Shown one piece after another: positions 1 to 56,296 of a stretch of DNA of 56,296 bases. How positions within the stretch are numbered: position 1 is the first letter of the stretch; each line of letters starts with the position of its first letter. This stretch comes from Pseudomonadota bacterium (GTDB lineage Bacteria > Desulfobacterota > Anaeroferrophillalia > Anaeroferrophillales > Tharpellaceae): NCBI GenBank assembly GCA_030641485.1, contig DAOWHJ010000038.1, forward strand, positions 1 through 56,296, read 5' to 3'. A program made the translations under genes and the position numbers. Under the pieces are notes generated by a model. That model was not told the DNA's origin. It was given only the letters and a program-made list of their open reading frames with translations, and did not search any database.

Positions 1-9
1 AAACACGAC

Positions 10-216
10 ATGAGTACAGGTACAGTACAGTGGTTCAATGCAGACAAAGGGTTCGGTTTCATTGCTCCAGATGATGGTGGCAAAGATTTGTTTGTTCATC
101 ATTCTGAAATCCAAGCAGGCGGCGGCGATGCAACACTCGCTGATGGCCAGAAAGTAGAATACGAAGTCGGTCAAGGACAGAAAGGGCCGTGTGCAAACAA
201 GGTTGTGCCAGTCTGA
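10..216 (+). CDS. Cold-shock protein, CspA family (68 aa)
   Basis: Translation [18 protein letters not shown]...DLFVHHSEI carries the cold-shock domain RNP1 (KGFGFI) and RNP2-like (FVHH) motifs. The length is typical and a strong terminator follows. Confidence 0.95.
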
Positions 217-255
217 TTAGATTGCTACATTGGAGAGCTTAAGAGGAAATGACTC

Positions 256-315
256 ATAACAAACGCATGCGGTCGGACGCATCCGCGCCGCTGACATGCG
301 TTTGTTATCTTTTTG
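256..315 (+). terminator. Rho-independent terminator of the cold-shock gene
   Basis: Perfect 14-bp stem ATAACAAACGCATG (256-269) / CATGCGTTTGTTAT (295-308) with a GC-rich structured loop, followed by CTTTTTG. It starts 40 nt after the csp stop. Confidence 0.85.
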
Positions 316-527
316 ATCCTTTACACTTCTACTCTACATGGTTTACGCTTTTAAGTTATGTTTTTCTCTATCCCTTAATTGGAACAGGAGGATGTCATGA
401 CTTGAATGGAGACATCAAAAATAGGGCAGAAGATTGAGTTCATCATTGTCCGCAAAAACAATATCAGTGATTATTAGCTGAAGGGTATGAAGTAGATGAA
501 AAATTTCATATACTGTGTTTAGCAAAT

Positions 528-2156
528 TTACTCAGCATCGACATCTACGGCTTGGTCCGGGTGTGTTTGAGCAAGTCCTCTAAAGAACCGGATAACGCCA
601 AAGAACCCCAGGCTGGAAGTAAAGGCCGTCATACCTCCTACCATAGCACCAACAACACCATGGGCGAAACTGTCCGCCCCTGCAAGAGTGAGACCTTTGA
701 TGGGCGTGCGTGGCCCCAATGCATGGATGTGATAGCGTTCGGGAATCGCAGGCAAGCCATAAGCCTCGCCTTCTGAGTGGCGGGAAAACCATTCAATACT
801 CAGCGGTGTTGAAAACTCCTTGGTATCAATCAAGTCGTTAAAACCAGGAGCTTCTTTCTCAACGAGATCGATGAGTTTCTGGCCTTGTTCTGCCTTGAAT
901 TTTTCATAGGCAGGTGAACGTTTTTTCCATGTCCCCTTTTCACCACAGTCCAGAAATACTTGATAGCGAGCCGATGCAATGAGTGTGACCGTATGAATTG
1001 TCTTTCCATCTGCGTCCTGCTGCTTGTCAAAGGACGCATAGACAATAGGTGCTCCATTTTCTTCCGGATGAGTGAGCATGCGGTCGAGTTGTTCAAGGTC
1101 TGCAGAACGGTAAAACCAGTGATTCTCACCGGAGAATCCCAGCTTGGCGGGATCTTCGTTGAGCCCCAGATAGGCAACTAGCATGCTGGTGCCTGCAGGA
1201 AAACTGCGCAGGGATGCACAGAGCTTCTTAGGGACTCGCATTGGATCAATCAACTTCAGATAGGTATTTCGTGCTCCCACGGCTGAGACCACACGGTCGG
1301 CGTACACCACAAAGTCAGGTTTATGGGTGCCGTCCCTAGCAACCGGCGCTAAACGCACGCCATGAACCTTGCCCTTTTTTATGAGAATTTCCTGGACACA
1401 ATGACTAACGGCAAAGTCTGCACCCAGATCCCGGATGTGAGAAACAATGGCTTCAACGACGGCTTGTGCGCCTCCTCTCGGTCGATGGGCCCCCATTTCA
1501 TAGTGATAGAAAATCGTTGCGTGGATAAAGAGGCTGGCCTTGGATGGGGAAAGACCATAATCACCACATTGCCCAGTCAAAACGGCCTTAATCTTATCGG
1601 AGTGTAGATGCTCGTTCAGGGAGTCAATAAACTTTCGATCTTGATACTTCCCCAAGAACAAACGCGCAATCAAACGTGGCAACCAGGCAAGATGACCGGG
1701 AAGTACCTTGGCGGCAAAAAATATGTTCCCCCAAATTCGGGCTCGCTTCAAATCCTTAAAGTAGTCATCAATACCTGTTTCAAGTGGAAACCGTGCCTTC
1801 AGTTCACAGATATAGTTCTTACACCCATTGGGCTGCTCAACCGTGAAGCCAGGAAAATGATATACCTCAAAGGGATCGGGTAAGGCCTGCCAGATGATCT
1901 GATTTCGGGTCAGGACATCCATGATTTTTCGAACAAATGTACCAGAAGACATTGCTCCGAGATAGTGAAGCCCTACATTCCAGGTATATTTACCACGTGA
2001 AAATGAGTGTGTAAAACCACCCATCTTACAATGCTGTTCAACGAGTAAGACCTTCTGTTTGCTAAACTTAGCATGAAATAAGGCCGCTGCCAGGCCGCCC
2101 ATACCGGAGCCGATGACGATAGTATCGTAATGTCTTTGAAGCTTTTTCTTCATCAA
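528..2156 (-). CDS. NAD(P)/FAD-dependent oxidoreductase, phytoene desaturase (CrtI) family (542 aa)
   Basis: N-terminal dinucleotide-binding motif YDTIVIGSGMGGLAAA...LLVEQH. The length and overall pattern are typical of CrtI/carotenoid-isomerase-like flavoproteins. Substrate is unknown. Confidence 0.75.
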   Translation of the reverse strand: MMKKKLQRHYDTIVIGSGMGGLAAALFHAKFSKQKVLLVEQHCKMGGFTHSFSRGKYTWNVGLHYLGAMSSGTFVRKIMDVLTRNQIIWQALPDPFEVYHFPGFTVEQPNGCKNYICELKARFPLETGIDDYFKDLKRARIWGNIFFAAKVLPGHLAWLPRLIARLFLGKYQDRKFIDSLNEHLHSDKIKAVLTGQCGDYGLSPSKASLFIHATIFYHYEMGAHRPRGGAQAVVEAIVSHIRDLGADFAVSHCVQEILIKKGKVHGVRLAPVARDGTHKPDFVVYADRVVSAVGARNTYLKLIDPMRVPKKLCASLRSFPAGTSMLVAYLGLNEDPAKLGFSGENHWFYRSADLEQLDRMLTHPEENGAPIVYASFDKQQDADGKTIHTVTLIASARYQVFLDCGEKGTWKKRSPAYEKFKAEQGQKLIDLVEKEAPGFNDLIDTKEFSTPLSIEWFSRHSEGEAYGLPAIPERYHIHALGPRTPIKGLTLAGADSFAHGVVGAMVGGMTAFTSSLGFFGVIRFFRGLAQTHPDQAVDVDAE

Positions 2157-2378
2157 CGAAGTCTACCCTCTGGAAGCAATGGTGTCAGACTTCTTTTATC
2201 AAGTACGTTAATCGCTAACATCCACATTTTTTAGAACTTTTCCAAAACAACTTTATCGGCAAGAAATAGCCGACCAAAAGCAATTCAACCTACATAAGCT
2301 ATGCTGCCAATAGCAAAACCGTCACATTTCAACTCAACAACTGCAGCAACAACAACATGCTGGATACGCTCCCGGCAA

Positions 2379-2462
2379 TCAGACAGCCTGCATCTTTTCA
2401 ATCTCTTTCAAGAGGCCCTTTTCCAAAAAGAGGTTTAGACCTAACTCAGAAATACTATTCAT
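2379..2462 (-). CDS. Candidate small ORF (27 aa, MNSISELGLNLFLEKGLLKEIEKMQAV)
   Basis: ATG is preceded by AAGGAG with a 7-nt spacer (AAGGAGACGAAAAATG). It lies inside an otherwise ORF-free 446-nt gap and is below the ORF-track size cutoff. I recognise no homology. Confidence 0.2.
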   Translation of the reverse strand: MNSISELGLNLFLEKGLLKEIEKMQAV

Positions 2463-2570
2463 TTTTCGTCTCCTTAACCATCAGTAACCGGCTTGCAGAT
2501 AACGTCAGTAATTAGACCATTTAAGACCCTATCGACAAAAAATAAAAATTCTTGAGCCGAGACTTCCTCG

Positions 2571-2589
2571 CTTAGGTTATTAACCTAAG
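2571..2589. promoter_or_regulatory. Perfect 9-bp inverted repeat CTTAGGTTA-T-TAACCTAAG (possible operator)
   Basis: Read directly from the sequence. It lies 14 nt beyond the stop of the acetolactate-decarboxylase-like gene and next to a C9 run (2594-2602). The 1-nt spacer fits a dimeric protein site better than an RNA hairpin. Confidence 0.3.
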
Positions 2590-2602
2590 AATACCCCCCC
2601 CC

Positions 2603-3424
2603 TCACCGCTCCACCTTTTCCAACGCACGGCTTCGATCCTTACTCAAATCGACCTCCGCCAGACTCACGTTTTCCGAGGGCAGGACCAGAGTAAATGTAT
2701 TCAGGACATCCAACTGACAAGTTCCAGATAAAGTTTCTAAGTCAAGAATATGCCCACCGGCACGACGCTCATTATCAAGGAAATGAAAATGGTAACCAGG
2801 AACATTGATACCTTTGACAAATGGGGGTGAACGAAAGCCAACAACAGTCCCAGAAACCTCTTCAAGCTCAAAGACTTGCTGTTTTTTCACCACTTCTGCC
2901 AACGGCTTATAGGGTTTCGATTGGGAGGGAACACTCCGAACTTTCATGCGTTTGAATTTGCCGTCTAAACGGACTGCAACAAAGAGATTCTGATTCGGAA
3001 GAATTTCATCAACCAGCTCTTTCAGATTTTTGTAATCTAATCCTGCGGCAACGCTAACTTCTTGCTCGGATTCAAAAAAACAGACACTGGCAAATGGAGT
3101 TTTCAACTCTTTCGCTGGCCGATAAACCCGGCCATCGATTTTAATCTGATAGACAGTTCCGTCCAGAACCACCATCTCGCCATCCAAATGATTAAAGGTG
3201 CCAATACCGAAGTCACCATAACCAAGCAATTTTTGGCAACTCATTTCACCATCATAAACTCCAGCTAAAAGTGCATCTATGGTTGACGTTTGGGTCAAGC
3301 AATCACGATTTACTGAGCGACAGCCCCAGCCGGTTAAAAGGACCAGAGCCAATAGAGCTATCACAAACCGACGATAAAACCGGGCCGTTTTTTCGGTCCT
3401 GACAGTTTTCAACAATTTCTTCAT
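2603..3424 (-). CDS. Alpha-acetolactate decarboxylase family protein with N-terminal signal/anchor sequence (273 aa)
   Basis: TSTIDALLAGVYDGEM...GDFGIGTFNHLDGEMVVLDGTVYQ and GTVVGFRSPPFVKGINVPGYHFHFLDNERRAGGHILD match the AlsD/BudA signature including the His cluster. The N-terminus MKKLL...RRFVIALLALVLLTGWGC is hydrophobic and signal-like. The start overlaps the upstream stop by 4 nt. Confidence 0.85.
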   Translation of the reverse strand: MKKLLKTVRTEKTARFYRRFVIALLALVLLTGWGCRSVNRDCLTQTSTIDALLAGVYDGEMSCQKLLGYGDFGIGTFNHLDGEMVVLDGTVYQIKIDGRVYRPAKELKTPFASVCFFESEQEVSVAAGLDYKNLKELVDEILPNQNLFVAVRLDGKFKRMKVRSVPSQSKPYKPLAEVVKKQQVFELEEVSGTVVGFRSPPFVKGINVPGYHFHFLDNERRAGGHILDLETLSGTCQLDVLNTFTLVLPSENVSLAEVDLSKDRSRALEKVER

Positions 3425-4101
3425 TCAAAATAGTCCTTCACTAAAGGGTCATTGACAACCACATCAAGAAATTTTATGGCCGTGTAATCACGATCTGATT
3501 CATGAATAATAATCTCCACAACGTAACTATAGTCGCCTGAAAAGGTGATCTCTAAAGCGGAGATCAGACGCCGAGCGGCAGACTCTTTCGGGACAAGTTT
3601 TAGGGTTGGTGGATTTTGTTCAAGCAGAGTTATGATATAGTACTTTTGTAAAAGATCAAAATCGGCCGTCGTCCAGGCCGTCACCTGGGTGGCAAAATGT
3701 TTGAGCCAGGGTTCGTTGTCAAGCTTAAACGATTGCACTATGGCACCCTTTTCGTGCCAACGCTGTCCATGGTCCCCACAAACCGAGAGTCCGGAAGCCA
3801 CCGGCTCAGTCAACTCCCAACGCCAGCAATCTGGCTGCTTAAAAACAAATTGGCCCGAAGCCTTTAACACCTCATTAAAAGCCTTAAGATGCTTCTCCTG
3901 CTCCATCCGGCTGGAGATTGTTGTAACTTGAGCTGCAGCGGCACTGATACTCTGCAACACCACGGATAATGGTTCATCAGTAACGGCTGCCACAGCCACG
4001 GAGTTTGACGACAACAGCCCCCAGCCTCCACAAAAAAATAGACATAACGCAAACCCCAAAAGGGTCAGGCGCATTGAACAGGCTGACTTTATGTTTCTCA
4101 A
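3421..4101 (-). CDS. LolA-like periplasmic lipid/lipoprotein carrier family protein (226 aa)
   Basis: Signal peptide (LTLLGFALCLFFCGGWG). The LolA-type pattern is ...GQFVFKQPDCWRWELTEPVASGLSVCGDHGQRW. It overlaps both neighbouring genes by 4 nt. Confidence 0.65.
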   Translation of the reverse strand: MRNIKSACSMRLTLLGFALCLFFCGGWGLLSSNSVAVAAVTDEPLSVVLQSISAAAAQVTTISSRMEQEKHLKAFNEVLKASGQFVFKQPDCWRWELTEPVASGLSVCGDHGQRWHEKGAIVQSFKLDNEPWLKHFATQVTAWTTADFDLLQKYYIITLLEQNPPTLKLVPKESAARRLISALEITFSGDYSYVVEIIIHESDRDYTAIKFLDVVVNDPLVKDYFE

Positions 4102-4565
4102 TTACTCCCCCCGGCAGCAGACGGCACCCAGAGCTTCAACTCAGCCTCAGCAACCGGCTCAGACGCAACCTTCACAACTGCATCAGCGATATAAAATTCA
4201 CCGATCTGGATTTTGGTTGCAACTTCAATTGTCAGGATTTCACCCGTTCCAACCCGCCGCCATGAATTAAAGTGCCTGACCCCGACTAGAAAACCGAGGC
4301 TTGGGTCACTTTCGGATAAACGATCTTCGTAGCCGCGCAAACAGGCGTAGGCCTGAGCCATCATCTCAAGGACAACCACTTCCTCCAAACAGCCACCCGC
4401 TTGCTGAGCGGTGCTGTCACTGAAAACGGTATCCGATTTTGCTTCAGCCAGAATCATGCCTAAACCTTGCGCACGGTCATAGGAGTGCAGTTCGTCAACC
4501 AACAACATGGTTTCACGGTGCGGAAGCAGCTCACAGGCGGGCAAAGGCAGCTCAACGTTTTTCAT
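4098..4565 (-). CDS. Hot-dog fold 3-hydroxyacyl-ACP dehydratase-like protein (ApeP/ApeI-like, 155 aa)
   Basis: LPHRETMLLVDEL motif near the N-terminus and the size are typical of the FabA/FabZ-related dehydratases found in aryl-polyene-type clusters. Confidence 0.7.
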   Translation of the reverse strand: MKNVELPLPACELLPHRETMLLVDELHSYDRAQGLGMILAEAKSDTVFSDSTAQQAGGCLEEVVVLEMMAQAYACLRGYEDRLSESDPSLGFLVGVRHFNSWRRVGTGEILTIEVATKIQIGEFYIADAVVKVASEPVAEAELKLWVPSAAGGSN

Positions 4566-4569
4566 TAAT

Positions 4570-5037
4570 TTACGACCGACTCACATAGAGCAGACGTTCT
4601 TCACTGCTGACAATTTCAATACGAATATTGATCAGGTTGGTTAACGGCAATAACCCCTCAGCCTTTTCTGGCCACTCAATCACTAAAACTCCAGGTTCAG
4701 CCAGATAATCGTTAAAACCCAATTCAAACAGCTCATCTCTATCACCAAGACGATAGAGGTCGAGATGGTAAAGCGGCAAACGCCCCCGATATTCATTGAT
4801 CAGAGTAAAAGTCGGGCTGTTGAGATAGTACCAATCGGGAACCCCCAAGCCTTTGGCTATACCTTTGGTCAGTAAGGTTTTACCCGCACCAAGATCGCCT
4901 TGCAAGGTCACAACATAGAGTTCATCCTGGAATGTGGCGCCAAGTTTTTCACCAAAGTCTAACGTCTCCGTAAAAGAAGAGGTTGCCAGGGACCTATCTG
5001 TGAATGCCATTTTTTCCCATATCTTCGTTATGCTCAA
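4570..5037 (-). CDS. tsaE: tRNA threonylcarbamoyladenosine (t6A) biosynthesis ATPase TsaE (155 aa)
   Basis: P-loop LQGDLGAGKTLLTKGIAKGLG followed by SPTFTLINEY...LYHLDLYRL, the YjeE/TsaE signature. Confidence 0.9.
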   Translation of the reverse strand: MSITKIWEKMAFTDRSLATSSFTETLDFGEKLGATFQDELYVVTLQGDLGAGKTLLTKGIAKGLGVPDWYYLNSPTFTLINEYRGRLPLYHLDLYRLGDRDELFELGFNDYLAEPGVLVIEWPEKAEGLLPLTNLINIRIEIVSSEERLLYVSRS

Positions 5038-5227
5038 AAAATTATCCTCGAAATATTACACATATGTTGCGACCGAAGAGAGTGCTCTTGCGGTACGGGT
5101 AATTTTCCTCACATACCTCGATCTGAGAAAAAATTGCTATTCTCAGACAGGCTCCTGACGGATTTTCCAATTTCATTGTAAATTCCTAAAAACACTGGAA
5201 TGGCTAAGTAAAAATTTTGATATGCAA

Positions 5228-5295
5228 GATGTCGTGCTTTTTCAGGCATGAGACCATACATGTAGTATGTCGAGTGCATGAAAAAGCACGACATC
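5228..5295. other. Long perfect hairpin (17-bp stem, 34-nt loop) between nnr and tsaE
   Basis: GATGTCGTGCTTTTTCA (5228-5244) is the exact reverse complement of TGAAAAAGCACGACATC (5279-5295). It starts 18 nt after the nnr stop on the minus strand. No adjacent U-tract. Confidence 0.6.
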
Positions 5296-5312
5296 GCCGG
5301 AGATCGAATTTT

Positions 5313-6911
5313 TTACGACGCCATCAACCATTGGGAAAGGGTTGCGGGCAAGGCCCTTTCAAGTTCAACCGCGGTCACACCATGGCTCATTCCGGCAGCC
5401 AATAGGTATTCGGCCAGCAAACCATGGAGAAAGACACCAGCCTGGGCGGCAGCCAAAAAGTCCAAACCTTGTGCCAGAAGGCTACCAATAATACCAGTTA
5501 AAATATCACCAGAACCAGCGGTCGCGAGCAGGGCATTGCCACTTGAATTTAGCGAAAGGGCACCGGATGGTGTCGCAATCACGGTCGCAGCCCCCTTAAG
5601 TACAACATAAACCCCCAGATTAACTGCCAATTCACGAGCAGAATCCAAACGCCGATTTTGAATGTCACGGGTTTCGCACTTTAATAGACGGGCCATCTCA
5701 CCGGGATGTGGGGTTAAGATTGTCTGAAAACGATTCTTGGGTAAAATGTCGGGGTTTTCAGCCAGCAGAGTCAAAGCATCGGCATCGAGAACTACCGGCA
5801 ATAAAGAACTTTTGAGCAAATTTGCGGTCAACTCGGCGGCGGCATCAGTTAATCCCAACCCTGGTCCAATCGCTAAAGCACTCTTGCCCAAGCAAATTTC
5901 TTCAATTTCAGAGACTGAGGTCACCCGGCTATGATCTGATTCAGATTCCGCCAAAAAAACCAGCATCAGAGCAGGATTCCGCCCTTCCAGTCGTTTAGCT
6001 AAGCTTTTCGGCAATGCTAATGAGCTAAGTCCACAGCCACAATGCAGTGCTGCTCCAGCCGCCAGCAGGCCCGCTCCAGATTTACCGGCACTACCAGCAA
6101 AGGTCAACAGATGACCACGACTGCCTTTATGAATATTTGCCTTTACTGTCATTTCAGGCAGTAAAGGGCGACAAAATTCGGCGGTTAAAAGCTGGATGGC
6201 ATCTTTTTCAGCTGCGGCCCATATTTGTGGGATGCCTATATCAACAATCTCGACTTGACCGGCATAGTTGCAACCAGGAGAGACAAAAAGCCCGGGTTTG
6301 CCAAAGGCAAAGGTCGCCGTGGCCGTAGCCTGCACCGCACTACCCAGCGGCAGGCCTGAATCAGCATCCAGACCGGAAGGGATATCGAGAGCTAACACGG
6401 GCCCGGAAAACTCATTAATTGCGGCAACGACCTCGGCATAAAGCCCACGGATATTGCTCTTGAGCCCAGTCCCCAAAAGACCATCAACCAAAATTTTTTG
6501 CTCTTTTAAAGTCGGTTTTAATTTAGACCAGCACTGCTCATCAATTAACTCGACAACTTCACCACCAAGACGTATAAATGCCTCAAGATTAACTTTGGCA
6601 TCACCACTCACTACGGCCTTAGCTGCCAGCAAGGCCACCCTGACTTTAGGATATCCTGCCAGCAACAGAACCCGGGCGACAACCAGCGCATCACCGCCGT
6701 TATTGCCTTTGCCAGCAAATATGAGAATTTCATCCGTGAAGTTGTCGAGCCAACCTGATTCTTCAATCAGGCTCACAGCCCCACGCCCAGCCTCCTCCAT
6801 CAAAACCACTCCAGGAATTCCAATCTCACGAATCGCACGCTCATCCAGCGCCCGCATTCGGGCAGCTGTTAGCAGCTTTATATCTCCAACTCTCAACCTT
6901 TTCATATTCAA
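5313..6911 (-). CDS. nnr: Bifunctional NAD(P)H-hydrate repair enzyme Nnr (epimerase + ADP-dependent dehydratase, 532 aa)
   Basis: N-terminal YjeF_N pattern (FAGKGNNGGDALVVAR) plus a C-terminal carbohydrate-kinase-like domain (VLDADAL...VLTPHPGEMARL...GSGDILTGIIGSLLAQG). Confidence 0.9.
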   Translation of the reverse strand: MNMKRLRVGDIKLLTAARMRALDERAIREIGIPGVVLMEEAGRGAVSLIEESGWLDNFTDEILIFAGKGNNGGDALVVARVLLLAGYPKVRVALLAAKAVVSGDAKVNLEAFIRLGGEVVELIDEQCWSKLKPTLKEQKILVDGLLGTGLKSNIRGLYAEVVAAINEFSGPVLALDIPSGLDADSGLPLGSAVQATATATFAFGKPGLFVSPGCNYAGQVEIVDIGIPQIWAAAEKDAIQLLTAEFCRPLLPEMTVKANIHKGSRGHLLTFAGSAGKSGAGLLAAGAALHCGCGLSSLALPKSLAKRLEGRNPALMLVFLAESESDHSRVTSVSEIEEICLGKSALAIGPGLGLTDAAAELTANLLKSSLLPVVLDADALTLLAENPDILPKNRFQTILTPHPGEMARLLKCETRDIQNRRLDSARELAVNLGVYVVLKGAATVIATPSGALSLNSSGNALLATAGSGDILTGIIGSLLAQGLDFLAAAQAGVFLHGLLAEYLLAAGMSHGVTAVELERALPATLSQWLMAS

Positions 6912-7660
6912 TCAACCGCCCGCATCTCTTTAAGTTTCAAGGCCATCTTCGCTTTCACCTGTTTACGCATGACAATATGGGCATCTTCGCCAGTGAATGC
7001 AGCCGGATCAACCGGAGGAAGCGCCTGCATCCGCACCCGAGCCGGACGGAGACAAAAAGTTCCCGGGGGTAAGAGTCGGTCGGTACCAGTAATACAGAGC
7101 GGTACCAGCGGCAGGTTAAGTTTTACTGCGAGCAGAAAAGCACCCGAATAAAAACGCTGCAACTCACCATCACGACTGCGATGCCCTTCCGGAAAAAAGA
7201 GAATTGAGCCCCCGGCATCAGTAATTAAACGGGCCTCTTCGGCACTCGCAGAAAAACCGGCATCCTCAACATCAAGATAGCGCGCCCAGCGCATGAAAGC
7301 CGTATACCAAAAGAGTCGACGAAAGGGCCAGGCTCTAACGACAAAAGCAATATCACTTACCGGCTGGAGCGCCATACAGAAGGTGTCGAAAAAAGAGAGG
7401 TGGTTGATAACATAGATACAGGGGGTGCGTTGCCGATACGCTTGGTCAAAACCTTCACGTTTGAAACTGACAAAGGGCAAGACAATCAGCATCCAGACCC
7501 GGCCATAGAGCCATATAAAATGGCGCATAATCTTCGCCACCGACCAACGACTGACCCCACGCCAAAGCAAGAAAGTAACCGGTGAAATCAGCAGGCCAAC
7601 CACCGTCCAGATGATAAGCAGTGGGTAAACCCAGAGATTCATCAGAGCCAACATCTTCAA
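6908..7660 (-). CDS. Lysophospholipid (1-acyl-sn-glycerol-3-phosphate) acyltransferase family protein, PlsC-like (250 aa)
   Basis: N-terminal membrane helices, HX4D-type motif INHLSFFDT and FPEGHRSRDG motif. It overlaps the ACP and nnr genes by 4 nt each. Confidence 0.8.
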   Translation of the reverse strand: MKMLALMNLWVYPLLIIWTVVGLLISPVTFLLWRGVSRWSVAKIMRHFIWLYGRVWMLIVLPFVSFKREGFDQAYRQRTPCIYVINHLSFFDTFCMALQPVSDIAFVVRAWPFRRLFWYTAFMRWARYLDVEDAGFSASAEEARLITDAGGSILFFPEGHRSRDGELQRFYSGAFLLAVKLNLPLVPLCITGTDRLLPPGTFCLRPARVRMQALPPVDPAAFTGEDAHIVMRKQVKAKMALKLKEMRAVD

Positions 7661-7923
7661 TCTGCTGCCGTTTCGGTTTCCCGTTTTTTTGTGATCACAA
7701 AACGATGGATATCACCTAAAGTTCGAATTTCACGCAAGCCTTCGTCATCACGAATCTTGATCTCAAGCAGACCTTCAAGGACAACCACCATATCGACAAT
7801 ATCGAGACTGTCAAGACCTAAGTCAGCAAAAATCTCAGCCTCCGAGACCATAGCCGACTCATCAAGTTCAAACTCCTCAATCAATGAATCATTGACCAAA
7901 GATATTATTTCTACATCTGTCAT
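7657..7923 (-). CDS. Acyl carrier protein (88 aa)
   Basis: Phosphopantetheine attachment motif DLGLDSLDIVDMV. Small and acidic. Confidence 0.85.
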   Translation of the reverse strand: MTDVEIISLVNDSLIEEFELDESAMVSEAEIFADLGLDSLDIVDMVVVLEGLLEIKIRDDEGLREIRTLGDIHRFVITKKRETETAAD

Positions 7924-8057
7924 GTTTTTCCTAATCTCCGGCAGAACCGGATAAGTAACTTACAACTCAGCTTTCTGAGTTAGTTCTTTTGCGTTATGTC
8001 TGAGCACTTTATAGTATCCCGCAAAGACGCAAAGGCGCCATGAAAATCAAAAAAATC

Positions 8058-8209
8058 GTAACTATTCAGGTTTCCACTATAAAACCACAACAAATGGCGG
8101 CGAACATTGCTTCGCTCCCATAAACGGGGTCACAGCTGGGGTGCTAACGCACCTTGTACCAGCAGTGACCCCAATCCCGGCAGTTTGCAGATGGCACCTG
8201 AATAGTTAC
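8058..8209. mobile_element. MITE-like palindromic element, family A copy 1 (152 bp)
   Basis: Perfect 14-bp terminal inverted repeats GTAACTATTCAGGT (8058-8071) / ACCTGAATAGTTAC (8196-8209). Internal nested stems are GGGGTCAC/GTGACCCC and GGTGC-TAAC-GCACC. It is homologous to 12194-12347 and 31909-32097. Confidence 0.75.
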
Positions 8210-9435
8210 AATTTATCTACAGACTTCAGCACCAGACAGGAATTGACTCCGCCTAGAGCAAAATTGTTTTTTAACACCAGATTCACAGAGCCCTTCCTGA
8301 CCCCTGAAAAAATATTTGGCCCAACACAGTCAGGATCTATCTCTTCAAGATTGCGGGTCGGCCAGAGTTCCCCTCGCTGCATCATTGCAACCGTGGCAAT
8401 GGTTTCCAGGCCGCCACTAGCGGCTAGAGTATGACCGAGGTGACCTTTAAGTGAGCTGATGGGTACCTCTTCACCAAAGAGCTCAAGTAGAGCCTGAGCT
8501 TCGGCAATATCACCTTTCTCGGTGGCCGTAGCGTGAGCATTGACGTAGTCGATTGCGCCAGGTTCAACTCCGGCACTCGCCAAAGCTTCAAGCATACAGA
8601 GTTGCATCGCGGCACTACTCGGTTCCGCGATACTTCCGGTCTCAGTCAAGGTGGCAAAGCCAATGATCTCAGCTAAAATATGCGCCCCCCGATTTTCTGC
8701 AGCAGTCAGCTCCTCAAGTACTAAGACTCCGGCGCCCTCACCGCAAACCACCCCATCTCGCCTTCGATCAAATGGGCGGGAGGCTTGAGTCGGCTCTTCA
8801 TTATAGCGAAAAGAGGCCGCATTCATCAAGTCAAAAGTTGCAGCAGAGAGCGGATGAAATTCCTCGGTCCCACCGCAAACCATAGCTTCCTGGATGCCAA
8901 ATTTAATCATCTCATAAGCATACCCCAGAGCTTGACATCCGGTGGCACATGCCGCAGCCGGGGCGAGCAGACGCCCATTAAGACCAAAAAACTGAGCCAC
9001 ATTTGTTGCAGCCGAGTGATTCATGGTCTTAAAAAACAGTGAGGTTTTCATCCGGGAAAAACTCTTATCCACCAAGTGATCGGCAAAAAAGTTTTCACAC
9101 GTTTCCAAGCTACTGATAGTGGTTCCGAGTGCAACCCCATAGCGGCCACTATCATATAGGGCTTCTGGCAAAGCCGCCTGATTCAAGGCTTCACGGGCCG
9201 CGAGTACGGCAAAGATAGATTGTCGCGACATGGAACGCCGCTTATTTCGGGCAATATCCTTATCATTAACCCCCGGCACCAAGGCCGCAAGGCGGGTTCT
9301 TAATCCGTCATAATCAGATAAGCGATCGAGAACTTTGATCGCACTACGGTCATTAAGGAAACCATCTATAAGTTCCTCAACCCCGCGACCGAAGGGCGAA
9401 ATCGCACCCATTCCCGTAATCACTACCCGTCGCAT
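8206..9435 (-). CDS. Beta-ketoacyl-ACP synthase, FabF/FabB-like (409 aa)
   Basis: Catalytic triad motifs are present: AAACATGCQALG (Cys), NAHATATEKGD (His), KGHLGHTLAASG (His). The stop codon lies inside the terminal repeat of the family A element. Confidence 0.9.
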   Translation of the reverse strand: MRRVVITGMGAISPFGRGVEELIDGFLNDRSAIKVLDRLSDYDGLRTRLAALVPGVNDKDIARNKRRSMSRQSIFAVLAAREALNQAALPEALYDSGRYGVALGTTISSLETCENFFADHLVDKSFSRMKTSLFFKTMNHSAATNVAQFFGLNGRLLAPAAACATGCQALGYAYEMIKFGIQEAMVCGGTEEFHPLSAATFDLMNAASFRYNEEPTQASRPFDRRRDGVVCGEGAGVLVLEELTAAENRGAHILAEIIGFATLTETGSIAEPSSAAMQLCMLEALASAGVEPGAIDYVNAHATATEKGDIAEAQALLELFGEEVPISSLKGHLGHTLAASGGLETIATVAMMQRGELWPTRNLEEIDPDCVGPNIFSGVRKGSVNLVLKNNFALGGVNSCLVLKSVDKL

Positions 9436-10940
9436 ACAACCTCACGCCTCAAGGCCTCGACCTTATCGTGACCAACAATCTCACCGACTGCCATAAGTGC
9501 CGAAGTAATTGCCCCCAAAAGCCCTGGGGCCGTAGTCGCTTGGCCGGCTAGGAAAAAATTCTCAAGTCTGGTTTTGGCGGCTGGATTAAATTGTCCGACC
9601 ATATGTTTTACCCCATAAAGTGACCCGGTGGGGGATAAGTTAATCCGTTGCAAAGTTTTTTTCGTCGCCACACACTCAACCTTGAGCCCTGCGCCTAACT
9701 CCGGCAACAAACCTGAAATTCGTTCGCGCACCTGCTCCCCAATTTGCACTTTTCCCTCTGCATATGCAAACCTTGACTGAGCCTCGCCAGCGGCAACCTC
9801 AGAAGCGGCGGGAAGAATGGCAGTTATACCACACTCATGAGCACCGGTAAAGCCACCGGAACTGGCGAAGTTAAGATAGAGTAGGCGTTCGCAAAGCGGC
9901 AAGTCAGGAGCAAACAGGTCGGTTCCCGGCGAGGGCAGAAAAAAGAAGTTTCGACCGGCAAAGTCGTAAGAATCGGAGGCTTCCCCACCTAAAGCACTTC
10001 CTCGCTGACGCTCACAGCGCAAAAAAACGATTTCAGCACTTGCAGTTTCAGCTAAGGCGTTAAGTCGACGCCGATAAACTGGCCGAAAAACCGAATCAGG
10101 AACCAGAGCCAACATCGCTTTAGGATGAATAGTTGAGACACAATTTACAGCCTGAAGACGCTCGCCATTAGCACAGGCAAGCCCGGCAAACGCCCCCGCC
10201 GCAGTCAACTCCACCTCGCTCACCTGGTGGCGACAGAAAAGATCAACCCCACTGCGTTCACATGCCGCAACCAAAGCCTTAACCAAAGCCCTTCCCCCAC
10301 CCTTAAAGGTTGAGGCCGAACGATAGTAACCATCAACCACACCAGCATGAATTGCAAAGGGGACTTCAGAGGGCTTAGTTCCATACAAAAGGCAATGTAC
10401 CTGCAACAAGGTTCGGAGCTCACCTGAAATTGCCAACTCAGCAAATACCTGCTCCAGACTTTGCTCATGTAGAGCCGCAAGACTCAAAGGAGAGAAGGCC
10501 GCTTGCGGATGATAATAGGGTAAATTTTGCGTGACTTCCTGAACCCGCCCCAAGTACTTCGTGATGGGGTTACGTTGCTCAGGGAAACGCTTTTGCAATG
10601 CCAGGCTCAGAGCGTCATAACCTTGCGGGAAAGAGAAATTCAAACCACTTTCAGGCTGAATGATGGTGTCATAGGCCAACTCATCAAAGGCGACCCGATG
10701 CAGGTCCTCAGCAACCCCTAAAAGACTGAGACTGCGATCAAGAACGCCGCCACTCTCCAGCCCGCCGGCATAGTGAAATCCCGCCTCAAAATAGACCCCG
10801 TTACGGACAAATCCATCAATCAACGGGGCCGGTCCTGAAGCCTGCTCAAGCAGGGCCACGCGAAAGCCAAAACGGGCCAGCAGCAAGGCACTGCTAATCC
10901 CGGAGACCCCGGCTCCGATAACTAGGTAATCATATTTCAT
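9423..10940 (-). CDS. NAD(P)/FAD-dependent oxidoreductase, phytoene desaturase family (505 aa)
   Basis: YDYLVIGAGVSGISSALLLARFGFRVALLEQ Rossmann motif. It overlaps the upstream KS by 4 nt and the downstream KS by 13 nt. Confidence 0.7.
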   Translation of the reverse strand: MKYDYLVIGAGVSGISSALLLARFGFRVALLEQASGPAPLIDGFVRNGVYFEAGFHYAGGLESGGVLDRSLSLLGVAEDLHRVAFDELAYDTIIQPESGLNFSFPQGYDALSLALQKRFPEQRNPITKYLGRVQEVTQNLPYYHPQAAFSPLSLAALHEQSLEQVFAELAISGELRTLLQVHCLLYGTKPSEVPFAIHAGVVDGYYRSASTFKGGGRALVKALVAACERSGVDLFCRHQVSEVELTAAGAFAGLACANGERLQAVNCVSTIHPKAMLALVPDSVFRPVYRRRLNALAETASAEIVFLRCERQRGSALGGEASDSYDFAGRNFFFLPSPGTDLFAPDLPLCERLLYLNFASSGGFTGAHECGITAILPAASEVAAGEAQSRFAYAEGKVQIGEQVRERISGLLPELGAGLKVECVATKKTLQRINLSPTGSLYGVKHMVGQFNPAAKTRLENFFLAGQATTAPGLLGAITSALMAVGEIVGHDKVEALRREVVCDG

Positions 10941-12172
10941 GGGGTGCCAAAATCGAGCAGCAGCGAAGCGTTGGAACCACCAAAACCCGCGGCATTACAG
11001 AGTACCTTATCAGGTTTTTGCAAGCAAGTTTCATTTAATATTCGCAAACCCGCAGTACTCTCATCATGTTCAAAAAAATTAATCGTCGGGGCCATAAAAC
11101 CAGCTTCTGCCATAATCACAGCGTAGACTGCGGTCGCCGCTCCAGCCATCCAAAGTTCATGACCGGTCATCGACTTAAGAGCACTGACCCAAGGCATCGA
11201 TGACGCTGAAAAAACTGACCTGATATTTTCGGCCTCAGCGGCATCACCCGCCGGGGTTGAAGTCGCGTGTGCCAGAAGCAAACAGATATCTTCAGGGTCA
11301 AGGTTTGCATCCATTAATGCCGCCCGCATAGACCGAGCCAGACCGTCAACACTCGGCACCGAAAGAGTACCGCCATCAGAAGAGAAACCGTATCCAGCAA
11401 CCTCACCTAAAATATTTGCCCCACGCTTCTGCGCCAGATCATAATTTTCCAAGACCAAGGCGGCAGCCCCGCCACTGGGGACCAAACCGTCTCGATCTTT
11501 ATCAAAGGGTCGTGATGCGGCCACCGGATCATCAATCCGTGACGAAAAGGCACCGAGGGCATCAAAGCTACACATCGACTCCCAATTAATCTCCTGAGCC
11601 CCACCACAGATAACCCGCTCCTGACGACCTAAAGCGATCAAGTCCGCAGCCTGGCCAATCGCATGCCCGCTACTTGAACAGGCCGAGCTTAACGTCCAAC
11701 TTGCCCCTTGGGTCCCAAGCAAAACATTCAGGTTCATGGTTATAGCCGAGGTCATCGCCCGAAAGACCAAGCCACTTCCAAGTTTATGGGTCTCTCCATG
11801 TTGACGTAAAAGCTCAACCTGCTCCACCGCCGCCAGACAACTCGAATCACAACCAAAGATCAAACCGCTTTGCGGGTTACGTAACTCTTCGTCATGAAGG
11901 CCAGCTTGGGCCAAAGCTTCACACACCGCAACATAAGCATGCTGGGCAAAATCCGGCATCGTTTTACGCTGCTTTCGACTTAAAAAACGCTCCGGACAAA
12001 CCTCTGGCAGGCGACCGGTTAGCGGGCTGCGAAAGCCCGCCGTTTGGCGCACTTCATCTGCGACAATCCCAGATTGCCCAGCCTTCAGAGCCCCTGCAAC
12101 CGTCTCAACCCCGACCCCGAGACAAGAAACAATCCCAACCCCAGTTATCGCAACTCGGTTTCGTTCTACCAT
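10937..12172 (-). CDS. Beta-ketoacyl-ACP synthase, FabB/FabF-like (411 aa)
   Basis: SSACSSSGHAIGQA (Cys), AHATSTPAGD (His), KSMTGHELWMAG (His). Confidence 0.9.
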   Translation of the reverse strand: MVERNRVAITGVGIVSCLGVGVETVAGALKAGQSGIVADEVRQTAGFRSPLTGRLPEVCPERFLSRKQRKTMPDFAQHAYVAVCEALAQAGLHDEELRNPQSGLIFGCDSSCLAAVEQVELLRQHGETHKLGSGLVFRAMTSAITMNLNVLLGTQGASWTLSSACSSSGHAIGQAADLIALGRQERVICGGAQEINWESMCSFDALGAFSSRIDDPVAASRPFDKDRDGLVPSGGAAALVLENYDLAQKRGANILGEVAGYGFSSDGGTLSVPSVDGLARSMRAALMDANLDPEDICLLLAHATSTPAGDAAEAENIRSVFSASSMPWVSALKSMTGHELWMAGAATAVYAVIMAEAGFMAPTINFFEHDESTAGLRILNETCLQKPDKVLCNAAGFGGSNASLLLDFGTP

Positions 12173-12193
12173 AAAGCCCTATACAAACAATCA

Positions 12194-12347
12194 GTATACA
12201 ATTCAGGTCCCCCCACTATAAAGCCACAACAAATGGCGGCGAACATTGCTTCGCTCCCATAAACGGGGTCAAAGCTGGGGTGCTGACGCACCTAGTACCA
12301 GCAATGACCCCAATCCCGGCAGTTCAGATCGCACCTGAATAGTTACA
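12194..12347. mobile_element. MITE-like palindromic element, family A copy 2 (154 bp)
   Basis: Collinear with copy 1 at high identity. The right terminal repeat ACCTGAATAGTTAC is intact and the left one is degenerate (GTATACAATTCAGGT). Flanking octamers AACAATCA / AATAATTA match 6 of 8. Confidence 0.7.
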
Positions 12348-12358
12348 ATAATTATTGG

Positions 12359-12979
12359 TTAACGATGGTTAACACCGGGCATGCCTTGCGTGTTTCCCAT
12401 TCCCAACATACCGGGGATATTCGGCATTGCAATTTTACTGAAATTGGCTGGGACCTTAAACAGGTGATCCGGTTGCGGGGCAGAGTTAATATTACGATAG
12501 TTGACTTCGGCTTCATCGGAGATGACACGAACCGGGAGGCTCTCTTTTTTCGCAATCCAGTAAGTTACCTTTTCGCCCTCATCAGCCAACTCATATTTAT
12601 TGCAATCAACCCCATTTACAGTTTCACTGCCGAGTTTTTTTGCCTCTTTTCCCAGCTCCTGATTCCAATCTCCAGGCATATCATCCCCCTCCTCAGGGTC
12701 GATAGCCATCTCTAAGTAACGCTTTTCCTGCGGCATCAAAGTCCAAGCAACTCCTTTATCCGGGCGGCTAATCAAAATAATTTTACGCCCACCCTGACTC
12801 ATCTCATGACGACTCATCTCGCCCTTGAAAAAAATCTTTCCTTGAGCGACAACCTGCCCCCCTGAAGTAGTCTCCATATCGGCACTATACTCTGCCGCCT
12901 GCAGGATGGGCAAAACCGCAAAACATAGCAAAAAAATGGCACTAAGCATTATCGTTGCAGTTCTTTTCATAAAGCTCAT
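12359..12979 (-). CDS. Periplasmic LolA-fold-like protein (DUF4412-type, 206 aa)
   Basis: Signal peptide (IMLSAIFLLCFAVLPILQA). The pattern GKIFFKGEMSRHEM...ILISRPDKGVAWTLMPQEKRYLE...GSETVNGVDCNKYE...LFKVPANF is typical of this family as I recall it. Not checked against an HMM. Confidence 0.5.
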   Translation of the reverse strand: MSFMKRTATIMLSAIFLLCFAVLPILQAAEYSADMETTSGGQVVAQGKIFFKGEMSRHEMSQGGRKIILISRPDKGVAWTLMPQEKRYLEMAIDPEEGDDMPGDWNQELGKEAKKLGSETVNGVDCNKYELADEGEKVTYWIAKKESLPVRVISDEAEVNYRNINSAPQPDHLFKVPANFSKIAMPNIPGMLGMGNTQGMPGVNHR

Positions 12980-13080
12980 ATCTCCCCCTCGTTAACTCAA
13001 AATTTGTAGATATTCAGTTTCATTTAATTAAATACTAAGTTCGTGGATTTTCTTTGTAACTTAATCGCCAATCACAATAT

Positions 13081-13809
13081 CTAAATAATTCCACCATTCA
13101 CAGATAAAACCTGGCCGGTTATATATGACGCTTTGTCAGAGCAGAGAAAGGAGACCGCATCGGCAACCTCTTGCGCCTGCCCGAATCTACCCAATGGGAT
13201 AGTCGGTAAAATCTTATCAACGGGCAAATCTTCTGTCATCTCGGTTTCAATAAAACCGGGGGCAACCGCATTGACCAGAATTTTACGTTTTGCAATTTCA
13301 GCGGCAAGTGAGCGCGTAGCTCCTATCAAACCTGATTTTGCGGCACTATAGTTAACCTGACCGGCAACCCCGATCTGGCCAGAGGTTGAGACAACATTGA
13401 CAATCCGTCCAGATCTTTTACGAAGCATCCGGGCGACAACCAGTTTGGTGATCAGAAAAAAACCATCCAGATGAACTCTTAACACCGACTGCCAATCATA
13501 ACGACTCATCAGGGCCATCACCCCGTCCCGGGCAAAACCGGCATTATTAACCAGAATATAAGGGGTCTCTTCTGCCAGCAGCGGACTTAGCGCCCCATCC
13601 ACCGCCTCTTCATCCGCGACATCAAAGGGCAACAACCGACACTCTCGACCAAGGGCAGTAATTTTATCGGCAACCGACTTGGCCGCATCGTGATTGGAAC
13701 GGTAGTTAAGCCAGATATCGTAGCCATCGGCGGCCAGGGTTTCCGCAATCGCCGCGCCAATCCCGCGCCCGGCTCCGGTGACCAAGGCAATCTTATTGTT
13801 TTTCGACAT
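13081..13809 (-). CDS. fabG: 3-oxoacyl-ACP reductase FabG-like SDR (242 aa)
   Basis: KIALVTGAGRGIGAAIA (TGxxxGIG), NNAG, YSAAKSG (YxxxK). The start is trimmed from the ORF-track 13917 to ATG 13807-13809, which has a GGGAG RBS and avoids overlap with the upstream gene. Confidence 0.85.
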   Translation of the reverse strand: MSKNNKIALVTGAGRGIGAAIAETLAADGYDIWLNYRSNHDAAKSVADKITALGRECRLLPFDVADEEAVDGALSPLLAEETPYILVNNAGFARDGVMALMSRYDWQSVLRVHLDGFFLITKLVVARMLRKRSGRIVNVVSTSGQIGVAGQVNYSAAKSGLIGATRSLAAEIAKRKILVNAVAPGFIETEMTEDLPVDKILPTIPLGRFGQAQEVADAVSFLCSDKASYITGQVLSVNGGII

Positions 13810-13822
13810 ACTCCCAACCATT

Positions 13823-14407
13823 CTAATATCTAACGTTGACCACTTTACCCTTACTGTTGAACTCAACCACAACGGTGCGAAAACGATTACGCCAATATTT
13901 CCATTGGTTATCGTCAAGAGATGGGGTTTCGTGTGCCGCAGGGTAGCCCAAAGCTGTCATTACCCCTTTTTTGGTCATCCCCTTGTAAGCCTTACCCTTT
14001 TTGATTCCTTTCAGGTCAACTGCAGAAAAACCTTTCAAAGAGACCGGTTTAGGGGAGAGAATCAGCTCCTCATACTCATCAACACTGACCCCTAAACGAC
14101 TTTCATGGACCTCAAAAACCCCATGTCGACCATCTTCAAGGTCATAATAAAAACCATAGTTTTTCATGAAACGTTTCCAGGTTCGAACTGTCAATTTAGT
14201 GTTGGGCGGAATAATGACGTGACCGGCCCCGGGATCGGTATAGTTGGCATAGCTCGACTTCAACAAGCCTTTCTTATCCTTCTGCGCATGGATATTATAC
14301 TTGTTATAAAAGGTTTCGCTGGCGGCAAAGACATTGGCAAAAAAACCACCCAGCAAAAAACTCACCAACAAAAACAGAACTGAAATCTGCGTAACTTTTT
14401 TAATCAT
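13823..14407 (-). CDS. Secreted protein of unknown function with C-terminal BamE/SmpA_OmlA-like segment (194 aa)
   Basis: The start is trimmed to ATG 14405-14407 behind AAGGAG. Signal peptide MIKKVTQISVLFLLVSFLLGGFFANVFA. The C-terminal GMTKKGVMTALGYPA...WKYW...VVEFNSKGKVVNV resembles the BamE fold signature. Confidence 0.5.
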   Translation of the reverse strand: MIKKVTQISVLFLLVSFLLGGFFANVFAASETFYNKYNIHAQKDKKGLLKSSYANYTDPGAGHVIIPPNTKLTVRTWKRFMKNYGFYYDLEDGRHGVFEVHESRLGVSVDEYEELILSPKPVSLKGFSAVDLKGIKKGKAYKGMTKKGVMTALGYPAAHETPSLDDNQWKYWRNRFRTVVVEFNSKGKVVNVRY

Positions 14408-14583
14408 TTCTCTCTCCTTATGAAGACTTTGACTGACTTTTAACATGAACAATTTCAGCCTATCAATAAAAGATATCACCGTCAAGGATTTTCACCCATC
14501 CATTCCGTCCCTGACCTATAACACTCAAGAAAGGTAGCATTCAGTTCCTAATGGTTTATCTGTTTATGCTGAAATCGGCAAAA

Positions 14584-17136
14584 TTAAAGCCAGGGTTTTT
14601 CGGGCCAGGAGTGTTTGGGGTAGCGCCCACGCATCTCCTTACGTACCTCAGGGTAGGAACCATGCCAGAAACCGGCAAGATCATCGGTTATTTGAACCGG
14701 ACGTTGGGCCGGCGAGAGCAGGTGCAAAAGCACAGGGATTTTGCCGCCACCGATTTTCGGGGTTTTCAGACAGCCAAAAAACTCCTGTACCCGGGCCGCC
14801 AAAACCGGCAGAGAACCGGCACAGTAATCAAGTTTAGTTCGGCGACCCGAAGGTAAGTTGATATGAGTCGGAGCTAGCCTTTCAAGTTCTGGCAGTTGCT
14901 GCCAAGTTAAGCGCTTATGCAGAGTTGTGCTCAAATCAAACCGTAAAAGCGCATTTGAATTACGCACTCCCCCTAAATGAGGCATCAGCCAGTCTGAAAT
15001 TTCAGCAAGTAATGATTCATCATCACAAGCCGGCCACTCCTCTTTTATAACTAATCCACTATTGCGGACAAAGTCTACCCGCGCGCACCATTGCTGCAGT
15101 TTTTCATTCCAGGGCAGCAGCTTAAGTCCAACCCGGCTGAATCCATCGAGCCAGGCTTTAGCCAAATCTTGGGCTAAAGGGTTCCGTAGAAGCCCCTCTT
15201 CCAGGGTCAGCGAATTAAACATCAGCCGCTGCCTCGAGACCACATCAGCACTTTTTTGATCCCAAAAAACTTCGCTTACAGACTGCAATGATTCGGCAAA
15301 TTGCTCCCGAAGGCGGCTTTCAGAATAGGCCGCCGCCAAACGAACTTGAGCTGAGCGCCGCTCTCCTGAAAGCTCAGGAATCACCAACCATTGACAATGC
15401 GACAACGGTTCTGGGTGTGCAAATGAAGCCTCATTACCACCACTCAAAAGAAAACGCAGTTCACCCTCATCACGTTTTCGGGCAATCCGGTCGGGAAAGG
15501 CCAGAGCTAAAAGTTCACCACTAAAACTTATGTCCAAGGACCCTTTTTCGGCAACCCCCAAACGTTGGCTTAAGCGCTTGACCTCACGATGAATAGCTTG
15601 CAACCGGGATTGGTCAACACTACTCGCACTAAAATTGCCGGCATCGGCCAACAACAACTTAAGTCGCAAATCAATATCGCAATCGGAAACCACGCCCGAT
15701 GCTGAGGCTTGAGTCGATTTCAAATCAGACAAAGGGTCACGCTCATTAAGCAGCACCGCCAGAGAAACTGCAAGTCGGCCGTGACCTTGACCCTTACCCG
15801 CCAACATCATCTTGGCTAGACGCGGGTGAGCCCCCAAGGCCGCCATTTCGCGACCTAGTTTAGTGACCGACCGATTTCCATCTACAGCACCTAAATGCTG
15901 AAGAAGAGTAAAAGATGTTTCAATCAAAGCCTGAGGTGGTTTTGTCAACCAACGCAATTCATTAACCCTGGAGACGCCCCATACCGCCATTTCCAGAGCC
16001 ATAGAACTGAGATCGGTTGTCATAATCTCCGGCTGATTAAATTCCATCAAACTCGATTCATCACCCTTACCCCATAAACGATAGCACCAACCCGGGCCCT
16101 CTCGAGCCGCTCGACCGCGACGCTGATCGGCCGCAGCGCGACTTATTTTGACCGTTTTCAGCCGCCCCATGGCGCTCGCGGAATCAAAACGCATCACCCG
16201 ACGCCAGCCGCTGTCAACCACCACCCGTACTCCGGGGATTGTGAGACTCGACTCGGCAATATCGGTCGCCAGAACCACCTTACGATGCCCGGGCAGAACC
16301 GGCTGAAAAGCCTGATCCTGAAGCCTACGCGGCAGGCTGCCATAGAGAGGAATTAGATCAAGGCACAAACTACTGTTTAACGATGAAGACGCATCACGCA
16401 GCATGCCCATAAGCCGCCGGATTTCCCCGGCCCCAGGGAGGAAAACCAGTACATCCCCGACAGTCTCATTTAAAGCCTGAGTCACCAGTCGCGCAACCTC
16501 AGGTAACAAAAGTTTGTTCGAGACCCGTTCACCATAACAAGTTTGCACTGGGTAGGGTGAGATCTGGGCCTCTAAAAGTGGTGCGTCATCAAGAAAACCT
16601 GCTATTTCACGCGCCGCTAAAGTCGCTGACATAATCAGTAATTTAAGCTCAGGTCGCAATAACTCCTGGGCTTGCAAGACGAAAGTCAAACCTAAATCAG
16701 CGTGCAGATGGCGTTCGTGAAATTCATCAAAAATCACCAAACCGTAATCGGTAAGGGCGGGATCATTTTGCAAAAAACGGGTCAAAATTCCTTCGGTGAC
16801 CACCTCAATTTTTGTCTTACGACTGACAACACTCTCGTGACGAACCCGAAAACCGACCGTATCGCCGACCCTTTCACCCAACAATTCGGCCATCCGTTGC
16901 GCCGCCGCTCGGGCCGCGAGACGACGCGGCTCCAACATCACAATCTTCAACCCTGCCAGCCACTCTTCATCCCGCAACATAAGTGGTAAAAGCGTGGTTT
17001 TCCCAGAGCCTGGTGGAGCCTGAAGCACAACTTGTGCGGCGGTTTTAAGCTCCCGACGCAACTCCGGCAACAGACTTAAAACTGCTAGGTTTTCAACATC
17101 TTGACGTTGAAGAAATTTATTGTTTACACGATTCAA
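14584..17136 (-). CDS. hrpB: ATP-dependent RNA helicase HrpB (DEAH-box, 850 aa)
   Basis: APPGSGKTT (motif I), DEFHER (motif II), SATL (III), TDIAESSLTIPGV, QRRGRAAR (VI) and the long HrpB-type C-terminal extension. Confidence 0.9.
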   Translation of the reverse strand: MNRVNNKFLQRQDVENLAVLSLLPELRRELKTAAQVVLQAPPGSGKTTLLPLMLRDEEWLAGLKIVMLEPRRLAARAAAQRMAELLGERVGDTVGFRVRHESVVSRKTKIEVVTEGILTRFLQNDPALTDYGLVIFDEFHERHLHADLGLTFVLQAQELLRPELKLLIMSATLAAREIAGFLDDAPLLEAQISPYPVQTCYGERVSNKLLLPEVARLVTQALNETVGDVLVFLPGAGEIRRLMGMLRDASSSLNSSLCLDLIPLYGSLPRRLQDQAFQPVLPGHRKVVLATDIAESSLTIPGVRVVVDSGWRRVMRFDSASAMGRLKTVKISRAAADQRRGRAAREGPGWCYRLWGKGDESSLMEFNQPEIMTTDLSSMALEMAVWGVSRVNELRWLTKPPQALIETSFTLLQHLGAVDGNRSVTKLGREMAALGAHPRLAKMMLAGKGQGHGRLAVSLAVLLNERDPLSDLKSTQASASGVVSDCDIDLRLKLLLADAGNFSASSVDQSRLQAIHREVKRLSQRLGVAEKGSLDISFSGELLALAFPDRIARKRDEGELRFLLSGGNEASFAHPEPLSHCQWLVIPELSGERRSAQVRLAAAYSESRLREQFAESLQSVSEVFWDQKSADVVSRQRLMFNSLTLEEGLLRNPLAQDLAKAWLDGFSRVGLKLLPWNEKLQQWCARVDFVRNSGLVIKEEWPACDDESLLAEISDWLMPHLGGVRNSNALLRFDLSTTLHKRLTWQQLPELERLAPTHINLPSGRRTKLDYCAGSLPVLAARVQEFFGCLKTPKIGGGKIPVLLHLLSPAQRPVQITDDLAGFWHGSYPEVRKEMRGRYPKHSWPEKPWL

Positions 17137-17171
17137 AACAGGACTCGTTTTTCAAAAGATAATCGACAATA

Positions 17172-19997
17172 TTATTGCCGGGTCAAAGCGCGGTAGATTC
17201 GGGGAAGCTTGTCGGGCAGTTGTTTGACATCGGCAATTACGGTGTGATGAACATCACCATAGAGATTATCCAAGTGCGATGAGTTACTGGTGTTCACCGT
17301 AATTGCATGAACATGGATAAAGGCACTGCGACTTTCACGAATAGCACTGCGACTGTCTGCAATTGCGTACTCGTTACTATAATCCTGATCATTAGGCAGA
17401 CCATCACTTAAAACAATCATTAATTTGACCCGAGCCGGATACTCTTTAAGCTCCTTGGCGGCATGGCGAATAGCCGGGCCCATGCGCGTATTCTTTTCCG
17501 GGCGCACTCCACCAATACGACCTTTAACCTCATCATTAAGGGGCTCGTTAAAACTTTTCAAGTAAAAAAATTCGCTCGCCAAACGACCGGAGCCGGAAAA
17601 ACCAGCCAGGGCATAGGCATCACCAACCCGCTCTAAAGCTTCACAAAAAAGGACCAGCGCCTCCTTTTCGACGGCAAGAACTGATTTACCACTGCCGTCA
17701 TGAACCGCCTTGCGGGTTGACGATGAGAGATCAACTAAAACAAAAACCGCAACATCACGATCAACCTTCAAACGTTTACGATAAAGGCGATCATCCGGAG
17801 TGATCCGCATCTTACGATCAATCGCGTACTCTAAAAGCGCATCGTAGTCGAAAGCGTCACCTTCGGGCCAGTGCCGTAAAATCTGCATCGCTTCCGGGCG
17901 AATCAGTTCAAAATTTCGCCGAATCCGATGAATCAAACCACTATTGTCAATGATTGCCTGCTGATAAAAACTATCATCACCGCCGACGCGACGATGTTCA
18001 AGCAATTTCACATGATTTTTAAGATAATCATTGAGACGATAGTCCCACTCATCATACCAGAAGGTCGGCACCTGCTCTGATGGAGCTGATACGGCCCCCG
18101 AAACCGTTGCTTCCGGGAATAACTTTTCAAGATCAACTCCCGACGGCAGTCTCTTAAGCTTGCGCCCCGCAGTATTGCGAACTGCGCCGGAGCCCTCAAG
18201 TAGTTGGCGCAAAAGTTCAGGGGTCAGCGCCAGACTCTCATCAGCCAAAATCTTCTTCAACACACTTTTATCAACATCGACCCCCTGCCCATCAAGCTCC
18301 TCACGCCACAAATGGGCTTTTTTCTCAATCTGCTGATGCGCCATATAGACCAAGTCAAGACGCAGGCGCCGGGCCCAAGGAAAGCGAAAGTCTAAAAAAC
18401 CGAAAAGATCGCTACCCCCTGAGTCCAGCATTAATAAATTTGCAACTTGACCATAGGCCTTAACCACCCAGTCGGCTGAAGCCGAAACTGAGACCTCTGG
18501 AACTTGCAAGATTTTGGCATCTTCAAGCAGAGCCAGAACCCCATCCCAAACCTCAGGCGACAAACTGAAACCACCCTCATCCAGCCGCTTACCTTCAACC
18601 ATTGTCACATAGAGACAATGTGCCAAAGGCTCACCTGTTGCCTCCCGCTTCGAGAGCCCGTCACCATATTCGGTTATAATTTTAACCCGCTGGGCAAAAC
18701 CGGGATAATAACGCTCTAAAAAACTCCTTACCCGCGTAAATTCAGCTAAGTTGAAGAGCTTTTCTGCCAAGTCAGGGGTAGGGAAAAGCGCGAAAAAAGC
18801 GTAATAATCAGAAAACCTGAACTCTTCCGAGGCCGCAGCGGAAAAATTGCTAAAATAATCAAAGCCTCCCAAGCTCTTACTCTCACACTCACGTTGCCAT
18901 AAAGTAAAATCAAAAGCAAAACTTCGGGCTTCAATTGATGCCAATTCAAGACCGGCAAGCAGACGATAATAGGTTTCGTTTGTTTTTAGTGTACTTCCTA
19001 ATTCCATCTCTGCCGGCAAAAATATCCTTTTGCCATCGGTACAAGTTGCCGCCTCACAATTGTTTGAACTAGGTGAAATTTCAGCAAAAGACCGCACCGC
19101 TAATGCTTGCCCACTACGGGCTTTAAGGTAACGGTGCAAAGAGGTTAACTGGGATGAGAGCGGGACCATCGTTTTAAGCTGACGATAGAGATCACGGCCG
19201 GAAATAGCCTCAAGCCCAAGAAAACGACTGCGACGCTCACCGTGATCATCACCCGTTAATGCCGCAGCGACAAACTCTTGCAGGTGAATTGCTTGCAGAA
19301 AACGTACACCCCGTTCGAGACCCCGAAAAAAGGGTGCGGCCAAGAGCCAATCGACCTCAACCACACGCTCAAGCTGAGTTGCCTGCCAAATCCGCCGAGT
19401 CTCAGCCATCCCTTTAATACCAGTGACCAGAAGTTCAACCAAACGGATCAGCTCTTTTTCTACAACTCCCTGTTTAAGAGCGGCATCTATCATCTTGGCA
19501 AAACCGCTTGCAAGTTCAACCCCGCCAAGATCAAGTAACGCTATGACACCATTGCTGACCTGACCTAAAGGGTAAGGCCCCCAAGGCCCGATATGACGAA
19601 AAAGATTAAGGGTGCATTGATAGAGTTCATCATCATCGACAGCAGCTAAAACCACAAATTTCTCGGCCGCAGAACGGGCCAGAACCGGGGTCACAGCTCC
19701 TGCAATCGTCACTGCTGCAAGATACCTGTCAACCGCAGAGCCACCGGTTTGCGATAGCAATTCACAACACCCGGCAACCAGCAGTTCAGCAACTTCAAGG
19801 TTACGCTTTAACCAACTCGCAACCACCGTTGAAATTTTTGCGACCAGCTCAATTTCCGGTGCGGGTAAGGATCGACTGATCTCCAGAAGAAGTTTTTCAC
19901 CCAACACGACATCAAGCTGAAAAACCGGATCCAGCACGGTAATATATTCGGTATTTTGGTCGAAAGTCATGACTGTAAGGTTGCTGTTGAATAACAA
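17172..19997 (-). CDS. NorD/CbbO-like protein with C-terminal von Willebrand factor A domain (941 aa)
   Basis: C-terminal VWA with MIDAS-like VLVDLSSST...GFSG...MIVLSDGLPND. The long helical N-terminal region is as in CbbO/NorD partners of CbbQ/NorQ ATPases. The start codon is uncertain (alternative ATG at 19970). Confidence 0.7.
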   Translation of the reverse strand: MLFNSNLTVMTFDQNTEYITVLDPVFQLDVVLGEKLLLEISRSLPAPEIELVAKISTVVASWLKRNLEVAELLVAGCCELLSQTGGSAVDRYLAAVTIAGAVTPVLARSAAEKFVVLAAVDDDELYQCTLNLFRHIGPWGPYPLGQVSNGVIALLDLGGVELASGFAKMIDAALKQGVVEKELIRLVELLVTGIKGMAETRRIWQATQLERVVEVDWLLAAPFFRGLERGVRFLQAIHLQEFVAAALTGDDHGERRSRFLGLEAISGRDLYRQLKTMVPLSSQLTSLHRYLKARSGQALAVRSFAEISPSSNNCEAATCTDGKRIFLPAEMELGSTLKTNETYYRLLAGLELASIEARSFAFDFTLWQRECESKSLGGFDYFSNFSAAASEEFRFSDYYAFFALFPTPDLAEKLFNLAEFTRVRSFLERYYPGFAQRVKIITEYGDGLSKREATGEPLAHCLYVTMVEGKRLDEGGFSLSPEVWDGVLALLEDAKILQVPEVSVSASADWVVKAYGQVANLLMLDSGGSDLFGFLDFRFPWARRLRLDLVYMAHQQIEKKAHLWREELDGQGVDVDKSVLKKILADESLALTPELLRQLLEGSGAVRNTAGRKLKRLPSGVDLEKLFPEATVSGAVSAPSEQVPTFWYDEWDYRLNDYLKNHVKLLEHRRVGGDDSFYQQAIIDNSGLIHRIRRNFELIRPEAMQILRHWPEGDAFDYDALLEYAIDRKMRITPDDRLYRKRLKVDRDVAVFVLVDLSSSTRKAVHDGSGKSVLAVEKEALVLFCEALERVGDAYALAGFSGSGRLASEFFYLKSFNEPLNDEVKGRIGGVRPEKNTRMGPAIRHAAKELKEYPARVKLMIVLSDGLPNDQDYSNEYAIADSRSAIRESRSAFIHVHAITVNTSNSSHLDNLYGDVHHTVIADVKQLPDKLPRIYRALTRQ

Positions 19998-20163
19998 TTT
20001 TGTTCAAATTGATCTGCTCGAATGCGTAATGCAGGACTTCACCGACAGAACGTATCTCCGGGCCAAGCGGGGAATCGACTTCAGGGAACATAGTTAAAAG
20101 GAAAACGGCTTCCTTTATAAGCTACAGGATCGACAACGATATAAAAAATCCTAACTTTTTCAA

Positions 20164-20508
20164 CTAAAGTTTTCCTAATTCATCTAAAAACTGGATTACC
20201 CTTAGAGATTCTGCGACGCCAGTCGTACCTCTCATACTACTTACTATTGAGATGGTATCAAGAAATTCTTCTTTGCTTGCACCTGATGCCAATGCCGCCT
20301 CAGTATGAAATAAAACACAATTCTGACACCCGACACCAAGAGCTATGGCCAAAGCCATAAGATGTTTAGTCTTTCTTTCCAGAGCTCCATCTTTATATGT
20401 TTCACCTACCTGGTCCATGAGTTGTTTGCCCTTTTCCGGCATTACTTCGATAATGCGACCGAGCTGTTTTTTGCGATTGTTGTTTAAATCAATTTGGCTT
20501 TCCGGCAT
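20164..20508 (-). CDS. Carboxymuconolactone decarboxylase / AhpD-like family protein (114 aa)
   Basis: AhpD core motif GVGCQNCVLFHTEAA (CxxC...H). The start is trimmed to ATG 20506-20508 behind AGGAG. Confidence 0.75.
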   Translation of the reverse strand: MPESQIDLNNNRKKQLGRIIEVMPEKGKQLMDQVGETYKDGALERKTKHLMALAIALGVGCQNCVLFHTEAALASGASKEEFLDTISIVSSMRGTTGVAESLRVIQFLDELGKL

Positions 20509-20854
20509 AATCTTTCTCCTTCTGCATGAAGTGGTTCCATTTAGGATGACCAAGGTCATCAAACTTTACAATCCGATAGTTACAAAATATTAGAGTTGAA
20601 CAATGGTGTTGCAGATTGTCAGGAGACACCAATCCACGAACAATCTTATTTTTCACATCCAACCTCAATCTCAAGGCATATCGTAACAATATCCTAACCA
20701 CAAATTGTTGTGAGACGCAATACATAAATTCTTCAGTTGGTGTTGTGATGTCCTGTTTGAAATCATATTCGTCAATAATTTCTTTCAGAACCTTCTTGGT
20801 GATCTCTTTTTTGAGTTGCGTAATCACTTCGTTTTTGATATCTTTACGGTTCAA
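20489..20854 (-). CDS. Hypothetical protein (121 aa, TTG start)
   Basis: ORF in an AT-rich stretch with a charged helical N-terminus and a weak GAGG RBS. It overlaps the AhpD-like gene by 20 nt. No recognisable motif. Confidence 0.3.
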   Translation of the reverse strand: MNRKDIKNEVITQLKKEITKKVLKEIIDEYDFKQDITTPTEEFMYCVSQQFVVRILLRYALRLRLDVKNKIVRGLVSPDNLQHHCSTLIFCNYRIVKFDDLGHPKWNHFMQKEKDYAGKPN

Positions 20855-21204
20855 GGAGAGCCTCTGTTTTGGATGAATATTTTGTGGTTATTATCGTCAC
20901 CAATTATAGAGATTTTTTGTGTTAAGTAAATGTTTTCATTAAGTTTATTGCCGACATTTGCAACACCTTCAACTAATGCCTAAAAAGCTCCGACCCCTTT
21001 TTTTTGGTCGTGAGCGCCGTTCTTGTAAAGAAATCAGAGTAGCTTGCAGGAGTTGCTTGATGAACTGAATCCATCTTTAGTTGCAGTAGAGAGTTTTTTT
21101 TGGGGGGGGCAGCAGATTAGTTATGCTACCCTCAACAATTGAGGTCAATTTTTTTGCCCTTGTCTGAAACACATCAATGCAGATGACACAACGGTGATTA
21201 CAGT

Positions 21205-24012
21205 ATGAAAAAACAGAAGTTCTCGCATGAAAAGTTGTCCCAAAACTATTTTGACATAGCCGAAGTTATCCTTGTCGTTCTGGATGAGGCTGGTGTTATT
21301 GAGAGTATCAATCGCAAAGGATGTGCGGTTTTGGGAGTCTCAGCCGATGAGATCGTGGGGAAAAACTGGTTTGACCTGTGTATTCCCAAGGAAAACCTCC
21401 AAGCGGTAAAAAGTGCTTTTGCCCAATTGATCAGCGGTGATTTGGAGCCCGTAGCCTATTATGAAAATCCGGTTGTTACTTCTGAAGGCAGTCTCCGCCT
21501 TATCGCCTGGCATAATTCTTACTTGACTGATGATCAAGGCCGTATAGTTGGCATTCTCTCTTCCGGTGAGGATATAACTGAAAAAAAGTTTTTCGAGGAA
21601 CTCCTCAAAAAAAGTGAAGAACGCTTTCGATATCTCGCCGATAATTCAACAGATTTTATCTGGGAGATTGATGAGCACTCGATTTTCACCTATGTAAGTC
21701 CCAGTGTTGACAAAGTGTTGGGCTATAGACCGGAGGAGGTGGTCGGCAGATCGGTTTTTGACCTGATGCCTGAAAATGAGCGGCAAACGGTCGCCGAAAA
21801 ATTCTTCCCGCTAATAGAAAAACGGATGACTTTTGCCGGTCTGGAAAATATCAACCTGCATAAAGACGGTCGTCTCGTCACCATAGAATCGAGCGGGGTT
21901 CCAACTTTCAATAACGACGGCCTCTTTGTTGGCTACCGTGGCATTAACCGCAATATTACCTTGAGAAAGCAGGCAGAAAAAGAGAAAGAGCAGCAGATGG
22001 AGGTATTAAAGCTGGCCTCCAGGGTCGGTTCGGCCCTGGCCAAGTTAAGTCGCCTTGATGAGATGCTCCACGAATGTTGCGAGCTGGTGGTGTCACATAA
22101 TAAGGCGGCCTTCTGCCGTATCTGGTTGATCCCTGAAAACAGTCAGGTTTTAGAACTTGCGGCCAGTGCCGGTCTCTATACTCAACTAGATGGTAGCTTC
22201 AGCCGCAAAACCGTTGACAATGCCAGCAAGATCGGAACGATTGCTCTGACAAACCAACCCTATATCGCTAATGACCTCCTTGGTGACCCTCTGGTTGTTG
22301 AAAAAAACTGGGTCAAAACCGAGAAGCTGCAAAGTTTTGCCGGCTATCCCCTGTTTGTCAACAACCGAGTGATCGGCGTTATCGCCCTTTTCTCACAGAA
22401 CGTTTTGTCAGAATCGGTGCTGACGAGCTTTATGGCGATTACCGATGAAATTGCCATAACCGTTGAAAAAAAACGGGTTGAAGAGAGACTATTGCATGTG
22501 GCATCGGCTTTAGGAAATGTTGCCGAGGAGGTTATCATAACCGATTTTGACGGTAAAATTTTCTATGTTAATCCTGCTTGTGAGAAAATTACCGGGTATA
22601 ATCGTACCGAACTCATTGGCAGCAATCCGCGAATTTTTCAGAGCGGGAAGCACGATCAAGCCTTTTATGAAGATCTCTGGAACACTATCACTTCAGGAGA
22701 CACTTGGACAAACCGTATTATCAATAAAACCAAGGCTGGCCGTCTAATCCTGGAGGATGCCACGATTTCGTCGGTTATCGATCCCACCGGCAAACACTTA
22801 GGCTATGTCTCGGTCAAACGAGATGTGACTGAGCAAGTAAGACTTGAGGAAAACCTTCAACAGTCACAGAAGATGGAAGCCATCGGCACTTTAGCTGGTG
22901 GTATTGCCCATGATTTTAACAACCTGTTAAATGCCATTCTCGGCTATAGTGAACTACTGCTTCTCGATCTTCCCGAAGAGGGCAACCAATATCGACGGGT
23001 TGATAGAATCAGGAGCGCTGGTCTTCAGGCTGCCGAGCTGGTTCAGCAAATTCTGGCATTTAGTCGCAGAACGGAAAAGCAACGGCTCCCGCTACGTTTG
23101 CAATTGGTGGTTAAAGAGGCCTTAAAACTCCTGCGCAGCTCTCTGCCGACAACCATAGAAATACAACAGGATATAGACCCAAACTGTTCTCTGGTTAGAG
23201 CCGACAACACTAATGTGCACCAGGTCTTTATGAACCTCTGCACCAACGCTTACCATGCTATGAAGGCGAGTGGTGGTATTCTGTACATCACCCTCAAGGA
23301 AATTGCTGTCATTCAAGAGGATATCCCACCCGATGTCCTTGTCGAAGCTGGGTCCTATGTGGTTATGATTGTGCGAGACAGTGGTTACGGAATGGACAGC
23401 GTTACCAGGGAAAGAATCTTTGAGCCATACTTTACGACTAAGGGGCAGGGTGAGGGAACCGGTCTGGGGCTGGCTACGGTGCATGGCATCGTTAAAGATC
23501 ATGGCGGCTGGATTACAGTGACCAGCGACCCTGGACAAGGGTCAATTTTTTCTGTGTACTGGCCAGTTTTTATCGGTGAAATTGTGGTTAAAAGTGAAAA
23601 GGAAAAAGCCCCGCCTAAGCAGATGCCTTTTCGGGGAAATGCCATGTTTGTCGATGATGCCGAATTCAATGTCCTCCTGGGTGGAGAGATCTTACAACAA
23701 ATGGGCTGCACTGTATCGGGCTTTACAGATAGTCATGAAGCCCTGGCCGTATTCAAAAAGAACCCCAACCAATTCGATGTTGTCATAACCGATCAAACCA
23801 TGCCTGGGCTTACCGGTTTTGAGCTGGCGGTGAAAATGTTGGATATCCGCCCCGATCTTCCGATTATAATGATTACCGGCCATAGCGATATTGTTGATGA
23901 AGAGAAGGCCAAGGCAGTCGGTATTCGCGATTTCCTCTTAAAACCCATACGCATTGAAAGTCTCAGCAAAGCTTTGGCAAAAATTGACTCTCTTGTGACA
24001 CTTGGGACATAA
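21205..24012 (+). CDS. Hybrid sensor histidine kinase / response regulator (PAS-PAS-GAF-PAS-HisKA-HATPase-REC, 935 aa)
   Basis: Repeated PAS-type segments, a GAF-like region, H-box GGIAHDFNNLLNAILGYSELL, G-boxes DSGYGMD and GTGLGLATVHGIV, and a receiver domain with VVITDQTMPGLTG...LLKP. Confidence 0.9.
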   Translation: MKKQKFSHEKLSQNYFDIAEVILVVLDEAGVIESINRKGCAVLGVSADEIVGKNWFDLCIPKENLQAVKSAFAQLISGDLEPVAYYENPVVTSEGSLRLIAWHNSYLTDDQGRIVGILSSGEDITEKKFFEELLKKSEERFRYLADNSTDFIWEIDEHSIFTYVSPSVDKVLGYRPEEVVGRSVFDLMPENERQTVAEKFFPLIEKRMTFAGLENINLHKDGRLVTIESSGVPTFNNDGLFVGYRGINRNITLRKQAEKEKEQQMEVLKLASRVGSALAKLSRLDEMLHECCELVVSHNKAAFCRIWLIPENSQVLELAASAGLYTQLDGSFSRKTVDNASKIGTIALTNQPYIANDLLGDPLVVEKNWVKTEKLQSFAGYPLFVNNRVIGVIALFSQNVLSESVLTSFMAITDEIAITVEKKRVEERLLHVASALGNVAEEVIITDFDGKIFYVNPACEKITGYNRTELIGSNPRIFQSGKHDQAFYEDLWNTITSGDTWTNRIINKTKAGRLILEDATISSVIDPTGKHLGYVSVKRDVTEQVRLEENLQQSQKMEAIGTLAGGIAHDFNNLLNAILGYSELLLLDLPEEGNQYRRVDRIRSAGLQAAELVQQILAFSRRTEKQRLPLRLQLVVKEALKLLRSSLPTTIEIQQDIDPNCSLVRADNTNVHQVFMNLCTNAYHAMKASGGILYITLKEIAVIQEDIPPDVLVEAGSYVVMIVRDSGYGMDSVTRERIFEPYFTTKGQGEGTGLGLATVHGIVKDHGGWITVTSDPGQGSIFSVYWPVFIGEIVVKSEKEKAPPKQMPFRGNAMFVDDAEFNVLLGGEILQQMGCTVSGFTDSHEALAVFKKNPNQFDVVITDQTMPGLTGFELAVKMLDIRPDLPIIMITGHSDIVDEEKAKAVGIRDFLLKPIRIESLSKALAKIDSLVTLGT

Positions 24013-24130
24013 GGGTAAGGGACGAGGGGACGTTGTTGCTTTATTGCTTTAAATCGCCAGAGCTAAAAAGTGGTCTGTCCCCGGTTTTTGTTCGGTTTTC
24101 CCGATTTCCTGATGGCATGATGGCAACCGC

Positions 24131-24943
24131 CTAAAGGAAAATATCGGAGATAATCTCATCCAGGGTTAAAAGCAGGCCGGGATCATCGGTCAGAGGTTGG
24201 GCAATGGCAATTTTACAGGCCCGGGCCGGTTCAATCCCGCGGCGAATCAACTGTCCGGCATAGATCAGGAGTCGCGTCCCGGCCCCCTCAGCCAGGCCCT
24301 GCTCCCGAATCTGACGAATCTTGCCAGCAAGATGAACTAGGCGCGTCGCCAGCTCAAGCTCAATCTGACTCTCTTGGGCCACAATCTTACTTTCTCCTGG
24401 TGCTTCAGGGTAATCAAATTCGAGCGCGACAAACCGCTGCCTGGTACTCTGTTTCAGGTCTTTCAAGACCGACTGGTAACCGGGATTATAAGAAATAACC
24501 AACTGAAAATCAGGGTGAGCTCGCACCACTTCACCACGTTTATCAATGGGCAGCAGACGTCGGTCATCAGCCAGCGGATGAATAACCACGGTTGTATCTT
24601 TGCGGGCTTCGACGACTTCATCAAGATAACAGATGGCTCCTCCACGTACCGCTTGGGTCAATGGCCCGTCCATCCAGACGGTCTCATCCCCGGTCAAAAG
24701 GTAACGCCCAACCAAGTCGGCCGCAAAGAGATCTTCATGACAAGAGACGGTTATCAACGGCCTTTTCATGCGCCAGGCCATATACTCAACAAACCGGGTC
24801 TTGCCACAACCGGTGGGACCTTTTAACATTAGCGGTAAGCGTTCACTACAAGCTGCTTGATAAAGTTCAACCTCATCGGCAACCGGCAGATAGTAGGGCT
24901 TTTCATTAATCAGGTAATCACTTAATGGTTTTACTTCCAACAT
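24131..24943 (-). CDS. CbbQ/NorQ/NirQ-family MoxR-type AAA+ ATPase (270 aa)
   Basis: Walker [18 protein letters not shown], Walker [11 protein letters not shown]. The length and N-terminal pattern are typical of CbbQ/NorQ. Confidence 0.85.
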
Positions 24944-24972
24944 TAGTACAGCCTCTTAATGGATTTATAGAT

Positions 24973-25055
24973 GTAACGGTTCAGCCAATCCGCAAAACCG
25001 GGTACACGATCCCGATTTTCTAACGGAGAATCAGGTCATGTCCCCAGTCTATGCT
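24973..25055. repeat. 83-nt palindromic intergenic element, family B copy 1
   Basis: Collinear with 37413-37495 (roughly three quarters identical by eye, with small indels). The internal inverted repeat is GCAAAACCGGGTAC ... GTCCCCAGTCTATGC. It shares the GTAAC..TTC end and the ATAAACSGGGT / AATCCCG core with family A. Confidence 0.6.
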
Positions 25056-25069
25056 ACAAATTTAGTCAC

Positions 25070-25720
25070 TCATGGCATCCCGAACTCAACCCACAACACC
25101 GCGTAACGAACCAATTCGGCACCATGTTTCAAACCAAGTTTATCTTTCAAACGTTCCCGGTAGGTACCGACCGTTTTGCTACCTATATGAAGTTTTTCCG
25201 CAATTTCAGCTGATGAAAGACCGCGACCAATCTCAGTCAAGACCTCAAGTTCCCGGTCACTTAGATGGCTGGCGGCCGACAGGGCTGCGGTGTCAGATCT
25301 TCCGGTCAGCTTATTTACCATTTTATTCATAATTTTGTTACTGACATGAATATTACCAGCCAAGATATGACGCAGAGCATCGATCACCAAATCTGAGGCT
25401 TCCTGTTTCATGATATAACCTCGAGCTCCGGCCAAAATACATCTCTCGGCATGAATCGCCTCATCATGCATTGAGAGCACCAGCATCGGGATCTGGATTT
25501 TATTTTTGTCAAACTCCCGAATCAGATCGATCCCCTGGCTCTCCTTTAAAGAGAGGTCAATGATAATCAAGTCCGGTTGCAGAGCTTCGATCTCTTTACG
25601 GGCAAGTGCAATATTGTCGGCTATCCCACAAACCTCAAGATCATTCTCCTGATTGATTAGCTCACTCATCCCCATACTGAAAATCGGGTGATCTTCAACA
25701 ATATATACCCTGTTTTTCAC
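25070..25720 (-). CDS. NarL/FixJ (LuxR-type HTH) family response regulator (216 aa)
   Basis: Receiver domain (VYIVEDHP...DLIIIDLSL) plus C-terminal LuxR HTH (LSDRELEVLTEIGRGLSSAEIAEKLHIGSKTVGTYRERL). Confidence 0.9.
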   Translation of the reverse strand: MKNRVYIVEDHPIFSMGMSELINQENDLEVCGIADNIALARKEIEALQPDLIIIDLSLKESQGIDLIREFDKNKIQIPMLVLSMHDEAIHAERCILAGARGYIMKQEASDLVIDALRHILAGNIHVSNKIMNKMVNKLTGRSDTAALSAASHLSDRELEVLTEIGRGLSSAEIAEKLHIGSKTVGTYRERLKDKLGLKHGAELVRYAVLWVEFGMP

Positions 25721-25736
25721 TCGAACAGCCCCCTTT

Positions 25737-27569
25737 TCAAAGTAAACTTGATGATGGCAACCGCAATCTGACCCTGACCCCGACCCCGGGTTTACTCTCC
25801 ATATCTAACTCCGCCCCAAGACAATCGGTCCGGTATTTGAGAATACTCAGGCCCATCCCTTTAGGGTTGGGGTTATCCGGCAACCCCCGACCATCGTCAA
25901 CAATTTCAACTAATAAGGATTGCGGCTCATGCGCTAAAGAGATCGATATGTTTTTGGCCCCGCCGTGCTTTACGGCATTGTGAACTGCCTCATGAACAAT
26001 ATAATAGATATGGGTTGCGACCGTGTTGTTGCCCAAGGTCACCACCTCTGCAGAGGTGAAAGAACAGTTAACATTGTAAATCCTGGCAACATTTTCAGCC
26101 ATCTCCTCAAGAGAGACCTCAAGACCATAAACCGCCGCTTCAACCGGCATCAGACCACGAGCTAAATTTCTGGTTTTGCTGGTTGCTTCACCGATAAGCT
26201 CTCTGATCTTTTCGGCAGAAGCGGCCTCGGCGGTTAATTCTGGCTGGTGGGCCAACTTCTCTTTCAAAACTTTGCTCAAAACTTCAGTACCAATCAGGTG
26301 CGGGCACAAATCATCATGTAAAATACGGCCAAACTTCTGCTTTTCACGCTCACTTACATTAAGCAGTTCACGCTCTAAACGCCGACGCCCGGCGATCTCA
26401 AGTTGGAGATTATTATGATAGGTTTCCAGCTTCTCCATAAACAGGTTGAAATGCCGGGCCAGCTGACCGATTTCATCATTAGGTGCCTGAAACATACGCA
26501 CCGAAAGATCTCCGGCAGTCGCGGCGGTCAGGCGCCGGATTAACTCCCGCATAGGTCGAATAATTGCCGCACTAATCAGCAGCGTCAACGGCATAAAAAA
26601 TATCATGGTTACGAGAACAGCTGCCAGAATAAGAGTTTTAACCGTCTGCAAAGGAGCATAGATCTCATCCATATAGCTGGAGGAGGCGACGATCCAGTCA
26701 TATTCCGGAATATAGTTGAAGATAACCAGTTTTTCACGAAATTTGTCCTCACCCGGGTTCTTCCAAGTGTAAATCAATTTGCCATTTTTCAGGCGGCAAA
26801 GCTCCTGCACAAACAAGTGACCTTCACTATCGACCGCAGCAAAAACATTACCTTCAACCAAGGGATGAACTACGACATTACCAACACTATCCAGAACAAA
26901 AGAGTAGCCCGACTCCCCAAACCGCATCGCCAGAATGGCTTCACTAAAATCTGAAACATTAACCAGCTCTTTGAACTCATCCCGATAAGTTGAGACTGAA
27001 ATAATCCAATCCCAGGGGGCAAAATAGCTCATAAACATGGCTTTAGAGCGTTTTTTAACCTCACCCGGATTGCGCCAATCATACTCTAAATAACCGGCTT
27101 TACGCTGAATTTGTTCAACCACAAAACCGACCGTTTTAAAGTTGCGGCCAATCACTGATCTGTTCGGGTGGACAACCGCCACCCCCAAACTGTTAACGCA
27201 ATAAATATAACCAGTCTTACCAATCGACTGACTCGAAAAAATTCTTGCAGCTTCCAGCTTGGCTGCACTCTCAGAAATTTCACCGGCAAGTTGCCGAACA
27301 TAGATACTTTCAACAATTTCAAGATTTTTCTCCGCCACCGCACGCAGATAGTTCTTGATTGATACTGAAGCGGTAGTACGGACTGTATTTAAGATCGCAA
27401 TAGTTGAGTTTTTAAGCTCGCGTTCAACCCCACTCTCAACCGTGGTACGCATCAGAGAGTAGATAAGGGAGCTTAAGATAAGCAGGGAGAGGATCAGAAT
27501 GGCCGAATATCCACCAAAAAGTTTGGCCCGGATATTCAAATTGCGAAAAAATTTTGTCAACCGATGCAT
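25737..27569 (-). CDS. Sensor histidine kinase with periplasmic double-Cache-like domain, HAMP and HisKA_3/HATPase (610 aa)
   Basis: Two TM segments flank a region with repeated GY.Y..W....... Cache-like motifs. HAMP is PMRELIRRLTAATAGDLSVR. The NarX-type H-box is ILHDDLCPHLIG, and the ATPase motifs are HNAVKHGGA...DDGRGL. Confidence 0.85.
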   Translation of the reverse strand: MHRLTKFFRNLNIRAKLFGGYSAILILSLLILSSLIYSLMRTTVESGVERELKNSTIAILNTVRTTASVSIKNYLRAVAEKNLEIVESIYVRQLAGEISESAAKLEAARIFSSQSIGKTGYIYCVNSLGVAVVHPNRSVIGRNFKTVGFVVEQIQRKAGYLEYDWRNPGEVKKRSKAMFMSYFAPWDWIISVSTYRDEFKELVNVSDFSEAILAMRFGESGYSFVLDSVGNVVVHPLVEGNVFAAVDSEGHLFVQELCRLKNGKLIYTWKNPGEDKFREKLVIFNYIPEYDWIVASSSYMDEIYAPLQTVKTLILAAVLVTMIFFMPLTLLISAAIIRPMRELIRRLTAATAGDLSVRMFQAPNDEIGQLARHFNLFMEKLETYHNNLQLEIAGRRRLERELLNVSEREKQKFGRILHDDLCPHLIGTEVLSKVLKEKLAHQPELTAEAASAEKIRELIGEATSKTRNLARGLMPVEAAVYGLEVSLEEMAENVARIYNVNCSFTSAEVVTLGNNTVATHIYYIVHEAVHNAVKHGGAKNISISLAHEPQSLLVEIVDDGRGLPDNPNPKGMGLSILKYRTDCLGAELDMESKPGVGVRVRLRLPSSSLL

Positions 27570-27805
27570 TTAACGCACTCAAAAGGGCCGATAGAGAGAT
27601 AACTCGGCCGATACTGCACTTAGGTTTTACCAGGAGTTGGTGAAGAGACACAGAGGTTGGATGAGATACAATTTATTTTTCAGAAATGCAACTAAAAACG
27701 TAGCCAATACCTGTTGAACCACTCGTTCGTTGCACTCACTAGAGGACCCAGAGTTCACAGAGACCATAATGCCGTTCTCTGTGTCCTCTGTGGTGAAAAA
27801 AGGCA

Positions 27806-29614
27806 CTAACTATATACTTCATCGATATCAGCGGCAAATTTTTTGTAGACATTGGCCCGACGAATTTTCATGGTCGCCGTCATCTCATCATCATCATGAT
27901 CGAGTTCTTTAGTTAAAAGTTTGAAGCGCCGGATATTTTCGACTCGGGCAAATTGTTGGTTCGCCTTTTCAACCTCATCTTTAATCAAAGCAAATACTTG
28001 GGGCAGGCCCGAGAGATTTCTGAAGTTAGTAAAAGGGATCTCTTGATCGATCGCCCACTTGCCCACGTTATCAAAATCAATTTGTAACAGGGCGGCCAAA
28101 TAATTACGCCCCTCACCGACAACAATTGCTTCTTTTATGTAGAGGCTGGTGGTCAGCGCATTCTCGATCTCTGAAGGCGCAATATTTTTACCACCTGAGG
28201 TAATGATTATATCCTTCATCCGATCAACAATCTTCAAGTGCCCGTCTTCATCCAGTTGAGCGACATCACCGGTATGGAGCCAACCATCAACGATCATGTC
28301 CTCGGTGGCGGCCTCATTCCTGTAGTAACCGACAAAAATCGATTCGCCGCGCTTTAAGAGTTCTCCCTGATCGCTAAGTTTGAAATCAATTATATCAATT
28401 GCTTTGCCGACCGTACCCAGCTTAATATCATCGCCCATATGGATAAATGAGAGCCCAGTACACTCGGTCATACCATAACCCTCTTTGACTCGAATACCAA
28501 TATCATGAAAAAAGCGCAAGACCTCAGGACTGACTTTAGCCGCCGCTGAAAAACAGAAGTGAGCTTTACGCAAACCAATAAAATTCTGCAAAGAACGAAA
28601 TATTAACCAGTAAGCCAGTGTGTCCAGAAGTTTCAAGCCCGGGCCCACCGCCTTGCCACTCAATAAAAACTCGGACCGTTTCCTGCCGATAGCCATACAT
28701 CTCTGGTAGATCCACCTATTAAAAGGCGAGGTCTCTTTAATATTGATAATGATTGATGACTGCAATTTTTCCCATATTCTTGGGACCCCTAAGAATATAG
28801 TCGGCGCCATTTCCCGTAAATCGGACTGGATGGTGGCAATACTTTCAGCAAAATTTACAGAAAAACCAACATATATCGGCAGAAACAGAGTGAAAATTTT
28901 CTCCGCGACATGACATAAAGGCAGATACGAGACCACCGTATCACTAACCTGTGGTTCTATCGCCGCCATGGTACTGAGGGTTGTTGCTTCAATATTGCGA
29001 TGATTGATCATCGCCCCCTTGGGTTTCCCGGTAGTCCCCGAGGTATAGATCATAATACAGACATCTTCTGGACGACCCTGCGCTACCTCTGAAGCAAAAA
29101 GACCTAAATTTTCTGCGGCCAGTTCACGGCCACGCTTCTCGATCTCCTGAAAAGAGATAATATTCTCTTTCGGATAGTTGCGCAGGCCTTTCATATCGAT
29201 AACAATAATTTTCTGCAATTTGGGTAACTCATCCCAAACCTCGAGAATTTTATCGGTCTGTTCCTGGTCTTCACAGACAACAAAAACCGCCTCGGCATGA
29301 TCGACTACATATTGAACTTCAGTCGATGGGCTGGTCGGATAAACCCCAATCGTAATCCCACCTAAGGCGATAGCACCAAGTTCAGCGTAGATCCATTCCC
29401 GACAATTTTCACTAATGATCGCTAGGTGATCACCACGACAAAAGCCTGAGGCTTTCAAGCCCAAAGCAAAATGAGTTACATGTTCACGATACTGCTGCCA
29501 GGTAATACTCTGCCAGATACCAAATTCTTTCTCGCGCAAAGCCACCTGATCTGAACGCTTGGCCGCCATATCGAGAAAGCTTTGACAAAGGGTTTTTCCG
29601 CTTAACTCAGCCAC
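27806..29614 (-). CDS. AMP-dependent acyl-CoA ligase (long-chain fatty-acid-CoA ligase-like, 602 aa)
   Basis: AMP-binding motif MIYTSGTTGKPKGAMINH, GYGMTE, HTGDVAQLDEDGHLKIVDRMKD. The start overlaps the upstream ABC ATPase gene by 13 nt. Confidence 0.85.
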   Translation of the reverse strand: MAELSGKTLCQSFLDMAAKRSDQVALREKEFGIWQSITWQQYREHVTHFALGLKASGFCRGDHLAIISENCREWIYAELGAIALGGITIGVYPTSPSTEVQYVVDHAEAVFVVCEDQEQTDKILEVWDELPKLQKIIVIDMKGLRNYPKENIISFQEIEKRGRELAAENLGLFASEVAQGRPEDVCIMIYTSGTTGKPKGAMINHRNIEATTLSTMAAIEPQVSDTVVSYLPLCHVAEKIFTLFLPIYVGFSVNFAESIATIQSDLREMAPTIFLGVPRIWEKLQSSIIINIKETSPFNRWIYQRCMAIGRKRSEFLLSGKAVGPGLKLLDTLAYWLIFRSLQNFIGLRKAHFCFSAAAKVSPEVLRFFHDIGIRVKEGYGMTECTGLSFIHMGDDIKLGTVGKAIDIIDFKLSDQGELLKRGESIFVGYYRNEAATEDMIVDGWLHTGDVAQLDEDGHLKIVDRMKDIIITSGGKNIAPSEIENALTTSLYIKEAIVVGEGRNYLAALLQIDFDNVGKWAIDQEIPFTNFRNLSGLPQVFALIKDEVEKANQQFARVENIRRFKLLTKELDHDDDEMTATMKIRRANVYKKFAADIDEVYS

Positions 29615-30423
29615 CGCTTTCTCCGTTTATAATGTTTCACATCACGATAACTCTTCTCTTCTCCCTGCTGGCCAAAACCTAAATAAAACTCCTGGACGTC
29701 TTGGTCGTTCAGGAGCTGGTCAACCGGGCCGTCGAGGACCATGCGCCCATTCTCCATAATATAGCCGTAATTGCTGATTGAAAGTGCAATCTGGGCATTC
29801 TGCTCAACCAACAAAATAGTGGTTCCTTCACGTTGGTTAATCTCTTTAATGATTGCAAAAATCTCATCAACCAAAAGCGGTGCCAACCCTAATGAGGGTT
29901 CATCAAGCATCATTAATTTAGGTTGTGCGAGCAGCGCTCGACTGATTGCCAACATCTGCTGTTCACCCCCGGAAAGATAGCCGGCTAATCTTTTCCGACG
30001 ATCCTTTAATGAAGGAAAATAGCTGAAACACTTCTCAATATCATGGCGCACCTGAGCCCGGTCTTTACGAATGTAAGCCCCGCAACTCAAATTTTCTTCA
30101 ACCGTCAAATCCTCAAAAACCCGCCGCCCTTCAAGTACTTGAAAGATTCCTTGACGTACAATCTGGTGCGGTTGCAGCCCGGCTAATTTTTGCCCCATAA
30201 ACTCAATCGAACCATCACTTATCTCACCATCCTCCAACGGCAGAAAACCGCTGATCGCCTTTAATGTCGTTGACTTGCCGGCTCCGTTAGAACCGAGCAG
30301 GGCCACGATTTCACCTTCAGGAACTTCCAGCGAAAGCCCCTTAAGCACCAGAACAACATGGTTGTAGATAACCTCAATGTTGTTGACCCGAAGCAGCACC
30401 GGTTTTTTTTCTTTAATGGTCAT
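29602..30423 (-). CDS. ABC transporter ATP-binding protein, LivF-like (273 aa)
   Basis: Walker A GSNGAGKSTT, signature LSGGEQQML, Walker B LMMLDEPS. Confidence 0.85.
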   Translation of the reverse strand: MTIKEKKPVLLRVNNIEVIYNHVVLVLKGLSLEVPEGEIVALLGSNGAGKSTTLKAISGFLPLEDGEISDGSIEFMGQKLAGLQPHQIVRQGIFQVLEGRRVFEDLTVEENLSCGAYIRKDRAQVRHDIEKCFSYFPSLKDRRKRLAGYLSGGEQQMLAISRALLAQPKLMMLDEPSLGLAPLLVDEIFAIIKEINQREGTTILLVEQNAQIALSISNYGYIMENGRMVLDGPVDQLLNDQDVQEFYLGFGQQGEEKSYRDVKHYKRRKRWLS

Positions 30424-30535
30424 AAATTTATGGATTTAGGTTTTAATTTTGGTAAATATTCGGCTAACTACCGTAAAGTCGCAGCAAATAGCAGCGATCG
30501 TCGCTTCGCCCACTCGCACCGTTTAAATTCCTGCA

Positions 30536-30567
30536 CCAGGTTGTTCGCCTACCGACGAACAACCTGG
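30536..30567. other. GC-rich 12-bp intercistronic hairpin
   Basis: CCAGGTTGTTCG (30536-30547) / CGAACAACCTGG (30556-30567) with an 8-nt loop. It lies in the 229-nt gap between the binding-protein gene and the LivF-like gene. No U-tract. Confidence 0.5.
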
Positions 30568-30631
30568 CCGTCATTTATTCGACGGGAACTAAAGGTCCCC
30601 GCATCGAAATGGGCTGCACAAACTATTCACA

Positions 30632-30652
30632 AATTCAAGAACACCTTGAATT
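30632..30652 (-). other. 8-bp hairpin abutting the stop codon of the binding-protein gene
   Basis: AATTCAAG-AACAC-CTTGAATT lies immediately next to the stop at 30653-30655. On the minus strand it is followed by TGTGAATAGTTTGTG. Confidence 0.4.
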
Positions 30653-31831
30653 CTATTTCAGGTAGATCCAGTCTGATGCCGGAACAAACTCACCATTTTT
30701 AGCGATAAACACCATACCAACACCAGTCGCGTTGCTGTCGCCAAAACTGATTTTACCGGCAAAATCACCGGTATCCCAATCCTTGATTTGTGGGATCATA
30801 TCTTTCAGGTTCGGTCCGGTAATCGGCAGGCCTTTTGCTTTACACATTTTGGCCAACTTGACATAAACCATCCCGGTAAACCATCCCTGCATATAGGAAT
30901 TGGGACGATATTTAACATCGGGATGATGCTTTTGATTAAATTCACGAATTGACTTGATCATCGGCACATCAGCTTGCTGCCAGTAAGCATAAGGATTGAT
31001 GCCCATATAACCTTCAGCATCAGCCCCGAGTTTTCCTAAAAGCATCTTTGACATCGCCCAGAAAGTTCCCATAAAAGTCGTTTTCAGGCCATAATCACGA
31101 GCTCCCTGAATAACGGCAGGAATCGGCGGGACAACATAGCCCTGAAAGATACAGTAATCAGGATTGTGCCGTTTAAGGTCTAAAATCTGACTTGAGATAT
31201 CGACCGCGCCAACCTTGGTGATCTCTTCGGCAACGACTTCAACCCCTAACTCTTTTGCCATCTTACGGGCATAGGGAATCGGATCACGACCGAATTCAGT
31301 GTCGCTGTAGAAAAAGGCTACGGTTGCCTTTTTGCCCTTGGTTTTCGGATTTGCGGCAATATATTTGAGTAAGAGACCGAACTGCTGAGCGTAGGTCGGA
31401 CCGGAGACAAACATATAGGGGTTTTTTTCACGATCAGCTAATTCCTGAGAGAAAGAGGTTGAACCGTAAACAATTTTGTACTTGTTATTAATTTCCGGGG
31501 CCAAGGCTTTACCTTCTCCGGTCGACTCCCCATAGTTCATCACCGGACTCTCTTTTGCCATCACTTTTTTGAACGCCGCAATCGCTCGCTTCAAATCGTA
31601 GCCGGTATCATCATAAATATATTTAAGCTGCAAGCCATCCACACCACCCTGTTCGTTGGCGTAAGCCAATGAGTCAGCCAAGCCCTGATGAATATGTTTT
31701 CCGGCAAAAGCAAAACGCCCGGTCAAAGGCTGCTGGGCACTAATTTTAATCGAATTATCAGCCCACACGGCACCGCCCGCCAGACTCAAACACAAACCTA
31801 CAATTAAACTGCACAATAGTCGAGAACGCAT
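30653..31831 (-). CDS. ABC transporter periplasmic substrate-binding protein, LivK/Leu-Ile-Val-binding family (392 aa)
   Basis: Signal peptide MRSRLLCSLIVGLCLSLAGGAVWA. The type I periplasmic binding fold pattern and position in a LivGHMF-type operon support the call. The ligand cannot be inferred. Confidence 0.8.
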   Translation of the reverse strand: MRSRLLCSLIVGLCLSLAGGAVWADNSIKISAQQPLTGRFAFAGKHIHQGLADSLAYANEQGGVDGLQLKYIYDDTGYDLKRAIAAFKKVMAKESPVMNYGESTGEGKALAPEINNKYKIVYGSTSFSQELADREKNPYMFVSGPTYAQQFGLLLKYIAANPKTKGKKATVAFFYSDTEFGRDPIPYARKMAKELGVEVVAEEITKVGAVDISSQILDLKRHNPDYCIFQGYVVPPIPAVIQGARDYGLKTTFMGTFWAMSKMLLGKLGADAEGYMGINPYAYWQQADVPMIKSIREFNQKHHPDVKYRPNSYMQGWFTGMVYVKLAKMCKAKGLPITGPNLKDMIPQIKDWDTGDFAGKISFGDSNATGVGMVFIAKNGEFVPASDWIYLK

Positions 31832-31861
31832 CGTCTTCCTCCATTTAACTTAAGTGAAAAC

Positions 31862-31886
31862 TTAAAAAACCCGGCATATCCGGGAC
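31862..31886 (-). terminator. Terminator/attenuator-like hairpin plus U-run just upstream of the binding-protein gene
   Basis: The minus strand reads CCCGG-ATATG-CCGGG followed by TTTTTTAAGTTTT. It sits about 30 nt before the GGAGG RBS and ATG at 31831. Confidence 0.4.
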
Positions 31887-31908
31887 TAAACTTTACATTA
31901 GAGATGGC

Positions 31909-32097
31909 GTAATTATTCAGATTCCCACCATAAAGCCACAACAAATGGTGGCGAACATTGCTTCGCTCCCATAAACGGGGTTCACACCCCAAGAGTGCTT
32001 CCTCGCTACGCTCACAGCGAAGCCTGGGGTGCTGACGCACCTTGTACCAGCAATGACCCCAATCCGGCAGTTTGTAGATGGCACCTAAAATAGTTAC
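31909..32097. mobile_element. MITE-like palindromic element, family A copy 3 (189 bp, carries an internal ~40-nt insertion)
   Basis: Terminal repeats are GTAATTATTCAGAT / ACCTAAAATAGTTAC. It is flanked by a perfect 8-bp direct repeat GAGATGGC (31901-31908 and 32098-32105). It is collinear with copies 1 and 2 except for an extra segment at about 31982-32024. Confidence 0.8.
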
Positions 32098-32223
32098 GAG
32101 ATGGCTAAGCAAAAATTTCGATAGGCAAGGAAGAATAATTTTTGCGAGTGAGACTATACGAGTAGTATGTCGAACCCGTAAAAATTATTCTGACGCAGTA
32201 TATCGAAATTTTTTGCAACGCCA

Positions 32224-33267
32224 TCAGTGTTTAAAGGGCCAGAGGCGAAAATAGGCTTTGACCCTACACCACATCTCGGCCAGACCATGGGGCTCAAAGA
32301 CGAGAAATAGAACGATCAACAAACCAAAAACCACCGTTTGCAAAGGGTAGAGATAGGCCATCGCCTGCGGAAAATAACCTTCAAAAAACTTTAATATTGT
32401 CTGTAAGACTTCAGGGATCAGGGTCATAAAGATAGCCCCGTAGATTGCCCCCAGGATATTACCGAGACCACCGACAATAATCATTGCCAGATAACGAATA
32501 CTTTCATGCAGGGGGAAATGTTCTGGAGTAATCGATTTCAGATGATTTACCCAGAGACAGCCGGCAACCCCGGCAAGAAAGGAACTCACAGCAAAGGCGT
32601 AAAGTTTATAGCGAAAAAGATTTATGCCCATCAACTCCGCTGAGATATCACGGTCCCGAATCGCGATAAAGGCCCGACCGACCCGGGTGCGAAAGATATT
32701 GCGACTCATAGTTGCAGCGATAACAACTACGACCAGCGTAACCCAATAGAAACCAAACTCACTACCAACATCAAGACCGAAAATTGTCGGAGGCTCAATA
32801 TTAAGCCCACGAATTCCACCGGTTAGTGATTCCCAATGAACGAAAAAAAACTCGAAAATAACCTGTGCGGCCAAAGTTGTAATACAGAGATAAAGACCCT
32901 TCATCCGCATCGATGGAGCGCCAACTAAAACCCCGAAAAAGGCTGAGACAAGACCGGCCAAGGGCAGGCAGACAATCAACGACAGACCAAAACGATTGGT
33001 CAATACTGCCGCCGTATAGGCCCCGATCCCGACAAATGCGGCATGACCTAAAGAAATTTGGCCCGCAGCTCCAGTCAGAATATTCAGACCCAAGGCCGCA
33101 ACTATGGCGATACCAGTGATATTTGCCATATAGAGCAGATATTCACCCGCCATAAATGGAAAAATAGCTAACATAACAAATAGAACCCCGAGCCAAAAAC
33201 GACTGGTTGAGGTCACAAAGACCGCCTCATCGGCGGCATAGCTCTCTTTATAGTCACCGATACGCAT
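32224..33267 (-). CDS. Branched-chain amino-acid-type ABC transporter permease, LivM-like (347 aa)
   Basis: Polytopic membrane protein with the GQISLGHAAFVGIGAY motif typical of LivM. Confidence 0.85.
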   Translation of the reverse strand: MRIGDYKESYAADEAVFVTSTSRFWLGVLFVMLAIFPFMAGEYLLYMANITGIAIVAALGLNILTGAAGQISLGHAAFVGIGAYTAAVLTNRFGLSLIVCLPLAGLVSAFFGVLVGAPSMRMKGLYLCITTLAAQVIFEFFFVHWESLTGGIRGLNIEPPTIFGLDVGSEFGFYWVTLVVVVIAATMSRNIFRTRVGRAFIAIRDRDISAELMGINLFRYKLYAFAVSSFLAGVAGCLWVNHLKSITPEHFPLHESIRYLAMIIVGGLGNILGAIYGAIFMTLIPEVLQTILKFFEGYFPQAMAYLYPLQTVVFGLLIVLFLVFEPHGLAEMWCRVKAYFRLWPFKH

Positions 33268-33273
33268 AAGTTT

Positions 33274-34158
33274 CTACAATCTCTCAATCTCTTTACGGCC
33301 GAAAAGACCATACGGTCGAACCATCAGGATCAACACCAAAACTACAAAAGGGGCAACATTTTTGGCGCCACCACCAACCAGTGGGTCAAGGTAGCCACCA
33401 GCCAAATTTTCCACAATCCCAACAATGAAACCACCTAAAACAGCACCACCGATCGAATCGAGTCCACCTAAAATGACAACCGGAAAAATCTTTAAGCCGA
33501 TCCCACCAAGATTGGGCTGAACACCACCGATATTACCAATAATCAAGCCGCCAATCGAGGCCGCAATAGCACCAAAAATCCAGGCCAGGGTAAACATGCT
33601 ACGAACATTGATACCCATTGAAAATGAGGCCATTTGATCACCGGCTGTCGCCCGCATCGCAACCCCGACTTTAGCATACTTAAAAATAAGGGCAAAAATA
33701 GCTACGGTTGTCATCGCCACGACAAAACCCCAAAATAGATTGGAGCGGATAATCAAATCACCAACAATAATTGGAGCTCGAGGGAAAAGCGGCGGAAAAC
33801 TTTTAAAATCCGAGGTCCAGATCATCTCAGCAACCCCGGTCAAGATAGAACTCAAGCCAATTGTCACCATCACTATACTGATTGTGGGCTGACCCAACAT
33901 ATGTCGTAATATAGTTCTTTCGACCAGCAGGCCAAGCAGACCAGCCCCGGCCATGACCACAATGAAAGAAGGAATCGCGGGCATACCAACCAATACCGAG
34001 CAGGTATAGAAGATATAGGCTCCAATCATCATAAATTCACCGGTAGCAAAGTTTATGATGCTGGTTGCCTTATAGATGAGGACAAAACCCAAAGCAATCA
34101 GGGCGTAGACCCCACCAACCGCAATCCCACTGGTTAGAAGCAAAAGAAAAAATTCCAT
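33274..34158 (-). CDS. Branched-chain amino-acid-type ABC transporter permease, LivH-like (294 aa)
   Basis: The start is trimmed to ATG 34156-34158 (MEFFLLLLTSGIAVGGVYALIALGFVLIY...INFATGE), removing the overlap with the LivG-like gene. Typical LivH N-terminus. Confidence 0.85.
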   Translation of the reverse strand: MEFFLLLLTSGIAVGGVYALIALGFVLIYKATSIINFATGEFMMIGAYIFYTCSVLVGMPAIPSFIVVMAGAGLLGLLVERTILRHMLGQPTISIVMVTIGLSSILTGVAEMIWTSDFKSFPPLFPRAPIIVGDLIIRSNLFWGFVVAMTTVAIFALIFKYAKVGVAMRATAGDQMASFSMGINVRSMFTLAWIFGAIAASIGGLIIGNIGGVQPNLGGIGLKIFPVVILGGLDSIGGAVLGGFIVGIVENLAGGYLDPLVGGGAKNVAPFVVLVLILMVRPYGLFGRKEIERL

Positions 34159-34171
34159 AATTTTACTATCC

Positions 34172-34939
34172 CTACTTTTTGGTTCCGAGATAAGCCCGAA
34201 TAACTTCGGGATGGCGCTGCACCTCAAGCGGGCTCCCTTCGGCAATTTTACGACCGAAATTAAGCACCATAATCCGGTCAGAGATATCCATAATCATCCG
34301 CATATCGTGTTCGATAATGATAATTGTCAAATCGCGTTCTTCCTGAATATCAAGAATAAAACGCACCATATCCTCAGTCTCTTCGGCATTCATACCGGCG
34401 ACCGGCTCATCCATTAATAATATTTGGGGTCGCATTGCCAGAGCTCGAGCCAATTCAACCCGCTTCTGTAATCCATAAGGTAAAGTACTTACCGGTTGCT
34501 TTCGGATATGTTCAATCTCAAGAAAATCGATAATTTCATCTTCGATTTCATCTCTTAATTTCATCTCTTCACGATGAGCACCACCCCAATAAAACGCTGC
34601 CCCGAGCAGACCGGTCTTAAGGTGAACATGACTGCCAAGTTTAATGTTGTCGAGCACGGTCATTCCCCGAAACAGGGCTATATTCTGAAAGGTTCGTGCT
34701 AACCCCGAAGCCGCGCGGCGATCGGGAGAGATATGAGAGATGTCATCACCAGCAAAGGCGATCTCACCTTTTTGCTGGTGATAGAAACCACCTAAGCAGT
34801 TTAGAATAGAGGTTTTACCCGCTCCATTCGGACCAATAATGGCATAAATCTCGCCCTTCTCAACCGAAAAGCTAACATCATGCAATACCTGCAACCCGCC
34901 AAAGGAGAGATGCAAGTTATTTACTTCAAGAAGTGCCAT
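34172..34939 (-). CDS. ABC transporter ATP-binding protein, LivG-like (255 aa)
   Basis: Walker A GPNGAGKTS, signature LPYGLQKRVELARAL, Walker B LLMDEPVAG. Confidence 0.85.
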   Translation of the reverse strand: MALLEVNNLHLSFGGLQVLHDVSFSVEKGEIYAIIGPNGAGKTSILNCLGGFYHQQKGEIAFAGDDISHISPDRRAASGLARTFQNIALFRGMTVLDNIKLGSHVHLKTGLLGAAFYWGGAHREEMKLRDEIEDEIIDFLEIEHIRKQPVSTLPYGLQKRVELARALAMRPQILLMDEPVAGMNAEETEDMVRFILDIQEERDLTIIIIEHDMRMIMDISDRIMVLNFGRKIAEGSPLEVQRHPEVIRAYLGTKK

Positions 34940-35234
34940 AGTTTGCTACATCAAAAACCGGTTTCAGATTTAGGGGAATCTTGAAAAATTAGAACTTTCA
35001 CCCTGAAGAGCAATTTTTCAAGTTACCCTTTAGGTGATTTAAGTTGGCTGATCACTATTAATCCGACTGTACCCCTACTTTAATGAATCGCAAAAAATAT
35101 GTAAATCGGTAATCGCTGTAAATCCCTGTAGGCAACCGACATAAAGATCTTTAGGTTATTCACCTACAGAGCCCAGCCAGCTGAATCGCAGCCATCTCCT
35201 CTTGGTGGCTTCACAAAAAGTAACGGGATGGCTC

Positions 35235-35263
35235 TTGACCTACACCGGACTTTCGTTTAGTAT
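35235..35263 (+). promoter_or_regulatory. Sigma-70-type promoter candidate for pabB (TTGACC-17 nt-TAGTAT), predicting a leaderless or near-leaderless mRNA
   Basis: TTGACC is at 35235-35240, followed by an exactly 17-nt spacer and TAGTAT at 35258-35263. Only 8 nt separate the -10 box from the ATG at 35272, and there is no Shine-Dalgarno sequence. Confidence 0.45.
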
Positions 35264-35271
35264 GCGGCGCC

Positions 35272-36720
35272 ATGTTATTAATTGAAACCATAGAGAACCC
35301 ACCATCAGCAGTGGCTCTGTTTCGCAAACTTGCGGAAAAACCGACACCGGCTTGGCTCGATGCAAATGTTGACGCCAAGAACTTGGGACGTTTCTCATTT
35401 CTGGCGGCTGACCCTTTCTTGAAGGTCACCGCTCATGGATTAAAAATAACTGAGGAAAATTGCATAAATGGCAAGAGAGAGGAGATTGAGAGCCCGTTTT
35501 TTCCGTACCTTGAGCAACTTCAAAAACGACTTTTCCGCCCTAAGGAGAGTGACTTTTTACCATTTGAAAGCGGTCTGATTGGATATTTAGGCTATGAGCT
35601 CGGGCATCAGGTTGAAAATTTTTCCCAAACAACCAAGAATGACCTTATGATGCCAGATGCCTTCTTCGGCGCTTACGATGCCGTGATTGCAATTGATCAT
35701 CAAACTGATACGACCTGGATTTTAGCTAGTGGTCTACCTGAAAAAAGCGGCACTACGGCCGCCCGCAACCGCGCCCAGCAACGCCTGAATGAACTACGAG
35801 AAGTTGTCGCTGCCGCCCGGCAATTTCACACTAGGCCTGCAACTCCAGCAAAAAAGCTGAGCAGGCAAAAAAACAGTGGGACCGAAAGTACTATCGCAAA
35901 CAGTCTGCAAGCAAATTTCAGCTATGCTGAATATAAATCAGCTATCACCAAGATCCTTGACTATATCGCCGCTGGAGACATCTACCAAGTCAACCTTTCA
36001 CAACGTTTTACCACCCCATTCTCGGGCAACAGTCGTGAGTTTTACCTCCATTTCCGCGACCTAAGCCCCGCCCCCTTCGGGGCCTACATTGAGACCGGGA
36101 AGCACTCCATCATGAGTAATTCACCGGAACGCTACTTGCTCATCAAGAAGAATTATATTGAAACCCGCCCGATCAAAGGCACGCGGCCACGCGGCCAAAC
36201 CTCGGAAGAGGATATAAAACTCGGCCAGGAACTTTTGGCCAGCCCCAAGGACCGGGCTGAACATATAATGATTGTTGATCTGGAAAGAAATGATTTAGGC
36301 CGGGTTGCCGATTATGGCACAGTCCATGTTTCTGAGATGCAAATCCTTGAAAGCTATGCCAATGTCCACCATATGGTTTCAACCGTGGCCGGAAAGATTC
36401 GCCAAGGAATGAGCAGCAGTGACTGTCTGCGCAACTCTTTTCCGGGCGGCTCCATTACCGGAGCCCCGAAACTACGGGCAATGGAGATCATTGACGAAAT
36501 CGAACCCTCTTGCCGCGGCGTCTACACCGGCTCAATCGGCTATTTTGACTTTTCCGGTGATCTTGATTTTAATATCGCCATCAGAACCGCTATCGCCTAC
36601 GCCGATAAGCTCTACTTTCAGGTTGGCGGTGGCATCGTTGCCGACTCCGACCCCGACGATGAATATCTTGAGACCCACACTAAAGCCGCCTCCTTCCGCA
36701 AAGCCTTGATGACATCATGA
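35272..36720 (+). CDS. pabB: Aminodeoxychorismate synthase component I (PabB, 482 aa)
   Basis: Chorismate-binding enzyme motifs SPERYL, GGSITGAPK and PIKGTRPRG. The Lys in PIKGT is characteristic of PabB, whereas anthranilate synthase TrpE has PIAGT. Confidence 0.8.
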   Translation: MLLIETIENPPSAVALFRKLAEKPTPAWLDANVDAKNLGRFSFLAADPFLKVTAHGLKITEENCINGKREEIESPFFPYLEQLQKRLFRPKESDFLPFESGLIGYLGYELGHQVENFSQTTKNDLMMPDAFFGAYDAVIAIDHQTDTTWILASGLPEKSGTTAARNRAQQRLNELREVVAAARQFHTRPATPAKKLSRQKNSGTESTIANSLQANFSYAEYKSAITKILDYIAAGDIYQVNLSQRFTTPFSGNSREFYLHFRDLSPAPFGAYIETGKHSIMSNSPERYLLIKKNYIETRPIKGTRPRGQTSEEDIKLGQELLASPKDRAEHIMIVDLERNDLGRVADYGTVHVSEMQILESYANVHHMVSTVAGKIRQGMSSSDCLRNSFPGGSITGAPKLRAMEIIDEIEPSCRGVYTGSIGYFDFSGDLDFNIAIRTAIAYADKLYFQVGGGIVADSDPDDEYLETHTKAASFRKALMTS

Positions 36721-37299
36721 GGTCGGTGTAAGTTCCGCTCGGATTATCTGCAAAAGATCCTTGGCTGACGGCAAGGGACCGTAATACTCATAGAGAACCT
36801 TCGCTCCAGCCGGAGTCATCCTCAAGATAAAGGTTGCCGGTATATTCTTCACTTTGACTTTTTCAGCTCGAGGGTCGGCAAAAAGTGGGTAGGGAATGGC
36901 GTAACGCTTTTTATAATATTCAACCTCCAAAAAGTCCTCCCCATAACCTAAGCCAATAAATTTAACCTTGTGAAAAAATCCTTCTTTTTTAACAGTTTTG
37001 TAGAGCTTATTTAAATCATCAGTCAAACCCTGACAGTGCGGACATCTGGTTTGAAAGACATTCGCCACCAAGATTTCAGTTTTAATCTCAGTCAAGAAAA
37101 ACATCCGTCTTGGTTTAAAAAAACCAAGATATGAGGCCATGCGATAGTCACTCGGTATGGTTAAAGATATTGGCCGTACCAGCTCGCGAGTTTTATGTGA
37201 AGTGGCGCAAGAGAGTAATAATAAAGCGATACCCACCGCGACCAACAATGAACCAGACAACCGCCTATAACTCACAAATCCACCCCCCTCAAATTGCAT
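36715..37299 (-). CDS. TlpA-like thioredoxin-fold thiol-disulfide oxidoreductase, exported (194 aa)
   Basis: N-terminal hydrophobic anchor (LLVAVGIALLLLSC) and a CPHC active-site motif (VFQTRCPHCQG). The 3' end overlaps the pabB 3' end by 6 nt (convergent). Confidence 0.65.
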   Translation of the reverse strand: MQFEGGGFVSYRRLSGSLLVAVGIALLLLSCATSHKTRELVRPISLTIPSDYRMASYLGFFKPRRMFFLTEIKTEILVANVFQTRCPHCQGLTDDLNKLYKTVKKEGFFHKVKFIGLGYGEDFLEVEYYKKRYAIPYPLFADPRAEKVKVKNIPATFILRMTPAGAKVLYEYYGPLPSAKDLLQIIRAELTPTS

Positions 37300-37412
37300 A
37301 AACAGATTCCATCCTGCTACACCGCATCACCATATTTGTCAAGTCTTGGGCCGAGTAGGTTAAATTTTCACGGTTGACAACCTGGCAACGTTAATATAGT
37401 TGTTTAGTTGTC

Positions 37413-37495
37413 GTAACTATTCCGCTAACCCGCATAAACCGGGTACACAATCCCGATTTCCTTAGGTAAATTAGGTTATGTCCCCAGTTTATGCT
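37413..37495. repeat. 83-nt palindromic intergenic element, family B copy 2
   Basis: Collinear with 24973-25055. The inverted repeat is GCATAAACCGGGTAC ... GTCCCCAGTTTATGC. It lies 18 nt upstream of the KS start. Confidence 0.6.
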
Positions 37496-37512
37496 GAGAC
37501 TAAGATCTATTG

Positions 37513-38742
37513 ATGAAGCAAAGACAAAAAAGATGGGTTCCGATTACCGGAATCGGCGCACTCAGCTGCTTGGGACTCGATTTCGGAAGTACATACGCGG
37601 CCCTATTTAAAGAGCGTCAGCTGCCAACTTTGCCGCGCCGTTTCAAACTTGGACATAAGATCAGTTATCCGGTTTTTGAGCTCCCACCTTCAAAACTTGA
37701 CTTAAGTGACCCGCGAGAGCCCTGGCTGCGCACCAGCCGGATGGCAATAGCTGCGGCGACGGAGGCCCTGACTGATGCGGGTTGGAACGATCTCTCTGAA
37801 CTGAAGCACCTGAAAGTCGGAGTCTGCATCGGAACAACGGTTGGCGGGAGCATGAATGACGAAAAATTTTACCGAGATTTCCGCGACCAGAAAACCCCCG
37901 ACATGCAACCGATCAATCGCTATCTCAATAGTAATCCAGCTGAGGTCCTCGCCAGAGTTTTTTCACTGTGCGGCCCTAGGCTGACGGTGGTTAATGCCTG
38001 TTCATCGGGTACTGATGCAATCTCTATCGGAGCTGAGTGGATAAAATCAGGTCTTTGTGATCTAGTATTGGCCGGCGGCAGTGATGAACTCTGCCGCGTC
38101 ACCTGTAACGGCTTTATCTCGCTAATGATCAGCGATCCACAACCCTGTCGCCCTTTTGATCAAAGTCGCAACGGACTTAACCTCGGTGAAGGGGCGGCAA
38201 TGTTAGTCTTAGAATCAGAAAAACTTTTACAGCAACGCCAAGTCTCGGGTACCAACCCGAGATCAGCACCACCCCGGGCTTTCATCGCGGGCTCAGGCTC
38301 ATCCTGTGATGCCTGGCACCTAACCGCTCCGCACCCTGAGGGGCGGGGGTTACGCAGAGCTTTAGAGCTGGCCTTAGATGATGCCAAGATAGAACCTGAG
38401 AAGATCACCTTTATCAACGCTCACGGCACGGCAACCAACAACAACGACTTAACCGAAGGCAAAGTTCTCAAAGAACTTTTTCCAAAGACCCCATTCTTTT
38501 CAACAAAAGGTCATACTGGGCACACATTAGGTGCTGCCGGAGCTCTTGAGGCCGCATTCACGATTGCGATGCTCCAAGAGCAAAAAATCCCACAAAGTTC
38601 AGGGTTTGCACAAATCGATCCGCAAATAGACCATGCTCCAACCAAATCCCCGCAAACAATTAACGGAACTTTCGCTTTGAGCCAATCACTGGCTTTTGGC
38701 GGCAATAATTCGGCCCTGCTAATCAGCCTTGGTGAAGATTAG
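37513..38742 (+). CDS. Beta-ketoacyl synthase, catalytic subunit (KS-alpha-like, 409 aa)
   Basis: VVNACSSGTDAISIG (Cys), INAHGTATNNND (His), TKGHTGHTLGAAG (His). ATG 37513 is preferred over TTG 37510. Confidence 0.85.
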   Translation: MKQRQKRWVPITGIGALSCLGLDFGSTYAALFKERQLPTLPRRFKLGHKISYPVFELPPSKLDLSDPREPWLRTSRMAIAAATEALTDAGWNDLSELKHLKVGVCIGTTVGGSMNDEKFYRDFRDQKTPDMQPINRYLNSNPAEVLARVFSLCGPRLTVVNACSSGTDAISIGAEWIKSGLCDLVLAGGSDELCRVTCNGFISLMISDPQPCRPFDQSRNGLNLGEGAAMLVLESEKLLQQRQVSGTNPRSAPPRAFIAGSGSSCDAWHLTAPHPEGRGLRRALELALDDAKIEPEKITFINAHGTATNNNDLTEGKVLKELFPKTPFFSTKGHTGHTLGAAGALEAAFTIAMLQEQKIPQSSGFAQIDPQIDHAPTKSPQTINGTFALSQSLAFGGNNSALLISLGED

Positions 38743-38743
38743 A

Positions 38744-39811
38744 ATGATCCCTTTGGCAATTAACGGTATAGGTCCGGTGGGCGCTTTCGGGGCCGGCATG
38801 GAGAAATGGCACTCTGCCCTCAATGGGAACATAGACGTTACGCCGGAGACCACCATCATCAAAACCCGGGATGGTGTTTATAATCTGCCGATTTTTCGGG
38901 CCTCCAGCAAGTCGCTGGCAAACTTTGTCAAGAGCCGGAAACTACGCCGCCTTGACAATTTTTCCCGTCTTGCCCTCCTCGGCGCAGCCCTCGCCGCTGA
39001 AGATGCTGAACCAACTATTATGGGCCCGCGCACTGGCCTGATTGTTGCCAGTGCCCACGGGGCGACTGCCACTACTTTCGCTTTCCTTGATTCAGTCATT
39101 AACGATGGTGATGCTCTCGCCTCACCAACCCTCTTCTCTAATTCAGTTCACAACGCCGCCGCATCCCATATTGCTGAACACTTCCAGATTACCGGACCGA
39201 ATTTAAGCCTAACTCAAGGGGCTGACTCTTTGGCAATGGCCCTTTTAACTGCCGCCCAGTGGCTTGAAAGTAACCGAATTGATACAATTTTATGCGGGAT
39301 TGTCGATTGTTATTGTGATGTTTTAGGCTACTGCTGGCAAAGCTACCAACAACAGTGCAACCCTGAAAACCCACCTCGCACTTACGGCCCCGGAGAGGGT
39401 AGCCTCTTTTTTCAACTCAGCCGAGCCGAAGCAAACGCTGCCAAACCAAAATATGGTTATCTCAACAAAATTGCACTAAATATCGCCGCCCCACCCACAA
39501 CTGAGTCCTTAATCTACAGCCGAACAGGCTCAGACACTAAACCACGAAGTACAGACTCAAAATCAGTTCCAGAAGCATACAAAAACCGGCTCCAAATAGA
39601 GACTACAACAATTTGCGGCGACCTACCAATCCCCGCAAGCTTTGACCTTGCGGCAGCGGCAATAATACTTTACGACAGGGGCACCTATAACCAGAAAAAA
39701 ACCCTGACAACGCCACCATTTACAGGTTCCACGATCTGCTGCTGGCAGCCGCAAAACCACCGAAAACCGTTGACAGGAAACTGTTATTGGATTACGAATC
39801 AATATGATTAA
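38744..39811 (+). CDS. KS-like protein lacking the catalytic Cys and His residues (chain-length-factor / ApeC-like partner, 355 aa)
   Basis: It has the KS fold pattern (INGIGPVGAFGAG..., GPGEGSLFFQLS), but the active-site position reads IVASAHGATA (Ala for Cys) and there are no HGT/GH motifs. ATG 38744 lies 1 nt after the KS-alpha stop. The ORF track also allows TTG 38729. Confidence 0.7.
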   Translation: MIPLAINGIGPVGAFGAGMEKWHSALNGNIDVTPETTIIKTRDGVYNLPIFRASSKSLANFVKSRKLRRLDNFSRLALLGAALAAEDAEPTIMGPRTGLIVASAHGATATTFAFLDSVINDGDALASPTLFSNSVHNAAASHIAEHFQITGPNLSLTQGADSLAMALLTAAQWLESNRIDTILCGIVDCYCDVLGYCWQSYQQQCNPENPPRTYGPGEGSLFFQLSRAEANAAKPKYGYLNKIALNIAAPPTTESLIYSRTGSDTKPRSTDSKSVPEAYKNRLQIETTTICGDLPIPASFDLAAAAIILYDRGTYNQKKTLTTPPFTGSTICCWQPQNHRKPLTGNCYWITNQYD

Positions 39812-40355
39812 GAGCCAAATAGTAACAGAAGAGATAATTTCATCCGTCTTAATCGGCGGAGGGGTCAGAAGCGGGAAAAGCAGCTTCGCCCAAACTATGG
39901 CCGAAGAGATGCCGGGTCGCCGGGCTTATCTGGCCACAGCTCAGGCCCTTGACCATGAGATGGAACAACGGATCGCCAAACACCAAGCTGATCGCGGTGA
40001 AAAATGGCACCAGACCATCGAAGAACCCTTGGAATTAACCGCCATATTAAAACAAGCAAGTTCCGAATTCGATGTTATTCTGGTTGATTGTTTAACCCTG
40101 TGGATCTCTAACCTTATGGGCCGCAACGACAGCGACCAGGAGATCATCGCGACCCTCGATCAACTTACTGACTGTTTGAATCAACTTCCGGCAAGTATCA
40201 TCCTGGTAACCAATGAAGTCGGTTTGGGGCTGGTGCCGGAACACCCCTTAGGCCGCCGCTTTCGCGACCTCTCAGGCTTCGCAAACCAACGTCTAGCTCA
40301 GGCCTGCCAGGAAGTTTACTTCACAGTCTGGGGCCTGCCGCAAAAACTAAAATAA
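39804..40355 (+). CDS. cobU: Adenosylcobinamide kinase / adenosylcobinamide-phosphate guanylyltransferase CobU (183 aa)
   Basis: P-loop GGGVRSGKSSFAQ, then YLATAQALDHEMEQRIAKHQADR and ILVTNEVGLGLVP. The ATG overlaps the KS-beta stop by 8 nt. Confidence 0.85.
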   Translation: MIKSQIVTEEIISSVLIGGGVRSGKSSFAQTMAEEMPGRRAYLATAQALDHEMEQRIAKHQADRGEKWHQTIEEPLELTAILKQASSEFDVILVDCLTLWISNLMGRNDSDQEIIATLDQLTDCLNQLPASIILVTNEVGLGLVPEHPLGRRFRDLSGFANQRLAQACQEVYFTVWGLPQKLK

Positions 40356-40359
40356 CCAC

Positions 40360-41112
40360 ATGACAACACTAATAACCCAAATCCGCTTAGCCCTCTCTTT
40401 TCTTACCACTTTACCCGCCGGCTCTTTCAGCACTGAGGTTCCCGAAGAGACTTTAGGTAAAACCCAAGCCTGGTTCCCCTTGGTGGGGCTGCTACAGGGT
40501 CTCATCCTGCTCGCAGGCGGACTCTTTTTCCAGATTTTTCTCACACCGGCAATTACAGCGGCCTTAATCCTACTGCTTCATTTTCTCCTTACGGGCGGTT
40601 TTCATCTCGACGGAATTGCCGATACTGCCGATGGCCTGATGAGCGGTAAAGTTGATACTGAAAAAATATTTGCGATCATGAAAGACAGTTTATTGGGCAG
40701 TATGGGAGCAACCGCACTGATCCTTTTGCTCCTACTTAAATTTAGCGCTCTCCTCGTGATTATCAAAGAGACCCCTTTAGCTTTAGCCCTCTTCCCAATC
40801 TTTGGCCGTTACGCGATTGTTCAGCTTACATTCAGCGCCAATTATGCTCGTTCAGAAGGCGGCTTGGGTGCTATATTCACCAACCACTGCGGCCAACGTG
40901 AACTACTTATTGCCGCCGCGACAAGTTTAATTGCCGGGCTCATTTTTGCCGGTTTTGCTGGTTTGTTAAGTTTTTTTGCCGTAGTTATCTATTTAATATT
41001 TATCCGCTCCGCCGCCCAACGCAAACTCAATGGTGTAACTGGCGACATTTTAGGCTTTGCCTGTGAAAGCAGTGAAGCCTTAGCCCTGATCATGCTCGTT
41101 GCCACCGCATAA
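40360..41112 (+). CDS. cobS: Adenosylcobinamide-GDP ribazoletransferase (cobalamin synthase) CobS (250 aa)
   Basis: Polytopic membrane protein with the HLDGIADTADGL motif. It starts 4 nt after the cobU stop. Confidence 0.85.
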   Translation: MTTLITQIRLALSFLTTLPAGSFSTEVPEETLGKTQAWFPLVGLLQGLILLAGGLFFQIFLTPAITAALILLLHFLLTGGFHLDGIADTADGLMSGKVDTEKIFAIMKDSLLGSMGATALILLLLLKFSALLVIIKETPLALALFPIFGRYAIVQLTFSANYARSEGGLGAIFTNHCGQRELLIAAATSLIAGLIFAGFAGLLSFFAVVIYLIFIRSAAQRKLNGVTGDILGFACESSEALALIMLVATA

Positions 41113-41133
41113 CCTACAAAAAATGAGATAAGA

Positions 41134-41754
41134 ATGGAGAACCGTTTTACAACTTTATATCTTTTGCGCCATGGAGAAACCGTCAATACTTTAGATGGTC
41201 CCTTACGCTACAACGGCCACTTTGATGTTGACATAACGGCAAAAGCCCGGGCCCAGATGGTTCAGCGGGGACTTGAATTTGCAGCGCTTGAGATCTCGGC
41301 AGTCTACGCCAGCGACCTTAAACGCTGTCGTATAGGTGGCGAAATTATTGCTAAAAAAACCGGCTGTTCACTGACTTTAAGCGAAAATCTTAGAGAGATG
41401 AAAATGGGTGATTGGGAAGGTTTGACTCTGGCTGAAGTTAGCAAACGTTTTCCCGAACAGGTAGAACAAAAATTTGCCGATTTCATCAACTACCGTATCC
41501 CTGGCAGTGAAACTATCAAAGAGGTCGAAGAACGTATCTATCCCGAATTCGACAGAATCATCGCCCAACATTGCGGAGAAACTATTGTCATAGTCGCTCA
41601 TGGTGGGGTTAATCTGCTCTTTATCGCAAAAATCTTGGGCTTACTAAGTTCAGACATTTTCAATTTAAGCCAGAATTTTGGTTGCATAAATAAAATCCTG
41701 ATCGGAGATGATTTCAACAAAATAGAGATGCTGAACAGCTCCGGTCTCCATTAA
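41134..41754 (+). CDS. cobC: Alpha-ribazole phosphatase CobC-like histidine phosphatase (206 aa)
   Basis: LYLLRHGET (RHG catalytic motif), IVIVAHGG, and position directly after cobS. Confidence 0.7.
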   Translation: MENRFTTLYLLRHGETVNTLDGPLRYNGHFDVDITAKARAQMVQRGLEFAALEISAVYASDLKRCRIGGEIIAKKTGCSLTLSENLREMKMGDWEGLTLAEVSKRFPEQVEQKFADFINYRIPGSETIKEVEERIYPEFDRIIAQHCGETIVIVAHGGVNLLFIAKILGLLSSDIFNLSQNFGCINKILIGDDFNKIEMLNSSGLH

Positions 41755-41785
41755 GCATTTTGCGTATCAACCAAGGAACAAAAAA

Positions 41786-42526
41786 ATGACCTGCATGCAG
41801 AATGATTACCGCCAACAACGCCGCAAACTCAACCGAAAACTGTTTTTTTCTATTGCGCTCTTACTGTCAGGAACTCTTCTGCTGTTTTCCGCTTGTAGCA
41901 CCAACCCGGAAAAGCCCGCAACCGATTTAGAACTGCCTGGAAAAGCAACAGAAACTAGGCCAGCTCTAAAAAAACTTGAGCTTGGATTCTACCAGCAAGG
42001 TATTGCTTCATGGTATGGCCATCCTTTCCATGGCCAAGCGACTGCCAGCGGTGAAACTTACGATATGCACGGTCCGACAGCGGCCCATAAAAGGCTTCCT
42101 TTAGGGACTAAAGTGCTGGTAACCAACCTCGAAAATCAGCGACAGATTGAGGTGACCATTAACGACCGCGGCCCCTTTGTCAAAAATCGTATTATTGACC
42201 TCTCCAAAAGTGGTGCTCAAGAGCTGAAGATAATAAAAAACGGCACCGCCATGGTCCGACTTGACATCACCGAACTCCCGGAGAGTATCTCAATCTCCGA
42301 AAACCACCCTTTTGCCATCCAGTTCGGAGCCTTTACAAATAAGAAACAAGCATTAAATTTGCAAAAAAAGATTGCGCCCAAAAACAGTGCGATTTTCATC
42401 GATAAGGTTCAACGCAGCACTGGTGTTATTTACCGGGTCCGCCTCGGCTGGTTTAACAGCCGGGATGCAGCTCACAATGAGGCTCGTCGCCTCGGTTTTC
42501 GTAACGCCCATATTTTTCGCCGCTGA
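41786..42526 (+). CDS. rlpA: Septal ring lytic transglycosylase RlpA family lipoprotein (DPBB + SPOR, 246 aa)
   Basis: Lipobox LLFSAC. DPBB motif GIASWYGHPFHGQATASGETYDM...AHKRLPLGTKVLVTNLENQRQIEVTINDRGPF. C-terminal SPOR-like FAIQFGAFTNKKQALNL...YRVRLGWFNSRDAA. Confidence 0.85.
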   Translation: MTCMQNDYRQQRRKLNRKLFFSIALLLSGTLLLFSACSTNPEKPATDLELPGKATETRPALKKLELGFYQQGIASWYGHPFHGQATASGETYDMHGPTAAHKRLPLGTKVLVTNLENQRQIEVTINDRGPFVKNRIIDLSKSGAQELKIIKNGTAMVRLDITELPESISISENHPFAIQFGAFTNKKQALNLQKKIAPKNSAIFIDKVQRSTGVIYRVRLGWFNSRDAAHNEARRLGFRNAHIFRR

Positions 42527-42565
42527 CAACAAAAGCTGAACACTTACTAAATAAAAGGCAACAAA

Positions 42566-43723
42566 ATGGCAATACCTTCCATCATCACAGTTCACGAACC
42601 TGTAGACAATCACGATTTTCTTGAGCGCTGCTGTAAACTTCCACCACTATTCACCTGCACCATCGCCTCGACCGAAACGGCGTTGATCCCCGGAGTATCA
42701 GCGGCGGGAGCCAGTCCGGAACTAATCCCTTATACTGCGGCAGCCGATGTTGAAGCGATCATTTACGGTCAGGCTCTCTGTTTAGGTAAAATCCCGGAAA
42801 ACCCGGTCGGCCCACCCTCCCCTGTAATCATCACCATGGCCGCTTTAAAAGAGCTTAATGCCCCATTTTTTGTCGTTGATGCGGGTAATGCGATAACACC
42901 AAAGGTGCCAATGTTTACGGCCGGACGTGAGCCGGGACTCTCCCTGACGGCACCGGAAGCGGTAGCCAAGGTTGAAGAACTATTTTTACAAGGAGTTATT
43001 ATTGGCCAACAACTTGCAACCAATAAGCATACTTTAATTCTCGGCGAAAGTGTACCTGGCGGCACGACTACAGCAATGGCAGTTATGGAAGCATTAGGGA
43101 TTTCCGCCTTAGGAAAAATCAGCGGCAGTATGCCCGGAAACAATCAAAATTTGAAGCAAGAACTCGTCTGCCGGGCCATGCGAGAAAAAAATTTAGGGCG
43201 CGGCACGCTCCTGAGTGACCCCCTAACTGCAGTGCGTCTTTTAGGAGACCCGATGCAGGCGGTTCAAGCCGGAATTGCCATGAGTGCCAGTCAGAAAATC
43301 CCAGTTCTCCTAGCGGGCGGAACCCAGATGATCGCGGTTGCAGCCCTGATTGGCGCTCTCCTCAACCACCCGACCGCATTGACCTCCATGACCCTGCCTG
43401 GGAGCCAAGGTTTAATCAACTCAGCCTTGAAAGCCCAAACCAAAAACATTGCAATTGCAACCACCGCCTGGGTCTCTGAAGATAAATCTGCCGACCTGCG
43501 CTCTTTGATGGAGCAGCTACCTCAAGCTCTACCGCTCTACGCAGCGGGACTTGACTTTTCCAGCTCACGCCACAAAAATCTGCAACTCTATGAAGAGGGC
43601 TACGTCAAAGAAGGAGTTGGTGCCGGAGCGCTGGCCTTAAGCGCAATGCTCTATCACAATTTAGAAAACAGAGAGTTTCTGCCCATGATTGAGAAAGTCT
43701 ATGAAGACATTTATCTTTGCTGA
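42566..43723 (+). CDS. TIGR00303/UPF0284-type protein (archaeal-type CobT-like phosphoribosyltransferase candidate, 385 aa)
   Basis: FTCTIASTETALIPGVSAAGASPE...ADVEAI...GESVPGGTTTAMAV resembles the UPF0284 family proposed as the archaeal CobT counterpart. It sits in a cobUSC context. Recalled from memory, not verified by HMM. Confidence 0.55.
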   Translation: MAIPSIITVHEPVDNHDFLERCCKLPPLFTCTIASTETALIPGVSAAGASPELIPYTAAADVEAIIYGQALCLGKIPENPVGPPSPVIITMAALKELNAPFFVVDAGNAITPKVPMFTAGREPGLSLTAPEAVAKVEELFLQGVIIGQQLATNKHTLILGESVPGGTTTAMAVMEALGISALGKISGSMPGNNQNLKQELVCRAMREKNLGRGTLLSDPLTAVRLLGDPMQAVQAGIAMSASQKIPVLLAGGTQMIAVAALIGALLNHPTALTSMTLPGSQGLINSALKAQTKNIAIATTAWVSEDKSADLRSLMEQLPQALPLYAAGLDFSSSRHKNLQLYEEGYVKEGVGAGALALSAMLYHNLENREFLPMIEKVYEDIYLC

Positions 43724-43756
43724 TATCTAACTGAGAAAAATGCCGGTAAAAATTGA

Positions 43757-44821
43757 ATGAAGCAGGAACTTAATCGTCAAATAGTATCATATCTCAAACA
43801 AAATCAGCCGCTAAGCCAACCTAGTGAGTTTCAAGTTTCACCCCTGAGCCCAGATGGTTCCGACCGGATCTATTACCGAATCACAGCACCTAGAGTTGCA
43901 TCTTTTATTGCAACCGATGCCAGCGGCTGTAGCCGCAAAGAGGTGCCAACCGGCTTAAGTCAAAACAACTCTTTCAGGATCATTCAACAACATCTTGAAA
44001 AATTGGGTTTCCCGGTACCAAAATTTCTTGCCCCCAAATTTGCTAATGACGAGCTCTACCTTTTGCAAGACTTGGGCAATATAACGCTTTATAATTTTGT
44101 CAAGCAACATGGCTGGTGCAACAAAACAATTGCGATCTATCGCAATGTACTCACTTTGTTACTGCGTCTGCAAACTGAGGCGGCAGAGACCTTTAATCCG
44201 GATTGGGCTTATGCGGGGGGATTTTACAACCACGAATTGATAGTTGAGCGTGAACTTAATTACTTTCTGAAAGCATTTATAATTGATTACTGCAAAATCA
44301 AGGTCAATGACAGTGAGCGCACCCTACTTACTACTGAATTTACACTCCTTGCAGATAGTGCGATGCAAGCCCCGGCAAATTTTTTCCTTTATCGCGATTT
44401 TCAGTCAAAAAACCTGATGTTACATAGGGGAGAAATATTCCTGATTGATTTTCAGGGCGCTCGTTTGGGCCCCTGCTATTACGATCTTGCGGCCCTCATC
44501 AACGACCCCTACACCGAAATCCCGCTGACATTGCGCAGCGAATTAAAAGAGCACTTTTTCGCCGAGCTTAAAGTTGTTGAGGGAAAAGCTGTGCCCGAGA
44601 TGACAACCTTCGATCACTATTTTTCTATCTTTTCTCTGATTCGCACCCTGCAAACCTTAGGCGCGTTCGGCTACCTAAGCCAACGCGGCAAAAAACATTT
44701 TACTCAATACATCAGACCGGCACTGACAAATTTGGACTACTACCTTAGCAAACTTAACCATGACAACCAAAACTTCAACCTTAGTATTTTAGGCTCAATC
44801 TGTAACAAAGTTGAACTTTGA
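43757..44821 (+). CDS. Aminoglycoside-phosphotransferase (APH/choline-kinase) fold kinase (354 aa), possible BluE-like L-threonine kinase
   Basis: APH-type catalytic region LYRDFQSKNLMLHRGEIFLIDFQGARLGPCYYDLAALI (Brenner and DFQ/DxD-like motifs). The cobamide gene neighbourhood supports the functional guess. Confidence 0.6.
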   Translation: MKQELNRQIVSYLKQNQPLSQPSEFQVSPLSPDGSDRIYYRITAPRVASFIATDASGCSRKEVPTGLSQNNSFRIIQQHLEKLGFPVPKFLAPKFANDELYLLQDLGNITLYNFVKQHGWCNKTIAIYRNVLTLLLRLQTEAAETFNPDWAYAGGFYNHELIVERELNYFLKAFIIDYCKIKVNDSERTLLTTEFTLLADSAMQAPANFFLYRDFQSKNLMLHRGEIFLIDFQGARLGPCYYDLAALINDPYTEIPLTLRSELKEHFFAELKVVEGKAVPEMTTFDHYFSIFSLIRTLQTLGAFGYLSQRGKKHFTQYIRPALTNLDYYLSKLNHDNQNFNLSILGSICNKVEL

Positions 44822-44832
44822 ATGGGAATTCC

Positions 44833-45738
44833 ATGCAACCATTAAGTATTCACATCGACCCAACCCGTTGCAACGGCTGTAAAATTTGTGTCAATATATG
44901 TCCGGCGCGGGCCTTTAATGTTATTGATAAAAAAGCTGTACTTACAGGAAGTTGCTCATTCGCCTGCGACCATTGTGCCGCAGCCTGCCCGCAATCTGCA
45001 ATTAGCGTTGAGTTTGTTGCCTCTGAGACTTTTGACTTTACGAGTTCCCCCAACGACCAAGGTCAAAACAGCTCGGACACTCCCATCAGCCTGCCATCAC
45101 TGGTTTTGCTTATGCGGTCACGACGCTCATGCAGGCTTTATCAGAAAAAAAGCGTCGAAAAAAATATTTTAGAGGACCTTGTTAAAATTGCCATAACCGC
45201 ACCATCTGGCACCAACAGTCAAAAATGGACATTCTCGATTATTGACAACCGTAACCGGGTAATTAAATTTGGAGCCGAGATTGCGGCCTACTTCCGGAAA
45301 TTAAATCGCCAAGCTGAATTGGCATGGCTCCGTAAAACCCTGAAATTTTGCGGTCGACCAGAACTCGATTTCTACTTCAAGGAATATTTTGAATCAGTCA
45401 ATGATGGGCTCAATTTATGGTATGAAAAAGGTGAGGACCACCTCTTTCACGGTGCTAGCGCGACTATAATCATTGGAGCCCATCCCGGTGCCAGTTGCCC
45501 CCAAGACGATGCTCTTTTAGCAACCCAAAACATCCTGCTCGCCGCTGAGAATATGGGCCTCGGTACCTGCTTAATCGGCTTTGCCGTCGAAGCTATGCGC
45601 CGCGACCGCAAGATCCAGACAACCCTGAATATTCCGACCCACGAAAAAATCTACTCAGTCATCGCCTTAGGCTATCCCGAAATTGCTTTTCAACGCCCGA
45701 CTGCCCGCCGGAAAATCAACATTAACTGGGTAGACTAA
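44833..45738 (+). CDS. 2x[4Fe-4S] ferredoxin domain fused to nitroreductase-family domain (301 aa)
   Basis: CNGCKICVNICP and CDHCAAACP cluster motifs are followed by a nitroreductase pattern (RRSCRLY...APSGTNSQKW...LATQNILLAAENMGLGTC). The alternative TTG start at 44818 would overlap the upstream stop by 4 nt. Confidence 0.75.
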   Translation: MQPLSIHIDPTRCNGCKICVNICPARAFNVIDKKAVLTGSCSFACDHCAAACPQSAISVEFVASETFDFTSSPNDQGQNSSDTPISLPSLVLLMRSRRSCRLYQKKSVEKNILEDLVKIAITAPSGTNSQKWTFSIIDNRNRVIKFGAEIAAYFRKLNRQAELAWLRKTLKFCGRPELDFYFKEYFESVNDGLNLWYEKGEDHLFHGASATIIIGAHPGASCPQDDALLATQNILLAAENMGLGTCLIGFAVEAMRRDRKIQTTLNIPTHEKIYSVIALGYPEIAFQRPTARRKININWVD

Positions 45739-45770
45739 TAAATTACTTACCTGCCAACAAAAACTTGTTG

Positions 45771-48700
45771 CTATTGCCTGCGCCGTAATACTGTCAACGC
45801 TGCCAATAGCAACAAGCTGCTCGAGATAATCATCCCCCACTCATTGAGAGTTGGAATGGCCTCACTGCTGACCAATGGAATATTATTGTTTAGAATCAGA
45901 GGTGTGGTATCCTGAATATTGATGATCAGATACCACTCATTATCGGCACAGGAATAAGCCGCCAGATGTCCAGTGGTACCATCTTCACCACTCCCAAGGA
46001 CCAGAGGATTGGGGATGCTATTCGCCGTCAGGCTTCCAGAAACAGCGCAGCCTGAGTTATCTACAACATATCCGACTGGAGGCGTAACGGTTATCGTGTA
46101 GGTTCCGGTTTGATCGACAGTAAACTGATAGTATCCATCGGCACCATTTCTACCGGAAACAAAGATTGCATTGCCGGAACCGCTGACGGAAACACTTCCT
46201 CCAACTATAATCTCCCCGGTAGATGAGTCGTAAAAATAGCCGGTAGGATCGTAATCATTAGAGTCGTTAAAACCATCACCATCGCGATCGCCGGTGCCTT
46301 CCAACACATCACTTACTCCATCACCATCGCTATCGAGATCATTATCATTATTAGTTAAATATTTGTCGCCAGGGTTATTGCCATTATAATCGGTATCATC
46401 TGAAACCGCCGGTCCGATCACAACCGTATAAGCGACATCACCATCATACAGGTCATCATTTACGCCAGTTACGGTTACGGTCTGAACTGTACCCCAGTTA
46501 GTTGGCGTAAAACTAAGGCTTGTCGATGAAACAGCTCCTTCAGATGTATCGCTACTGCTCACAGGAATAACCACGTTGTTTGTTGGTTCAGAATCCAACA
46601 CCACAGTAAAGGTTGCAGTCGCGCCACCTTCATTGGTAGTTGTGGAGCTTAAAGCACCGATACTTATGCCGACATCTACACCAATTCCGGTAATAGTTAA
46701 ATCATATGGATTCTCATCGCTATCACTGTTATCTATGGATATTGCAGCAGTTTTGATGCCGGCAGAAGTCGGGGTAAAACGTACCGTGAATGCAGTAGTC
46801 CCGCTAGCCCCAACCGTAGAAGTCGGCTGGGCCTGGATGCTGAACTGATCAGCGTTTACACCAACAAAGGTTAAAGGAGTAGTGATTGTCAGAGGTGCGG
46901 TGCCAGCGTTTTCAACGGTAAAAGTTACGTCTGTATCAGAGCTCGTTGCCTGATTACCAAAGTCAAGAGTGTCACCGTCAGCGAAGTTGTTGCCGTCGTA
47001 TCTGAGATCCATCTCAGGAGCCAACGTGGTAAACATCTGATTTTCACCGTAAGAGGTTCCGGTACTATTGGTAGCGTAAGCCCTGACGTAGTAGGTAGTA
47101 CCGGGCAATAAAGTGGTAATATCTGAAGTAAATGCACCGGCTAATGAAGTTACACCTTCATCGCTATGGCTGTCAGTTACTACAGGGTTGCTTGATGTAC
47201 TCCAACATACTCCATGAGCATTTGGATGAGGCTCACTCAGACTTGTGATGTTACCATTTCCGGTTGCTGTGGTGCTAGCAATATCGGTTACAACTTGAGT
47301 AGTTACGATTGAGGCTGTAGAGTCTGTAATAAATGTCTGGTCGGCGCCATTAGTGGTACCTGCACCGTTTACGCCAATCACCCGGTAATGGTAAGTGGTA
47401 TTGGGGGTAAGGCCGGTGATTAGCCTACTTACTGAACCAGAGCACATACCTATTACCGGACTCGTTTCAGCCTCGATACTGCTACTATAGCTAATATCAA
47501 GACCATACTCAAAAGTCACAATTGTACTACTGTTGCAGGCATTGACGCTACCGTTTAAAGTAGCGCTGCCACTGCTTAGATTGCTGACGGTATCGGTCGT
47601 CACCGTTGGCACATTCGACACATTAACGCTAGATTCACTGGCGGAGTTATCCGCAGCGTCACACTCACAAACCTCGTTATCTGGATCAATTTCAGCCGTA
47701 AAGATGCAATCGTCACTACAGTCACTGATGTAGTTGAAGATTAGATTCCGGGACTCCCCCGGAATCAGGTCAATAGTTTGATCGGTGAAAGTGATGCCGC
47801 AGTTACTGGTGACACGTACCAACACATCTTCGATCTCCGTGGCCCCTGTACCAATAACATTGACAGTGACCTCTCCTGACACCTTCTCATTGTCAAGACA
47901 GGTAATTGCAAGGGTGAGATCGTTTACCGTAAGATTGATGTTCGTGTGGTTGCTGGCAGGACGGTATAGTGCAACTCCAGAACTGTTGCTCAGACCGGTT
48001 ATTACGTCATCAAAGCCGGAGCCATCAAAACCCACGGATCGGATACTTGAGCTATTTGTACTAAAGTAGATGAGGTTTTCTGCCTCATCCAGATCCAGAA
48101 ACCTTACATCAGCACCTAATCCGACCCTAACATCTTCCAGGTTTGATCCGTCCAAATCAGACTTTTGGATTTTTCCGGAGCCGGGATCGGAAAAGTACAT
48201 TTTCAGACCCATAAGATCCAGAGAGAGACCGAGAGGGGTACTTAATCCAGCCCCAATCAAGATCTCCTGGTTGGTTCCGTCAAGATCAGCGCGCCAGAGC
48301 TCTCCATCAGCAGGTTCAGTCCAGTAGAGTTTATTAGCACCAACATCCAGGGCTAGTCCTCCGACATCTGACATCCCTGAAAGTAGCGTTTCCTGATTGG
48401 CACCGTTTAGATCTGTCGAGTAAATGGCGTTATCACCATTATCCGTCCAGTATATTTTCCCGCCGGTCGAATCCAGAGCGATATCCAGGGGTGACGTGAG
48501 AGCTGAAACCAGAGTATGAACATTTAACCCATCCAGATCGGATTGCTGAATGGTTCCCGCAGCACCGTTCACCCAGTATAGTTTAGCATGGGTTTCATCC
48601 ACGGCGACACCTTGAGGTTCGTCCACCCCTAAGGCCGCATCAGCCACATCTTCCAGAGAAGATCCGTCCCGATTTGCCCGCTGAGTTACTTGGCCGGTGC

Positions 48701-51700
48701 TATCAGACCAGTAAAGCTTGACCTGGTATGGTGGGGTTGTTTCCAGGCGCGTGTTGTTAGAGCCATCACTTTCACAGACATCATTAGCGACATCTGCGGT
48801 TGCCGTAAATTGACAATCGGCAAGACTGCAGTTGGCCCCGGCACCAGTGAGATTAAAGTTTAAAGTAGCGCTCGCTCCAGCCGCCAGAGAGGCCACACTT
48901 GCATTAGCGAAAGTAAGGCCGTTATTTGCGGTTAAACTCACCTGAAAAGTGGATGCGGTTGCGCCACCCAGGTTTTGCACATCAACGTCTACAGATCCGG
49001 AAATAGCATCATCGCTGCAACCAAGATCATCAAAATCGATGCTCGTGATTTGCAGATCTGGAATTTGGGCCGTGTACGCTGTCCCGGTAAAAGTGTTGTC
49101 AGATTCATTGCACTCACACTCCGTCCCACCGCTATCCACTTCGGCGGTAATGGTGTATGAGGTATCGTAATCAGGACTCCAGGTGCTGGTGTCGATAGTC
49201 ACATCGGCAAAAGCATTGGCAGCAATGCTAGCCCCCGTGTAAGTGCCAGAGCCGGACCAGCCATTGCCATCACCAGTGACATTAACCGTGAAATTTTCAG
49301 AGCAGACACCATCTCCCTGATTCTGGACCCGCACAATAATAGTTCCAGAGCAATCCCCATCTCCGTTACAGGTAATTTCCGGCGTAATTTCAGTGGTCAC
49401 CAGGTTGGGCAGCAGCAGGGTGGCAGCGACAGCTTCAACCCAAGTCCCAACAGTGCAGCCATAGGCTTGGGTGGTTGGATCTCCGTCCGAGGCCTCTCCT
49501 CCAACTCCGCAGGCCCATATAGCACGGACATGGTTCTGTCGCAGGTTGCCAGCACAATCATCCTGGCTGGGGAGATTATCAGGATTTAGCGTACCAACCA
49601 GAGTAAACACCGCCGTGCCACCTCCGGCTGCCAAATTATTGATCTCCCATCCGTACACACCGCCACCCATATCTACAGGATCACTCGACTCCCCGGTTCT
49701 GACATCAATCCAGGTGCCCGGCATATCCTCTACCCGCACTACCTGAGCATTGCCAGAACCATTGTTGGTGACCGTGATCGACCAGGATTGTTGGGCTCCG
49801 CAATCAACCTGACTTAAAGTTGGAGTTTGAGTAACGCTTAAACTTGGAGCTAAAGCAGTAAGCGATTGGGTTTTGGTAACACTATACTGAGCATTGTCAC
49901 AGCAATCATAATAGTAGAGGTCAAGTTTCAGGTCTGCAGTGGTGTAGCAGGCACTCTGTACATTAAATCGTAACACCAGGGTATCGTTACCCCCATCTGC
50001 TTGAATCGTATCAGCGATATTGTTGCCCTTGTCCCAAATGTCACGCCAGGTGAGTACCGAACCGACAATAGCAGGATTTGCTATGCCTGCAAGTAAGCCG
50101 GTAGCACTGATCTGGTCGGTACTCAAACCACTATGGGAGGAGTTGTCATAGGTCAAGCCAGAGGGTAAAGTGATGACACAGTCCACATCGCTGGCATCGA
50201 CGAGTCCGGAATTTTCTATGATTACAGTTAATTCTGCAGAGCTGTCACAAGCATTGATAGCGGTGGGATTCATCACAACCGAGACGACGTTCATATCCGG
50301 TTCACGGGTTTCGGTGCGTTCGTCGGTAAATCCAGGAACGCTAAGACAGAGCGTATTATCCGGGGCATCCTGTCCGGGCTTGGTTGTTGAACTTCCATCT
50401 GAAGAACCGCAACCCCAATAGGCGGTTACGCTATTGCTCAGATCTGAACTGCATGAGGCATTGGCTATGGCATTTAAGGTCAGGATCGCAGTGGCGCCAT
50501 GGGGAAGATTGTTTAATTCCCAAGCTACCATTTGTCCGACATTGGTGCCGTTATCAGAAGTATAGGTCGGGTCACCAGCAGAAGAATCGAAAGTAAAGGC
50601 GGCACCGAGACTCTCCTCTACCCATATTAGGGGTAGCGTGTAGCCGCTTTGGTTAGTTACATTGATAGACCACTGGAGACTCTCACCACAATTAACAGGT
50701 GTATCAGCTCGGGTTAGTTGAACCTCAATAACCGGGGTATTAAAACTTGCGGTAAAGGTTCTGGGAGTAGTGTGAAAAAAATCCGCACAGGGATTCTCAT
50801 ATTGAGTTGATACCGTAATATCACCACCATTAAAGGGGCAGTCAAAGGCTAAACCGAACTCAATTTCAATCGTGTCACCGGGATCGACGCTTGCGAGAGC
50901 GGGAATTTGTGTACTACTCCAGACCAACGGGGAATTTGTCGAACTGGGATCGTAGATCGCATTAGGACCGTTCCAGGATCCACTATTTATACGCCAGCGA
51001 GTGCTGCCGGAAACGTAGCTTAAGTTGAAGGGCAGGGTTTCAGTTACCCTTAAATTATAGACTGTAACCTGAGCGCTATTTCTGAGGCTGATCAGCCCCA
51101 CTAATGGGCTGGAACAGGCTTCCACGCCAGCGGCAGGATTGATGGTAGTCGTGTTAATCAAGTTGGGGACGGGATTCGTGACGACGGAGCTATCTGTCAC
51201 ATCGCTCTGGCAATCCCCAGAAAGACAGCCCCAATTGGCAGTTACATTATTTGTCAGGTTATTGCAATCTGTCTGCTTTGCAATAAAAGTAATCTGGCGG
51301 CGCTCTCCGGCGGCCATAGAGGTGATCTCCACGGATGCACCTTTAATAGCCCCTCCATCATGACCCAATGAATCATTAATGGTTACTCCGGACATATTAT
51401 CCACGACCACCGGATTGACACCGTGCTCGTACATGAGACCGCTACCGAGCTCATCATCCATCCAGACGTTGTAAGCGGTGCCGGTACCGCGGTTGGTGAG
51501 GTAGATTTCCCACTGCACACGGTTGCTGTCAGCATAATAAATCTCCGGGGTTTTCTCGATCAATAAATCTCCACTCAACAACAGGACTGGAGTTTCAGAG
51601 GCAACTGTGGAACAGATTTCGTCAGAGGTCGTGTCGTCGCTACAGAGATCATCATAGTAAACGGTGGCTTTGAGTTCGCCGTTACCACCACAACGTTTTT

Positions 51701-54182
51701 GGAGATCAAATTGCAGGGTAGCCAACTCCCCTGAACCGTTAAAAACATCGTTAAACATCCAAAAATAATTACCATTGGCGTCGATCGTCGGAGTACAGGA
51801 AACCGGCGCGACATCACCACCGCATACGACCCCGGAAGGGTTAACCATTAAGTAGTTTAGACCAGACAGAACGAGTTTGACGTCTTTGGGATTCGTATTA
51901 GCTGAGATTTGGGTCAGGGTTATGGTAATGGTTTTACTTTCACAAGTATGAAAAGTATCACCAAGGCCATCGATAATCAGGGCCATGCCTGGAGATATGA
52001 TGCTTACTTCAGTAGTCTCATGGATAATGCCGTCGCCCAAACAGGCGGAGCCTGATACTCCCAGGTCAAGACTGGACCAGGAATAAAAGGTGGTTTCAGC
52101 ACAAGCAATAACAGCACTTGTGGCGGTCAGGTCATAGTCTATTGTTAATGTTTGTCCGGCCAGCGGGGTTGCCGGGCATCCGGAAAAATCAAGAGTGAGG
52201 CTCCCACCGGGAGTAGTATCGGTAACGGCGACACTACTGGCAATATCTCCTGTGCCACTTAAATTTATGCTGAGGTTGGCATTATAGACTTGTTGTGACT
52301 CAGCGTGCTCTGTAAAATTCAGATCTGAAAGCTCGACCCCGGAGTCACCGAAAAAAGTGTAGGTATTGGTATATCTGGTATCTCTACAGCGTTGTGTCGG
52401 GCTGGTCGAGGTTTTTTCAGAACTCACCCCTTCAGCACATTCGATGGCAGTAAGTTGTGAGTCAGAATCACTTAAATCACAACCGCAGCAATCTATAACA
52501 TTGGCAGTAATGCTGTTGCTTAAATAGGTATTGCAATAAGTTTCACACTGACTTGCATCCGGGACTTGAACGCTAATGCTGGTGCTCAATGAAGCCGGCG
52601 GAGTGTAGGTCCAGGTAATAGTGCCGCCGCTACCACCTCCCCCAACTACCCAGACTCCACCACCTGAATCCACAACGGTTACGCCATCAGGCAGGCTGTC
52701 AACGACCGTAACCATCCCGATTGTACTGGAACTGCAATTGTCAAGGCCACTGTAACTCGAGGAGATCACATAGGTTATGCTATCGCCGATTTGCACAACG
52801 GCTGGGGCTCCACCTATACTCACGGAAAGGCTGGAAGTTGAGACCGGAGGGTTGATTGAGCTAAGTTCCACCGAAGGATAAAATTCTTGGTCACATTCAT
52901 CCTTGTAGAGCTTCTGCCAGAGCAGGTCACCCGAGGGGAAATTTCCGTTGCACCAGTCAGTATAGGTCAAATCGAAACTGAGATTATAGAAGTCTCCGAA
53001 ATCACCGTTTGCAGCCAGGGCTGCAGTCAGTTCAAAGCGTTTGTTCACATTATTGTAAATGGCCCCGGTCGAAACATTGGAGACAATAAAACCGGTAAAA
53101 TCAACCACTGTATAGACATCATAGGCGATGCCGTCACCGATGTTGCTGATTGCAAATGAGAAATTCTCAGTATCATCGCAGTAGGTAAAGTTAATATCGG
53201 GAGGGGTGAAAGATATGACCGGGGTGAGCACTACATGCTGGACTGAGGCTTTAGCTGTGCCCCCATCTATCGAGGTATCGAAACAGGCAGCAGCGGGGCT
53301 AGGCTCGCAACCGAAACGCACATCGGCAACGCTGTTCAGATTTTCACAGGCAATAAGGGTGGCGGTAATATTCATGCTCAGGGTCTCACCGGGGGCCATT
53401 GACGCCAAAGCCGCGTACTCGGTGCTGCCCCAAGTCGTGGTTTGCCCACTGTTGTTGCCGTTCTCAGTCGCAGAAACATAAGCTAGACCAACATCTAACA
53501 AACTGGTAACTTCTACGTTTTCAATAACCCCGACTCCAGTATTTTCAACACTCAGCGTCCAGGTAACATTTTGACCTACCACCTGAGGAATCACATTTGG
53601 GGTCATTTTTATAGTAACAGCCCCGGGGTTTACTTGAATATCTAAAACGCCAGAGCTATCACACTCGGGCGGGGAGCTGGGAATGGTGTAATCAATTGTG
53701 CTATTCAAGGACCCAGACACGGCGGTGCAGTTGGTCTCTAGCTGGAAGGTGACATTCAGGGTGGCACCGTTATTAAGAACCAAGGGGCTGCCCTGCAGTG
53801 CATCAATCTCCCAAGTCAAATTAGGTGCATTAGGGTTAGGGGCACAATAGTCGTAATACCCCCCAGAGATTTCGGGGTTAGCTGTATTAATTGCACCACC
53901 ACCATTAATATCGATACTGGAGCTGCCGCCTACATAGAAAAAGCCTGTAAGGTTCTCCAACTTGGCAACCACCACCATATCGCTCATTTCACTACCGGAA
54001 TTATTAGTGAAACTGACAGTGTAACTTTTGCTCTCACACCGGTTGATCGTACTATCTCCAGAGATCGCGGCCTGAGCCCAAGCCGTAAACGGCATTTGGC
54101 ACACAAGAAATAGCAATAAGACGAGCCCTTTGAAAATCCAAGAAGTTCTGATATCCATCATTTTGCCAATAATTCCTTCCAC
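45771..54182 (-). CDS. Giant cell-surface repeat protein (2803 aa): Sec signal, DUF11/CARDB repeats, YWTD beta-propeller, FN3-like, choice-of-anchor-D-like, Calx-beta-like, TSP3 calcium-binding repeats, Cna-B/SdrD-like, IPTL-CTERM
   Basis: A single uninterrupted ORF. Signal peptide ...WIFKGLVLLLFLVCQMPFTAWA-QAA. There are many T/S/N/G-rich Ig-like repeats with DUF11-type LTNRGTGTAYNV / VTNNGSGNAQVV motifs. The C-terminus is IPTLNEWGMIISSSLLLLAALTVLRRRQ. The annotated start is GTG 54182; ATG 54161 is more likely. Confidence 0.9.
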   Translation of the reverse strand: MEGIIGKMMDIRTSWIFKGLVLLLFLVCQMPFTAWAQAAISGDSTINRCESKSYTVSFTNNSGSEMSDMVVVAKLENLTGFFYVGGSSSIDINGGGAINTANPEISGGYYDYCAPNPNAPNLTWEIDALQGSPLVLNNGATLNVTFQLETNCTAVSGSLNSTIDYTIPSSPPECDSSGVLDIQVNPGAVTIKMTPNVIPQVVGQNVTWTLSVENTGVGVIENVEVTSLLDVGLAYVSATENGNNSGQTTTWGSTEYAALASMAPGETLSMNITATLIACENLNSVADVRFGCEPSPAAACFDTSIDGGTAKASVQHVVLTPVISFTPPDINFTYCDDTENFSFAISNIGDGIAYDVYTVVDFTGFIVSNVSTGAIYNNVNKRFELTAALAANGDFGDFYNLSFDLTYTDWCNGNFPSGDLLWQKLYKDECDQEFYPSVELSSINPPVSTSSLSVSIGGAPAVVQIGDSITYVISSSYSGLDNCSSSTIGMVTVVDSLPDGVTVVDSGGGVWVVGGGGSGGTITWTYTPPASLSTSISVQVPDASQCETYCNTYLSNSITANVIDCCGCDLSDSDSQLTAIECAEGVSSEKTSTSPTQRCRDTRYTNTYTFFGDSGVELSDLNFTEHAESQQVYNANLSINLSGTGDIASSVAVTDTTPGGSLTLDFSGCPATPLAGQTLTIDYDLTATSAVIACAETTFYSWSSLDLGVSGSACLGDGIIHETTEVSIISPGMALIIDGLGDTFHTCESKTITITLTQISANTNPKDVKLVLSGLNYLMVNPSGVVCGGDVAPVSCTPTIDANGNYFWMFNDVFNGSGELATLQFDLQKRCGGNGELKATVYYDDLCSDDTTSDEICSTVASETPVLLLSGDLLIEKTPEIYYADSNRVQWEIYLTNRGTGTAYNVWMDDELGSGLMYEHGVNPVVVDNMSGVTINDSLGHDGGAIKGASVEITSMAAGERRQITFIAKQTDCNNLTNNVTANWGCLSGDCQSDVTDSSVVTNPVPNLINTTTINPAAGVEACSSPLVGLISLRNSAQVTVYNLRVTETLPFNLSYVSGSTRWRINSGSWNGPNAIYDPSSTNSPLVWSSTQIPALASVDPGDTIEIEFGLAFDCPFNGGDITVSTQYENPCADFFHTTPRTFTASFNTPVIEVQLTRADTPVNCGESLQWSINVTNQSGYTLPLIWVEESLGAAFTFDSSAGDPTYTSDNGTNVGQMVAWELNNLPHGATAILTLNAIANASCSSDLSNSVTAYWGCGSSDGSSTTKPGQDAPDNTLCLSVPGFTDERTETREPDMNVVSVVMNPTAINACDSSAELTVIIENSGLVDASDVDCVITLPSGLTYDNSSHSGLSTDQISATGLLAGIANPAIVGSVLTWRDIWDKGNNIADTIQADGGNDTLVLRFNVQSACYTTADLKLDLYYYDCCDNAQYSVTKTQSLTALAPSLSVTQTPTLSQVDCGAQQSWSITVTNNGSGNAQVVRVEDMPGTWIDVRTGESSDPVDMGGGVYGWEINNLAAGGGTAVFTLVGTLNPDNLPSQDDCAGNLRQNHVRAIWACGVGGEASDGDPTTQAYGCTVGTWVEAVAATLLLPNLVTTEITPEITCNGDGDCSGTIIVRVQNQGDGVCSENFTVNVTGDGNGWSGSGTYTGASIAANAFADVTIDTSTWSPDYDTSYTITAEVDSGGTECECNESDNTFTGTAYTAQIPDLQITSIDFDDLGCSDDAISGSVDVDVQNLGGATASTFQVSLTANNGLTFANASVASLAAGASATLNFNLTGAGANCSLADCQFTATADVANDVCESDGSNNTRLETTPPYQVKLYWSDSTGQVTQRANRDGSSLEDVADAALGVDEPQGVAVDETHAKLYWVNGAAGTIQQSDLDGLNVHTLVSALTSPLDIALDSTGGKIYWTDNGDNAIYSTDLNGANQETLLSGMSDVGGLALDVGANKLYWTEPADGELWRADLDGTNQEILIGAGLSTPLGLSLDLMGLKMYFSDPGSGKIQKSDLDGSNLEDVRVGLGADVRFLDLDEAENLIYFSTNSSSIRSVGFDGSGFDDVITGLSNSSGVALYRPASNHTNINLTVNDLTLAITCLDNEKVSGEVTVNVIGTGATEIEDVLVRVTSNCGITFTDQTIDLIPGESRNLIFNYISDCSDDCIFTAEIDPDNEVCECDAADNSASESSVNVSNVPTVTTDTVSNLSSGSATLNGSVNACNSSTIVTFEYGLDISYSSSIEAETSPVIGMCSGSVSRLITGLTPNTTYHYRVIGVNGAGTTNGADQTFITDSTASIVTTQVVTDIASTTATGNGNITSLSEPHPNAHGVCWSTSSNPVVTDSHSDEGVTSLAGAFTSDITTLLPGTTYYVRAYATNSTGTSYGENQMFTTLAPEMDLRYDGNNFADGDTLDFGNQATSSDTDVTFTVENAGTAPLTITTPLTFVGVNADQFSIQAQPTSTVGASGTTAFTVRFTPTSAGIKTAAISIDNSDSDENPYDLTITGIGVDVGISIGALSSTTTNEGGATATFTVVLDSEPTNNVVIPVSSSDTSEGAVSSTSLSFTPTNWGTVQTVTVTGVNDDLYDGDVAYTVVIGPAVSDDTDYNGNNPGDKYLTNNDNDLDSDGDGVSDVLEGTGDRDGDGFNDSNDYDPTGYFYDSSTGEIIVGGSVSVSGSGNAIFVSGRNGADGYYQFTVDQTGTYTITVTPPVGYVVDNSGCAVSGSLTANSIPNPLVLGSGEDGTTGHLAAYSCADNEWYLIINIQDTTPLILNNNIPLVSSEAIPTLNEWGMIISSSLLLLAALTVLRRRQ
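45774..45857 (-). other. IPTL-CTERM-type C-terminal sorting signal of the giant protein
   Basis: IPTLNEWG motif, a hydrophobic helix (MIISSSLLLLAALTVL) and a basic tail RRRQ form the tripartite layout of the IPTL-CTERM family. Confidence 0.75.
46245..46337 (-). other. Thrombospondin type 3-like calcium-binding repeats within the giant protein
   Basis: LDSDGDGVSDVLEGTGDRDGDGFNDSNDYDP (DxDxDGxxD repeats). Confidence 0.7.
47963..48719 (-). other. Six-bladed YWTD (LDL-receptor class B) beta-propeller module within the giant protein
   Basis: Six blades about 42 aa apart: KLYWSD, KLYWVN, KIYWTD, KLYWTE, KMYFSD, LIYFST. Each is followed by a ...DGSN/DGTN...L motif. Confidence 0.75.
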
Positions 54183-54250
54183 ATAGATTGAGGTCTGTTT
54201 CTTTAGGGCAATATCAGCACAAATCCGGGATCAAAATTGCACGGCTTTCT

Positions 54251-54278
54251 ATTATAACTCCTTCATTAGGATAGTCAC
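54251..54278 (-). promoter_or_regulatory. Promoter candidate for the giant gene (GTGACT-16 nt-TATAAT on the minus strand)
   Basis: A perfect TATAAT (complement of 54251-54256) with a 4/6 -35 box (complement of 54273-54278). A consensus TTGACA at 54286-54291 is spaced too far for this -10 box. Confidence 0.3.
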
Positions 54279-54392
54279 TTGCATTTGTCAAGGGAAGTGA
54301 GAAACATTTAAATTATAAAGGGTTGATGAGGTGTTTTGGGATATTTAGATCACCCTACGATGCCATCAACATTGGTTGATAAAATTGGCGAT

Positions 54393-54665
54393 TTAAACAA
54401 AACTTCCGGTAAAGAGACATTCTACCGTAATTATTGATACGGCCCAATTGACAATGAAAACATCATCCAGCCAACCAACAAAAGGAATGAAGTCGGGAAT
54501 GATATCTACCGGGAATACGACATACGCTAATGCTCCGGCAATCGTGGTCCAGGTACTGGCACTCATTGAAAAATCTATATCTGTAACCATATTGAAAAGG
54601 GCAGTAAATCCTTCGTACCAATCTTTGTCTTTATGACGACGGGAAAAGCTTGCAGCTCTCTCCAC
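54393..54665 (-). pseudogene. DUF1232 (YkvA-family) membrane protein gene with apparent 5' frameshift
   Basis: The VFPVDIIPDFIPFVGWLDD signature is present. The reading frame stays open 22 codons upstream of the GTG at 54665 without a start codon. An ATG with a strong GGAGG RBS at 54733-54735 is out of frame by 1 nt. Confidence 0.55.
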
Positions 54666-55113
54666 ATCAAATTCATCTACCAGTTTTTTTGAAAGTATTA
54701 TTGCCCTATCTTGTTCTTCTATATGTAAGACTCATATCGTCCTCCCCGTATTTAAAGTTGATGTCCGTGTGAAACTATTTGACACCACTATAAAGCAAGG
54801 AACGAACGCGTGAGTTCGCTGGTATAAATATTTTTATTTTTTTGTAATTATTCTATCTAATGCACGTCCAACCGTACCCATCTCGAACAGTAACAGTTAG
54901 CAATTTCTAGGCATTTCCTTAGTGATTATGGTTGGAATATCGGTAAAATGTATCGGAAGAGGTACCGTAGTGGAAAGATTCTGCCCACACTCATTTTGAT
55001 AGAGTGGGAATGAAAAAAGGCCACTCTGGGATGAGCGACCTTAGAAGTTTTCACTGTAGCAAGTGGTTGTAACTTTCACATTGGCCTACCCTCAACAAGT
55101 TCATAAACATCAC

Positions 55114-55740
55114 TCAATAACTCATCCTCGCCGGAATAACTCCCCTTACTCCACCTCTAGGAGTTGGAGTATCACCTAACCTTCTCGGTATCAAATGAAT
55201 ATGTACATGAAAAACAGTCTGACCGGCAACATCACCACAATTTACTCCAACATTGAAACCTTTCACCGTATCGTCATCTTTTAATATTCTATTTTTGGTA
55301 ATTTTCAGTAATCGGTCAGAATCTTTCTTCTCCTTATCGGTCAACAAGAAAAAATCAGGTACATGACGTTTGGGTATAATCAATGAATGACCTGGTGAAA
55401 CTGGAAAACCATCATTTATCAATATCATTGAATCATATTCATCTTGAATCTTGTCCTGTAAATTGTGATAACAGAAAATACAGTCGTCTACTTTATCAAT
55501 GGGATCGTAACGGAAATCCGTATCATCTTTATTACCCTTCGAGCGATTACATTTAGCACACAGGACTTGAAGGTTTTCTATATTATTGGTACCGCCTTTT
55601 GATCTCGTCCTGATATGATCAACATCCAAAATGGTTTCTTTTTTGGTCGCACCACACAAAGCGCAACGACCGCCAGATTCACTCAACACCAGATATCGCA
55701 AACTGTCCGGCACAGGACCTTGATCAGTCAGACGAAACAC
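55114..55740 (-). CDS. HNH endonuclease domain fused to HIT (histidine triad) domain (208 aa)
   Basis: N-terminal HNH: CALCG...DVDHIRTRSKGGTNNIENLQVLCAKCNRSKG. C-terminal HIT: PVSPGHSLIIPKRH...GQTVFHVHIHLIPRR. GTG 55740 (AGAGGG RBS, 6-nt spacer) is preferred over the ORF-track TTG 55746. Confidence 0.8.
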   Translation of the reverse strand: MFRLTDQGPVPDSLRYLVLSESGGRCALCGATKKETILDVDHIRTRSKGGTNNIENLQVLCAKCNRSKGNKDDTDFRYDPIDKVDDCIFCYHNLQDKIQDEYDSMILINDGFPVSPGHSLIIPKRHVPDFFLLTDKEKKDSDRLLKITKNRILKDDDTVKGFNVGVNCGDVAGQTVFHVHIHLIPRRLGDTPTPRGGVRGVIPARMSY

Positions 55741-55821
55741 ATTCAACCCTCTTTTGATAAAAAAATCTTGAATTTTCTGCTCACACCCTGAATCATTGCA
55801 GATTTAATTGCTACAGTTTTG

Positions 55822-55850
55822 TAAATACTGGACTATCATGAACACGTCAA
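55822..55850 (-). promoter_or_regulatory. Promoter candidate for the HNH-HIT gene (TTGACG-17 nt-TATTTA on the minus strand)
   Basis: The complement of 55845-55850 is TTGACG, the complement of 55822-55827 is TATTTA, and the spacer is exactly 17 nt. Confidence 0.4.
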
Positions 55851-55851
55851 G

Positions 55852-55893
55852 CAATAGCATACCTATGCTGATATCAGTATAGGTATGCTATTG
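55852..55893. promoter_or_regulatory. 42-bp near-perfect palindrome centred on GATATC (possible operator or cruciform site)
   Basis: CAATAGCATACCTAT-GCTGATATCAGT-ATAGGTATGCTATTG has only one non-complementary pair (G/T). It starts 1 nt beyond the putative -35 box. Confidence 0.6.
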
Positions 55894-56030
55894 AATGCTA
55901 AAAAATAAGACCATAGGGGATTTATATAACATGGTGAAGCAAATAACCTCGGGACGGGAATGAACGGTCATATGGCTTAAATTGTACCCATTGCTCATAG
56001 AAACGCAAGCGGTAAAGCGTCAAAACCAAA

Positions 56031-56051
56031 GGGTCACTAAAGGGGTCACTA
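56031..56051 (+). repeat. Two 9-nt direct repeats GGGTCACTA spaced 12 nt
   Basis: 56031-56039 and 56043-56051, read directly from the sequence. Confidence 0.4.
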
Positions 56052-56078
56052 CACCAAATACACCCCTATTCCACACGC

Positions 56079-56117
56079 AAAACAGCCACCTGCAAATCAA
56101 TGTAAGTGGCTGTTTTT
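56079..56117. terminator. Bidirectional rho-independent terminator next to the tRNA fragment
   Basis: Stem CAGCCAC (56083-56089) / GTGGCTG (56106-56112) with a 16-nt loop. It is followed by T5 on the plus strand and T4 on the minus strand. On the minus strand it directly follows the tRNA 3' end. Confidence 0.6.
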
Positions 56118-56122
56118 ATTAT

Positions 56123-56167
56123 TGGTCGGGACGAGAGGATTTGAACCTCCGACCACCTGAACCCCAT
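56123..56167 (-). pseudogene. 3' fragment of a tRNA-Pro(GGG)-like gene (T arm, acceptor 3' strand, CCA). The 5' half is absent.
   Basis: The minus strand reads ATGGGGT-TCAGG-TGGTC-GGAGGTTCAAATCCTCT-CGTCCCG-A-CCA. There is no matching CGGGACG 5' acceptor strand or D arm in the next 130 nt, and the anticodon stem partner is mismatched. Confidence 0.65.
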
Positions 56168-56240
56168 GCGGGTCACCCGTCACTTAAAACCCTTTATTTT
56201 AAGCTATATATAGGCTTTACATTCTCTGCACAACCCCACA

Positions 56241-56283
56241 AAACCACACATTCCCACTAAAACCACACATTGAAACCACACAT
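56241..56283 (+). repeat. Three 11-nt direct repeats AAACCACACAT
   Basis: Copies at 56241-56251, 56260-56270 and 56273-56283, within about 75-115 nt of the tRNA fragment. Confidence 0.7.
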
Positions 56284-56296
56284 AGATTTTTAGTAT

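Follow-up and report, generated by a model that had tools for sequence, protein, structure and literature searches.

The window analysed here is a 56,296-nt stretch of DNA in which the minus strand carries, from position 14407 down to 2603, a closely packed series of genes. All the minus-strand ORFs listed in a preliminary description of this DNA were reproduced at the same coordinates, as were their domain assignments, the 4-nt overlaps at 3421-3424, 4098-4101, 6908-6911, 7657-7660 and 10937-10940, and the 13-nt overlap at 9423-9435. Three of the overlaps depend on TTG start codons, those of the genes for the LolA-like (4101), PlsC-type (7660) and Nnr (6911) proteins. For the LolA-like gene, an alternative ATG is found 27 nt downstream (∼4074), the use of which would leave a short gap instead of an overlap. 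The first gene of the conserved unit codes for a secreted BamE-like protein (13823..14407, minus strand). As initially described, it most probably starts at the ATG at 14407, which follows an AAGGAG Shine-Dalgarno sequence, with AAGGAGAGAGAA upstream. Since the next gene (fabG) starts at ∼13821, and not at the ORF limit at 13917, there is no true overlap between these two genes. Inspection of the translations by eye showed hydrophobic, signal-peptide-like N-termini in the BamE-like, DUF4412, LolA-like and AlsD proteins, that of the BamE-like protein resembling a Sec signal peptide (...VFA/AS). The score of the latter protein with PF04355 was 19.6 bits, below the cut-off of 23.2, while its homologue at a related locus (L053) scored above it (25.5 bits).

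The fabG gene (13081..13821, minus strand) encodes a ketoreductase (KR) of the FabG/ApeQ/FlxB-like SDR type (adh_short_C2, 194 bits). Its best NCBIfam match was FlxB_rubin_SDR (305.8 bits, not reaching the cut-off of 340), and it passed the FabG model NF004200 (298 bits; cut-off 273). Two ketosynthase genes, located on either side of a flavoprotein gene, follow on the same strand. The first, KSb (10937..12172), is a KAS-I (FabB)-like enzyme; its best NCBIfam match was FabB NF005935, at 347 bits (the cut-off of 630 was not reached), and its top PDB matches were all FabB (4XOX, 293 bits; E. coli FabB, ∼270 bits), as against ∼240 bits for FabF. The second, KSa (8206..9435), is an ApeR-type ketosynthase, matching PpApeR (4EWG, 308.8 bits) and AbApeR (7F27, 306.7 bits; PMC8358021) better than FabF (∼240 bits); it scored 408 bits with NF006587, short of the cut-off of 470. 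Next come, all on the minus strand, a dedicated ApeF-like ACP (7657..7923; PF00550) with a DSL phosphopantetheine-attachment motif, an ApeD-like acyltransferase of the PlsC/LPLAT type (6908..7660; PF01553, 56.8 bits) with HX4D (HLSFFD) and FPEGHR motifs, an ApeP-like hot-dog 3-hydroxyacyl-ACP dehydratase (DH; 4098..4565; PF22817, 29.6 bits, cut-off 27) and an exported LolA-like carrier similar to ApeL and to the flexirubin LolA2 (3421..4101; PF03548, 36.7 bits; LolA2_flexi, 74.6 bits, cut-off of 125 not reached). The DH carries a FabZ-type motif (LPHRETMLLVD), and its PDB matches were FabZ and 6QSR_B. The catalytic motifs of the ACP, the PlsC-type protein and the DH are intact, as are the Cys-His-His triads of KSb and KSa.

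The gene between the two ketosynthases (9423..10940, minus strand), which shares 4 nt with KSb and 13 nt with KSa, codes for an FAD flavoprotein (PF01593, 61.5 bits). It fell far below the cut-off of every NCBIfam carotenoid model (CrtD, 77 versus 550 bits; crtI_fam, 51 versus 238 bits). The profile of its family, however, matched 4REP (E 2.5e-23) and CrtI 4DGK (E 1e-18) over their full length, and an AF2 model (pLDDT 89.2) had 4REP as its top Foldseek match (TM 0.78). The protein initially described as desaturase-like is therefore a genuine CrtI/CrtD-fold enzyme. The edge of its family is sharp, with members scoring at least 453 bits and the next score being 116 bits.

Conservation was analysed in 80 independent loci with a related flavoprotein cluster, found in Geobacter/Geomonas, Desulfuromusa, Syntrophus, Syntrophorhabdus, Desulfobacterales, a Nitrospirota MAG and Ca. 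Tharpella; denominators vary by gene. KSb lay immediately upstream of the flavoprotein gene in 72/73 loci (median spacing 5 nt), and KSa kept its position in 77/77 (median spacing to the flavoprotein gene 11 nt), which refutes the possibility that these genes are adjacent in one genome only. The order was also kept for the ACP (74/74), PlsC-type (70/70), DH (50/50) and LolA-like (45/49) genes. The KR was kept in 64/66 loci and a BamE-like homologue preceded it in 29/59; the BamE-like protein was 68% identical to that of locus L084. This conservation of gene order far exceeds chance and defines a core running BamE-like, KR, KSb, CrtI/CrtD-fold flavoprotein, KSa, ACP, PlsC-type, ApeP-like DH and LolA-like. 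Even very divergent members (26–27% identity) showed a KR-KS-FAD-KS or FAD-KS-KR-KS arrangement within clusters resembling those for aryl-polyene (APE) pigment lipids, which are widespread in bacteria. The KS-flavoprotein-KS combination is conserved in more than 200 species, mostly anaerobic. The literature search found neither an experimental study of such clusters nor a product for any of the flavoprotein-bearing subtype.

The initial proposal that all the genes of this region form one cluster stood for the core only. The genes for Nnr, an NAD(P)HX epimerase/dehydratase (5313..6911, minus strand; YjeF_N and Carb_kinase domains), and TsaE, involved in t6A synthesis (4570..5037, minus strand; PF02367, 127.9 bits), are housekeeping passengers. 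Both are present between the PlsC-type and DH genes in the clade of the window (L001-L013, L085) and are missing from the other loci; elsewhere a ligase and a lyase are found at this position. The presence of housekeeping genes within the operon means that adjacency by itself is no proof of function. The exported DUF4412 protein (12359..12979, minus strand; PF14371, 51.7 bits) is a genome-specific insertion, homologues being absent from all 80 related loci. The exported AlsD, of the acetolactate decarboxylase family (2603..3424, minus strand; PF03306, 278.7 bits; TIGR01252, 259 bits, cut-off 180), has a lipoprotein-like N-terminus and is co-transcribed with the LolA-like gene, which it overlaps by 4 nt. 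It follows that gene in just two related loci (L002 and L009), MMPL or unrelated genes being found there elsewhere. The second flavoprotein gene (528-2156) is a member of a very large family with a broad distribution, and its proximity to the cluster is not conserved.

The preliminary description had also noted the lack of a starter ligase, a thioesterase and an MMPL exporter. The search of the window detected no thioesterase, Ape-type MMPL/RND exporter, ApeI-like DH partner, second ACP or glycosyltransferase. Distant relatives, however, carry a tyrosine/histidine ammonia-lyase, a FlxY-like ligase (464.7 bits), an MMPL exporter, DUF3261, an ApeI-like dehydratase, a 4HBT thioesterase, a KS/CLF pair and B12-radical-SAM genes, and are thus full APE/flexirubin-type clusters. 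The flavoprotein tree and the gene content of these relatives indicate that the lineage of the window is a reduced derivative; L084, sister to its clade, retains MMPL after LolA. The absences are therefore a lineage-specific reduction, but the view that the window holds no further parts did not stand. An active ApeO-like ketosynthase, KS3 (37510..38742, plus strand), with an intact Cys-His-His triad, was found 23 kb from the core, followed by a chain-length-factor-like partner (CLF; 38729..39811, plus strand; PF13723, 53.7 bits) whose gene shares 14 nt with KS3 and 8 nt with cobU. The CLF has Ala in place of the catalytic Cys and lacks both His motifs. KS3 matched 9S5H_B (193 bits), ApeO 6QSP (172 bits) and 7F28_B (171 bits), and showed 35–39% identity to the KS3 encoded within the clusters of distant relatives; the CLF weakly matched the ApeC chains 7F28_A and E. 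coli ApeC, and the anammox partner 9S5H_C. The pair is kept in L081 (74% and 60% identity, respectively). KS3 is probably a dispersed member of the cluster.

We propose, tentatively and with slightly less than even confidence, that the locus is a reduced APE/flexirubin-type outer-membrane lipid cluster of a KSb-plus-flavoprotein subtype, working as follows. KSb and KSa, perhaps together with KS3/CLF, would extend a fatty-acyl primer on the ApeF-like ACP, with the KR reducing and the DH dehydrating in every round. As no enoyl reductase is encoded in the 56-kb window, the double bonds would persist. The flavoprotein, presumably co-translated with both KS, would add, shift or remove C=C bonds on the growing thioester. 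Most probably it extends or repositions unsaturation beside an existing double bond, as CrtD does and as does UfaD, a phytoene desaturase (PD)-like flavoprotein able to desaturate acyl chains beside a C=C already present (PMC7380195); the initial appeal to UfaD as a precedent for CrtI-family enzymes acting on acyl chains was correct. It is equally possible that the flavoprotein acts as a RetSat-like saturase in place of the missing enoyl reductase, which would yield a saturated chain, or it could act as a CrtISO-like isomerase. For two PD-like proteins of related anammox clusters, kuste3336 and kuste3607, phytoene activity was not detectable in E. coli, nor was a change in fatty acids reported.

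In the proposed pathway, the FabB-like KSb would then elongate the unusual product of the flavoprotein. Once complete, the chain would be joined to a lysophospholipid through an ester bond by the PlsC-type enzyme, the role played by ApeD for the conjugated 26:5 acyl chain in aryl-polyene lipids, and the exported LolA-like and BamE-like proteins would carry the resulting lipid to the outer membrane. An acyl chain with unsaturated or conjugated bonds, assembled on a dedicated ACP, is the most likely product. In this clade the locus has lost its genes for an ammonia-lyase, a ligase, a thioesterase, MMPL and radical-SAM proteins, so the product is probably not aryl-capped, a judgement that could be wrong, being made on the 56-kb window.

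The earlier reading was partly supported as a whole, and its central claim, that the cluster is type II FAS/PKS-like, serves an envelope lipid and belongs with the aryl-polyene/xanthomonadin/flexirubin clusters, was supported by comparison with the 18 Ape proteins of E. coli CFT073, which included specific best matches for FabG (ApeQ, 46% identity), KSa (ApeR, 40%, full length), the ACP (ApeF, 38%, E 1e-10; ApeE was not matched), the PlsC-type protein (ApeD, its sole match, 25%, phmmer 7e-10) and KS3 (ApeO, 35%). The best matches of the DH, to ApeP (25%, E 0.02), and of the LolA-like protein, to ApeL (19%, its sole match), were weak, as was the similarity of the CLF to ApeC (E 0.005–0.02 for the three). 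KSb had no specific counterpart among these 18 proteins and, relative to E. coli apeQ-apeR, the KSb-flavoprotein pair is an insertion. The combination of KS with a CrtI-like flavoprotein is not unprecedented: PD-like genes were described in 2009 in FASII-like clusters of Geobacter, Pelobacter, Desulfotalea and Kuenenia (PMC2649909), the 'ladderane-like' clusters noted there being the distant relatives mentioned above, and the flexirubin cluster has a RetSat/CrtI-like gene of its own, flxV (PMC3992019 supplement). The initial idea of acylation followed by hand-over to LolA agrees with the published model for aryl-polyene lipids, which covers ApeD, ApeL and ApeM and the conjugated acyl chain (bioRxiv 10.1101/2020.12.19.423268).

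Each of the minus-strand genes named in the preliminary description between positions 2603 and 14485 was recovered in the ORF list, as was the second flavoprotein gene at 528-2156. The gene overlaps reported there were reproduced (4 nt at 3421, 4098, 6908, 7657 and 10937, and 13 nt at 9423-9435); TTG start codons underlie three of these stop/start overlaps. The most probable start of the BamE-like gene is indeed the ATG at 14407, which has a strong Shine-Dalgarno sequence ahead of it, and fabG starts at about position 13821, one base past the BamE-like stop codon. Promoter and terminator scans returned background levels only, and an Rfam search gave no match. Pfam and NCBIfam upheld all the domain assignments made for the cluster genes. 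Motif inspection showed the Cys-His-His triad to be intact in the two ketosynthases, KSa and KSb, as were the DSL motif of the acyl carrier protein (ACP), the HX4D and FPEG motifs of the acyltransferase and the LPHRETMLLVD motif of the hot-dog dehydratase (DH). The BamE-like, DUF4412, LolA-like and AlsD proteins have signal-peptide-like hydrophobic N-termini, as judged by eye and not with a predictor.

The similarity to aryl-polyene (APE) clusters suggested earlier was borne out by comparison with the Ape proteins of E. coli. The ketoreductase (KR; 13081-13821, minus strand, as are all the genes of the core) was 46% identical to ApeQ (E 6e-66), KSa (8206-9435) 40% identical to ApeR, and the ACP (7657-7923) 38% identical to ApeF, with no match to ApeE. 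The acyltransferase (6908-7660), the DH (4098-4565; PF22817, 29.6 bits) and the LolA-like protein (3421-4101) each had a single match among the 18 E. coli Ape proteins, namely ApeD (25% identity), ApeP (25%) and ApeL (19%), the last two being weak. KSa is of the ApeR type, scoring 306.7 bits against PDB entry 7F27 and 308.8 bits against 4EWG, compared with about 240 bits against FabF; these two entries are the ApeR proteins AbApeR and PpApeR, respectively (PMC8358021). The KR, which is ApeQ/FlxB-like, had FlxB as its best NCBIfam match (305.8 bits, cut-off 340). The rank of its PDB matches places KSb (10937-12172) in the KAS-I/FabB type, although it scored only 347 bits against the FabB equivalog model NF005935 (cut-off 630); from its sequence KSb thus appears to be FabB-like, yet no FabB equivalog.

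A MITE-like repeat (about 144 nt, bounded by perfect terminal inverted repeats of 10 bp, CTATTCAGGT...ACCTGAATAG) was found in three copies (8062-8205, ~12200-12342 and ~31900-32000), all in minus-strand orientation; its 28-nt core gave three matches against none expected. Two of the copies occupy otherwise unexplained intergenic gaps in the cluster, between KSa and the ACP gene and between KSb and the DUF4412 gene, while the third lies inside a Liv-type ABC transporter operon.

The preliminary description had held that its reading would fail if the ketosynthase and flavoprotein genes were not co-conserved in relatives. When GTDB was scanned with one genome per species, 223 relatives of the flavoprotein encoded between KSa and KSb (9423-10940) came to light, and 80 of their loci were fetched and searched by tblastn with all the proteins of the window. 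Essentially every locus long enough for judgement showed the same gene order. Among such loci, KSa, ACP, the PlsC-type acyltransferase and the DH were never missing (77/77, 74/74, 70/70 and 50/50, respectively), KSb was present in 72/73, FabG in 64/66, the LolA-like gene in 45/49 and the BamE-like gene in 29/59. The median distance from the flavoprotein gene was 5 nt to KSb and 11 nt to KSa. The hosts belong to Geobacter, Geomonas, Desulfuromusa, Malonomonas, Syntrophus, Syntrophorhabdus and Desulfobacterales, and further include one Nitrospirota MAG and Ca. Deferrimicrobium; those nearest to the window are Ca. Tharpella and MAGs labelled 'Thermodesulfobacteriota/Deltaproteobacteria'. Even the most divergent members of the flavoprotein family (26-27% identity) still lie beside ketosynthases in clusters of the same type, so a lack of co-conservation can be rejected. 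The nearest outgroup protein (23% identity) has an ApeI-like dehydratase, a fused KS-KS gene and an MMPL gene as neighbours.

A search of the PDB with the flavoprotein sequence alone recovered only its Rossmann motif and no close solved relative, so a family profile was required. A profile of 52 sequences aligned over its full length with 4REP, a CrtD-like gamma-carotenoid desaturase (E 2.5e-23), and also with CrtI (4DGK; E 1e-18), covering residues ~4-486 in both cases. An AlphaFold2 model of the protein (pLDDT 89.2, pTM 0.91) likewise had 4REP as its best Foldseek match (TM 0.78), followed by the archaeal oxidoreductase 3KA7 and the plant PDS 5MOG, with CrtI at rank 16. The GxGxxG motif of the N-terminal FAD-binding Rossmann fold is invariant throughout the family alignment. 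The flavoprotein therefore belongs to the CrtI/CrtD structural superfamily. It shares the full-length fold of 4REP and 4DGK but only 17% identity, and it failed all the curated NCBIfam thresholds for carotenoid enzymes, with 51 bits against the 238 required by TIGR02734 (crtI_fam) and 77.4 against the 549.7 required by TIGR02733 (CrtD). Further, unlike CrtD and CrtI, it has no carotenoid genes nearby and is always flanked by ketosynthases. The family is sharply bounded: all members scored at least 453 bits and the next protein 116 bits, and a second, profile-based search for homologues returned the identical 77 proteins plus one outlier. One protein, P0035, carried both a ketosynthase and a flavoprotein domain (PF02801 and PF01593) and was considered as a fusion. 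In it, a flavoprotein without its FAD-binding N-terminus follows on the C-terminus of a KSb homologue, and this truncated junction is probably a deletion, an assembly artefact or a pseudogene, not a functional fusion; it thus provides no Rosetta-stone evidence.

The region flanking this core differs among lineages. In the distant clade, the interval between the acyltransferase and the dehydratase holds either nothing or two genes, a PaaK-type ligase (best match flexirubin FlxY, 464.7 bits) and an aromatic amino-acid ammonia-lyase (PF00221, E 4e-166). Past the LolA-like gene there follow an MMPL transporter, DUF3261, an ApeI/FabA-like dehydratase, a 4HBT thioesterase, a ketosynthase/chain-length-factor (KS/CLF) pair and B12-binding radical SAM genes, which number one to three; a polysaccharide deacetylase is added in some loci. 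This is the APE/flexirubin parts list, and also that of the 'ladderane-like' FASII cluster of Rattray et al. In the window and its clade (loci L001-L013 and L085), the position that the ligase and lyase take in 30-31 other loci is occupied by nnr-tsaE, a housekeeping pair that is adjacent in E. coli as well. None of the MMPL, DUF3261, ApeI-like dehydratase, thioesterase, KS/CLF and radical SAM genes was found within about 10 kb of the core in this clade. ORF and domain scans confirmed that the 56-kb window contains no starter ligase, thioesterase or MMPL exporter, as had been stated; 48-49 other loci, and L084 as well, carry an ApeM-type MMPL gene, of which neither the window nor its clade has a homologue. 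In a neighbour-joining tree of the flavoproteins, the window's clade together with L084 was sister to the large clade with complete clusters. L084 itself has the compact order BamE-KR-KS-FAD-KS-ACP-PlsC-DH-LolA-MMPL. The outgroups of the tree likewise hold complete clusters, and the arrangement in the window is therefore a derived one that arose by loss or dispersal. In the very divergent locus L083 (3891-7911), the neighbours of the KR-KS-FAD-KS-ACP core are not an MMPL exporter but a TP_0789/LolA-like protein and an ABC system resembling LolCDE, made up of ABC_tran and two MacB_PCD/FtsX genes.

The gene list first proposed as a single cluster stands for this conserved core and not for the DUF4412, AlsD and second flavoprotein genes, which are not conserved members. 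A counterpart of the DUF4412 gene was not found in any related locus examined. The AlsD gene (2603-3424, minus strand) directly follows the LolA-like gene in L002 and L009 only. It encodes a bona fide member of the acetolactate decarboxylase family (TIGR01252, 259 bits against a threshold of 180) with an export- or lipoprotein-like N-terminus, and the gene shares 4 nt with that of the LolA-like protein, in the position that the MMPL exporter takes in relatives; a periplasmic location would be odd for this enzyme. The second flavoprotein (528-2156) was rejected as a conserved member since its RetSat/CrtISO-like family is very large and scattered over the phylogeny (939 matches over many phyla) and the gene is missing beside the cluster in close relatives. 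Two distant clusters nevertheless have a homologue of it directly upstream (L053, 4325-5998; L026, 1746-3323); these are 28% identical to it and share 50% identity between them, so a loose association with such clusters may exist.

At 37510-39811 on the plus strand, 23 kb from the core and beside cob genes, the window carries a further ketosynthase with an intact triad (KS3) and a Cys-less CLF. KS3 was 35% identical to ApeO and 35-39% identical to the in-cluster KS3 genes of relatives, and the CLF was 23% identical to ApeC, a weak match (E 0.02). The pairing recurs in a 2.6-kb metagenome contig (L081), the sole match of a metagenome scan with KS3; the corresponding scan with the CLF gave no match. 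A pabB gene (35272-36720, plus strand; TIGR00553, 355.7 bits against a threshold of 328.4) lies just upstream of KS3. Downstream of the CLF are cobU-cobS-cobC (39804-41754, plus strand; the CLF and cobU overlap by 8 nt) and, further on, cobT (42566-43723, plus strand). As KS3/CLF precedes B12-dependent radical SAM genes in other lineages, this vicinity of cobalamin loop-assembly genes was considered; it may or may not be meaningful. An AMP-binding gene (27806-29614, minus strand) was evaluated as the missing starter ligase and rejected, because its product is FadD11-like and the gene lies within the Liv-type ABC transporter operon. The whole string at 27806-34939, comprising this fatty-acid-CoA ligase, two ATPases, two permeases and a binding protein, was judged to be unrelated to the cluster. 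Elsewhere in the window, 55114-55746 (minus strand) encodes a 210-aa protein with HNH endonuclease and HIT (histidine triad) domains, and 45771-54182 (minus strand) a protein of 2803 aa, probably a giant one of the surface or adhesin type, in which DUF11, CARDB, LDL-receptor class B and Ig/Fn3-like repeats occur.

Taken together, the locus is very probably an envelope-lipid cluster of the APE family in reduced form. Its KS, KR, DH and ACP set is complete, with intact active sites and no enoyl reductase, and an LPLAT-type acyltransferase and predicted exported LolA-like and BamE-like proteins are also encoded. By analogy with aryl-polyene lipids, the core would use its own ACP to assemble an acyl chain that is unsaturated or conjugated; the chain might then be esterified to a lysophospholipid, as ApeD does, and the resulting lipid be passed to periplasmic carriers. 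That the product is specifically a non-aryl one has, in our estimate, not quite an even chance. The CrtD-fold flavoprotein appears, from the gene arrangement, to be translationally coupled to two predicted-active ketosynthases. CrtD extends a conjugated system by dehydrogenation next to an existing double bond, and FabB/KAS-I is the class of ketosynthase that elongates cis-3-enoyl-ACP. Dehydrogenation beside an existing C=C is the chemistry shared by CrtD, among the flavoprotein's nearest relatives, and UfaD, which carries it out on a fatty acyl chain. The co-inheritance of the flavoprotein with a FabB-like ketosynthase suggests, again by analogy, a unit in which an uncommon double bond is created first and the chain is elongated afterwards; any one particular reaction of the flavoprotein, taken singly, falls well short of being probable. 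In its boldest form, KSb and the flavoprotein would constitute a new flavin-dependent, O2-independent 'desaturate-or-isomerise, then extend' unit of type II fatty-acid/polyketide synthesis, which in the reduced clade would be the point of the cluster and yield a new class of conjugated or polyunsaturated envelope phospholipids. This is speculative and, as it stands, unlikely; if true, it would let strict anaerobes place double bonds beyond KS-KR-DH programming and would amount to the long-postulated anaerobic PUFA-type chemistry of the 'ladderane-like' clusters.

Other readings of the locus were weighed. The cluster may belong to a complete aryl-polyene or flexirubin-like pathway whose remaining genes are scattered elsewhere in the genome, the product being an aryl polyene lipid as in relatives. 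Dispersal has demonstrably happened, since KS3/CLF lies 23 kb from the core. The two genes also stay together in L081, the full gene set is found in all relatives beyond the clade and in the outgroups, and the PabB-type chorismate enzyme next to KS3 could in principle supply an aryl acid. However, neither the 56-kb window nor about 10 kb around the cores of the clade, contigs of 34-92 kb included, holds any of the missing genes; pabB is a normal folate gene without a partner ligase here, and KS3 resembles the in-cluster KS3 genes only at the 35-39% level. This explanation is conceivable, if rather on the unlikely side. The genes might instead provide an oxygen-independent route to (poly)unsaturated fatty acids for bulk membrane lipids, the flavoprotein dehydrogenating or isomerising an acyl-ACP that KSb elongates, which parallels the FabA/FabB or FabX logic and the 'anaerobic PUFA' proposal of 2009. 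The KAS-I type of KSb, its co-inheritance with the flavoprotein (72/73 loci), the almost exclusively strict anaerobic hosts, the operon shared with housekeeping nnr-tsaE in the clade, and the proposal of Rattray et al. together with the polyunsaturated hydrocarbons of Desulfotalea (PMC2649909) are in keeping with such a route. Against it, every other lineage embeds the module in export-oriented APE-type clusters (LolA, MMPL, DUF3261, Lol-like ABC), and a dedicated ACP and acyltransferase are typical of specialised lipids. Polyunsaturated hydrocarbons are made in other bacteria by Pfa and Ole enzymes, and a link from these genes to PUFA is a putative one. A bulk-lipid role thus seems decidedly unlikely.

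Two further explanations fare worse. The flavoprotein could be a RetSat-like saturase acting as the enoyl reductase of the cluster, which would then be a self-contained second FAS making a saturated or 3-hydroxy chain of special length for an envelope lipid. KS, KR, DH and ACP are all present while FabI/K/L/V are absent from the cluster, and the flexirubin protein FlxV, which bears the same label, has been suggested to be a reductase (PMC3992019). Yet the nearest structure and profile matches are desaturases (4REP, CrtI, PDS) and not saturases, RetSat-type annotations are automatic, and canonical APE clusters function without any such enzyme, making a saturase very improbable. Decay of an APE-type cluster into a remnant that no longer makes anything would account for the loss of about half of the ancestral gene set and for the insertion of housekeeping genes, the DUF4412 gene and MITE-like repeats; with all catalytic motifs intact, and at least 14 related loci keeping the reduced arrangement with tight spacing (protein identity 55-93%), it can be regarded as extremely improbable. 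A reduced envelope-lipid cluster of the APE family therefore remains the preferred reading.

APE-type clusters have been described as the biosynthetic cluster family with the widest distribution among Gram-negative bacteria and, to our knowledge, the types studied are proteobacterial or from Bacteroidota only. At least 223 species-level genomes carry the KS-flavoprotein-KS subtype; they are those of anaerobes with environmental importance, among them Geobacter, Syntrophus, Syntrophorhabdus, Desulfuromusa and Ca. Tharpella. The still unsolved ladderane loci of anammox bacteria share the parts list of this subtype. A literature search for this subtype gave no product, enzyme activity or genetics, nor did it find a characterised aryl polyene from Geobacter or Desulfobacterota. 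The kind of cluster is already known from comparative genomics of 2009, and genome-mining tools would flag it as arylpolyene or ladderane, so a reduced variant that isolates the core is useful but not very surprising to a specialist. The version in the window consists of that core alone, eight conserved genes plus the nnr-tsaE passengers, and therefore offers a compact construct for heterologous expression; orthologues are available in cultivable, genetically tractable Geobacter and Geomonas. Should the flavoprotein introduce or move double bonds on ACP-bound chains without O2, this would be a new biochemical route to unsaturated lipids.

Among known systems, the 'ladderane-like' FASII clusters were described by Rattray et al. 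(2009) in Geobacter, Pelobacter, Desulfotalea psychrophila and Kuenenia stuttgartiensis (PMC2649909). They contain extra FabB/F paralogues, ACP, FabZ, FabG and phytoene-dehydrogenase-like flavoproteins, plus a phenylacetyl-CoA-ligase-like gene, a lipid-transport membrane protein and radical SAM genes. The Geobacter and Geomonas loci recovered here display this parts list, whereas the ligase, the membrane transporter and radical SAM genes are missing in the window; the ORFs scanned there include no radical SAM gene, while B12-dependent ones occur in distant relatives. In Kuenenia, the phytoene-dehydrogenase-like gene kuste3607 follows a pair of a KS and a non-canonical KS and precedes a radical SAM gene, and so does not lie between two active ketosynthases; kuste3336 and kuste3607 fail to replace CrtI. 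UfaD, the fatty-acyl desaturase of furan fatty acid synthesis that the preliminary description had named as a precedent, is indeed a flavoprotein related to phytoene dehydrogenases that works on an acyl chain: in Rhodobacter sphaeroides (RSP1091) it introduces a trans double bond beside an existing one to give a conjugated diene, acting on phospholipid-bound chains with an apparent need for O2, and its operon has no KS genes (PMC7380195). The comparison with the flavoprotein of the window is drawn from this described chemistry, and the operon context differs.

The flexirubin clusters (flxA-Y) of Chitinophaga pinensis and Flavobacterium johnsoniae have a similar local order (FlxB SDR, FlxC KAS I/II, FlxD ACP, FlxE acyltransferase), but all matches to flexirubin models were below the curated cut-offs, both for the window (KR to FlxB, 305.8 against 340; LolA-like protein to LolA2_flexi, its best NCBIfam match, 74.6 against 125) and for Geomonas genes whose homologues the window lacks (lyase to FlxA, 471 against 700; ligase to FlxY, 464.7 against 520). 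The flexirubin cluster holds a RetSat/CrtI-like gene, flxV (PMC3992019); it is likened to the flavoprotein gene of the window by description only and does not lie between two KS genes. Among the window proteins scanned, KSa alone touched the DarB model, weakly (20.9 bits against 550). Pfam scans of the window ORFs revealed no KAS-III-type gene and, unlike the flexirubin cluster, the window has neither darA/darB nor a halogenase. Flexirubin hosts are Bacteroidota, while those of the subtype in the window are anaerobic Desulfobacterota-like lineages.

With the APE clusters apeA-R of E. coli CFT073, Xenorhabdus doucetiae and Acinetobacter baumannii, the window shares a type II PKS/FAS logic without an enoyl reductase. 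The APE core set was taken from Grammbitter et al. (ketosynthases apeO/R, ACPs apeE/F, CLF apeC, dehydratases apeI/P, KR apeQ and transporter apeM). In the published APE model, ApeD puts a conjugated 26:5 acyl chain on a lysophospholipid, and the lipid is exported by ApeL, ApeM and ApeN in a LolA-like/MMPL route (bioRxiv 10.1101/2020.12.19.423268). The E. coli proteins ApeQ, ApeR, ApeF, ApeD, ApeP and ApeL have one-to-one counterparts in the window, whereas ApeA, B, E, G, H, I, J, K, M and N are all absent. The window thus has one ACP instead of the ApeE and ApeF pair and a single, ApeP-like dehydratase, the ApeI-like gene being absent though relatives carry one; the supply and activation of an aryl starter (ApeH, or an ammonia-lyase plus ligase) is missing, and a secreted BamE-like protein is extra. 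Finally, the E. coli ape cluster has no flavoprotein and its apeQ and apeR genes overlap by 4 nt; judged by gene order, the KSb-flavoprotein pair is an insertion placed exactly between the homologues of ApeQ and ApeR.

Follow-up and report, generated by a model that had tools for sequence, protein, structure and literature searches.

The window analyzed here is a stretch of 56,296 nucleotides from a MAG of the uncultured Candidatus Tharpella, recovered from deep-sea sediment, estimated to be 62% complete and distributed over 179 contigs. A single open frame of 2803 codons, counted from a GTG, occupies positions 45771-54182 of the minus strand. The first-pass annotation had reported this uninterrupted frame with no strand, and the frame was recovered as described. 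An ATG pair at codons 8-9, with GGAAGGA just before it, is the likelier start as judged from the sequence. It would open a Sec signal peptide, recognized by eye from its basic n-region, the hydrophobic core that follows, and a cleavage-type site (AWA-Q). The features of the gene are as follows.

45771..54182, minus strand: whole gene for a giant IPTL-CTERM surface protein (one open frame, 2803 codons plus stop; orthologue in congener G008)
54069..54161, minus strand: probable ATG start and Sec signal peptide (MMDIRTSWIFKGLVLLLFLVCQMPFTAWA/QA; sequence inspection)
49584..53615, minus strand: DUF11-type Ig-like repeats, residues ~190-1533, with unassigned stretches between the copies detected (PF01345, TIGR01451)
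48750..49346, minus strand: two CARDB modules, residues 1613-1811 (PF07705, E 1.2e-9 and 6.9e-12 in segment searches)
48141..48719, minus strand: YWTD / LDL-receptor class B beta-propeller, residues ~1822-2014 (PF00058)
47637..47918, minus strand: third CARDB module, residues 2089-2182 (PF07705, E 6.7e-6)
46998..47600, minus strand: two FN3-like modules, residues ~2195-2395 (PF00041, two stretches)
46686..46985, minus strand: choice-of-anchor D / HYDIN-VesB-type Ig module, residues 2400-2499 (NF012200, PF22544)
45858..46685, minus strand: unassigned beta-rich, Asp-rich C-terminal region, residues 2500-2775 (no match in Pfam, NCBIfam, or PDB sequence searches apart from weak CarboxypepD_reg/NOMO1-like ones)
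45777..45857, minus strand: IPTL-CTERM sorting signal, consisting of IPTLNEWG, a hydrophobic helix, and RRRQ (TIGR04174, PF18203, NF033207)

An 8.4-kb frame in a MAG of 179 contigs might be an assembly artefact, either a chimera or a collapse of repeat-rich genes, and modules of the type seen at residues 2293-2502 do recur in other proteins (of G005 and G013) and are missing from the G008 orthologue. We give this reading hardly any credence. The DNA of the gene was found to contain neither tandem repeats nor long direct repeats, and no internal repeats of the protein were detectable by blastp, leaving little substrate for collapse. All 2803 codons are free of stops. In congener G008, which was assembled independently, the corresponding frame is collinear, runs uninterrupted for 2594 aa, and shows 71% identity to residues 13-2292 and 62% identity to residues 2503-2802. 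The giant frame is confirmed as a genuine gene. It is flanked on either side by unrelated housekeeping genes. The neighbors of the G008 orthologue differ (an ABC ATPase and a P-type ATPase), so the gene context provides no clue to function.

The modules named in the first-pass annotation, and their order, were largely matched by HMMs. On the whole protein, PF01345 (DUF11) scored 110 bits against a cut-off of 24.6, with segment matches at residues ~190-288, 459-530 (weak), 872-982, 1153-1254, and 1448-1533, and TIGR01451 scored 48.5 bits in the same region. CARDB matches at residues 1613-1699, 1730-1811, and 2089-2182 reached 72.7 bits (cut-off 22.7). The propeller was matched by PF00058 (Ldl_recept_b) at 65-73 bits against a cut-off of 21, in four stretches with a fifth in the next segment, and weak SGL, DUF5050, and YncE-like matches fell in the same region. 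For the FN3-like pair, PF00041 (fn3) scored 30.6 bits in a segment search (cut-off 25), with Pur_ac_phosph_N and PhoD_N FN3-like matches also present. The module at residues 2400-2499 scored 63.3 bits with NF012200 (cut-off 45) and 33-35 bits with PF22544. Three further assignments in the annotation received no HMM support: Calx-beta (PF03160), TSP type 3 (PF02412), and Cna-B/SdrD (PF05738) each gave no match at E<=0.5 in Pfam segment searches. In place of the last, weak CarboxypepD_reg/NOMO1-like matches (E 0.002-0.006) were obtained near residues 2647-2714. The DxDxDG-type run NNDNDLDSDGDGVSDVLEGTGDRDGDGFND within residues 2500-2775 was picked out by eye only. Sequence searches of PDB and NCBIfam with residues 2496-2775 gave no meaningful match, and a single-sequence AlphaFold2 model of this region had a pLDDT of 35.8, unusable for fold assignment. 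The overall picture of a mosaic, Sec-exported surface protein was upheld, and the product is a giant, very acidic, multi-Ig and beta-propeller protein for which an adhesive role may be inferred. In its long arrays of diverged Ig-like domains, its acidity, and its mosaic of species-variable modules, it resembles the giant DUF11/CARDB repeat adhesin-like proteins of environmental bacteria. Unlike these, it has neither type I secretion/RTX features nor LPXTG and instead ends in an exosortase-type anchoring signal.

The tail comprises residues 2776-2802 of 2803 and runs from IPTLNEWG through MIISSSLLLLAALTVL to RRRQ. Its assignment to the IPTL-CTERM class is upheld by the HMM scoring that had been proposed as a check: at the extreme C-terminus, TIGR04174 scored 29.8 bits by hmmscan and 36.8 in a genome search, both over the curated cut-off of 20.5. 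PF18203 gave 19.0 bits on the whole protein and 21.6 in a segment search (cut-off 20.8), and NF033207 (midcut_by_XrtH) aligns with residues 2769-2803. VPLPA-CTERM and PEP-CTERM models do not score the tail, which is devoid of Cys and of a Gly-Gly signature and is matched only by the IPTL_CTERM and midcut_by_XrtH models. In related genomes, IPTL[NS]EWG[ML]I is common to ~25 of ~30 tails. A search for other IPTL-tailed proteins in the same genome had also been suggested, with their absence to be counted against the assignment. This protein was the only one in the 62%-complete MAG, and its congeners contain one to five.

The first-pass annotation had further claimed that no processing enzyme has been identified for IPTL-CTERM proteins, and here it was mistaken. 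NCBIfam already contains entries for exosortase H (XrtH, TIGR04177), an XrtH-associated membrane protein (NF041730), and the midcut-by-XrtH domain (NF033207) that aligns with the tail of the giant protein itself. A canonical module of cargo, XrtH, and partner is encoded in a genome of the same phylum (G221). IPTL-CTERM is also absent from the list of orphan sorting signals compiled by Haft in 2023. These three points also count against the suggested use of the gene as a handle for finding the cognate sorter. Among the papers of the literature collection searched, none refers to XrtH or to the IPTLxxWG motif, and IPTL-CTERM occurs only in one on an S-layer protein (PMC8671808). The pairing of IPTL-CTERM with XrtH remains a bioinformatic one. 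We take the NCBI product name of TIGR04177 to be 'exosortase H, IPTLxxWG-CTERM-specific'; the database output gives 'exosortase H'.

The whole genome was then searched with TIGR04178, which identified exactly two exosortase-family genes, one on contig C26 and one on contig C124. None lies in the window, in agreement with the annotated lack of sorting genes around the giant gene. The gene on C124 encodes XrtD fused to EpsI (TIGR04152, 550 bits) and is intact save for truncation at the contig end. The gene on C26, at 23508-24950 on the minus strand and unlinked to the giant gene, encodes a 481-aa protein whose best specific model is XrtH (TIGR04177). Its score of 64.5 bits lies under the cut-off of 86, and the protein is below the cut-offs of all specific Xrt models. 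The orthologue in Ca. T. aukensis (MCD6533352.1) is named by NCBI only as 'archaeosortase/exosortase family protein'.

The distribution of both enzymes was compared with that of the tails. Of 41 relatives, 14 have an IPTL tail that exceeds the cut-off, and 12 of these carry the tandem XrtH-like gene, as against 2 of the 27 others. Across 301 genomes of the phylum, an XrtH-like profile matched in 9 of 10 IPTL-positive and 7 of 291 IPTL-negative genomes; both sets of counts overstate independence because the compared genomes are related. The two IPTL-tailed exceptions among the 41 relatives are G012, which is 68% complete, and G024, whose tail is a single 20.6-bit match. Conversely, congeners G001 and G016 carry the tandem enzyme with no tail detected. 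XrtD does not track the tails, being present in 9 of 14 genomes with them and 12 of 27 without. Processing of the tail by the C124 protein is thus very unlikely. In favor of this reading, the enzyme is present and intact up to the contig end, and VPLPA-CTERM substrates of its own can hardly be detected in the MAG (best 16.9 bits, below cut-off). Nevertheless, three genomes with both IPTL tails and the XrtH-like gene lack XrtD (G009, G019, and G034), and the models for its substrate class and for PEP-CTERM give the tail no score. As a separate matter, XrtD-like paralogues of relatives with an in-frame TGA were considered as possible selenocysteine exosortases. In the one copy that could be read, that of G024, the TGA is a stop between the exosortase and EpsI genes, the exosortase having an ordinary catalytic Cys; a pattern search of the G015 and G004 copies was empty.

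Linkage was also examined in other lineages. In G034, two genes whose products end in PSIPTLNEWGMII... come after the tandem xrtH-like gene. In G221, a cargo gene precedes genes for XrtH (88.7 bits, cut-off 86) and XrtH_assoc (76 bits, cut-off 35), and in G265 two cargo genes with IPTL-like tails precede a 361-aa XrtH-like gene. A closed 8.16-Mb Desulfatiglandales chromosome encodes eight dispersed IPTL tails and only two exosortases, one of the EpsH type and one tandem XrtH-like protein. In neither Tharpella nor this chromosome was an IPTL gene found within 10 kb of the sorter (12 public contigs). Both layouts of the IPTL-CTERM/XrtH system, a single sorter with dispersed cargo and cargo-sorter cassettes, therefore occur in relatives.

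These data bear on whether the tail is processed at all. It could instead be a permanent C-terminal transmembrane anchor that tethers the protein, uncleaved, to the inner membrane with no exosortase acting. In keeping with this, processing of an IPTL-CTERM protein is not known from experiment, the S-layer paper (PMC8671808) mentions just the presence of the domain, and the host MAG has a single IPTL tail. We consider such an anchor unlikely, as the eight-residue motif IPTL[NS]EWG[ML] is near-invariant over ~30 otherwise unrelated proteins, which a plain membrane anchor would not need, and the tails co-occur with XrtH-type genes and adjoin them in three lineages. It is highly improbable that some unrecognized class of enzyme, such as a rhombosortase, a CPBP-type myxosortase, or a sortase, processes the tails in this lineage while the XrtH-like gene serves other substrates. 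The XrtH-like gene never adjoins IPTL genes within the genus Tharpella and in several species sits in a housekeeping context (degP-like, prmA), both of which speak for this reading. However, the tail contains neither Cys nor a Gly-Gly signature and matches no models but IPTL_CTERM and midcut_by_XrtH, and the co-occurrence and the adjacency elsewhere favor XrtH-type enzymes.

Processing of the giant adhesin-like protein at its IPTL tail by an XrtH-type exosortase, most likely the 481-aa protein on contig C26, is the reading that we prefer, with a probability of about 0.72. Sec would export the protein by way of its N-terminal signal peptide, and the C-terminal helix of the IPTL-CTERM domain would keep it in the inner membrane for a time. 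The exosortase would then act at IPTLNEWG and cut the tail off, and the protein would be handed to an envelope acceptor for display at the cell surface or within the matrix, where it may be adhesive. To our knowledge, exosortase H has never been studied biochemically, and cleavage and attachment are accordingly proposed purely by analogy with exosortases and archaeosortases.

The candidate sorter differs from canonical XrtH in several respects. Whereas a single-domain exosortase H is ~160-180 aa in length, this protein, at 481 aa, is three times the 158 positions of the XrtH model. Its first module is XrtH-like and could be aligned over its entire length with a genuine XrtH (hhalign probability 95.6%), and Cys86, Arg127, and His146 in it are invariant in 12 homologues; from the literature on ArtA and exosortases, we presume these Cys, Arg, and His residues to be catalytic. 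The second module is a diverged exosortase-like domain that keeps Cys251 and Arg293, has Tyr311/Asn312 at the His position, and alone is matched by the ArtE model (E 1e-4). When the N- and C-terminal halves were compared by hhalign, Cys fell on Cys and Arg on Arg (probability 93.8%, E 1.7e-7). An AlphaFold2 model (pLDDT 68) has two helices, a three-strand meander, the Cys, and three helices, with the pattern repeated and then extended by four C-terminal helices. Foldseek found no PDB match to this model at E<0.1, and hence no solved exosortase-like structure was detected. Around 20 full-length homologues at E<=1e-30 were identified as representatives among 1.84 billion proteins, and more distant proteins of ~470 aa were found in addition. 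No separate gene for the XrtH-associated partner (NF041730) was found in the host MAG at E<=1, which is weak evidence because the MAG is 62% complete. The C-terminal 310 aa were considered as a fused copy of that partner and rejected, an hhalign comparison with the G221 partner being empty; residues 330-481 had no match in NCBIfam. It is possible, though we hold it only tentatively, that the tandem protein represents a subtype of exosortase that is absent from the catalogues and serves IPTL[NS]EWG tails specifically, in which the second Cys/Arg module and the four-helix extension replace the XrtH-associated partner.

With the IPTL-CTERM/XrtH systems described by TIGR04174, PF18203, TIGR04177, and NF041730, Tharpella shares the tripartite C-terminal tail over cut-off and Sec export, and its genome encodes an XrtH-like exosortase, although one of tandem build that scores below the XrtH cut-off. 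A broader likeness exists to the PEP-CTERM/exosortase A (EpsH) system (Haft et al. 2006, PMC1569441). There, too, the signal peptide and passenger are followed by a short motif, a helix, and a cluster of Arg residues, and many substrates correspond to one polytopic membrane enzyme with Cys and Arg. The motif here is IPTLxEWG rather than PEP, the enzyme is of the small XrtH type rather than the 8-TM EpsH type, the giant gene has no adjoining EPS locus, and the PEP_CTERM model does not score its tail. The only IPTL-CTERM protein with an experimental localization found in our literature search is mela_00855, an S-layer protein of ~312 aa from Methylomirabilis lanthanidiphila, which forms the outermost surface layer of this diderm (PMC8671808). 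It has the IPTL-CTERM domain in common with the giant protein and no common passenger domains.

On its own, the giant gene is of small importance. Giant surface proteins that combine Ig repeats with an IPTL-CTERM tail are common, the tail is of a known kind, and the sorter family is catalogued; the one element of mild novelty is the doubled sorter. In the Tharpella lineage, the probable sorter, of the XrtH type, is a doubled fusion enzyme that goes unnamed in annotation pipelines. If both modules are functional, it would provide a one-gene system for studying how small exosortases recognize and transfer cargo, with the giant protein as a natural substrate. For reconstitution, a compact enzyme together with a motif of eight sharply conserved residues makes a reasonable system, the biochemistry of exosortase H being, as far as we know, untouched. 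The searches also yielded a first inventory of surface proteins and sorting enzymes for a sediment lineage, Candidatus Tharpella, that has hardly been described.

The giant gene is a single open frame on the minus strand (54182 to 45771, 2803 codons counted from a GTG), and the more likely start is an ATG pair seven codons past this GTG, with GGAAGGA ahead of it. Read by eye from the ATG start, the N-terminus is signal-peptide-like (MMDIRTSWIFKGLVLLLFLVCQMPFTAWA/QA), and the encoded protein is very acidic (332 Asp and Glu vs 79 Lys and Arg residues) and contains 67 Cys residues. Domains were mapped by HMM searches with the whole protein and segment by segment, which recovered most of the order that the first-pass annotation had proposed for a mosaic surface protein, namely the DUF11, CARDB, YWTD, FN3-like, and choice-of-anchor-D modules.

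Features of the giant protein (minus strand)
Residues 190-1533: DUF11 copies (HMM), with no assignment between copies, e.g., 560-860
Residues 1613-1811: two CARDB modules (HMM)
Residues ~1822-2014: YWTD/LDL-receptor-B propeller (HMM)
Residues 2089-2182: third CARDB module (HMM)
Residues ~2195-2395: two FN3-like modules (HMM)
Residues 2400-2499: choice-of-anchor-D/HYDIN-VesB Ig module (NF012200, 63.3 bits, cut-off 45)
Residues 2776-2802 (window 45777-45857): IPTL-CTERM tail (TIGR04174, 29.8 bits, cut-off 20.5)

The Calx-beta, TSP3, and Cna-B/SdrD modules of the same proposal did not find support in residues 2500-2775, where Pfam at E ≤ 0.5 returned nothing but weak CarboxypepD_reg/NOMO1-like matches, and NCBIfam and PDB sequence searches were empty; a single-sequence AlphaFold2 model of this region (pLDDT 35.8) was of no use.

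That the giant ORF is an assembly artefact is less likely, as the gene is without tandem repeats (its sole direct repeat is a 28-nt pair with 79% identity), blastp detected no internal repeats in the protein, and the independently assembled genome of a Tharpella congener (G008) contains a collinear frame of 2594 amino acids. The two orthologues share 71% identity at residues 13-2292 and 62% at residues 2503-2802, and their neighbouring genes differ. Because residues 2293-2502 are absent from the G008 orthologue and reappear within different proteins of two further genomes (G005 and G013; 57% identity), the mosaic character of the giant protein is real and evolutionary.

Upstream of the giant gene lies an AT-rich patch (GC content of 0.39 vs about 0.48) that encodes a DUF1232 protein (54393-54665, minus strand) and an HNH-HIT fusion protein (55114-55746, minus strand). 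The patch also contains an apparent 3' part of a tRNA (56120-56176); ARAGORN found no complete tRNA in the window.

The TIGR04174 match bears out the assignment of the C-terminus to the IPTL-CTERM class; the tail scores 36.8 bits in a whole-genome search, and the "midcut-by-XrtH protein" model (NF033207) also aligns to residues 2776-2802. It is the only IPTL tail in the source assembly, a 2.0-Mb MAG of 179 contigs that is an estimated 62% complete. In related genomes, approximately 25 of some 30 recovered tails have IPTL[NS]EWG[ML]I in common, ahead of a helix and basic cluster, and their passenger domains are unrelated. The earlier statement that this class has no known processing enzyme was wrong, as NCBIfam includes models for exosortase H (TIGR04177) and an XrtH-associated membrane protein (NF041730) in addition to NF033207, and IPTL-CTERM is not among the entries of Haft's 2023 list of orphan sorting signals. 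Since a single paper in the literature searched refers to IPTL-CTERM and none to XrtH or IPTLxxWG, the predicted IPTL-XrtH pairing rests on curated comparative genomics and not on experiment. A canonical module of three consecutive genes is present in another genome of the same phylum (G221).

Genes of the G221 module, in order
Cargo: 164 aa, tail APTMNEWGMII... (TIGR04174, 25.3 bits)
XrtH: 179 aa (88.7 bits, cut-off 86)
XrtH_assoc: 76 bits (cut-off 35)

The giant protein belongs to an already known type, the IPTL-CTERM cargo of an XrtH system. In keeping with the first-pass annotation, which had noted no exosortase gene flanking the giant gene, none is encoded in the window; the two of the source genome are on other contigs.

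Exosortase-family genes of the source genome
C26:23508-24950 (L002:556-2001), minus strand, outside the window: XrtH-like exosortase, 481 aa
C124:3-1352 (L004): XrtD fused to EpsI (TIGR04152, 550 bits)

For the C26 protein, the best specific model is XrtH (64.5 bits), and its scores are below every specific NCBIfam Xrt cut-off. An end-to-end alignment was obtained between its first module (residues ~14-171) and the XrtH of G221 (hhalign 95.6%), and 12 homologues share Cys86, Arg127, and His146 without exception. The second module (residues ~180-340) aligns to the first (hhalign 93.8%, E 1.7e-7), placing Cys251 on Cys86, Arg293 on Arg127, and Tyr311/Asn312 at the His position, and alone matches the archaeosortase ArtE model over its full length (E 1e-4). 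In an AlphaFold2 model (11 sequences, pLDDT 68), two helices, a three-strand meander, the Cys, and three helices are predicted in that order twice, with four more helices after the second repeat. The C-terminal extension (last 140 residues) had no match to anything, and Foldseek found no solved relative in the PDB. This doubled sorter, encoded outside the coordinates of the giant gene and named by no curated model (NCBI calls the Ca. T. aukensis orthologue just "archaeosortase/exosortase family protein"), is the sole mildly novel element.

The XrtD-EpsI fusion gene adjoins a gene for a WecA/MraY-family glycosyl-phosphate transferase. Among VPLPA-CTERM candidates in the source MAG, the top one (C108:213-281) scores only 16.9 bits, under the cut-off.

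Sorter and tail are associated across genomes. Among 41 relatives, the tandem gene occurs in 12 of the 14 with a tail over the cut-off, the exceptions being G012 (68% complete) and G024 (one 20.6-bit match), and a full tandem gene occurs in 2 of the 27 tail-less genomes. Processing of the tail by XrtD is less likely, as XrtD fails to track the tails (9/14 tail-bearing vs 12/27 tail-less relatives) and three genomes (G009, G019, and G034) have tails and an XrtH-like gene without XrtD. In a phylum sample of 301 genomes, an XrtH-like profile was matched by 9 of the 10 with IPTL tails and 7 of the 291 without, counts that are not independent because the genomes are related. A closed 8.16-Mb Desulfatiglandales chromosome encodes eight scattered IPTL tails, and its only exosortase genes are EpsH-type (with separate EpsI) and tandem XrtH-like.

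Physical linkage was observed in two other families. In G034 (L057, G034:C344, 5459-13994), two genes whose products end in PSIPTLNEWGMIIFVLL...RRRQ come after the tandem gene, one with Big_9 and InlB B-repeat domains and the other with an ice-binding-like domain (PF11999, 250 bits). Long Pro-Thr linkers occur in each product, the two tails are identical, and a Wzy_C O-antigen-ligase-like gene is nearby on the opposite strand. In G265 (L084, G265:C9, 771-7843), a 361-aa XrtH-like protein with a C-terminal extension (78.5 bits, below cut-off) is encoded after two genes whose products end in VP....WGLL-type tails, namely a 1237-aa 5'-nucleotidase/DNRLRE protein and a 754-aa subtilase containing a DUF11 repeat. 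This arrangement resembles a pairing between a variant motif and a variant sorter. Within Tharpella, cargo and sorter genes are not adjacent, and in several species the sorter gene has a housekeeping context (degP-like, prmA, xrtH-like), which fits one constitutive sorter for dispersed cargo.

We consider the following course most likely (probability of about 0.7). The giant protein would be exported by Sec and held transiently in the inner membrane by its C-terminal helix, whereupon the XrtH-like enzyme would cut at or near IPTLNEWG and hand the protein to an acceptor, to be displayed in the role of an adhesin or matrix protein. The data establish that signal and enzyme are present and that they are associated, whereas the cleavage step, the acceptor, the final location, and the binding partner are proposed from what holds for other exosortases and archaeosortases. 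Less likely than XrtH-like processing are a tail that serves as an unprocessed anchor and one that is processed by an unrelated enzyme.

A single in-frame TGA was flagged in the second XrtD-like paralogues of G004, G010, G015, G024, and G033. For the G024:C145 copy, a selenocysteine site was rejected, as the TGA is a normal stop codon that separates the exosortase gene from the EpsI gene and the catalytic residue is a standard Cys; this rejection covers the G024 copy alone, and a pattern search on the G015 and G004 copies gave no match.

Sorter identity is 56-70% across Tharpellaceae and 34% in G034 and the Desulfatiglandales chromosome. Close homologues on public contigs are from Candidatus Tharpella aukensis, Ca. 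Tharpella sp., and Thermodesulfobacteriota MAGs; the name Tharpella was given to bacteria of hydrothermal sediments at Auka and Guaymas (PMC9213671). A search of 1.84 billion representative proteins gave 29 matches to the sorter at E ≤ 1e-30, of which ~20 are full length (465-506 aa), followed by distant members of ~470 aa and then a large tail of ~180-aa single-domain proteins.
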